From the NCBI GenBank assembly GCA_048213135.1, contig PS015038.1, positions 14,831-60,527 on the forward strand: a stretch of 45,697 nt of DNA, given 5' to 3'. Each line of letters opens with the position of its first letter. Positions within the stretch are counted from its first letter, which is position 1. Under the pieces are notes generated by a model. That model was given only the letters and a program-made list of their open reading frames with translations. It did not search any database and was not told the origin of the DNA. This stretch comes from Reclinomonas americana ATCC 50394 (taxonomy: Eukaryota). Of the stretch, positions 1 through 45,697 are shown piece after piece. A program made the translations under genes and the position numbers.

Positions 1-4960
<4,960 letters not shown>

Positions 4961-4974
4961 GATTGATTGCGGTT

Positions 4975-5400
4975 TCTCTCTCTGGCACTGAGTGTTGTCT
5001 TGCTTGTCTGTGGTTGAGAGAGTAATCTGGCTTGCCTTTTGTGTGAAAGATATCGCGTGGATCATTGACGTCGAATCTTCAGCTGATCGTGAACTTCACC
5101 ACAAGTCCCTTGTTGACAGTGACCTTAGCTGCAAACACACTAGTGCACTTCTCCAACAGTCATCTTCCCTTGCAGCGGGCAAAGCTAATTGCAATCACGA
5201 TCAAGCACGTCTTGGCCAGCCTGAAAAGGATTAATATTCGTGACTTGGTTTCCTCGTCTGTCTCTGGCACTGAGTATTGTCTTGCTTGTCTGTGGTTAAG
5301 AGAGCATCCGGCTTGCCTTTTATGTGAGAGAATGGCGTGGATCGTTGACGTCGCAGCTGAACTCACCACAAGTCCCTTGTTGACAGTGACCTTTGCACAC
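4975..5400. repeat. Imperfect direct repeat, two copies of ~150 bp
   Basis: tctctggcactgagt.ttgtcttgcttgtctgtggtt...caccacaagtcccttgttgacagtgacctt occurs at ~4979 and ~5261. Confidence 0.85.
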
Positions 5401-5818
5401 CAACACCCAGAACACACGGTTTGCTCTTCTCCACCAGTCACCTTCCCTTTCAGGAGGCAAAGCCATGTTGGTCCCATCAAGACATGCACAGTCAGGAAAC
5501 CTTGACCACCAGCACTCCCACCAACCTCGGTCTCTGATGAGATTAAGCAAGTCCAGGTTGTGCCAGACAGCGCGAAGGTGAGCGTGTACGCATTCTGCTC
5601 GCCTTACGCCCTGCGGCAACGCTTAGGGCAAGGAAGAGGAGAAGAAGGAGAAGGAAGAGAAGGAGAAACTCCTTCGACCCATCTATCAGCCCCTTGCACT
5701 GTTGCCGCTGTCGTGCATCGCAAATTCAGGATCACCAAGCTCACGAACCCTGTTTGCACAACGCACCTCAACCTTCGCAACCCCGCCCCGTCATCAGTTA
5801 TCTCTCTACCGCAGTCCA

Positions 5819-9665
<3,847 letters not shown>

Positions 9666-9739
9666 TCACAAAGAGAGAACAGAGAGAGTTTGTGTTGATT
9701 GATTGAGTGGGCAAGTCGACTTCATTGCAAGGGTTTCTC

Positions 9740-10190
9740 AAGAGAAGAGAGAGTGTTTAGGAAGATGAGGACTGTGCCTTCACTTCTTGTTGTGAGCTTC
9801 TCATGGCTCTCACAGAAGAGAGACTGTTGAGTGATAAGCTTGCATCGTCCTTCACTTGTCGTTGTTTGACACCACTTGTTGTGCCTCTCAGAGAAGAGAG
9901 GGTGTTTTGGAAGATGAGCATCGTGTCTCTACTTCTCGTTGTGTGCTTCCCATGTCTCTCAGAGAACTGCGACTCTTGACTGATGAGCTTGACTTGCAGC
10001 ACTTGTCATTGTTTGGCAGCACTTGTTGTGCCTCTCGGAGGAGAGACAGAGAGATTGTTGATTAAGTGAGCGAGGAAGCCATGAGCACCGTGTCTCTACT
10101 TCTCGTTGTGTGCTTCACACAGTTCTCAGAGGAGAGTGACATGACTGATAAGCTTGCAGCACACGTCCTTCACTTGTCGTTGCTGATACC
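9740..10190. repeat. Degenerate tandem repeat, about three units of 150-170 bp
   Basis: Recurring atgagca.cgtgtctctacttctcgttgtgtgcttc, tgataagcttgca and cacttgttgtgcctctc blocks. Confidence 0.8.
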
Positions 10191-10604
10191 TCTGACTGTT
10201 AATTGAGTGGCCCTTGCGCTCCCGTGGCGCATTCCAGACGCGGACGCTTCCGAGCGTAGCCTCGTGATTGGGGAAGACGGCAGTCTCTCGTAGAGGATCG
10301 ACACTCAGTACTGACTGGCAACGATGCAGTCAAGTGGCATGGAGACCGAAAGCGCGATCTCCACACTGCGTCAGTGCATGTGATGGGAAATCGGCAGGGT
10401 TCACGGAGAAAGGGAAGATATCAGTGAACGTCGATTCGATGTATTTTTCGAACAGGATCAACGGCGTGCATACACGTAATCCCTTTCATCATTTTCCCCT
10501 GCTGACAGAGGATAGGCGTGAGTGAGCGAAAGGTGTGCAGGAGTTGAGGCGTGCGTGACTGGGAGACCAACCTTGCAACATTATTGGTTGAAAATTGATC
10601 GGCG

Positions 10605-11779
10605 TCAATGCCGCCGCATATTGAGCCCCGTCGGCGAGATAGCATTGAGCTTCACAATGAGTTCGGTTTCCGCCTCCTCCAGCGTCAGCGAGTACGGGTG
10701 GGGGTTGTTGTGGATGAAGATGATGCTGTGTGATAGGCAATGAGCAACAGCACGAGCATCTTGTTCAGCAGCAACATTTTCTGACGTATACGTACCCCGA
10801 CTCGCGCATCTTTGCGCCGCCGACCTTGGCCATGTAAGCATGCAGCAGGTACACCCTTTCCTTTTCGCCGCGAGCCGCGTCATGCGCGCAACGGCAATGT
10901 TGCCTGAAGCGAGCACGGCACTCTTGTTCAGTCTTGCCCACGTACACTTGGTGCTGGTGCTCGATCTCGACATCCGGCACTAAGAAGCAGTACATCACGC
11001 CGCTCGACGATGTCGTCGGCATCTCCCATTGAGTGATCTTGGCGTTGCAGCAAGCCTTGTGGCATAGCTGGATCTGCTCTCGAAACCGCGACGACAGCAT
11101 GAGCTCCTCGATGCGCTCCTTCGTCAGGCACTCCGGATCCGCCCGACCTCCAGGTTCACAGTCGGCGAGGGACCGCACATGAATCTCGGTGGGCGTCGGG
11201 CAGGCGTCGCTCGATTCCGACGCCTCCAAATTTCCGAACACCACCTTCTCAACGCACGTCAAGTGGCCGAGTTCCACGGGCACGACATGCTGTCCAGGCG
11301 TCTCCATGAGGAGCGCGTCGCGCCGCTCGATCTGCTGCAGCCGCAGCTGCCGGCGCTGTCGTAGCTGCAGTGGAGTCTCGTGTTGTGCCGGCAACTGTTG
11401 ATGCTCCTGGGGCTGCTCCGGTGCCGCCTGCCGACGAGCTCGGTCGCTGTGAGGCTCAGGACACGTTGGCTTCTTGTGTCCGTAATGGCCACAGTTACCA
11501 CACGCATTCTTGAGCCTACAATACAGCGTGACGTCGTCTCCGATGCTGGCATCATCGCAAAGCTCGTGACCCCGGTTGGAACTGAAAAGCCGGAGGCGCT
11601 CGATGGGGATCCGTTCTTTTCGTTTGGTGTACTCGAGCTCGTCGACGACCGCTCTTTTGATGGAGCAGATTGTCGTGTTGTCCTTCTTGTACTCCACACG
11701 CAGAATGACCTTCTCACCGCGCTTAACAACCACAGTGAACACCTGATGCAAAATAGGTGATCATGAGATCGAGCGAGAC

Positions 11780-11827
<48 letters not shown>

Positions 11828-12384
11828 GAGGGGAGGAGANNNNNNNNNNNNNNNNNNNNNNNNNNNNNNNNNNNNNNNNNNNNNNNNNNNNNNNNNNNNN
11901 NNNNNNNNNNNNNNNNNNNNNNNNNNNNNNNNNNNNNNNNNNNNNNNNNNNNNNNNNNNNNNNNNNNNNNNNNNNNNNNNNNNNNNNNNNNNNNNNNNNN
12001 NNNNNNNNNNNNNNNNNNNNNNNNNNNNNNNNNNNNNNNNNNNNNNNNNNNNNNNNNNNNNNNNNNNNNNNNNNNNNNNNNNNNNNNNNNNNNNNNNNNN
12101 NNNNNNNNNNNNNNNNNNNNNNNNNNNNNNNNNNNNNNNNNNNNNNNNNNNNNNNNNNNNNNNNNNNNNNNNNNNNNNNNNNNNNNNNNNNNNNNNNNNN
12201 NNNNNNNNNNNNNNNNNNNNNNNNNNNNNNNNNNNNNNNNNNNNNNNNNNNNNNNNNNNNNNNNNNNNNNNNNNNNNNNNNNNNNNNNNNNNNNNNNNNN
12301 NNNNNNNNNNNNNNNNNNNNNNNNNNNNNNNNNNNNNNNNNNNNNNNNNNNNNNNNNNNNNNNNNNNNNNNNNNNNNNNNNNNN

Positions 12385-12421
<37 letters not shown>

Positions 12422-12556
12422 CAGAGAGAGAGAGGAGGGGGGAAGGGAGAGAGAAGAGAGACGACCACAGCGCGCGTGATGAAGCAACAGACATGATCAT
12501 GACAAAGAACGAAATGACGGCAGCAAGAAAGTGGGTCGAGTGTGAGCGTGTGAGAA

Positions 12557-12598
<42 letters not shown>

Positions 12599-12664
12599 TG
12601 TGTGCAAGAGAGACAAGGAGGCGGCGGATGAGAATGGAGAAGGTGGAGACGATCTGCTCACCAT
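10605..12664 (-). CDS. Ubiquitin-like + CCHC zinc knuckle + GIY-YIG endonuclease fusion protein (~356 aa)
   Basis: Model: join(12664-12662, 11742-10796, 10725-10605). Ubl pattern VFTVVVK...TTICSIKRAV...IPIERLRLF...ELCDDASIG..VTLY. Knuckle CGNCGHYGHKKPTC. GIY-YIG motifs GVMYCF, VYVGKT, RFRQH, EEAETELI and SPTGLN. The ATG-only first exon is tentative because its intron spans an N gap. Confidence 0.75.
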
Positions 12665-12926
12665 GATTCTATTTTTTGTGTGAGTGAGCTTGACAACATT
12701 TGTCACTTTTGCGGGCAATCTCTCTGCTCACTGCTCCTGAAGCATGCTTGCTGATCTCTCGGTGGAGGAGTGTGGTGTCGCAAGTGGGAGTGCAGTCTCG
12801 CTGCTCCTCGGCAGATATCATGATACCCGTAGAGGCGACGTCGGGCGTACGCGTCGACGTTCTGCGCATGCAGCAGATTTCTTGTCATGCTCGCATACAG
12901 AGCGAATGGCGCCTCTCTCTGCATGC

Positions 12927-12960
<34 letters not shown>

Positions 12961-13419
12961 TGCAAGTCTGATGCATTCTGAGTTGCATTTCGGGACAGGT
13001 GATATCGGCATTCTCTTTCTCTCTGTCTGCAACACACTCTCGCAACGCGGCATCCGTGGGTGAGCCACGATGGGCGTCTCGACTTCTGCGCCCACCGCTG
13101 TCCCATGGCCGCACTTTACATAACACTTACCCGAGCGCTGAATGGCCCCGAAAGTGCATGTGAATGCCGCTGTCACCACAGACATCATGACAAGCAGTGA
13201 GTTGTCGGTGCGTGCGTGCATGTGTTCAGGCCCCCCATCAGTGCTTTCCTCACATTGCTCTCTTTGCATGCTGGCAGCCGGAGCAAGCACTCGATGATGA
13301 GTTGCCAGAGGCGAAGGTGCGTGTGCAAGAGTGGGAGTGAGAGAGGGAGGGGGAAGGGGGAAGAAAGGAGAGAGAAGAGAGACAGAGATTGGGAGAGGGA
13401 GGGGTAAGAGAGAGAGATG

Positions 13420-13728
13420 GAGAAGAGAGGCCGTAAGGCACGAGCGAAGAGAGAGGGGAAAGAAGAGAGTGACGGAGAGACGGAGAAGAGAGGCCGTGAG
13501 GCACGAGCGAAGAGAGAGGGGAAAGAAGAGAGTGACGGAGAGACAGGAGCGAAGAGAGTGAGAGAGAAGGGAGGCCGAGAGACAGAGACAGACGAAAGAT
13601 CGAGTGAGAGATGAAGAAGTGAGGCCGAGAGGCACGAGCGAAGAGAGAGGTAGAGAGACAGGAGCGTAGAGACAGAGAGAGAGAGAGAGAGAGAGGGTGA
13701 GACGGAGAAGAGAGGACGTGAGGCACGA

Positions 13729-13730
<2 letters not shown>
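13420..13730. repeat. Purine-rich minisatellite, ~57-60-bp units
   Basis: gaagagaggccgt.aggcacgagcgaagagagagg recurs about four times. Confidence 0.8.
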
Positions 13731-13793
<63 letters not shown>

Positions 13794-13936
13794 AAGGGAG
13801 AGAGAGTCAGGACTGAAGAGAGAAAATGAAAGTAAGCGAGAGAGGGAGAGAGAGACAGAAAGAGTGAGAGAAGTGAGGCTGTGAGACAGAGCACAGAGAC
13901 GAAGAGAGAAGGAAGGAGGGAACGCTGCAGCCACGC

Positions 13937-16900
13937 ATGAGCACTTCTATCTCTGCGGCAGAAACACGACAAGTGAGTCTGCCACTGCAGGTTTCTTCTC
14001 TGTATCCTTAATCCTCCTTCTCTCAACAGACTTTCGCTACCGGTCTGCGAGTGTCTTCGTCTGCTGCTCGCCGTGCACTCGCCGAGAGACGTCGCATGCA
14101 CGCTGGTGCGAGGAAGCGATCGGCATCATCCTCCCAGCTGGCATCGCCGTCGGCGCACAAGCGCTCACGATTGCCAAGTTACTCTTGCATGCCGTTGCTT
14201 GTGTGACCAGGAGTCCGAAAGTCAAGGCGGGTGTATGTGTACACAGAGGACGTGATCCGCGTGGCCATCTCACGGATGGAGCAGCAGGGAGGCCCCGTCG
14301 CGCAGCACCGTGTTGTTAACCGCATACCGAAGCTGGTGAGCGCACCAGGACTCTTCACCACGTGCCTTTTACCGTGCACTCACACATCGCACGCAGTTCA
14401 CATTCTGCCACTTGCAACTGCTGCACCGACACATCCCCGACGACGTGCTATGGATGCTCGAGGCACACGTGGCGGGTCAGGCCGAGCAGAATCGAAACCT
14501 GCACCCGTTCATTGCCGTCGGCGGTGGACCCGGCACTGGGAAGTCGCGCCTGCTGGATTCGTTTGCAACGCTGCTGGCAGAGAAGATTCCAGAAGTCGTC
14601 GAGTCGCCAGAGCAGCCGCTGCAGCGCCTGCGCCGGGCGCTTGTTGGTGGCCGCGTGACGGTTTGACGCGGGAGCGCACAAATTAACTGCCACACCAATG
14701 CTCATCCATGCGAGACCGCAGGTACCGGTGACCTTCAACAGCGGTGACGAGCTGATGCCGGAGGAGGTGCAGGCTGGTGAACCGTGGATTGGATTGAGGA
14801 TTCTGCATGCCTGGTTCGGGTCGGTGGCATTTGCAGAGTGGGTCCACGCCTATCGGCGGCAGTGTCTCGCCGACAGTGGCGCCCCGTGCGACGTTGGCGT
14901 TGCCGATGCCATTGTGGCGATCACCGACGACGTGCGGAGGAACTCCCCTGAAGGTGTGTGTGCCATTCATTGTGCCTGAACATGTGTAGCAGGTGTGCTC
15001 ATTGTTTTCGCAGTTGACGGCGACCTCGCGGTCATCATTCTCGTCGACGAGTGCCTGCGAGTGATCGAGCAGGGAGGTTCGTTTACTTCTGCTCGATTGT
15101 GTGATACGTGCCACCGACATGGTGCTTCTGATAGTGAGCCTGAGCGCGATGATGCGGCGGCTTGGTGGGCCGCTGTGCGTGCCGGCTGGGGGAGACACCA
15201 GGAATCTGGTGCTGGTGGTGTGCTCCGCGTTGGTGCTGTCGGAGTTGCAGGCCGTATTCCGCACCTCGGGACACCCCTTGGTCCCCGTGCCGCTCCCACT
15301 GTTGCTGGACCAGCACGTGGAGGAGCTTGTTGACACGGCGGTCTGCGTCGCACATCCGGACTGGGCCGACAGGTGGAGGACCTTTGGTGCGCTGCGGCAT
15401 GTGATGACGCAGATTTGTGGAGTTCCTCGTGGTGTCGAGTGTCTGGTTGCGGCGCTGGCCAGAGGCAGATGGAGGGGCGGTGGTGAGGAGGGAGGGGAAG
15501 GGGAGGGAGGGGGAGGAAGGGAGGAGAAGGGGAAGGGTGGGAGGAGAGGGGGAGGGAAGGAGGAGAAAAGGAGGGAAGGAGGAGAGGGGGAAGGAAGAAG
15601 AGAGGAGAAGAAGAAGGAGGAGAGTCAACGAAGAGGGGGAAGAGGAGAGGTTAAAGGAAGGGGGAGAAGGGGAAGGGGGAGAGTCGACAATGAGGGGAAT
15701 AGGAGAGGTTAATGGAAGGAGGAGAAGGGGTGGGTGAGAATCAACAAAGAGAGAGGTGAAGGGAAGGAGGAGAAGGGGAAGGGTGAGAGCCGACAAGGAG
15801 GAGGATGAAGAGAGGAGAAGAGGGAGGGTGAGAGTTAACAAAGTTTAGAAAGAAGTGAGGTGAAGGTTAGGGGAGAAGGGTGAGGGTGGAATCAACAAGG
15901 AGGAGGAAGAAGGAAGAGGCGATGGAAGGGGAGAAGGGGGAGGGTGCGATTCTCCATTTGTGTGGCTCTGTTGATTTCTACGCTTGTCGAAGGGAGAGAG
16001 AGAAGAAGTGTTGTGCATTACGCTTCTGTTCCGGCGAAGAGAGAGCAGAAGTATACACTGAGAACGGAGATAGAGACGGAGAGGTCTCTGTTGAGACAAA
16101 GACACACTGCAAGACGCTGCAGTGTGAGTGCGTAAAGATAAAGAGACAGAAGAGAGAACAGAAGAATGCACTGAGGTCGCAGAGAGAAAGAAAGAGAGAC
16201 GTGACACACAGCAGAGTGATGCAGAGTCAAAGACAGACTGCGACGAGAGGGAGAGCTCAGCTGTTAGGCGATATCTTTAGTGCCCTGTCACTCTGCACGC
16301 TGCTCTTGCGTCTTCGAGCGCGAATCAAGCCGTCAAGTGATCTCTCATCTCCTATCCTTTCCCATCCTTGCATGTGCGGCGGATGTGCAACATATTCCAA
16401 GATCAATTGTTGTGCTCACATGCGCCCTGCGATGCAGAGCCGGCGGACGACGTGACCGAGCTGGCGGAAATCGTGAGGCGGGGTATGCAGATAAACAACT
16501 ACAGCCAAGTGAGCCTCGCACACGTCCGTCTTCTCGAGCTGTCGACACGCCCGCTCCACAGCCTCGATGCCAAGGTGATGCTCGATGCGGGTGAGTGGAT
16601 CAAGTTCAGTACGGCTGCCTCGCTTGGCAGGGTGGCACATCGGGAGGTGTCTGTGGTATGTGTTGCTGGTCTGCACGTTCGTTGTCAGGCAAGCTTCCTG
16701 ACGAGCTCGTGACAGTTTGGGCAGAATATGTACTATCCCGTGTACCCGCCGCTGCTCTTTGATGTCCAGGGCGGGAAGAGGGCGCTGATGCAGCTGTCTG
16801 ACTGCTCCGAGGATGCTTTCAAAAGCGCATGCTGTGAAGCACTGGCCATCAAATTCTCACATCTCGACTCGAGCGACGTGTTCCTCCGAGACGTGCTGTC

Positions 16901-17302
16901 CGGGGCCAGGTTTTCGTCGTCGGTCAACTCCAGCTGCTTTGACGTCGCGGTCATGTTGCCGGAGGATGCTGCGGTGGACGTGAAACTGTGTAGTCAGGGA
17001 CTCTTTGTGCGTGGCGTCGTGTTTCAGGAGTGTTCGACACAGCTGGCTCATCACTTCCTCCCCCTCTTGTAGGAAGTGCCTTGCGAGATAAAACACGGTC
17101 GTGTTCTGCGCACTCGAGCCAAGGATTGTGCCGCCGATGCCTTTGTTGTCACTCCGATTGTTGCGTGACAAAAGAGAGGGGGTGGGGAGAGAAAGAGAGA
17201 GAGAATAATTGGAGGTGTAGTGCCAATGCTCGTGCCGCCGATACTTTTGTTGTCAACCCGATTGCTGCTGCACCTATCGCGATCACCCCTCAGAGAGAAA
17301 CA

Positions 17303-17369
<67 letters not shown>

Positions 17370-18985
17370 GGTGCCACAATTGCTGCTTGACCTGTCACTC
17401 CTCAGAGACTGAGACCGAGAGAGAAAGAGAGAGGATATGTGGAGGCTACGAGCCCAGGCTCGAGTCGCCGATGCCTCTAGTGTCACCGATTGTTGCATGG
17501 CCTCTCGCTTCTCAGAGATAGAGAGAGAGAGAACGAGTGGAGGTCGGTGCTCTTTCAGTCAGCCCGATTGTTGCGTGACCTGTCTATCCCTAGAGACAGA
17601 GAGAGAAAATGAGTGGGGGGTTTGAGTCAGGGCCTGTGTTGCCGATACCTTTGTTGTCACTCTGATTGTTGCGAATCCCGTCACTCCTCAGAGAGAGAGA
17701 GAGAGGATGAGTGGAATTGTCAAGCCAAGGCCGATGCCTTCAGTGTTGTGCAGCCTGAAACTTTCTCAGTGGTGGAGAGAGAACGTGTGGAGGCCGATGT
17801 TGTTATTGTCACTCTGATTGTTGCGAATCTCGACACTCTTCAGAGGTACAGAGAGAATGAGTGGAGGCAAAGCCGAAGCCTTCATTGGCGTGACCGCTTT
17901 CACTCAGAGACACACGCACACATAGAGAGCGAGAGAGAGAGAGACAGGGAGAATAGTGGTGGTTGAGAGTCTGTTGTCTCTGAATTCTCCGCATGTATCT
18001 CATCTCTCATTTTCAGTGTGTTAGTGTGCGTGCATTTATTGTACCCCAGCACCACTACGGGTAGTGAATATAGTAACTACCTTGCACGAATGAGCATTCA
18101 CCAGTGGTCGCCAACAATTCTCGTGCTTTCCTCATATGCGTGTATGAATGTAGGGATATGTTGCCTTCCAGTTCAAGCGGGTATGGTCACGGGCGTTGAG
18201 CGAGGACGGCTTTCTTGAAGAGTACGCCAAAGCGTTCCTCGTGCGTAAGCAGTCGACGCATACCACCGTGTCACCGCATCAACCCTAAACATCTACTTGT
18301 ATTCATGCGCGCAGCCATTCTTTGTCATTGCCGGCACCGAGTCTCGCTTGCCTCCGCTTCTGTACCCCAGGTCCGCGAGAAAGCTCGTGGCGCAGCTGGG
18401 ACGCATTGTGTGTCGCGAGCGCAGACTGAAAAAGATGAGTGACGATGAACGCAAGTTGGTGGTGCAAGTGGCCAGGGCGTGCACAGTTGAGTGGCGGCCG
18501 GTGGTCGTCTTTCTTTCCTCGCATCGAGTGATTGCGCTCACGTTCTTTTGAGAAACAGAATTTCTGGTTTGGGCTGATTGCGGTGTCGCCACACGCGGAG
18601 CTGGTGCGGCATTTGCCGGGGAATGCGTTTCTGGTGGATTCGGAGAACTTGAGCCTCTTCTTCGGGTTTATTATTGGGCCGGTGCTGGAGCGCGTGTTTG
18701 TTGGTGCGTGTGGAGAGGATGGGGAAGATAGGGAGAAGGAGACAGAGGGTTGCTTATAATGGCTTTCATGCAGGTATCAACGTCAACACCATGACAGAGG
18801 AACAGTTGCGGGAGCGCCTGCCGGTGGATCTCGTTCAACTGGAGCTGGAGGGACGCGACAGACTCGTGCGTCGGATTATGAGGAAGCGAGAGCAGCGGCA
18901 TTTTGTGTCATTGGTTGATTTCTGTGAGCGGGTGGTGGAGAGGTACAGGCTGGGCGAGGAGGTTTTGCAGTTTGTGCGGTGGTGA
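13937..18985 (+). CDS. Crinkler/RHS (CR)-type protein: P-loop NTPase + PD-(D/E/Q)xK restriction-endonuclease-like domain + degenerate HhH
   Basis: NTPase: Walker A GGPGTGKS (~14521-14546), VTFNSG, IGLRILHAWF, Walker B VIILVDE, VVCSA...PLPLL, CGVPRGVECL. REase part: LRDVLSGA, AADAFVVTPI|GYVAFQFKR (join 17159/18154), FLEEYAKA, LPGNAFLVDSENLSLFFG. C-terminus INVNTMTEEQL...RIMRKREQRHFVSLVDF. About 12 exons; the start and the junction across 15.47-16.44 kb are uncertain. Confidence 0.8.
17133..17900. repeat. Degenerate tandem copies of an exon end and donor site inside the CR-gene intron
   Basis: gccgat.c.tt.gttgtcac.c.gattgttgcg-like units at 17133, 17237, 17467, 17543, 17641, 17730, 17793 and 17872, separated by (GA)n...gtggagg. 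Confidence 0.85.
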
Positions 18986-19242
18986 TGGGAGATGGAGAGA
19001 GGGAGAAATTTAAAGAGACATGCTACAGCGACGGCATTGAACTTATCGCTCAGACGCTCGCGGGCGCACCATTGTTCATGTCTATCAATAATTATTCTTC
19101 GTTCCACACCACGAGAGCGACGTGTTGTCGTATTGTCGCTGCAGTATCTCAAAACTGCAATTGTGTACGTAGAGATCTACGTAGACGTCGAAGAACGGGA
19201 CGAAGTCCCAGCCAACCTCTTTCGATCCGTCACTTGCGTCAC

Positions 19243-19804
19243 ATGGTGAGTGATGGAATGCGCAGTTTCTGCTTGTCTCGATCTTCACTAGTGCACAGGC
19301 GTCAGCCGCAGGTTCCAAGTCGTACATGCGCGGAGCAAGCGCTGATCATCTGGAAATTGAGGACTGTTCTATCACCGGCCACGTGTCCAGCATCATCAGC
19401 ACTCTGGTCAGGTCTGTCGCCCAGTACACGCGTGTTGACTCGAACGTGAAGAAGATGTACATCGGTATGTATGCCCGTGGAGCATGACCAGACAAGTGCC
19501 ATCATGATGACGTCGACACTTTGGTTTCATCGATGCATTCTCCCATGTAGGAATTGCCAGTGGGTCGGACTATCATGCAGCACTGCGACGTCGCTGGGAC
19601 GATTACAAGCGAGAGGAAGGCATCAACCACATGGTCTGCATCTACACCAGCTCATCGCAAGACAACTGCCGCACTGTGGAGACTGAGCTCGAAGAGTACT
19701 TCCGCGAACACGATCTCAATGTTAACCGCACCGGTGGTGGCGGAGGTCCCAACTCCAAGGGCCCGGAATACTACGTCTATCTTGCCATGCGCCGTTGGGG
19801 GTGA
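19243..19804 (+). CDS. Small (140 aa) GIY-YIG-like nuclease, apparently circularly permuted
   Basis: Model: join(19243-19245, 19299-19464, 19551-19804), with clean ATG|GTGAGT, CAG|, G|GTATGT and TAG| sites. Protein: MASAAGSKSYMRGASADHLEIEDCSITGHVSSIISTLVRSVAQYTRVDSNVKKMYIGIASGSDYHAALRRRWDDYKREEGINHMVCIYTSSSQDNCRTVETELEEYFREHDLNVNRTGGGGGPNSKGPEYYVYLAMRRWG. It is not represented in the ORF track. Confidence 0.7.
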
Positions 19805-19930
19805 TAATCAGTGTGGTGAACGGCTTGTTTACGTTCTCGTTCCCCCATCTTTCACCAACTCGGTGCAGACCACACGTGCACTGCCATCGCACGCACACCA
19901 TCGCACGCACACCGCCAGCGCACCTGACCA

Positions 19931-20705
19931 CTACACATCCTCCCCGTCCTCCGAATCCATCGCCGGCCCCGGCTGACCGGCCTTCCAAACGCCCCGCAGC
20001 ACGCACTGATGGCAAAAGGCAATGTCGGCCAGCTTCATGCTCACTGCACAGACACCATGGCACGTGGTCAGCAAAACGGCGATCGTGAGCACACCACAGC
20101 ACACACCTTTTCGACTGCTCGTGCGCTTCTTCTTCATCATATCCAATCGCTCCCGCATAACCAGCTGGTGATCCTCAGTCACCTCCTCGCCCTCCACGAG
20201 GGACCTCCGTATTATCGTGTGTTGCAACTCGTAGACCGGCAGTGCGTCGTCAGGAACTGCGCGTTGCGTGAGAGTGTAAAGAGAAGGAGTCCACCAAAGA
20301 CTCACTCACCGTTGCTGCCAAACGCAGCATCGCAGTACGTGGCCAGCAGCTCTGCAAGGACACGTCGCGGGCGCCAATCCGCCGCCTGTGAGCGACAGGC
20401 TGCTTCCAGGCGACAGAGTCGCTCACGGAGAAACGCTGCATCGTCGCCGATCTCGCTGCTCGAAAGACGGCGTACGGCCTCTCGCTCCAGCAGCCAGTTC
20501 ATGTCGGGCACTGTCTCACCAGGTGAACGCGCTGGCGAGAGAACATGGAGCAAGGAACTGGCACGCACCAGCATCCAACGAGTCGACCGCGTCATGTTGC
20601 TCCACTAATCGACGGATTACAGCGAAACAAGCTGGTGCGACAAGAGTGAGACGCCACAGGAGCGCCACATCAGAGAGGTCGCGACAAACCTGCTGCGTTT
20701 GGCAT
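19931..20705 (-). CDS. Hypothetical helical protein (~5 exons)
   Basis: In-frame GT-AG joins give MPNAAVEQHDAVDSLDAVPDMNWLLEREAVRR...AVPDDALPVYELQHTIIRR...EDGEDV*. Codon usage is coding-like; no family recognised. Confidence 0.45.
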
Positions 20706-20963
20706 CAGGAGTGGGCGAGTCTCTTGACTGCTGTGTGATGAAGGTATCAGGCGAGGTGATAGATGAACGCAGTGAACGAGAGCCTCCGCACCTTATTGGG
20801 AGCAATGTCGGTGGCAGGAACTCAAGCAGTGATCACACCCATGCCTGGTGTCGGGCGCACTGTCGCACAAGAGTTGCAATGAGTGAAGCAGGCGTGGTGT
20901 ATCTCTCTGCCCTCTGTGCTCAGTTCTTTTGCTGTCCTCTCTCNNNNNNNNNNNNNNNNNNNN

Positions 20964-21069
<106 letters not shown>

Positions 21070-21256
21070 CTCTCCACCACCATCTCATTAAACTCGCCAT
21101 CTGCACTTCTTCTTCATCTCTCTCACTCCCTCTCCTCACACGCCTTTCTTCCATCACACAACACTCTGCACCTATCTCACTTCGCCTTTACCACCACGCA
21201 CACTCCTGGCCTTGTGTAGACGCACTCTGACAACTTCTGCCGGAAAATTCACACCA

Positions 21257-24200
21257 ATGCATCATCTGACAACAAAACAAAGTTTCTCTTCTCGCCAACA
21301 CTGGCCCCCTTCTGAGAAAGCGCGCGAAGGAGAGACACGCACCTCTCCCCCTCTCCGCCGCTTCTCCCCACGCGGAGAGAGAGACATGGACGCGCCTCCT
21401 CCGCCACCGCCTCCCCGGCCACCTCCTCCTCCACCTCCGCCACCTCCACCTCCTCCCGCTGCCTCCTCTTCTTCTTCTCACCACCCTCCCCTCTTCATCT
21501 CGGATCTACCCTTCCACCCCGTCGGCGAGTCACTCTCCACCGCCGAGCACCGCGGCGGCGGTCTCTTTGACGAGGACGAATTTGACTGTGATCACACTCA
21601 CGAGGCGGAAGATCACGATCTGTTGTTCTTTGACGGCCCGCTGCAAGACATGTTGGGTCACCCGCGTGTGATCGATGCCTCGCCTCCGCTGTACATCTCG
21701 CCACCGTCGCCGAGAGTCAGCGGTTCGTGAATGCGGAAGTTCGGAGATCTTGACTCAATGTGAAACGAGACCCTTTGTTCTTTCCTCTTTTCTCCAGCCT
21801 GTTCCTTCTCCCCTCCCTCGTCCCCCTCCGCTGTGTTTCTCTTTCTGTTTTTCTGCTGTTGTCAGAGGCTTCTAGAACTCCTCCGTATTTTAATGATCAC
21901 GAATATGACGCTGTTTTTTCTTGCGGCCAGGTCCTCCGTCTGAGGAGCTCGTGGAGAACTTGCGACGAGCGGATCCATCCAGAGCCCTGGAACGAGTGCT
22001 GTACAGGGAGCACACGCTGCACGTCATCCCGGTTCGTTCGCTTATCTGTCGTGTTTGTCTGTTTTAGACACCGAGGCGAAGGGTGGCTTGGTGTTTGCTG
22101 GTGTTGTGATCGTCACTCGCTGCTTGTGCGGGATGATGCATGCTAGCATGCAGAGGATTCTACTGCTTGTGATTATTCGCACATCTCATCTGACAGCAGT
22201 CGGAGAAAGAGTCACGATCTCCGGCTCGGATATCCACTGCATGTTATTTGACAGAAAGAGGAGCAGCGCAGTGAGTCTCAATTCTTTCTGGTGCCTGTGC
22301 ACTCTCCTTCACTCTCCCATTGTCGCAGAAGTGCAGGGCACAAGATTCTCGCACTGCTGTTCGTCACGTCTTGTTTTTCACATCACCGCTTGTCACGTCT
22401 CTGTCAGACTCTGTTGCACAGACTCCTCAAGTTTCCTTTTACTCACTCTGATAATCAGTGATCGTGTTTCTCTCTGCACGCTGTCGTCAGCCTCAGTCGC
22501 AGAATAATACCACTCAATCGTCAGTGCTTCTGTTTTTCTCCCTCGCATGCCGTCGCAACTCTTCGTTTGCTTGCCAGTCGGAGTATACTCACTGCTGTTG
22601 TTCTTCGCGACACTTTCACTCAGCCTGATCGTCAGTTTCTCTGTCTATCAACATGCCGTCAGCATCCTAAGTTGCAAAACAATTCTCGTGTCTTCACTCA
22701 CTAGTCAGTGCTTCTGTCTCTCTCTCTCTCTCGATGCACGCCGCCATTGAATCAACCTCTGTTGCAGAAGATTGGCAACTCTTCCTTCCTTACCGTGCTT
22801 GTGTCTCACTCTCGTTCATCGCCACGCTTCCTGTCACTCACTCAGCCTGAAAGTCAGTGCCTTTGTTTCTTCGCACCCTTGTTGCGAAGATCGGCACAGG
22901 GGATACTCGCATCTGTCGCTTCTCACATTTCTGCACGCTGTTTTTCATCGGCCTCGACTGCAGAATAACACTCGCGACTCGCGCCTCCTTCAGCGCGGTT
23001 TCTCTGCACCGCACTTCAGAGATATTCAGTCGCATCCAATTACAGTTTACGCAGCCTTGGCCAACCCACTCTTCTTGCTCATCTCTCGTACTAATCACTG
23101 TTCCCTTGCGGCTCGCTCTGTGCTCGCCACCTCAGACAGTCTCAGTTGCAGATGCGCAGCACAGCCAGATTTCCACTGCTCCAGCAGCCACTGCCGTCTC
23201 TTGTTTCTACCTGTCTTCACTCTCACAGAAGAGAATCTCATTGCTAGTGCCTGTGCTCGTCTCTTCGTTTTGTTCCACACTAGCTGCTTCCTGCTGCGCA
23301 CCATATCTGACAGCACTGTCTCTGTCTTGCTCGACAACTTTTCTTGCATCCTCTTTTCAGTTCTCCGAGCTCATCTTTTTCCCTTGTCCCTCTTTAGTTC
23401 CCTTTCCCCTCCCTTTCCCTTCTCCCTCCCCTCACCCCTTCCCTTTTATTCCCCCCATCCCTTCCCCTTTTCAGATCGGCGACCACGTCCACATCGTCAC
23501 CGGCGCCCGCTGGCCCCTCCACCCCTTCTCCCTTAACGACGACCTCAACCTCCGCGTCTCCGACGTCCTCAGCATCGACTGCGTGCTCGACCGCCGGTAC
23601 CTGGCCCGCGGCATGCTCGGACGACAGTGCGTGCTCGAGATGCACTATCACGGCCTCGCCGACAATGGCGGCCTGATGAAGCCGGTGAACTTTCACTTGC
23701 TGCGCCGATCGGGCGAGCGGTGTCGAGTCTTGCGTGCCTCGGTGACACTCATCCGCGACCGCGAGAATCGCGCGTCGCACTTTGAGATGACGTGCACGCC
23801 CACCAACACTGGTCTCACGCTCCACAGTCGGCAAGCCAAGGTGATTTATGGAGCTAGCTTCTTTGGTCACACAATAACTTGTGTGTGGTACCCACTCTTC
23901 TCTTTCCGCAGAACGAATCGCAGCGACCCTCCTCACGACACCCGTCAGTCGACAAGTTGCACTTCTCGCTGGATGTGGAGATTGTCATGCCCGGCGGCCA
24001 GCCGTGCAACGTGCCGCTGGAGTGCGACCTGCCGCTGGTGTTGCGAAATCGCACCGCCCAAGTACCTCTTTTCGCCAGTCACATTACGTGGGCGGCGGTC
24101 GACCCGAGTGCCACGGCCATGCTGGCCGCATGCTCGGCTCACGATCCTGGCCTGTGCGTCATGGAGCGTGCCGGAACAGTCAGTTGCGGCAAACAGGGGG

Positions 24201-24913
24201 GAATGGTGCACTCGCTCGTCGTGCGCTTACAGCTGTGAGGTGTGCAGATTTTACGCCATCGAGCACCTACGTTCGCCTGGCGCCCGACAGCAAAGTCCAG
24301 CTGTCGTTCACCTTTCCCCCGGACTTCCTGCAGCTCGTCCCTGACGTGTGTGCCGTTGGCCTGGTGACCGCCTGGAGCAGTGTGAAAGCGCATACCATGG
24401 TCAGCAGTTGCTGCTGTGGTCTTTCCCTAAAATTTGCGGTCGCTCACCGTGGTGCAGGTGCCCGACGTCTTCCGCATCACGGCCGCCGGCGTCGACCACA
24501 GCACCAGGCCCTTTGATCAGATCTTTGTGGAGCTACACGGTGGGCGTGTACGCAGCAGGGCGTGCCTGCTGGTCGCCGTCATGCGATCCACGGGCGTCAT
24601 TGGTGTGTACGCGCAGCAGTGTGTGGTCGACGTGCGGCCGGAGCGTGCTGCACTTGCGGGTGAGAGTGTGTGGTGTGAAAAGGAGACTGCCAACAATACC
24701 TGCTCTCATTCTATTGTAGCCGATGTCGACGCCAAGCGCAGAGGAAGGAGAAAGTCCGCGGCGGCCGACAGCCAAGATGGCAGCGACGACGATGGTTGGC
24801 TGATTTCTTTGTTCTCTCTCTCTCTCTCTTTCGCTCTCCATCTCTCACTGTGCTCTTCCACAGCCGATGATCCGCGTCCGCGCAAACGAGGCGCACGGGA
24901 CGCCGATCAATGA
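21257..24913 (+). CDS. Hypothetical protein: poly-Pro/acidic N-terminus, beta-rich core, basic NLS-like C-terminus (possible Ig-fold transcription factor)
   Basis: Coding-like exons at ~21257-21722, 21931-22031, 23475-23840, 23912-24200, 24230-24345, 24458-24660, 24720-24793 and 24863-24913, with GT-AG borders. C-terminal KRRGRRK and RPRKR. Confidence 0.55.
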
Positions 24914-25155
24914 GTGTATCGGGAGTGTCGCCATCGAATGGCGTCATCGTTTTAGTAAGCAGATCGACAGAACGATCGGTAACTTGTATCGAGTGAAGGG
25001 GGGAATTGTTGGCTTGTTTACTCGGTAAGGTGCACAACACAGCAATGCCAGACTGACAAAAAAACAAAACACTTCATTCACCACATTCCAATAATGCGAT
25101 AAACGCCCACAAATCCCTTGCCAACAATGACCTTCGCACACCAACAAACACATAT

Positions 25156-25608
25156 TTACTCTTCTCCAACAGTCATCTTTCCTTTCAGGACTCCAGTGTG
25201 CATTCGAATCTTCTCCACCAGCTCGGCATACTTCGTCAACTTGCGGTCGTACGCCTTCTGCAACGCCTCTTCGTCCTTCTGGTACGCCACGGTGAACTCC
25301 ACAATCAGCACCTTCATCACCTGTGCATCGGCACCTGGACCTGCACGAGTCACCACAATGTCTGGTTTCAACTGTGCCAACTGGTCTTCTCCTGCTGGCA
25401 ACAAGTTCTGCGGTACTTTCTCAGTGTAGAAGATTGCCTCGCTGTGCACTCTGAGTTCCTCGTGGAAGATCGTTGCCACTCTGTTGTGCCGACTCGTCAT
25501 ATTGTCTTTCTGTGCCTCACACCAGCACAAAAAATGTGCCACTGTCTCTGGCTGTCCCTTGTTGCACACTGTGCGACCACCCAACTGACTGTACCTCTGC
25601 TTCTCCAC
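25156..25608 (-). mobile_element. 5'-truncated non-LTR retrotransposon fragment (CCHC knuckle + restriction-like endonuclease, RLE clade)
   Basis: RTVC...ETVAHFLCWC, RHN, KPDIVV, LIVEFTV and RKLTKY are the hallmark C-terminal motifs of RLE-type (R2/R4/NeSL/CRE-like) LINE ORFs. It is intronless and no RT is seen upstream. Confidence 0.8.
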
Positions 25609-26072
25609 GGACGGAACATGACGCGCAGCTGTGCATTAGTGACTATCCCAATTGACATACTGAGAAACATCGGTGACTTGCAAGTAGAACTTCTTCGCTC
25701 TCTGATCTTTCCACTCTTACTCATACTCCCTTCTCCCTCCCTCTCCTTTTCTCTCTCTCACTCCCCCTTCCCCTCTTTTCCCTTTCCCTATAATCCTCTG
25801 AAGTACCTTCTCTATCCCAAGTGACATACTGAGAATCATCGGTGACTTGCAAGTAGAACTGATTTGCTCTCTCCCTCCCTCTCCCTTTCTCTCTCCTTCC
25901 CTCCCCTTCCCCTCTTTTCCCTTTCCCTCTCCCTCCCTCTCCCTTCCCCTCTCCCTCCCTCTCCCTCTTCTCCCTCCTTCCCTCCCCCTTCCCCTCTTTT
26001 CCCTTTCCCTCTTTATCCCTTTCCCTCTCTATCCCTTTCCCTATTATCCTCTATATTATCCCCTTTACTAAT

Positions 26073-29000
26073 TCAATCATCGTCATCATCACTCTCCCCC
26101 TCCGACCCCACATAATCATCCCCCTCATACGCGTCGGCCAGCGCCGACAGCGACTCGGTCAGCTCCTCAAACTCATCCTGCGTCATGCCCCCCAACTGAT
26201 GCGCGACAATCCCTCGCGGAGCCGCCGCGAAGCGATCACGAATCTTGCCGCCCAGATAGCCGTGCACACCGGGACCGCACGTCAGCGACGCCATTGAGGC
26301 CGAGCGCAGGACGTCTGCGAGAGAGGGGTGAGAGAATCACCAAAAAGAATGAGCGGGAGAGGAACACCAACCGTGCAGCTCGGGCGACGCTGGATCCGGA
26401 TCACGCATGTGCGTCAAATCACCCTCGGACGACACGTGCTCCTTGAACATGTGCGGATACGAGATCGGGTACGACAGCGGCGCGTCCACGAGGCTCCAGT
26501 CGATGCGGTGATAGCCAGAGAACTGACCATAGTAAATGTCCATCAACTCGTCCACCGAATCTGCGCATTCCCATGAGTGCCCGTTCTTCCCCTCCTCTCC
26601 CCCTCCTTCTACCCAATCACACTCACCACAACCCAAGAACCGGTACGGCAACAGACTGCGCTCGCGCTCGCCCGGCTGATACAGCGGGTACCGGCTGAGA
26701 CCGCGCGCGGCCATAAACTCGGAGAACGGCACGCGATCGTCGTCGGTGAGCTGCGCGTATGGCGACAGCAGCGGTGCGAGGGGCGAGCGACGACCGAACG
26801 TCGGACCCATGTGCACCATGCGGCTGGCCAGCGACTCGGCCTTGAGCGGCGCATGGCCACGCGACGAGTAAATCGGCAGCAGCGACTCGGGGCAATCGGC
26901 CGGATAGATGGGGAACGGCATGGCTAGCGACGGCGACGCCACTCGCAAACGCGGCTGCACCGCCAACGTGTGCGCCACGTTGCGCATCTGCGAGTCGGAC
27001 TTGCCGAATGCCGACGACACCGTGTCGACGAGGGCCGCACAAATCGCCGAGTGCGCGTAGTGTCCAGGCTCCACGCGCATGTTGGGGAACAGCGACGAAA
27101 CCGGCCACTCCTCGCACGACACGGGCGAGAGGATCGAGCTGTGCTCGTACAGCGACGCCAGGCCGATGCCACTCTGAATGTCATGCATCGCAATGTCGCG
27201 TCGCTGTGCGCCCTCCGGCAGCGGCGTGGTGAACGAGTTGGTGAAGATCGGCGTGATGCCGTACTCGTCGCGCAGCATCTCCAGGTAGCGCTCGGTGAAG
27301 CCGCCGAAGAAGCCGACCTTGTGGAGGGGGGAATAAGGGGAAGGGGGAAGAGGGAATAAGTAGAAGGGAGGGGAAGGCAGGGGAGAGTGAGAAACAGAGA
27401 GGAAAAACAGAAACGACAATGCCGAGAGAAGAGAGAGATCTGGGGGAGAGAGAACGATGGAGCATAGAGGGGATGACTCGGGCCTCTGCCCAGACAATCA
27501 CAGAGAATGCAGACTTCGGGAAACACTGGAGGGAGCGTCGACACATCGCGCAAAGGAAAGGACACTTATTCCTGTGCCAGAGACGGATGAAGATATCGCG
27601 TCAAAAGAGCAAGAGGGAAGATATTGAGAAAAAGATTGTGAGAGAAAACGATGACAAGGTCCTTGTCATCATGCATCCACTACTCTGCGACGTGTGCAAC
27701 TCTTGGCCGTGAGAGAAGCGAGGAGAACGAGAAATCGACGCAAAGAACAATACGCTCCCACTCTGCGACGTGTGCAACTCTTGGCCGCGAAAGAAGCGAG
27801 GAGAGCGAGCAATCGACGCAAAGAACGATACGCACTTTCATTCGCTGCACAAGTCAAGGGAGAAGACCGCCATGAAGACAGAGAAATGAATGACAGACAC
27901 TATCGACAATCGTTGAAGAGTGGAGCGCTGACAAGAGGATTGTGGAAGCAGGAGGAGACAACGAAGGGCTAATGTGAGAACGACGTCTTCACATTTTCCC
28001 TGCACAACGTGTCGAGAGGAAGGATGGAGAGAATGAGGGAGAGAGAGAGGAGAGCGAGGAGAAATGAAGCGCAATTCTACCATTCTCTTCGCAATTGAGG
28101 GAACACTGGGTCAAGGGTCAAAGCCTTGACCTTTACCTGAAAGACCAACAGAACCGAGAGGAGCAAGGGAAGACACATAGGCAGTCGCTACCATGCTCCC
28201 ATACTTACAGTCTTTCAAAGTACCACGAAGAAGAGAATCAAAGTCAAGCACATACGCCATTTCTTCTCACTCTTCTCATTTCCCCCTTTCCCATCCTCTT
28301 CCCTTCCCCTCCCTCTCCTCCCCCTTCACTCTTTCCCCTATTCTCCCTTCCCCTCCCACCCTTCCCTATTTCCCACGCACCTGATCCGCCAACACATTGA
28401 ACCCCTGCAACGAATCGCACTCCTCGACAAAGAAGCGCACCGGGTCGAGATACTCATCGAGCGCCGCCGCCGAACTCAGCAGCTCACGACCGACCGTGTG
28501 CACATCGCAATCGTCGGTCACCTGATACTGCCGCACCACCGAAATGGTGCGCGGGTGATAGGCGGCCTTCAAAAAGTCGCTCCACGTCTGCACCGAGCCG
28601 TCGCGATCGGAGAGCGAAAACCACTCGCGGCCAGTGTTGTCGGCGTACTTGCGTGCCGGCGCAGCTTCGGCCGGTGCTGCCGCCGATGATGACGAGCCCT
28701 CGCCGCCACTGCCACTTCCTGCAGCAGCAGCAGCACTGATCTTGAGCTCCACCGCACTGCCACCGTCATCGTTGAGCGCCTTCAAAAAGTCATTCATCGT
28801 GCGGCTCTTGGCACGCGCGGCCGACGCCGACGCTGCCGCACGTACTCTTCGCCGCACACGAACGCCCAGTCGCACGCTGTCGTCGTCATCGTCGTCGTCG
28901 TCGTCTTCGCGCTCATCATCCGGCACCTCGTCGACCTCAATGTCCACGAGCTCGCCGTCGTCGTCGAATGCGCCTTCGACGGGAAGTACGCCGCCGGGCC

Positions 29001-30287
29001 TGGAAATGACATGGGATGAGGAGGGTGAGGAGAGAGAGAGAGAGAAAGAGTAAAGGGGGAGAAGAAGAAGAAGAAAGAAGAAAGAAGGGGGAGGGTGGAG
29101 AGGAAAAGAGGAGACAGTGTGTGTGTGTGAGAGCGAAGAGGAGACCAGAAAAAACAGGAGACGGAGACAGCGATAGAGGATATGGAGACACCGAGAGTGA
29201 CGAGAGAGAGAAAGAGACAGAGTGAGTGAGAGAGAAGTGGACACGGAGAGTCAAGAGTGATGAGAAGAGGGTGACTGCAGCAAAGACGAGAGAAGTGAAC
29301 AGTGGCAAAGACAGACAAGGGCAACGACGAGGGAGAAGACAGAGAGACAGAGTGAAGAGTTAAAAGAAAAGCTGAGAGTGCGATGAGGAGAGAGTGAAGG
29401 GAGATGACGACGCATAACAGAGAGATAAGGAGGAGAGCACAGAGAAGGAGACGAGCAGAGAGAGAGAGAGAAGGAAGGGAGACAGTGAAGAGAGTGAAAG
29501 CAGAAGAGTGTGAAAAACAAGAGAGACGAGGAGAGACAACGGCATTGACAACAGAGACACGAGAGAGAGCAGAGAAACGGGAAAAAAGAGTCAAAAGAGT
29601 GAACGGAGCACTAGACGAGGGGAGAAAGTTAAGAAGTGAACGGTGACGAGGAGAGACAAAGGACAAGAGCACAGAGTGACACAGGGAGCAGAGAAACGGA
29701 AAAACAGCCAAGAGAGCGAAAGGAGCAAGAAGAGACGAGAAAGTAGAGAAGAGATGAGACGAGGAGAGAACAGGATGCACAACAGAGAGGGATAGAAGGA
29801 CAAGAGCACAGACAGGCGGCGAGAGAGCAACACCCACAGAGAGAGACAACTTACCAAGCACCTCCGACGCGATCTCGCACCGCCATTGGCTCCTCCGGTC
29901 GCGCATACACATATCCATCACGCGCAAGGAATCCCAGACTACCCCGCAAGTCGCACAGAACAGCTCGCGGCAAGTACGTCGAGTCACCCTTGACAAGAGA
30001 GACACAGAGAGAATGAGCTCATCTTTGAGCACTTTCGAGTGAGTGAGTGAGCGAGCGCTGCACCTGTCGCGTCTCGCCTACACGATAAAAGGTGTCAAAG
30101 TTGACTGCAGAGTCGGGTGTGGCGCCACCTGCATACGCAATGGCCTCCTCCTGTGTGTGTCACAGAGCAGTGAGTCCAACAATAACTTTTTCTTTGTTTT
30201 TTTGTGTGTCGCAACTCGCATGTTCCACAGATGCGAGGCTGTGTAGTTGGCGAATCGGCCCAAGTGTACTGTGACAACCTCGCGCAT
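26073..30287 (-). CDS. MSTO1: Misato/DML1 tubulin-FtsZ-like protein
   Basis: MREVVTVHLGRFANYTASHLWN; YLPRAVLCDLRGSLG; VQTWSDFL..YHPRT; VRFFVEECDSLQGFN..D|VGFFGGF...LRDEY; C-terminal DEFEELTESLSALADAY. Six exons in frame. Confidence 0.92.
27680..27835. repeat. Intronic direct repeat, 2 x ~78 bp
   Basis: actctgcgacgtgtgcaactcttggccg...aatcgacgcaaagaac occurs at ~27682 and ~27760. Confidence 0.9.
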
Positions 30288-30787
30288 TGTGAGTGGGGTT
30301 TGTGATGGATTGACGGTCTGATCAGGTGGACGGATGAGGGTGTGTCACTCTTCTCTGTGTTGTGCGTGTGTGTGAGCGATGTATCAGACATTTCCTGCTG
30401 TAGTGGTGCGTGTGTGTGAGTGAGTGAGAGAGTGTGAGAGAGGGAAGAGCGGAGAGAGATTGCTCAGAGTTTTGTGTGTCTTTGTGAGTGTGTCTCTCCT
30501 TTGCGAGTGACTGTGTGTGTGTGCGTGTGTGTGAGAGGGAGAGAGGGAGAGAGGAGAGAGAGTGAGAGTGAGAGGAGAGAGTGTGAGAGAATGAGAGAGA
30601 GAGACGTTGCAATGCAAGTCTCCTCTCTGATTATCTGTCTCTGTCTCTCTCTTTGTGTGTGCATATGTGTGTATATATGTGTGTATGTGTGTGCACCTTG
30701 CCTTTGTGAGTGACTGAGAACGTGTGTGCGCGTGAGAGAGAGACAGAGAGTGGCATGTCGTTGCACACACACACACTCACACTCACA

Positions 30788-30856
<69 letters not shown>

Positions 30857-30926
30857 TAGAGAGAGAGAGACGACACACTANNNNNNNNNNNNNNNNNNNN
30901 GGGTGAGAGAGAGAGAGCACATCCAG

Positions 30927-31722
30927 ATTGCGTAGTACCCTTTATCGTTCTCTCTCTCTCTCTCTCTCTCGTCGACTCATTGCTTGTCTCAGATCTGCAC
31001 TGGAGCGTGTGCTCTGATGGGCGTTGTGCCGTGGGGCATTCACAAGCTGGCGTTTGGACGAGTTGCGTGCGAGAGATGAGGAGGCCTTTATTCTCTCTCA
31101 CTCTGCACGGGAGCGATTGCCTCTTCTTTCACTGCGTGTTGAGGCTGCAGTCCCGTCGAGCGCACCTTGTGACATTGTGCAGCCTTCAACCTCTGCGTGT
31201 GGCCCGTCTTTTCGCCTGTTCCACTCACTGCGCTCTCACCTCCTGCCACCTGATCGTTGTCTTCAGTACCACTCTCCGCTCTCGTTTCCCCTCACTCCAA
31301 TCCTGCGCAAATCGTCCCCTCTCTTCATTGCCCTCCTTCCGTGCACCTTCTCTCTCCTCCTCTCGCACTCCCTTCTCCCTTCCTTCCACCCTCTCCTTGC
31401 CTTCCCCTCCCTTCTCCCTCACCCCCTTTCCCTCTCTCCCTTTCCCCTTCATTCCCTCACTCTCTTCCCCATTCTCGCACTCCCTTCCGCTTCCGTCTCC
31501 CTCACCCCTTTCCCTTCATTTCCCTTCATTCCGCTCACTCCCTTCCCCTTCATTTCCAGAACAAGCGCGTCAACAAGGACGCATGGGATCAACGAGTCGA
31601 CTATCGCGATCGGCAGCTGGCCGACGCACCCGCCACGCCCTCTCGTTGCGTGTCGTTTTGTGCGATCCTGTGCACACACATACGCGCGTGCTGACATTGT
31701 GGCATTGGCAACAGACCAATGA
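30927..31722 (+). CDS. NDUFA1: NADH dehydrogenase complex I subunit NDUFA1/MWFE (first codons probably in the N gap at 30881-30900)
   Basis: Model: join(30927-30946, 30993-31061, 31560-31644, 31715-31722) = ..CVVPFIICTGACALMGVVPWGIHKLAFGRNKRVNKDAWDQRVDYRDRQLADAPATPSHQ*. A single TM segment followed by IHK...G..KR....W......RD matches the MWFE pattern. Confidence 0.8.
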
Positions 31723-31728
31723 GGCGGA

Positions 31729-33784
31729 TCATTGTTTTGTGGTGCGACGAGCGAGGGCTGCGTGGATGAATCTGTGCGGGTCGTCGTGGTCGTTGTCGTG
31801 TATGTGTGCGTGTGTGAGTGTTTGCAATGAACGTGGTGAGTGTCGACAGTGGAGGGGAGAAGGCGCAACTCGTCGAGATCGCCGTCGAGTACGTTTTGCA
31901 CGTCGGTCCGTTGCACGCCGGTGCGCAGGTCCTTGACCAGCTGGGTGTGCATGAGAGAGAGTGAGAGAGAGAGAGAGAAAAACGGCACCCTTCATCTGAC
32001 TCTGCACTCTTGCCCTTCTCGCCGCACTTTTCACTCTTGATATCTCGCCGTGACTGACATAGTCATTCTCCCTTGTTAACTCTGCCCTGCGCCCTTCATT
32101 CTTGATATCTCTGCTCTTTAGTCCTATACCCTTGTAATATGGCTTTCTTGCGCCTCACCCGTTGCCCTCCACCCTTCTCCTCTTATCACCCTTTGCCCTC
32201 TCATCGCCCTCACCCTGTCCCTCTTTGCCCTACACCCTTCCCCTCGTATCACCCTTTGCCTTCTCATCGCCCTCACCCTGTCCCTCCTTGCCCTCCACCC
32301 TTCCCCTCTAATCACCCTTTGCCCTCTCATCGCCCTCACCCTGTCCCTCCTTGCCCTCCACCCTGTCCCTCTTTCACCCTTCCCCCTCTTCCCCCTTCCC
32401 TCTTTGTCGCACCTGGTACGGGGCCATCACATACGACCGAATCTGCGATCCCCACGCATTCTCGCCGAGACTCGCCGCAAATGCCTCCTTTTCCGCCGCT
32501 CTGCCGAGAAGGGGTGAGTGCAACCACCAGCTGAGGGAGAAGCACTGATGCTCATCGCACCGCTTCTGCTGCTCACGCAAAAAGAGCTTGGCACGCAGCA
32601 ACTCGAGTGCGCGCGCCTTATTCGAGTGCTGCGAGCGCTCGGACTGGCACTCTGTGCAGAAGAGTGAGCATCACCCTCTCCTTCACAAGACCTTTTTCAT
32701 AACAGCCACGCACCAGCAACGAGTCCAGTCGGCAAGTGCACGATGCGCACCGCACTCTCGGTGGTGTTCACATGCTGGCCACCGGCGCCGCTGGAGCGAA
32801 ACGTCTCCACGCGCAGATCCTTGACCGGCAACTCGCCCACACCGCTGCCCTCTTCGGCACCACCATCGACAATCGGCAGCACCACCACCGACGCAAACGA
32901 CGTGTGCCGCCGCCCCAGCGCATCAAACGGCGAGATGCGCACCAGGCGGTGCACGCCGACCTCCGGCGCCAAATGCCCATACGCAAACGGCGCCGGCACA
33001 CGCAGGCTCCACGATCGCTCCCCGCTCGACATGACCTCGCCTGCCACGAGTGAGCCACGAGGAGGCGCAGCAGGCTCCGAGCACGAAAAAAAACGCAACA
33101 AGGAAACGCCTGCGCAGTCGCCCACCGACTGTACATGCGTGCCAACATCGCCGCCCAATCGCCGCTCTCCGTGCCACCCGCGCCCGCATGAATCTCCACG
33201 TAGGCGCCAGCCGACACGTTCGGATTATCGCCACACATCACCACCTCCGTATGCAACCGGACCGCCTCCCGCACAACGCGCCGCCACGCGACCACACACT
33301 CCCGCGCAACCTCCTCGTCTCCCGCCTCCCTCGCCATCTCCGACAACTCCACCAGCTGGCGACACTCGGTCGACAAGCGATCCGCCGACTCGACACACTG
33401 CTTCAGCTGCCCGTACTCGCGAAGCAGCGCCTGTGCACGATCGCGTCGCGTTCCACCGGCACCAAACAGGTTCTGAACAGCGCGGGTAAGCGATCAGATG
33501 CACGCATGAGAACGCCTATAGTGTGCCTCGCATACCTCTGTCTGCTCCTGCAACGCACGCAGGCGATCGGCCGCACCTGTGACCTGCAATCGCTGCTGCA
33601 CAGCGTCGAGCAGCTGCTGCGTGCGTCGCGACTCCTCCATCACTGCGGACACACTCATAGTCAGCACTGTGCGTGTAAAGGCCTTTGTTGCGTACACACA
33701 CACACAGACACAACTGGCGACCAGCGCGGCAAGTGGCGACGCTGCTGCAGTGGAACAACATCGCAAGACAACTCTCCTCAGCAT
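31729..33784 (-). CDS. Mitochondrial peptide chain release factor 2 (PrfB-like, mtRF2)
   Basis: Presequence-like [43 protein letters not shown] (SPF tripeptide = RF2); [42 protein letters not shown]. Seven exons. Confidence 0.93.
32150..32370. repeat. Tandem 60-bp minisatellite (~3.5 copies) in an mtRF2 intron
   Basis: cctcaccctgtccctc.ttgccct.cacccttcccctc..atcaccctttgcc.tctcatcg is repeated. Confidence 0.9.
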
Positions 33785-34510
33785 TTCACTCCTCCGCCCT
33801 CACAATCTGCACGCGCGTCCCACTCAAGCAATCGCGTGCGTCGCGCCTCCACGTCGACACCACCACACAGCGCCAGTGTCGCACAACAATCATCGCACAA
33901 GCTCATTGGCAATCGCGCAGGCAACTCGTCATCATCGGTCTCATTGGCGTGCATGAGACAGTGCGCAGCGTCGCAGTGCGGGAGGCGAGCAAGTGCGTGG
34001 CCGACCTCGTGCGTGCACACTTGCAGTGCGTGGTGGCGCGAGGGCAGGCGCGCCAGTGAGACCACGGCCACGCGGTGCTCCAGTGAGGCTTGTCCGTATG
34101 TGAAACTCCAGTGTTGTGCCGGGAACACGTCGTAGAGTGTGAGGCCGAGGACAATGAGCGGTGTGTCGCTGGTGAGTGTGCGCAGGCGGTGTAGCAGGTC
34201 GGTGGTCAGCAGCTGCTTCTCGTGTGTCACTGCGTGGCGGCGACGTGTGATGCCGGCCAGGTTTGGGATGGGTGGGGAGAGTGTGGCGTGCCATGGGTGG
34301 TAGAAGGCCGAGAGGAGGGAGGTGAGGAGTGGGAGCAGGTTGGGGAAGCTGTGTGTGCGTGTGTGTGAAGGTGTGAGCACAGGGGGGCAGAGTGAGAGTG
34401 AAGGATGGGAGCATGCACCGTTCGTCAACCGCGGCCTCGTCCCACGTGTGCCCGAGTGGTACGATGAGGATGCGACCGGCGGCGGCGGCGTCGCGACACT
34501 CGTCACTCAT
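33778..34510 (-). CDS. Archaemetzincin-like zinc metalloprotease (peptidase M54, ~220 aa)
   Basis: Model: join(34510-34419, 34348-33778). Motifs RILIVPLG, VLGLTLYDVF..WSFTYGQAS...VAVVSLARL, HEVGHALARLPHC, CLM, LCDDC. Confidence 0.85.
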
Positions 34511-35549
34511 CGTGTGCGTTCATGGGCGCGGCGATGTGATCGTGATGAGTTGATCGATCGGCCTCGATCGTCGCTGCGCTCTGTAGTCGCCCGTTTCCCT
34601 TCCTCCTCCAAACCGCGGTCTGTATCGCTTGTACTCCGACGCCATCCTGATCGCCACCCAAGTATGTTGTCATGCCACGACTTTGTGGTCTCCGCCCAGC
34701 CACCTCTTTGGTGCAGTCTTTGTCACTTCTTGTGCTCGATTGCCGCCAAGGTCAAAGACAGCGTGCTCGCTGCAAGTTCTCTTGTCGCAGGCTTTGTCAC
34801 TTCTCTGGTGCCTGGTCGTATACTCAGGCTTCCTGATACAAACCTGATAGCTGACAATGTCGACGAGCTGAACACGCTGCGGTCTTACGCAAGGCTTTGC
34901 AGCTTCTGCACTACAATGCCATCTTGGCCACACTGGCGCTACTCCCTGCTCGTGCCACAGTCTAATCACAGGCTTTGCCTCTCTGTTCTTTCCAAGATGC
35001 AGGCAGTCTTCATCTCCTCAACTCTGATCGCTGCCAAGGTCGCTTCTGCACTACAATGCCCAACTAGCACAACGGACGAGGATTCGTACTCTCTGATCGC
35101 TGTCAAGGTCTATCAACTCACCACCTCCTCTCTGCCCCTCCCTATCCCTTCCCCTCTTTATCCCTTCTCCTCTTATCCCTTCTACCCCTTCCCGATCGGC
35201 ATACCAAATTTCCAGAATGTACCAGGCGACACTGAATCCGAGAGAGACAGACAAGCCAGACACGCAGAGGCAGACCGAGCAGACTGCAGAAAAAATAATA
35301 CAACCTCCGAGAAGGCAACGGAGCACAAGACGAAAAAACGAAGCAAAGCACATGGAGAGCAACGACAACACGCATCGCTCCACCACTGCATCACCACCAC
35401 CACCACCCCTCCACAAAAAGAGAGAGAGAAGGGAGTCTCTCGTCGTCGTCGGACCCACAATCACCACACGGCCAGTGTTATCCTCCCCCCACAATCCCAC
35501 GTCGGCTCACACCCGCACATCCACGCCCAACTGCCGTGCGTTTCCCTCC

Positions 35550-36219
35550 TTATTTCGCGGCCTTGGCAGCCACTGGCTTGGCCTGAGTGCCTGTGGACGG
35601 GAGGAGAAGGATGATCAGTCAGTCATGATATGTGAAGTGATGATGATGGTGATGATGATGATCGTACCGGCACGGAAGAAGTTCTTTGCGCGACGAGGAA
35701 TGTCGGCCAAGTACTTCATGCGGCCAGTGCCCGTTGTGCGGCGTCGCTTGGCCTTGGAGCCCCAGTTGAAGTTGCGCATCTTGGCGGCAGGGTAGCCGCA
35801 CGAGGCGCACTTCTTGCCCTGAATGTGCCAGGAGCGGCGACCGCAGCGGACGCACAGACCGTGCGTCTTGTTTTGTCGCGGACCGAATGACTGCGTGCCC
35901 TTGGTCTAACGAGTGTGGAGAGCGCGGTGAGCGACATGACTTGCTGCAACACTCACACGACAAACAAAGCCATGACACACACACACACTCTCTCGCTGTC
36001 TCTCTGTGTGGGATCCTCTCACGTGCACACACACAGCGTGGTGGAAAGTGCGTGGGAGGGGAGCGCGCATGTGTCACATGGTCATGCACATCAAGCGCCA
36101 ACAAACACACACAGACACAAACGCGCACAGACACACGACTGCGGTATGACACGCGCAGAGACACAGACAAGAGTGTATGGTGGTGGGCGTGTGTGAGGCG
36201 AGGCAAGGCGACAAACCAT
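35550..36219 (-). CDS. RPL37: 60S ribosomal protein L37 (eL37)
   Basis: Model: join(36219-36217, 35905-35668, 35590-35550) = [67 protein letters not shown]...[13 protein letters not shown]. Confidence 0.97.
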
Positions 36220-36315
36220 CTCTCGTGATCCTGGTTGGTTGTGAGTGGAAATCCGTCCGTCGATCGGCCGCACTTCAATCACTCACAAATCACACCCCTC
36301 CCCAGAGAACTCAGG
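36220..36315. promoter_or_regulatory. Putative bidirectional promoter shared by RPL37 and RPL36
   Basis: Under 100 bp lies between the RPL37 ATG (36219) and the donor (cag|gtacgc, ~36315) of an RPL36 5'-UTR intron that ends immediately before the ATG (tctcag|ATG). Confidence 0.6.
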
Positions 36316-36464
36316 TACGCCTCTCACTGCCTCTCCTTCTCTGTGTGTGCGTGTATATCAGCAGTGCGCACGAGCGTCTGTGTGTCATTCGTGCAAGTGA
36401 GCGTGCGTGAGTGTGTGTGTGCGTTGCTCATTTCCTGCCTCCACGCACTCTCTCTCTTTCTCAG

Positions 36465-37843
36465 ATGGCAGACGCTCCCAAGAAGCGCAGCGGCCTGGCG
36501 GTCGGCCTGAACCGCGGCCACGTGACTCACCGCCTGTCGGTGCCCCCCAAGATCTCTCGCCGAAAGGGAGTTTCGTGCACAGACTTACAGAGACTCATAC
36601 GCAGAGACTGTTGGGAGAGACGTGCGAGAGAGAGGAGTGGCGCCTTTCTTGAGTGTGCTTGTGTGCGCGTGTGTGTCGCTGCGCGTGATGTGCGGGTGTG
36701 AGGCGAGAGTGTTGTGTGTCTGCCATGTGCATGCATCATGGCGCGCACACTCCCTCCCTCCCCCTTGTCTTTGCGCCCTGCCGTCGCCACCAGCTGTATG
36801 CATATGTGGAGGCACAGGGAAGAGAGTGGAGAGTGGGAGATAGGGAGAGAAGAAAAGTTTTGCATTCTTCTTCAGTCGCTTGATTCATATCGTTCTCCTG
36901 TGTGGTTGGTTCTCTTGCCCCTTATCTACCTACTCCACTGTGATGCCACTGAGAATCCTCGATGGATTCACTCAGATCACGGCATTGCATCCTTGATACA
37001 TTCTCATCGCTGTCTCCCTCCTGCTTTCCCACTCCTTCCATGGTCGCCCTCATCTCCTTCTCCCTGCTCTTTCCCCTCATCTCCTTCTCTCTTAGCTCGC
37101 CTCACTGCCCCCTTACCTTCATTGCTGCTTCATCTTCCGTCTTGCATCCTGTCTCATTCCTCCTCCCCATCCCGCTTCTCATTACCCGTTCCCGTTGCTC
37201 CTTCCCTCACCTTCCAGCTCAGTCCTCGCCTTCCCTGCCGTTCGCTTCTCTTCCCTTCTCGCTTCTCCCGTCATCCTTCTCCACTGTCCCTTGCGCCGCA
37301 ATCATCTTCCACTCCATCCTTCGCGTCCTCCCTCATGCCCCCTTCAAATGCACGCCTTTCTCTCCTTGTCCACTTTGCTCTTCTCCACTTTTCTTTCTCC
37401 TCCGTCTCTCTATTCTCCTTCTCCTTCCCCCTTCCCTCTTCCCTCTTGCCCTTCCCTCTTTCCCCTCCTCTCTCCTCCCTTCCTCCCCTTCCCTCCTTCT
37501 CCCATCTCACTCCCCCTTCCCTTTCTTCCCCCCACAGGCCAACACCAAGCAGAACAAGCTGATCCGATCAGTGATCCGCGAGGTGGCCGGCATGGCGCCG
37601 TTCGAGAAGCGCGTGCTTGAAATGCTCAAGAACGACTTTGAGAAGAAGGCACTCAAGTTCGCCAAGAAGCGCGTTGCGTAATCCACTCGCACACCACTGC
37701 AGAATGACGAGAGTTGATGATCGACGGGAGAATGCTGATTTTTGTTTGTTTCATATCGTGCGTAGCTGGGCACGCACACTCGCGGCAAGAAGAAGCGCCA
37801 AGAGCTGTCGGACCTGGTCCGCGCCATGCGCAAGAAGCACTAA
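36465..37843 (+). CDS. RPL36: 60S ribosomal protein L36 (eL36)
   Basis: Model: join(36465-36569, 37538-37672, 37766-37843) = MADAPKKRSGLAVGLNRGH...IREVAGMAPFEKR...KFAKKRLGTHTRGKKKRQEL. Confidence 0.97.
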
Positions 37844-38323
37844 TCTGCAACGCACTCGAAAGGAGGGAGACGACGGTGCGCGGGCAGTGGTGGTGGTGGA
37901 TGCTTTGTGGAGGAGAGGTTTGGAGGGCTGGCGTGGAGACTCAGCTTGTTGGAGGACGTTGGATGATGATCGGGCGACTGTGGACAATGGCGGCTGCAAG
38001 GTCGTCTATTACGAGTCGCTAGGTGTTAATCATTTTCCTGTTTGTTGCTCTGTGGCTCTGTTTTTCTCCTCGTTGGTGTTTCTCGCTCTCTTTGCGCGGG
38101 CAATCTATTGCCATTCTCTTCGTGTGCCGGAGACTTTGTTATCACTTGCTGGCAATATCTTCTGACTCTGGTTCTCTGCGTGTGTGGTTAGTACATTTCT
38201 TGGATCTTACAAAGCATCCCATGCATGCATGTTTCGTTTCTCCCTTGCATGCACGATCGTCGCTCGAGAACGAAAAGATGTGTCGGGACATTTGCCGTCC
38301 TCTTCTGCCAACAAGAAAACTGA

Positions 38324-39710
<1,387 letters not shown>

Positions 39711-39800
39711 GCGGGAGGGAGAGGTGAATAGGTAGAGCGAGATAGAGATAGGGGGCTCGTTGTCGTGCTAAACATCGGCCGTGCTGTTTATTGTTGTCGG

Positions 39801-41201
39801 TCATCTCCTCCAGTGTTTCACTGGGAGGCTCGATTCGTGCAGTGCTGCGTATTCTCCACAGAAGGCTGATGCTCTGGTCACGTCAAGCTGGATGGTTATT
39901 CCTGCGAGCTCCTTCATCTTCCAGTACGTACGCAGAAAGCAGCGCAGCTTCTTCTATGACTGACGCCTCAGAGCCGTACCTTTGCTCCCGATACGATGCG
40001 CCTCATAATTATCTTCAGTTCCTCCCCTTCTCTCATCTCCTTCCCCTGCTCTCCCACTCTCTTTCAGGCAGTGCCGTTTATTCTCGTCAGCTCCTCCTAC
40101 CCTTCTCCCATTTCCGTTTCTCGCGCAGCGTGCATGCGCAACGCACACAACCGACAGTGCTCCCACACAAAACACCGCAACACCATCTCCGGCAGACTCT
40201 CCTCCCCGGCCTCCACACGCACCTCGTGCAGCGCCTGCAACGCCCCGTCAATCACCTCCATCTCGCGATGGATGCACGCCACACCATCCACCGTGTGCTC
40301 ACTGACGTCCCACACGTACATCACACCATCGCTGTCGGCTGCCGCCACTCGGCCCGCATCAATGAACACTACGCCAGTCAATCGCGAGGCCGGTACCTCG
40401 GCCGTGCACAACAGTTGCTGCGACGAGTTCCACAGTTGCAAGTGGCCATCTGCAGGCTTGGTGAGGCGACATACGGGCAATAGTAGAAGAAACAGGAGAC
40501 GCACCAGCCGTGCACGCTGCGACGACTTGTCCACCACGGCCACGGCCCACCGCCAAAGCCGTGTACTCCATCGCGCCTCCACTGCGCCACTGTTCCACCG
40601 CACCCTCGCCCGTGACCACCACCGACCTAAAGTACCCACCACGATCCGCATACACCACGCGCTCCTCCCCCTCCTCGCCCAACAACCCAATCGCCACAGG
40701 CGACACCGCAACCGCCAACAACCTCACCGCCGTCCACGTACGCGTGCTCCACAGCTCCACCGTCCCACCCTTAGTCAACACCACAAAGCACTCCTCCGGA
40801 ACCTCCACCAGTTGCACCACTGACGCTCCTGTCCACGCAACTCGTCGCCACGCTGCACCAGTGGTCGCACGCAACACCAACAACTGCTTCGGCGAGGCCG
40901 CCACCACCAGCGACGCACGCGACACCACACAGACAGCTGCGCATGCTCCACTGATACTAGCAGACCACATGCACATTCCATTGCTCCACATGCGCACGGC
41001 TGCACGATCGCCAGTGATGACATAGTCGTCGGTGAGAAAGGCGAGGGCGGTGATGCATGTGGCGTCGTCAGTGTGCACAGTGTGCGCGTCGTCCCAGTCG
41101 TGCACGAGAAGGTGACCGGAGGTGCAGGCGAGGGCGAGGCGACGTCGACCGGCGCAGAGGCAGGTGATGGGTGAGGGGGCGGTGAGTGCACGTCGCGGCA
41201 T
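39801..41201 (-). CDS. WD40 beta-propeller protein
   Basis: Repeats ITCLC, GHLLVHDW, ITALAF, AVRMWS, GTVELWS, GHLQLWN, GVMYVWDV. The last exon and stop are tentative. Confidence 0.7.
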
Positions 41202-41803
41202 GAGTGAGAGAGAACGTCGACTGTGTCCCCTGTCATTTGTTGTGTTGTTGACAGTGATGGCGAGCTCGTCGCAGCAGCAGAGTCGAGCCAAGCGATGTCT
41301 TGGTGANNNNNNNNNNNNNNNNNNNNNNNNNNNNNNNNNNNNNNNNNNNNNNNNNNNNNNNNNNNNNNNNNNNNNNNNNNNNNNNNNNNNNNNNNNNNNN
41401 NNNNNNNNNNNNNNNNNNNNNNNNNNNNNNNNNNNNNNNNNNNNNNNNNNNNNNNNNNNNNNNNNNNNNNNNNNNNNNNNNNNNNNNNNNNNNNNNNNNN
41501 NNNNNNNNNNNNNNNNNNNNNNNNNNNNNNNNNNNNNNNNNNNNNNNNNNNNNNNNNNNNNNNNNNNNNNNNNNNNNNNNNNNNNNNNNNNNNNNNNNNN
41601 NNNNNNNNNNNNNNNNNNNNNNNNNNNNNNNNNNNNNNNNNNNNNNNNNNNNNNNNNNNNNNNNNNNNNNNNNNNNNNNNNNNNNNNNNNNNNNNNNNNN
41701 NNNNNNNNNNNNNNNNNNNNNNNNNNNNNNNNNNNNNNNNNNNNNNNNNNNNNNNNNNNNNNNNNNNNNNNNNNNNNNNNNNNNNNNNNNNNNNCGTGTA
41801 TGT

Positions 41804-41848
<45 letters not shown>

Positions 41849-41893
41849 ATGATCCTGTGATGATTGAATGCATTGTGTTGGGTTTTTCTTTAG

Positions 41894-43120
41894 GAATTCC
41901 TGGAGTTCCCAAGTCGGCGGTTGGCCTGGCTGTGTGGCACACGTTGTGGCCGTATGCTGACGATCCGGAGCAGTCGACATCGATGCCGTCGTCGTCGGCG
42001 GCGGCGTCGGCGGCGAGTGCGAGTGGTGAGTGCGGAGGAGGAGACACGGAGAAGAAGAGGCAACAACATAACAACGACAACAACAAGAGAAGAAGAAAAA
42101 CGATGAGCAAGAGAAGAAGATGTGAAGCAACGAGCGAGAGAATGTGGATACAAGTAGGCGACGAAAAAGGATGAGGAGGAGGTGGAGTAGGAGACGAGGA
42201 ACAGGAGCGTGAGAGAATGTGACTCCAGTAAGGAGTTGAAGCCTTTCGTTCTTCCTCTCCTTCTCACCTCCCCCATTGTGTATGTCCTTGTTATTCTCCT
42301 ACGTGCGTTCCTTTACTTTTCTGTCTCTCTCTCTCTCTCATCCCTTCCCCTCACCTCCCCCTCTCATCCCTTCCCCTCGCCTTCCCTCTCATCCCTTCTC
42401 CTTCCCAGTGGATCGATCACGCTGGCGAGTGCGCTTCCACGACGTACCGACGGTGATCCAGTCGCGCTTCTCGTACGTCCGCGAGCAGATGCCGAGAGCG
42501 CCACATGTTCGTCTGAAGGTGTTCTCGTGCGGCGACCGCGATTCGCTGGCCTCGTTGGAGGAGTCGGTATGTGTACGCGCGTGCTCTTTCCGCAACTTCA
42601 ATCTGTTTCTCACCTCTCTCTCCCTCTCTCTCGCAGCTTGTCGACGACCTCGCGAATGCATCTCCGGTGCGGCTCGTGTTTGTGTGCTCATTTGCGCGAC
42701 CGGTTCACTCACCCCGTGACGCGCAGAAAGGAAACGAGGTTGCCGACTCGATTCCGGTGGTGATTGTGGGCACGATGAAGCACACGCGATTCGGCATCAT
42801 GGAGGAGGACCTGGAGCTCTTCTGTGCACGATGGAACTGTGAGATCCACACGATTGAGAACTTCCCGAAGCAGGGAGGCGATGTGGCCGAGGTGGAGACG
42901 TCCGACATGGCCAACGATATTAGGGTTGCGTGCCTCGTTGTCATTGCACTGCTGCTGCGGCATCTCATCAACCGCGCACTCTCAGGACATGACCAAACTC
43001 ATGAACGCGATTGTGGACGCTGGCGCCACACGGTGGGCAGCCGAGGCCGCGCGTACGCACACCAAGTTCGACCCGCGAAGACAGCCATCTCCCAAGCGGA
43101 AGAAGGGCAAGCCAAAGTAG
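41894..43120 (+). CDS. CPLANE2/RSG1-like atypical small GTPase (5' part lost in the N gap)
   Basis: AVGLAVWHTLWP, WRVRFHD...SRFSYV, VFSCGDRDSLASL, PVVIVGT, EEDLELFCARWNCEIH and DMTKLMNAIVD parallel my recollection of RSG1 (GIQTTVVFWP, FEFWD..KKFDH, FSFTDRASF, ERDL.AF..AW, DVAHILN). Confidence 0.65.
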
Positions 43121-43325
43121 AGACTTCGTGCCTTGGGAAGTGAACTTTCTTGTACCTGGATCTTCACCTCCCACACTCCTTGCTTTCTCTGCACGCACAC
43201 CAAGTTCGACCTGCGAAGACAGCCATCTCTCATACGGAAGAAGGGCAAGCCAGAGTAGAGACTTCGTGCTTCTTGTATCCTCTGCACGCACAGCCATCTC
43301 TCACGCGGAAGAAGGGGAAGCCAGA
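43055..43325. repeat. Tandem echoes of the last coding exon in the 3' flank
   Basis: acgcacaccaagttcgacc.gcgaagacagccatctc...cggaagaagggcaagcca.agtagagacttcgtgc occurs at ~43056 and ~43193, with a partial copy at ~43286. Confidence 0.9.
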
Positions 43326-43990
43326 GCGATGCTGCTCGACGACAAGTGAATTGATTGTGTCTCTGACTCCCAATCATCTTTCTGCATGAATCGTACTTTC
43401 GTGTACTGACCCACCACCACCACCACAATCACCACCACCCGCCGCATCCACTGGCACGCACTGCATCCACATATACAACCTTGCTCGACTGGCGGTGTCC
43501 CGCCACCTCGTCCACCGCGCGCCCATATCCCCCCGCCGCCTCTCCCAACCGCCCGCCACCGCACAGCCATCCCCTCCACTCCTCCTCCTCCTCCTCCTCC
43601 TCCTCCTCCATCCGCGGCACACCGCCACTCCATGCCAACGTACCGCAAGCAACAATGCAGGCGCCTAACGAGCTTGACACCGACAGAAGGGATCGAGCGA
43701 ATTTTCAGCTCTGCAGCAAGAAAAAGAGCTCAGTCCACATCAGGGGGTGGCGGTACGCGTCGGATGGATGGAGGAGAGGGGGGGCAGAGCTTGCGGGAGG
43801 GGAGGCAGAAGCGGTGTGGCGGGAGGTAGTTGGAGGAGCAGGGCGGCACTCTGGACACAGGGAACTGAGGATGATTGACAAAAACACACTGCAGCCACCG
43901 GCGACAACAACAACGACGGCGACGGAGGGGCGGACAGGCGAGACAGACACACAAAAAGTACGAAGAGGGAGGGCACCAGGCGGCAGCAGA

Positions 43991-45697
43991 TCACTCGCGC
44001 ACCCGCGAGCCATCTCCTCCTGCACGGCACAGAAAACCAAGTGAGTGATTCGCAGCAAAAAAAGCCACATCAACAATGTACAAAGACACACGCACCCCTT
44101 CGGTACTTCTGCTTGGGGCTGTCGGCGCCGTCGTCGATCTCGCCCTCGTCACTCGGCTCACGCTCACGCTCCCGAGAGTGTTTCTGGAGAATGCGTGCGT
44201 GCGAATTCAGTGAATCTCGAGGTGAATAGCACCCGTGATCGCACACACTCACCCGCCCGGCACGGCCCTCGCTTTCCACTTCCATCTTCCGGGAGTCGGG
44301 CGAGCGCTCGCGACTGCGCTTCCGCTGCACAAAACGAAGGAAATTATTGTCAGTGTGAGCAGGCAGATAAAAGTCAGCACCGCACTGCACTCACCCTTGA
44401 CGGCGAACGCGATGACGTGCGCGAATCACGACGCCGGGAGCTGGAAAGCGAGGGCGACACCGAGCGGTCACGAGTCTCTGCGCCATTCTCTGCCTGTGCC
44501 CCGCTCTCACGTCTGCTCCGCAGCCGTTCCACGTACTCAGCAAATACCTTGGCCGCCACGGACTCTTCTAGGTGACGGTACGACGAGTGCCCTTCGAGCG
44601 AGGCCTTCAGTTCATCCTGCACGAGCCACCAATCAGCACGCAGCACACACGTGATATCGTAGATGCGCACAGCCTTCACGCAACATTCCATTCGTCTGTC
44701 TCGCGAATGTGCTTGCGCTTGAGGAGATCACGGAAACGANNNNNNNNNNNNNNNNNNNNNNNNNNNNNNNNNNNNNNNNNNNNNNNNNNNNNNNNNNNNN
44801 NNNNNNNNNNNNNNNNNNNNNNNNNNNNNNNNNNNNNNNNNNNNNNNNNNNNNNNNNNNNNNNNNNNNNNNNNNNNNNNNNNNNNNNNNNNNNNNNNNNN
44901 NNNNNNNNNNNNNNNNNNNNNNNNNNNNNNNNNNNNNNNNNNNNNNNNNNNNNNNNNNNNNNNNNNNNNNNNNNNNNNNNNNNNNNNNNNNNNNNNNNNN
45001 NNNNNNNNNNNNNNNNNNNNNNNNNNNNNNNNNNNNNNNNNNNNNNNNNNNNNNNNNNNNNNNNNNNNNNNNNNNTCCATGTCCTCCTGCATGCGCTTCT
45101 CCTGCTCCTTGGCCTTGTCGGCAAGGCGCTTCACCATCTGCTCAGCAGCAAAAATAAGGTGACTGACAATGGAGAGTGTCGACGCCAACCCCCGCTCTCG
45201 ACTATTCACAGACCTTGCGATGAATCCACGGGAGGTGAGCACGTGTGAGCTTGGGTGCATCTTCCGCAGCGAAAAAGGAAACAAAAGTGTCAAAGTCTGT
45301 ATCAACGGCAAACTCAATCTTCTTGTCCTGCAGTCGCACAGGTGTGAGTGAGTATGCAGCACATGAACGACAGGGAAAGAGAGCTGACAAACCTCCAGGT
45401 ACCGCTTGATGACCTTGGCTTCGTCGCGGGCGACCTTTTCGAGCTCATCCATAAAATCGCTGAACAGGTGGTGAGCAGATATCCTGCACGTGGTGGTGGA
45501 GTGAGATGAGATGAGTGAGCGGGATGCGCCTCGAAGAGTATGCACACGTGCACACGCAACTCTCGCTGCTCCTCCATGGCCTTGGTGGCCGGATGATCGG
45601 CAATGGTGGGCTCGAAATCGCGCCAGCGCGTGCTGAGAACGAGCTCGCCCGCCTCTTGCTTCTGCGTCAGGAGTTGCTGTGCAGCGAATCAACCGTG
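43991..45697 (-). CDS. PRP40: Pre-mRNA-processing factor 40 (PRP40/PRPF40), C-terminal FF-domain part; extends beyond the window
   Basis: GELVLSTRWRDFEPTI..HP...M, LFSDFMDELEK, FAVDTDFDTF, RFRDLLK....DEWN|DELK..LE...Y.....KVFAEYV (FF repeats), then an RS-rich tail and SDEGEI. Confidence 0.8.

Follow-up and report, generated by a model that had tools for sequence, protein, structure and literature searches.

A cluster of intron-bearing genes with candidate GIY-YIG nuclease, P-loop NTPase and DNA-binding modules in Reclinomonas americana

A cluster of intron-bearing genes between housekeeping genes

The locus occupies positions 10605-19804 of a 45,697-nt stretch of DNA from Reclinomonas americana ATCC 50394 (the window, along whose full length all coordinates are counted) and contains three adjoining intron-bearing genes, here G1, G2 and G3, with a further coding unit, G2b, lying between G2 and G3. 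The three-gene arrangement had been described in an earlier note on this DNA and is borne out: exons built by hand are connected by GT-AG joins into open frames, with introns at the positions claimed. The ten introns modelled, all GT-AG, measure 57-955 nt, the upper value belonging to the uncertain fifth intron of G2 and the others falling within 57-86 nt. GC content at the first, second and third codon positions (GC1/2/3) is 0.55-0.68, 0.37-0.46 and 0.68-0.75 in the cluster genes and 0.61-0.71, 0.39-0.56 and 0.71-0.79 in flanking housekeeping pieces (spermidine synthase, RF-1 and Misato), with intron GC at 0.46-0.59. The cluster genes are real and coding, and their codon-position pattern matches that of the housekeeping genes on either side.

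G1 (minus strand) and G2 (plus strand) are divergent, as the note had it, and stand at least 2.5 kb apart across a spacer of GA-repeat DNA and an assembly gap of 545 N (11840-12384). The 'orphan' said to converge on G3 is likewise present: ORF calls place a minus-strand gene with a hydrophobic tail anchor at 19934-20604, ending about 130 bp from the G3 stop, and its sole Pfam match is to SNARE (PF05739, E=0.14). The housekeeping character of the flanks is confirmed by Pfam matches to zf-CCHC (E=3e-5), Tubulin_3/Misato (1e-10), RF-1 (5e-16) and spermidine synthase (2e-21). A further PD-(D/E)xK-like ORF is found 5 kb off (25159-25635; L_protein_N, E=0.06).

A candidate GIY-YIG nuclease gene with a zinc knuckle

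The last two exons of G1 (11742-10796 and 10725-10608, followed by a stop at 10607-10605) splice across a 70-nt GT-AG intron (10726-10795) into an open frame covering 10605-11742 on the minus strand, with GC1/2/3 of 0.63/0.41/0.73; the 5′ exon or exons with the start codon are missing, an acceptor standing at 11744-11743 with the N gap upstream. Scanned in segments, the encoded protein returns the order reported earlier, ubiquitin-like (Ubl) start, zinc knuckle and GIY-YIG domain, with every match below threshold and no segment matching a Pfam family of any but the expected type. The beta-grasp-like (Ubl-like) segment (11512-11742, minus strand) is a weak assignment, the sole Pfam match of the 83-aa N-terminal piece being Ubiquitin_4 (PF18036, E=0.13), whose cut-off of 22.8 bits is well above the 12.8 scored here. 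The knuckle (11461-11502, minus strand) can be read directly as an exact C-x2-C-x4-H-x4-C motif, and its segment matches zf-CCHC_4 (E=0.0023) and zf-CCHC_6 (E=0.026).

The nuclease-type core (10608-11013, minus strand) is interrupted by the intron and, once spliced, carries the GIY-YIG motif set in order: VMY...VYVG...R-A-R-F-R-Q-H...K-M-R-E...H-N-N. UvrC provides a yardstick for spacing, its YIG-like strand following the GIY-like one by 10-13 residues and its Glu lying about 37 residues after the Arg; in an alignment with 30 bacterial GIY-YIG domains, the G1 Glu falls at +38 from the Arg. A 96-aa segment matches PF01541 (E=0.016, 16.0 bits, below the gathering cut-off of 22.6), and the whole 331-aa ORF gives no GIY-YIG match in Pfam at E≤1. 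The same 45-50 residues are picked out by an SLX1 chain in a PDB sequence search (7wme_A, E=2.2, ORF residues 252-303), by three PDC-S14 models in PADLOC (residues 246-290, E=0.017-0.061; a weak GIY-YIG match occurs at the corresponding place in one of two scanned members of PDC-S14) and by a local YhbQ-type HMM of the 30 bacterial domains, in which G1 scores 9.5 bits, a value reached by 1 of 5,000 shuffles. A single-sequence AF2 model, made from the unspliced sequence without the last exon, has a mean pLDDT of 39.6; no homologue was found among proteins of 182-580 aa, and an Atlas search gave no usable match.

The closest known counterparts of G1 are the SLX1/YhbQ-type (URI) nucleases (PF01541), although it scores below the Pfam cut-off. 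The best PDB and Pfam matches of G1 cover its core, where the likeness comprises, in order, the two short Tyr strands, the R-x3-QH helix, the Glu some 38 positions beyond the Arg, and the Asn residues. SLX1 pairs its GIY-YIG domain with a C-terminal RING/PHD-type finger, whereas G1 has instead an N-terminal beta-grasp-like segment, the CCHC knuckle and a linker of ~140 aa. G1 may be pictured as a beta-grasp-like start, a CCHC knuckle that would hold nucleic acid, a long low-complexity linker and a GIY-YIG core of the SLX1/YhbQ kind.

A P-loop NTPase gene with a putative nuclease motif

Exon joins, Walker motifs and GC content define G2 at 14276-17072 on the plus strand, ending in TAG, with proposed exons at 14276-14335, 14397-14660, 14722-14953, 15014-15076, 15135-15482, 16438-16655 and 16716-17072, a GA-rich fifth intron of 955 nt and GC1/2/3 of 0.68/0.43/0.75. 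Walker A reads GGGPGTGKS (14520-14546, plus strand) and exon 4 contains a Walker B-like VIILVDE; with Pfam matches to AAA_16 (E=0.001) and to other, generic P-loop families, G2 is, judged by its sequence, certain to encode a P-loop NTPase. A search of 1.84 billion representatives with exon 5 brought up two true relatives (P0002, E=2.6e-12; P0004, E=8.5e-8), which are 40% and 46% identical with 31 invariant columns in common; P0002 in turn matches VMAP-M0 (E=0.0014). Assignment of G2 to the STAND NTPases (NB-ARC type) is not upheld: the spliced NTPase scores 3.0 bits with a local HMM built from NB-ARC regions of 13 bacterial proteins, a value that 14 of 2,000 shuffles reach. Pfam NACHT matches at E=0.1-0.18 over the P-loop only. 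A G-V/L-P-R motif resembles GxP, by eye only.

The NTPase module of ~320 aa is followed by a 72-aa exon and then a 118-aa exon with D..DxK. G2 had been described as an NTPase-REase, and of this the first half stands; the second comes down to a putative PD-(D/E)xK motif in exon 7, FDVAV...VDVK (D-x12-DxK; 16938-16985, plus strand), without family or fold support and of a kind that chance would supply easily. Exon 7, whole or in three sub-pieces, has no Pfam match, a PDB sequence search returned no nuclease for it, and no homologues were found; its AF2 model (pLDDT 41.8) has an alpha-beta-beta-beta-alpha pattern at low confidence, for which Foldseek returned 0 matches at E≤0.001. The putative HTH exon has no Pfam match and meets 'transcriptional repressor' in PHROG at E=0.14.

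Pfam includes Crinkler and RHSP models, and no cluster piece matched a CR-specific (Crinkler-RHS) family there; with generic P-loop matches only, and none for the HTH and REase exons, the membership of G2 in the CR family is not upheld. The fuller form of this idea is a split CR system, in which the GIY-YIG partner G1 would carry the Ubl header and G2 would supply a header-less CR NTPase-HTH-REase, together making a defence or effector locus. The commonest CR C-terminus is NTPase + HTH + REase (Zhang et al. 2016, as given in review PMC5289972), and G2 resembles it in that two short modules, of suitable size and order, come after its P-loop NTPase; in addition, G1 opens on a weak Ubl-like segment, G1 and G2 are divergent neighbours, and the cluster is, like CR effectors, eukaryotic, lineage-restricted and fast-evolving. 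Against this, the review, where it deals with CR architecture, puts header and toxin on one polypeptide and has no GIY-YIG among the C-terminal domains given there (PMC5289972), and the HTH and REase of G2 are unsupported. A tie between the G1 start and Crinkler headers is not supported: no such family matches, and no LxLFLAK-type motif was seen in the Ubl-like segment. Nor is 'header-less' established for G2: as modelled, ~20 residues precede the NTPase domain and that polypeptide has no N-terminal header, but the frame is open upstream of the ATG at 14276 back to 14207, with repeats and the gap further upstream, where another 5′ exon may lie. We regard a split CR system as highly improbable.

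A helix-hairpin-helix unit and a MUG113-like gene

Downstream of G2, exon joins and a helix-hairpin-helix (HhH) match define G2b (18315-18985, plus strand; exons 18315-18500, 18559-18703 and 18774-18985; GC1/2/3 of 0.63/0.37/0.73), which ends in an HhH DNA-binding module (18774-18982; HHH_6, E=0.0031; T2SSK, E=0.017). G2b is either a gene of its own, for which a Met is available at 18435, or the terminal part of G2: an in-frame join to G2 is possible from GTGCGT at 17007, but the 21 codons beyond still look coding. A 1.2-kb non-coding stretch (GC 0.51) extends from the G2 stop to the HhH unit; its GC3-GC2 periodicity is weak compared with the exons, and a repeat search found that a dispersed repeat of 64 nt, family D8, occurs in it in six diverged copies (17133-17856).

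G3 encodes ~130 aa at 19326-19804 on the plus strand, in two exons (19326-19464 and 19551-19804) separated by an 86-nt intron. It had been placed 260 bp after the CR gene, a distance that does not hold for G2 as modelled, whose own stop (17072) is 2.2 kb upstream: it needs both the HhH unit to belong to G2 and the ATG at 19245 to start G3, and that start would require a 20-nt intron, against 57-955 nt for the ten modelled. Exon 2 matches MUG113 (PF13455) at E=0.014 and 16.4 bits, below the gathering cut-off of 22.3, and its halves each match the family alone (E=0.089 and 0.078). PHROG returns phrog_9888 (E=6.6e-4). Against a local MUG113 HMM the spliced protein scores 4.7 bits, a level that 6 of 2,000 shuffles attain, with no gain from exon 1.

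When G3 is aligned with 22 bacterial MUG113 domains (mafft --add), the strands and the Glu-bearing helix are colinear, exon 1 Y-T-R-V...M-Y-I-G occupying the place of the first two MUG113 strands and the terminal E-Y-Y-V-Y aligning at the C-terminal E-W/F-F strand. G3 had been called a permuted GIY-YIG; we reject this, because G3 read together with exon 1 has the normal order, colinear with MUG113. PMC10448857, in its account of T5orf172, treats it as a subfamily of GIY-YIG whose catalytic Glu is inferred. With MUG113/T5orf172 proteins (PF13455, PF10544; common in phages and large DNA viruses) G3 shares the colinear Y-x-R-V strand, YIG strand and Arg-rich helix, an E-x-E-L-x2-Y/F helix carrying the Glu presumed to be catalytic, and a terminal E-aromatic-aromatic strand. 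It differs from MUG113 in a Gly-rich insert before the last strand, in the intron inside the YIG strand and in its sub-threshold score, and no homologue of exon 2 was found in the collections searched. G3 may be a short MUG113/T5orf172-type member of the GIY-YIG superfamily; its motifs stand in the ordinary order.

Possible function and origin of the cluster

All nuclease-family matches of G1 and G3 are below curated cut-offs. With ~35 gene pieces run through Pfam, ~0.5 chance matches are expected in total at E near 0.015, and repeated matches in exactly the predicted clan would not be expected by chance. Two of the three nuclease calls, G1 and G3, have weak independent family-specific support. 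The claim that all three genes encode predicted DNases stands in part: these two have sub-threshold GIY-YIG-clan matches, while the nuclease of G2 is a bare motif. Overall, a nuclease-gene cluster is plausible but weakly supported.

The neighbours might also have come together by chance, as unrelated, fast-evolving, lineage-specific genes; G2 would then be an NTPase with no nuclease, and for G1 (SLX1-like) and G3 (MUG113-like) an everyday role in repair or in structure-specific cleavage may be enough. Such a reading accommodates the absence of a functional link among the genes, a G2 REase without family, PDB or fold support, a composition as host-like as that of the housekeeping flanks, a repeat search of the window that found no mobile-element borders, and weak PADLOC matches that go no further than the P-loop and the GIY-YIG core. 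It sits less easily with the occurrence, inside 9 kb, of an NTPase and an HhH binder between two members of an uncommon superfamily of nucleases, which would exceed what eukaryotic gene order typically gives. We consider chance neighbourhood unlikely, if a serious contender.

The reading we prefer, tentatively and at slightly less than even odds, is that nuclear genes restricted to this lineage, long resident and made of DNA-targeting modules, form a small cluster, with the G2 NTPase, its ~190-aa C-terminal region and the G2b HhH unit lying between G1 and G3. We infer that G1 and G3 would cut DNA by one-metal GIY-YIG chemistry (Tyr/Arg/Glu), G3, should it form one gene with G2b, perhaps drawing its grip on nucleic acid from the HhH module; NTP binding or hydrolysis by G2 would be the switch for whatever its C-terminus does. 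Such a cluster would most likely act on foreign or damaged DNA.

The defence function proposed earlier is not supported: PADLOC returned only weak P-loop and GIY-YIG-core matches (PDC-S14, E=0.017; HEC-01A, E=0.0015; PtuA, E=0.0064). Prokaryotic defence islands resemble the cluster in their adjoining genes with nuclease and NTPase modules, whereas the cluster is eukaryotic and intron-bearing. Quite improbable, in our estimate, is a protist nuclear 'conflict locus' that would be a eukaryotic counterpart of such islands: an NTPase with a cryptic, very divergent CR-like nuclease end would cooperate with two flanking GIY-YIG-superfamily nucleases, one bearing a ubiquitin-like adaptor and zinc knuckle and the other perhaps HhH-fused. 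If true, this would be a conflict locus aimed at viruses, endosymbionts or selfish DNA.

Conflict systems and selfish or homing elements typically carry nucleases of this kind, and the long-resident cluster that we prefer would for this reason most likely derive from genes of those kinds. That a virus or mobile element (a large DNA transposon, giant virus or polinton-like virus) inserted here long ago and was ameliorated, gaining introns and host codon usage later, is distinctly unlikely. It is suggested by the GIY-YIG/T5orf172 genes typical of phages, eukaryotic large DNA viruses and polinton-like viruses (PMC10448857, for the families it treats), by small viral proteins that the Atlas gives, as leads only, as look-alikes of G3 exon 2 (scores 0.87-0.90), by the orphan-like nature of the cluster genes and by the PD-(D/E)xK-like ORF 5 kb away. 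Against it, IMG/VR has no match for G1, G3 exon 2 or G2 exons 5 (profile A1) and 7, phage records gave none, and searches of metagenome, viral and prokaryote collections turned up no related locus. The repeat search found no terminal inverted or long terminal repeats, only microsatellites; no ORF for a capsid protein, a polymerase or an integrase was noticed; and codon-position GC equals that of host genes. The intron between the Walker B exon of G2 and the next seems, by eye, to have a counterpart at roughly the corresponding position in the relative P0002, which would favour an old eukaryotic gene family.

Results and Discussion

The cluster at 10605–19804 is tentatively best explained as a group of lineage-restricted genes that target DNA and descend from selfish elements or conflict systems, and its description starts from gene models set in a 45.7-kb eukaryotic window (GC ~55%, with short GT-AG introns and numerous GA/CT and TG microsatellites). 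On the minus strand, G1 comprises an exon at 11742–10796, a 70-nt intron and an exon at 10725–10608, with its stop at 10605; because the upstream exon begins directly after an acceptor (AG at 11744–11743) and lacks an in-frame ATG, the first exon or exons should lie in or beyond the assembly gap at 11840–12384. The plus-strand P-loop NTPase gene G2 runs through seven exons from an ATG at 14276 to a TAG at 17072; five of its introns measure 58–61 nt, and one, GA-rich and 955 nt long, is uncertain. Two plus-strand units follow, the three-exon G2b (18315–18985) and G3, with exons at 19326–19464 and 19551–19804; an ATG at 19245 was rejected as the start of G3, since it would need a 20-nt intron.

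GC content at the three codon positions lies near 0.6/0.4/0.7 in all four genes, to be compared with 0.61–0.71/0.39–0.56/0.71–0.79 in the window's spermidine synthase, RF-1 and Misato pieces, and with an overall GC of 0.46–0.59 in introns and spacers. Judged against these housekeeping pieces, the four are real coding genes of host-like composition, and the earlier note was right to take them as genuine, with spliced open frames, and to place them among housekeeping neighbours, as a family scan of the flanks also finds. An old insertion since ameliorated to host composition would be a rather improbable origin; we find no mobile-element borders in the window, only microsatellites and short dispersed repeats. 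Family, homologue and fold searches were run on the unspliced window sequence, such that family scans cover single exons and spliced proteins enter only the local analyses.

Two boundaries bear on how many genes there are. G2 could be spliced in frame to G2b by pairing a GTGCGT donor at 17007 with the 18315 acceptor; the 21 codons past this donor, at 0.71/0.33/0.71, still have the GC profile of coding sequence, which favours an end of G2 at 17072. In G2b, 62 open codons precede the first Met of the frame and the last exon encodes a helix-hairpin-helix module (HHH_6, E=0.0031); formally, G2b could also be joined to G3. The spacing of about 260 bp once given between a Crinkler/RHS (CR) gene and G3 evidently comes from taking G2b for the 3' part of the CR gene, and is lost with the favoured end at 17072.

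We find that G1 is probably a GIY-YIG nuclease. The GIY-YIG motifs of the spliced protein are correctly ordered and spaced, and a local HMM built from 30 bacterial GIY-YIG domains scores the core at 9.5 bits, equalled by 1 of 5000 shuffles. In segment scans against Pfam, every segment matched solely the kind of family that had been predicted for it, all below cut-off: GIY-YIG (PF01541, E=0.016), the zinc knuckles zf-CCHC_4 (E=0.0023) and zf-CCHC_6 (E=0.026), with an exact C-x2-C-x4-H-x4-C, and Ubiquitin_4 (E=0.13). The core was also picked by SLX1 in the PDB (E=2.2) and by three PADLOC PDC-S14 models (E=0.017–0.061); both PDC-S14 members scanned carry DUF4357, one of them with a weak GIY-YIG match at the corresponding position. 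Searches with the whole 331-aa ORF returned nothing in Pfam beyond the zinc-knuckle match, none of 1393 homologue candidates of near length at E≤1e-3, and no usable match in the Atlas, and its predicted fold (pLDDT 39.6) is unusable. The zinc knuckle is certain, and a ubiquitin-like segment at the start of G1 is just possible. The idea that G1 carries the split-off header of a CR protein goes unsupported. If these domain calls hold, G1 would be a GIY-YIG nuclease whose architecture, with a beta-grasp-like start and then a CCHC knuckle preceding the core, met with no description in a limited search of titles and abstract openings, itself weak evidence. Upstream of the cluster, the neighbouring minus-strand gene at 7303–8472 encodes several CCHC zinc knuckles, one of them matched by zf-CCHC (E=3e-5); the G1 knuckle has weak tblastn echoes there, where the similarity to G1 ends.

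G2 bears a plain Walker A (GGGPGTGKS) and an equally plain Walker B-like VIILVDE, and in Pfam it meets generic P-loop families (AAA_16, E=0.001). Against 1.84 billion sequence representatives, an HMMER search with exon 5 gave five matches at E≤1e-3. Two of these are true relatives, P0002 (40% identity) and P0004 (46%); the alignment has 31 invariant columns, and both seem to be ORFs predicted on eukaryotic contigs, indicating that this NTPase family exists elsewhere and is very rare in present data. The other three (P0001, P0003 and P0005) were set aside on inspection as internally repetitive proteins matched in 4–8 short stretches. By eye, residues ~37–80 of P0002, aligned with window positions 15014–15160, appear to contain a read-through intron at about the place of G2 intron 4, past the Walker B strand, suggesting an old intron position shared within the family. 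Searched against the PDB by sequence, the exon 5 profile found nothing meaningful, its only match being ribosomal uL4 at E of at least 0.09. A relationship to NB-ARC/STAND proteins was dropped, the observed score being reached by 14 of 2000 shuffles.

The remainder of G2 had been read as a restriction endonuclease, and here we find a D-x12-D-x-K motif and nothing more. Exons 6 (72 aa) and 7 (118 aa), whole or in sub-pieces, have no Pfam match; for exon 7, none of 191 candidates of longer length proved homologous, the PDB yielded nothing meaningful by sequence, and the predicted fold (pLDDT 41.8, unusable) gave no Foldseek match in the PDB at E≤0.001, the top rows being unrelated proteins. A genuine nuclease domain here is thus doubtful, and of the three adjacent DNases once proposed, nuclease-like cores stand in two, G1 and G3, with G2 an NTPase. 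The commonest CR C-terminus, as given in a passage of one review, is NTPase + HTH + REase (PMC5289972); G2 resembles it in size and order but shows no CR-specific match. Membership of G2 in the CR group is unsupported, and a split CR system, with header and NTPase-nuclease on separate genes, is very improbable.

G3 resembles MUG113, a T5orf172-like domain; T5orf172 is described in a passage of PMC10448857 as a GIY-YIG subfamily. Exon 2 matches MUG113 at E=0.014 (its halves separately at 0.089 and 0.078), and G3 matches phrog_9888 at E=6.6e-4. The spliced protein aligns colinearly with 22 MUG113 domains from bacterial genomes: its first two strands come from exon 1 (Y-T-R-V, then M-Y-I-G spanning the intron), and a C-terminal E-Y-Y-V-Y occupies the position of the family's usual E-W/F-F strand. 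The domain is therefore not permuted, contrary to the earlier claim, in which the E-Y-Y-V-Y was mistaken for a displaced 'GIY'. Against a narrow local MUG113 HMM, spliced G3 scores 4.7 bits, a value that 6 of 2000 shuffles attain, and including exon 1 does not raise it, so support is modest. Atlas look-alikes of exon 2, leads only, are small viral proteins (scores 0.87–0.90), one cluster having 42% GIY-YIG members; exon 2 had no homologue candidate of near length and nothing meaningful in the PDB by sequence.

Within 9 kb, two GIY-YIG-superfamily genes thus surround an NTPase and a helix-hairpin-helix binder, a suggestively island-like arrangement. We find no related loci in viral contigs (four IMG/VR scans), JGI metagenomes, GTDB genomes or, by tblastn, phage records, and no paralogues of the spliced proteins inside the window (tblastn); PADLOC gave no system-level match on the cluster, and NCBIfam only generic P-loop or chance matches on its pieces. 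That these genes are neighbours by chance is somewhat unlikely, and selfish-element or conflict ancestry remains the reading we prefer. If the domain calls hold, the locus would be a rare eukaryotic instance of nuclease genes physically clustered with an NTPase gene, bearing on whether defence-island-like arrangements persist in eukaryotes; its present value is chiefly as a pointer to three or four genes nearly without relatives among billions of sequences.

Seven N runs mark assembly gaps (3939–4591, 5960–6149, 11840–12384, 20944–20963, 30881–30900, 41307–41794 and 44740–45075), the third of them inside the cluster. They mostly adjoin GA/CT repeats, and the fragmentary state of the assembly near repeats sets a limit on the gene models. 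The window also holds a perfect (TG)67 microsatellite (9050–9183), a ~150-nt tandem repeat (families D10–D12) at 9739–10158, upstream of the 3' end of G1, and, between G2 and G2b, a 64-nt dispersed repeat (family D8) in six diverged copies (17133–17856). By eye, D8 and D10–D12 share a TTGTTG ... CTCAGAGAG theme; neither has an Rfam match, and the window holds no Rfam RNA family and no tRNA.

Convergent on G3, the minus-strand gene at 19934–20604 encodes a protein that ends in a hydrophobic tail anchor preceded by a basic stretch, with a weak SNARE match (PF05739, E=0.14); previously called an orphan, it may simply code for a tail-anchored protein of the SNARE-like kind. Some 5 kb from the cluster, a 159-aa minus-strand ORF (25159–25635) has a Cys/His cluster, then K-P-D-I-V-V ... 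I-V-E-F-T-V, a PD-(D/E)xK-like pattern reminiscent of the restriction-like endonuclease of R2-type retroelements; its Pfam matches are weak (DUF6305, E=0.0076–0.033; L_protein_N, E=0.06), and it is possibly a further nuclease remnant. By visual inspection alone, an ORF near 37.6 kb resembles RPL36, and a minus-strand ORF at 33781–34506 with an H-E-x-x-H-type metalloprotease motif, matched only weakly by Matrixin (E=0.055), looks by eye like an archaemetzincin-type peptidase.

Follow-up and report, generated by a model that had tools for sequence, protein, structure and literature searches.

A candidate lineage-restricted nuclear gene of Reclinomonas americana joining a CCHC zinc knuckle to a predicted C-terminal GIY-YIG nuclease domain

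Here, we propose that the minus strand of a 45,697-nucleotide stretch of Reclinomonas americana DNA (the window) probably carries a real, lineage-restricted nuclear gene for a protein of about 356 residues, made up of a head that may be ubiquitin-like (Ubl), a CCHC zinc knuckle, a Gln/Arg-rich linker and a C-terminal GIY-YIG nuclease domain. The first-pass annotation had suggested the combination of Ubl, knuckle and GIY-YIG domain, and at the level of sequence this three-part architecture is partly supported. Each segment, scanned separately, returned as its only Pfam matches families of the predicted kind, and the GIY-YIG domain has several further supports; none of the matches reaches its cut-off.

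The gene model is built around a minus-strand open frame of 331 codons, stop to stop, at 11760-10765 (Table 1). We set the start of exon 2 at 11742 because an AG acceptor lies at 11744-11743. Upstream of it, the ATG at 12664 is one candidate among several: over 1.66 kb, 61 first exons of the form ATG..GT are compatible in phase, and others with donors as good are found at 12731. Putative intron 1 contains GA/CT microsatellites and a 545-N assembly gap (11840-12384), which may hold a further exon. Of the 34 GT-AG combinations that keep the frame open, the one chosen as intron 2 agrees best with the splice consensus, and the choice rests on that agreement, not on profile score: a broad GIY-YIG profile does not single it out, ranking it third of the 34 combinations, and on an I-TevI-type profile it is outscored by 3 among the 15 combinations listed. 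With the intron retained, the frame would close 10 codons further on, before the Glu/Asn half. Joining the GT at 10795 to the AG at 10726 does, as had been claimed, connect the frame to an exon with a Glu-rich helix (E332-E337) and the TGLN ending, along with a beta strand and N351. The locus would thus be a nuclear gene with three or more exons on the minus strand and a product of about 356 residues.

Table 1. Features of the proposed gene (positions are those of the window; residues are numbered from the start of exon 2)
Feature	Positions	Strand	Remarks
Candidate start codon	12662..12664	-	ATG directly abutting a GTGAGC donor
Putative intron 1	11743..12661	-	pyrimidine tract before the acceptor AG (11744-11743)
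Exon 2	10796..11742	-	947 nt; 315 whole codons plus 2 nt
N-terminal domain, possibly ubiquitin-like (beta-grasp)	11509..11742	-	residues 1-78
CCHC zinc knuckle	11461..11502	-	residues 81-94; exact CX2CX4HX4C
Linker	11005..11460	-	residues 95-246; Gln/Arg-rich predicted helix, then a further region without assignment
GIY-YIG N-terminal half	10796..11004	-	residues 247-316; beta hairpin, YVG, Arg/His helix
Intron 2	10726..10795	-	70 nt, GTACGT..CACAG, phase 2; splits Gly316
Exon 3	10605..10725	-	121 nt, 39 codons; TGA stop at 10607-10605

Codon usage agrees with that of the neighbouring housekeeping genes. The log-odds for exon 2 are 0.278 bits per codon in frame, the two shifted frames giving -0.13 and -0.37, and exon 3 reaches 0.369 in frame; four reference ORFs of the window, each with a Pfam family match, span 0.11-0.42 bits per codon, and the flanks lie near 0. 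The GC content by codon position (0.64/0.42/0.73) also resembles that of the reference genes. Relatives were sought widely. Of 1048 candidates that shared words with the protein, the homologue search kept none at E <= 0.01, and a set of 1,835,955,588 representative proteins yielded 0 matches at E <= 0.001. An Atlas search with the whole protein produced no usable match, and in metagenome contigs 100 stretches matched the search pattern, none of which was confirmed.

This lack of detectable homologues, together with domain matches that all stay sub-threshold and a start codon that is only a candidate, with an assembly gap closely upstream, fits a locus with no functional gene, in which GIY-YIG-like and knuckle-like motifs arose by chance within an accidental or decaying open frame. 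We regard such an accident as highly improbable. The 331-codon frame is non-repetitive and its in-frame codon bias equals that of known genes, three different predicted families each come back as sole Pfam matches, and the two halves of the nuclease domain score independently; by our own estimate (at about 2.5% Cys and His), some 0.03 knuckle patterns would be expected by chance in the window.

The knuckle itself had been called from its spacing, and the exact CX2CX4HX4C is indeed there. The pattern occurs three times in 64,149 amino acids of six-frame ORFs, the other two occurrences being in a neighbouring knuckle gene. The Gly after the second Cys and the Gly-His pattern are also present. 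Both spacing and glycines speak for membership of the zinc-knuckle class. The profile matches are sub-threshold: in Pfam, the segment matches zf-CCHC_4 (E 0.0013, 18.7 bits, cut-off 27) and zf-CCHC_6 (E 0.028), and PF00098 was not returned for it, though it was returned for the neighbouring knuckle gene. Some caution is in order, as the domains are weakly recovered even by domain-wise scans, and a whole-protein Pfam scan of exon 2 gave at most a sub-threshold knuckle match (zf-CCHC_4, E 0.028, and nothing else). The linker that follows is Gln/Arg-rich, in keeping with the Gln-rich linker described at first pass. None of its three pieces matches a Pfam family at E <= 10, and a low-confidence AlphaFold model places helices at residues 124-147 and 208-230.

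The N-terminal half of the GIY-YIG domain carries the motifs VYVGKT and RARFRQH at residues 266-282 (Y267, G269, R278, H282). The exon-2 half alone matches Pfam PF01541 GIY-YIG at E 0.011 (16.4 bits, cut-off 22.6; profile positions 11-36 of 78) and PF20815 GIY_YIG_2 at E 0.23. For comparison, 3 of the 8 Pfam-detected GIY-YIG matches in phage T4 are also below the cut-off (21.4, 20.3 and 16.5 bits). The sole PDB sequence match at E <= 10 is to an SLX1 homolog (7wme_A, E 0.27), and the phmmer alignment, of 51 residues with a single one-residue gap, keeps the hairpin, YxG and the Arg..Gln-His helix in register. With hhalign the half gives P 3.3e-4, and against half-domain profiles it scores z 5.4 for URI, 4.2 for UvrC and 3.7 for the I-TevI type; it does not fit the Seg type. 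Y267 and G269 of YVG fall on the YIG columns in every alignment. R278 and H282 fall on the Arg and His columns of the broad and I-TevI-type profiles, giving the Arg/His helix expected of the family, and the hhalign and SLX1 phmmer alignments both set RARFRQH opposite the Arg..His motif. The first tyrosine, that of "GIY", is ambiguous: Y251 would take this place only with a hairpin that exceeds the one of I-TevI by 5 residues, and the SLX1 alignment sets F253 there.

Whole-domain scores were obtained with our own glocal Viterbi scorer on the spliced domain. On the broad profile, built from 28 GIY-YIG sequences, the spliced domain scores 9.41 bits, compared with a maximum of 4.67 among 4000 shuffles and of -4.6 among 670 window ORFs, while the unspliced ORF scores -5.5; in local mode, the spliced protein ranks first of 2671 sequences on this profile. 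On the I-TevI-type profile the whole domain scores -0.81, compared with maxima of -1.28 in 1000 shuffles (z 3.4) and -10.3 among window ORFs, and a z of 3.4 is within the range (3.4-10) of 14 of the 15 Pfam-detected GIY-YIG domains of other subfamilies.

Support from sequence for the C-terminal half of the domain is modest. The score of exon 3 against an I-TevI-type C-half profile is reached by 2 of 3000 shuffles and by none of 5000 window 39-mers (7 of 1000 shuffles in a second test), and none of the broad, URI, UvrC and Seg C-half profiles picks up exon 3. When random C-terminal peptides were joined to the true N-half, 136 of 3000 reached the observed score. In the I-TevI-type alignment, E333/E335 and N351 sit on the Glu and Asn columns, and the Glu-rich helix is in register, as are the Arg and the His; the broad profile instead puts its Glu and Tyr-Asn columns on E314 and Y327-S328. 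The ending had been likened to that of homing nucleases, a likeness that holds to a modest degree, for the I-TevI type and not for the URI, UvrC and Seg types. In turn, the expected residues listed at first pass (Tyr, Tyr, Arg, His, Glu and Asn) can be followed for Y267, R278 and H282, which align; the first Tyr (Y251 or F253) stays ambiguous and the register of Glu and Asn varies with the profile.

Several further searches gave no support to the domain assignment. In local mode, the spliced protein scores 4.4 bits on a narrow I-TevI profile, inside the range of shuffles, and 0 bits on a 190-sequence phage homing-endonuclease profile, and Smith-Waterman comparison with 10 GIY-YIG exemplars is not significant (z -0.98 to 1.63). 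An unrelated window ORF with 11.7 bits on the local I-TevI profile was rejected as a chance match (glocal scores -19.5 and -32); local matches of about 10 bits thus arise by chance. Among PHROGs no GIY-YIG or homing-endonuclease family was found, and two other matches, phrog_1473 (head morphogenesis, E 1.5) and phrog_12832 (function unknown, exon 3, E 0.029), were treated as uninformative. An NCBIfam scan returned nothing, and a single-sequence AlphaFold model of exon 2 is of low confidence (pLDDT 36.7).

Is the N-terminal domain ubiquitin-like? The sole match of residues 1-78 among 24,736 Pfam families is to PF18036 Ubiquitin_4 (E 0.11, 13 bits, cut-off 22.8), spanning profile positions 2-41 of 89, and an AlphaFold model of the N-terminal 99 residues, at low confidence (pLDDT 48.2), has the order b-b-a-b-b-b. 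The Ubl claim is a tentative one, the fold depending on this sub-threshold match of 13 bits and that low-confidence model. It is conceivable, and deserves serious consideration, that the gene does encode a knuckle and a GIY-YIG nuclease and that its first 78 residues are a small alpha/beta domain whose resemblance to ubiquitin is due to chance. Such a domain would explain a match so low and confined to part of the profile. The PDB is rich in ubiquitin-like chains, yet a sequence search with the N-terminal domain found none of them, its sole match being the unrelated ribosomal protein L14 (E 0.67). Foldseek with the N-terminal model against the PDB gave nothing at E <= 0.001 (best E 2.3), with ubiquitin chains only at ranks 7, 31, 37 and 46 (TM 0.18-0.28), and an Atlas feature search with residues 1-100 gave no usable match. 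Weighing the other way, Ubiquitin_4 is the kind of family that had been predicted beforehand and the only one to come back, and the modelled order of strands and helix is that of the beta-grasp. That the head serves delivery or regulation, as had also been put forward, is pure inference.

The genomic setting bears on a further alternative, in which a mobile element contains the ORF or gave rise to it in the recent past, and the ORF has no cellular role as a host gene. The element could be a homing-type GIY-YIG gene that stands free, part of a Penelope-like element, or a transposon so far undescribed whose knuckle is Gag-like. Exon 3 resembles only homing endonucleases of the I-TevI type, CCHC knuckles are typical of Gag proteins, and the lack of an orthologue in annotated proteomes would suit a fast-evolving selfish gene. 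We nevertheless consider a mobile origin unlikely. The neighbours are ordinary nuclear and housekeeping genes; a search for signs of a transposon around the gene came up empty, the flanks having no terminal inverted or long direct repeats, only microsatellites. Pfam scans of the 315-residue exon-2 protein and its pieces found no integrase, transposase or NUMOD-type module, nor any reverse transcriptase family, which in the Penelope-like arrangement lies upstream of the GIY-YIG domain. The gene has spliceosomal introns and host-like codons, its search pattern found no match in 2.9 million viral contigs, and the N-half of its nuclease domain is closer to the cellular URI/SLX1 and UvrC types than to the I-TevI type and does not fit the Seg type. 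The domesticated viral or homing nuclease suggested at first pass is conjectural, the searches having turned up neither a donor nor a relative.

How does the proposed host gene compare with known systems? SLX1 has an N-terminal nuclease followed by a RING/PHD-type finger, and acts with its partner SLX4. It provides the only solved structure that the N-half matches by sequence, and no half-domain profile scores higher than the bacterial URI type; the SLX1 layout is nevertheless absent, as the nuclease here is C-terminal, no RING/PHD match was obtained and the C-half does not follow URI-type profiles. With the I-TevI type, the protein shares the whole-domain register in the alignment to an I-TevI-type profile and an exon 3 that fits this subfamily alone. 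It differs in having no NUMOD/helix-turn-helix tail and in being encoded by a nuclear gene that has spliceosomal introns and lies in neither an intron nor a phage genome, and local I-TevI and phage profile searches fail on it. RBBP6/Mpe1 likewise has an N-terminal ubiquitin-like domain (putative here) followed by one CCHC knuckle. There, however, the effector is an E3 ligase with a RING, whereas here it is a predicted nuclease, and no DWNN or RING family was returned by Pfam at E <= 10 for any segment. The spacer before the knuckle is longer in RBBP6/Mpe1, the present knuckle lying within 3 residues of the head, and in that system Ubl and knuckle together bring a separate nuclease into place on RNA.

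GIY-YIG domains joined to other modules are known from further nuclear proteins. ANKLE1/LEM-3 is one, with ankyrin and LEM partner domains. The plant EFFECTOR OF TRANSCRIPTION (ET) factors are reported to carry, besides a GIY-YIG domain, repeats that bind zinc and DNA (PMC6585611). Both groups share with the present protein a nuclear GIY-YIG domain joined to protein- or DNA-binding modules; the partner domains are different, and a sequence relationship to the present protein was not detected.

If the gene is real, what might its product do? One option is that the small N-terminal alpha/beta domain, maybe ubiquitin-like, docks the enzyme to a partner or regulates it, that the single retroviral-type CCHC knuckle adds binding to single-stranded nucleic acid, and that some 150 residues of linker, including a Gln/Arg-rich helix, lead to the C-terminal GIY-YIG nuclease domain, which is split in the gene by the 70-nt intron. 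By analogy with UvrC, I-TevI and Eco29kI, DNA would be nicked or cut at a one-metal active site made up of Y267, R278, H282, N351 and a glutamate of the last helix, either E333 or E335. GIY-YIG nucleases act in DNA repair (UvrC, SLX1), in chromatin-bridge resolution (ANKLE1) and in the spread of mobile elements.

The domain combination is probably new. No description joining GIY-YIG, "ubiquitin-like" and "zinc knuckle" was found in the literature; a paper pairing GIY-YIG with "ubiquitin-like domain" concerns PIN domains, and those pairing it with "zinc knuckle" do not describe it in their titles and the starts of their abstracts. A bolder proposal, and one we think distinctly doubtful, is that a Ubl head and knuckle, sharing a single polypeptide with a GIY-YIG domain fully equipped for catalysis, make up a new kind of self-contained targeting nuclease, a private enzyme of the lineage that cuts single-stranded or structured nucleic acid under ubiquitin/proteasome control, and that the domain is also a rare nuclear-captured, intron-bearing GIY-YIG of the I-TevI-like kind.

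If expressed, the gene would give its lineage a private nuclease that brings along its own modules for nucleic acid and for protein docking. It would illustrate the survival of an ancient catalytic domain in a gene classed as an orphan by sequence searches, and might serve as a species-specific marker or target.

We propose that the minus-strand gene at 12664..10605 is a coding gene with a zinc knuckle and a probable GIY-YIG nuclease domain, which keeps the YIG tyrosine, the Arg and the His along with candidates for the Glu and Asn. Its minus-strand frame 11760-10765 is non-repetitive and open for 331 codons, with the first ATG absent until residue ~150. Within it, 11742 makes a good exon start because a pyrimidine tract and AG lie at 11744-11743, and the resulting exon 2 (11742-10796) encodes a protein of 315 residues (P0002). 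Intron 2 (70 nt, phase 2) runs from a GTACGT donor at 10795 to a CACAG acceptor ending at 10726 and joins the exon-2 frame to a 39-codon exon 3 with a TGA stop at 10607-10605, exactly as the first-pass annotation had placed intron and last exon. Other GT-AG pairs score similarly, and intron 2 therefore rests on splice consensus together with frame. By codon usage, exons 2 and 3 are coding: when log-odds are trained on four window ORFs taken as reference (themselves 0.11-0.42), exon 2 reaches 0.278 bits/codon in frame (-0.13 and -0.37 out of frame) and exon 3 0.369, with values of ~0 in the 3' flank and in the region below the proposed ATG. The candidate start at 12664, an ATG followed immediately by GTGAGC, is one of 61 phase-compatible options and is attractive because exon 2 then begins exactly at the start of the first strand; a 545-N gap lies inside the candidate intron 1.

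Scanned whole, the protein is nearly blank (sole Pfam match zf-CCHC_4, E 0.028; nothing useful in PHROGs; no matches in NCBIfam). Scanning the predicted segments singly against Pfam (matches at E <= 10, with E-values already accounting for 24,736 families) changed this picture, the segments each matching the expected kind. The first 80 residues match Ubiquitin_4 (PF18036, E 0.11, 13 bits; cut-off 22.8), the 36-residue knuckle piece zf-CCHC_4 (E 0.0013, 18.7 bits; cut-off 27) and zf-CCHC_6 (E 0.028; cut-off 22), and the 76-residue exon-2 nuclease part GIY-YIG (PF01541, E 0.011, 16.4 bits, profile positions 11-36 of 78; cut-off 22.6) and GIY_YIG_2 (PF20815, E 0.23; cut-off 22.4), while three linker pieces match zero Pfam families at E <= 10. 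These are the families named beforehand, when the gene was read as ubiquitin-like domain, knuckle and GIY-YIG, but every match scores under its curated cut-off. For scale, 3 of the 8 phage T4 GIY-YIG matches of the same Pfam model are also sub-cut-off (16.5-21.4 bits).

That a GIY-YIG domain is present is, in our judgement, likely. Searching PDB sequences at E <= 10 with the exon-2 part of the domain (73 residues) yields one match, to 7wme_A, an SLX1 homologue (E 0.27). Their alignment spans hairpin, YxG and Arg..Gln-His helix, interrupted by one gap of one residue. Profiles were drawn from 8 T4 domains, 62 I-TevI-like proteins, 120 Seg-like proteins, and 37 bacterial URI and UvrC domains. With a 28-sequence non-redundant profile in local mode, the spliced protein ranked first of 2671 sequences (the others being 670 ORFs of the window and 2000 shuffles) at 10.1 bits, covering the YVG..R..H stretch alone, for which hhalign gave P 3.3e-4. 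Local matches can arise by chance: a minus-strand 93-codon ORF (~23950-24226), antisense to a larger ORF, scores 11.7 bits against the I-TevI-type profile over a Y.G..R..RH-like stretch. Whole-domain scores of -19.5 and -32 rule it out as a GIY-YIG domain, and it is a useful decoy when weighing such matches. Narrow I-TevI and phage profiles in local mode fail on the gene, and pairwise alignments to GIY-YIG proteins are at noise level.

The domain is probably complete across intron 2. With a purpose-written whole-domain (glocal) Viterbi scorer, the spliced domain reaches 9.41 bits, against 4.67 for the best of 4000 shuffles (0/4000 reach it; Gumbel fit p 0.002), -4.6 for the best of 670 window ORFs and -5.5 for the unspliced ORF; 136 of 3000 random peptides substituted for exon 3 reach the observed score. 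An I-TevI-type core profile gives the spliced domain -0.81 (z 3.4; best of 1000 shuffles -1.28, best window ORF -10.3). On this profile, 15 GIY-YIG domains that Pfam detects in other subfamilies range from z 1.6 to 10, with 14 of them at 3.4 or more, so the query behaves as a distant but genuine member would. Taken separately, the exon-2 half fits the URI (z 5.4, 0/1000 shuffles), UvrC (z 4.2, 1/1000) and I-TevI-type (z 3.7, 4/1000) profiles, with z 0.6 for Seg; the exon-3 half fits the I-TevI-type profile (z 2.9, 7/1000) and none of the URI, UvrC and Seg half-domain profiles. In a second alignment to the I-TevI-type C-half profile, the exon-3 score is reached by 2/3000 shuffles and 0/5000 window 39-mers. 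As to the catalytic residues that the first-pass annotation had listed, Y267, G269, R278 and H282 are securely placed. The first Tyr (either Y251 or F253) and the identity of the Glu are less secure: the I-TevI-type profile returns the original register (E333/E335 and N351), whereas the broad profile sets its Glu column opposite E314 and its Tyr-Asn columns opposite Y327-S328.

The predicted CX2CX4HX4C knuckle is borne out, with canonical spacing and glycines. Six-frame ORFs totalling 64,149 residues hold just two more such patterns, both in a neighbouring gene. Weakest is the ubiquitin-like reading of the N-terminal head. The Ubiquitin_4 match and the b-b-a-b-b-b order of its model (pLDDT 48) favour it, but PDB sequences yielded no ubiquitin-like chain (only ribosomal L14, E 0.67), Foldseek zero matches at E <= 0.001 and Atlas no usable match. 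The head ends without Gly-Gly in the P0002 translation and therefore, if ubiquitin-like, would be a built-in domain rather than a conjugatable tag.

The window is eukaryotic nuclear DNA (~50-60% GC) with plentiful GA/CT and CA microsatellites and several N runs, and the ORF pieces around the gene, which are split by introns, match ordinary housekeeping families. Base composition and split genes are reminiscent of coccidian apicomplexans. Terminal repeats and further mobile-element landmarks were sought in the gene flanks and none seen. The downstream gene, presumably reminiscent of Air1/ZCCHC7-type proteins, has exact CX2CX4HX4C patterns at 8038-8472 (Pfam zf-CCHC, E 3.1e-5) and 7300-8037, and also carries acidic and basic low-complexity tracts; the adjacency of two knuckle genes may be coincidence. 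Several assembly gaps adjoin GA/CT microsatellites. A 159-codon minus-strand ORF (25156-25635) has zero Pfam matches at E <= 0.01 and a KPDIVV...IVEFTV pattern, which we take to recall restriction-like (PD-D/ExK) endonuclease modules of some retroelements.

Features surrounding the gene in the window
Feature	Position	Strand	Remark
zf-CCHC protein, multi-exon, several CCHC knuckles	5841-9665	minus	directly downstream, same orientation
Tandem array, period ~150-165 nt, ~three copies	9739-10158		74-89% identity; spacer between the two knuckle genes
Assembly gap	11840-12384		within proposed intron 1
Tubulin_3/misato-type pieces	26337-27497, 28366-29250		family match
PCRF release-factor domain ORF piece	32768-33493		family match, E 4.7e-20
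Ribosomal protein L36e ORF piece	36953-37681		E 2e-16
Spermidine synthase ORF piece	38770-39630		family match, E 1.3e-21
Other N runs	in ORFs spanning 3128-5061, 5506-6815, 40359-42298, 44572-45695

In homologue searches, none of the 1048 candidates that shared words with the protein reached E <= 0.01, and 1.84 billion representatives held no match at E <= 0.001; viral contigs gave nothing, and none of 100 pattern matches in metagenome contigs was confirmed. Poor eukaryotic genome coverage in these collections may partly account for this. The architecture had been flagged as unusual, and titles and abstract openings in the literature held no description joining ubiquitin-like head, knuckle and GIY-YIG (the one paper pairing GIY-YIG with a ubiquitin-like domain concerns PIN domains). 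Two papers that contain both GIY-YIG and 'apicomplexa' name GIY-YIG solely among their cited works. Several known groups were rejected. Against SLX1 stand the different domain order and the absence of a RING, and against RBBP6/Mpe1 the absence of both DWNN and RING. Nor is the gene a homing endonuclease strictly speaking, having neither a DNA-binding tail nor a mobile context, and it lacks the RT of a Penelope-like element.

The closest parallel to the protein's predicted working is a small GIY-YIG nuclease of the cellular kind. GIY-YIG enzymes use a one-metal mechanism in which tyrosine activates water, Arg and His steady the transition state and Glu holds the metal. By analogy, the tyrosine here would activate water, the Arg and His would stabilise the transition state and the Glu would be the metal holder, with the predicted protein nicking or cutting DNA. 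The knuckle would add single-strand binding, the Gln/Arg helix may drive self-association, and the head is predicted to dock the protein to a partner.
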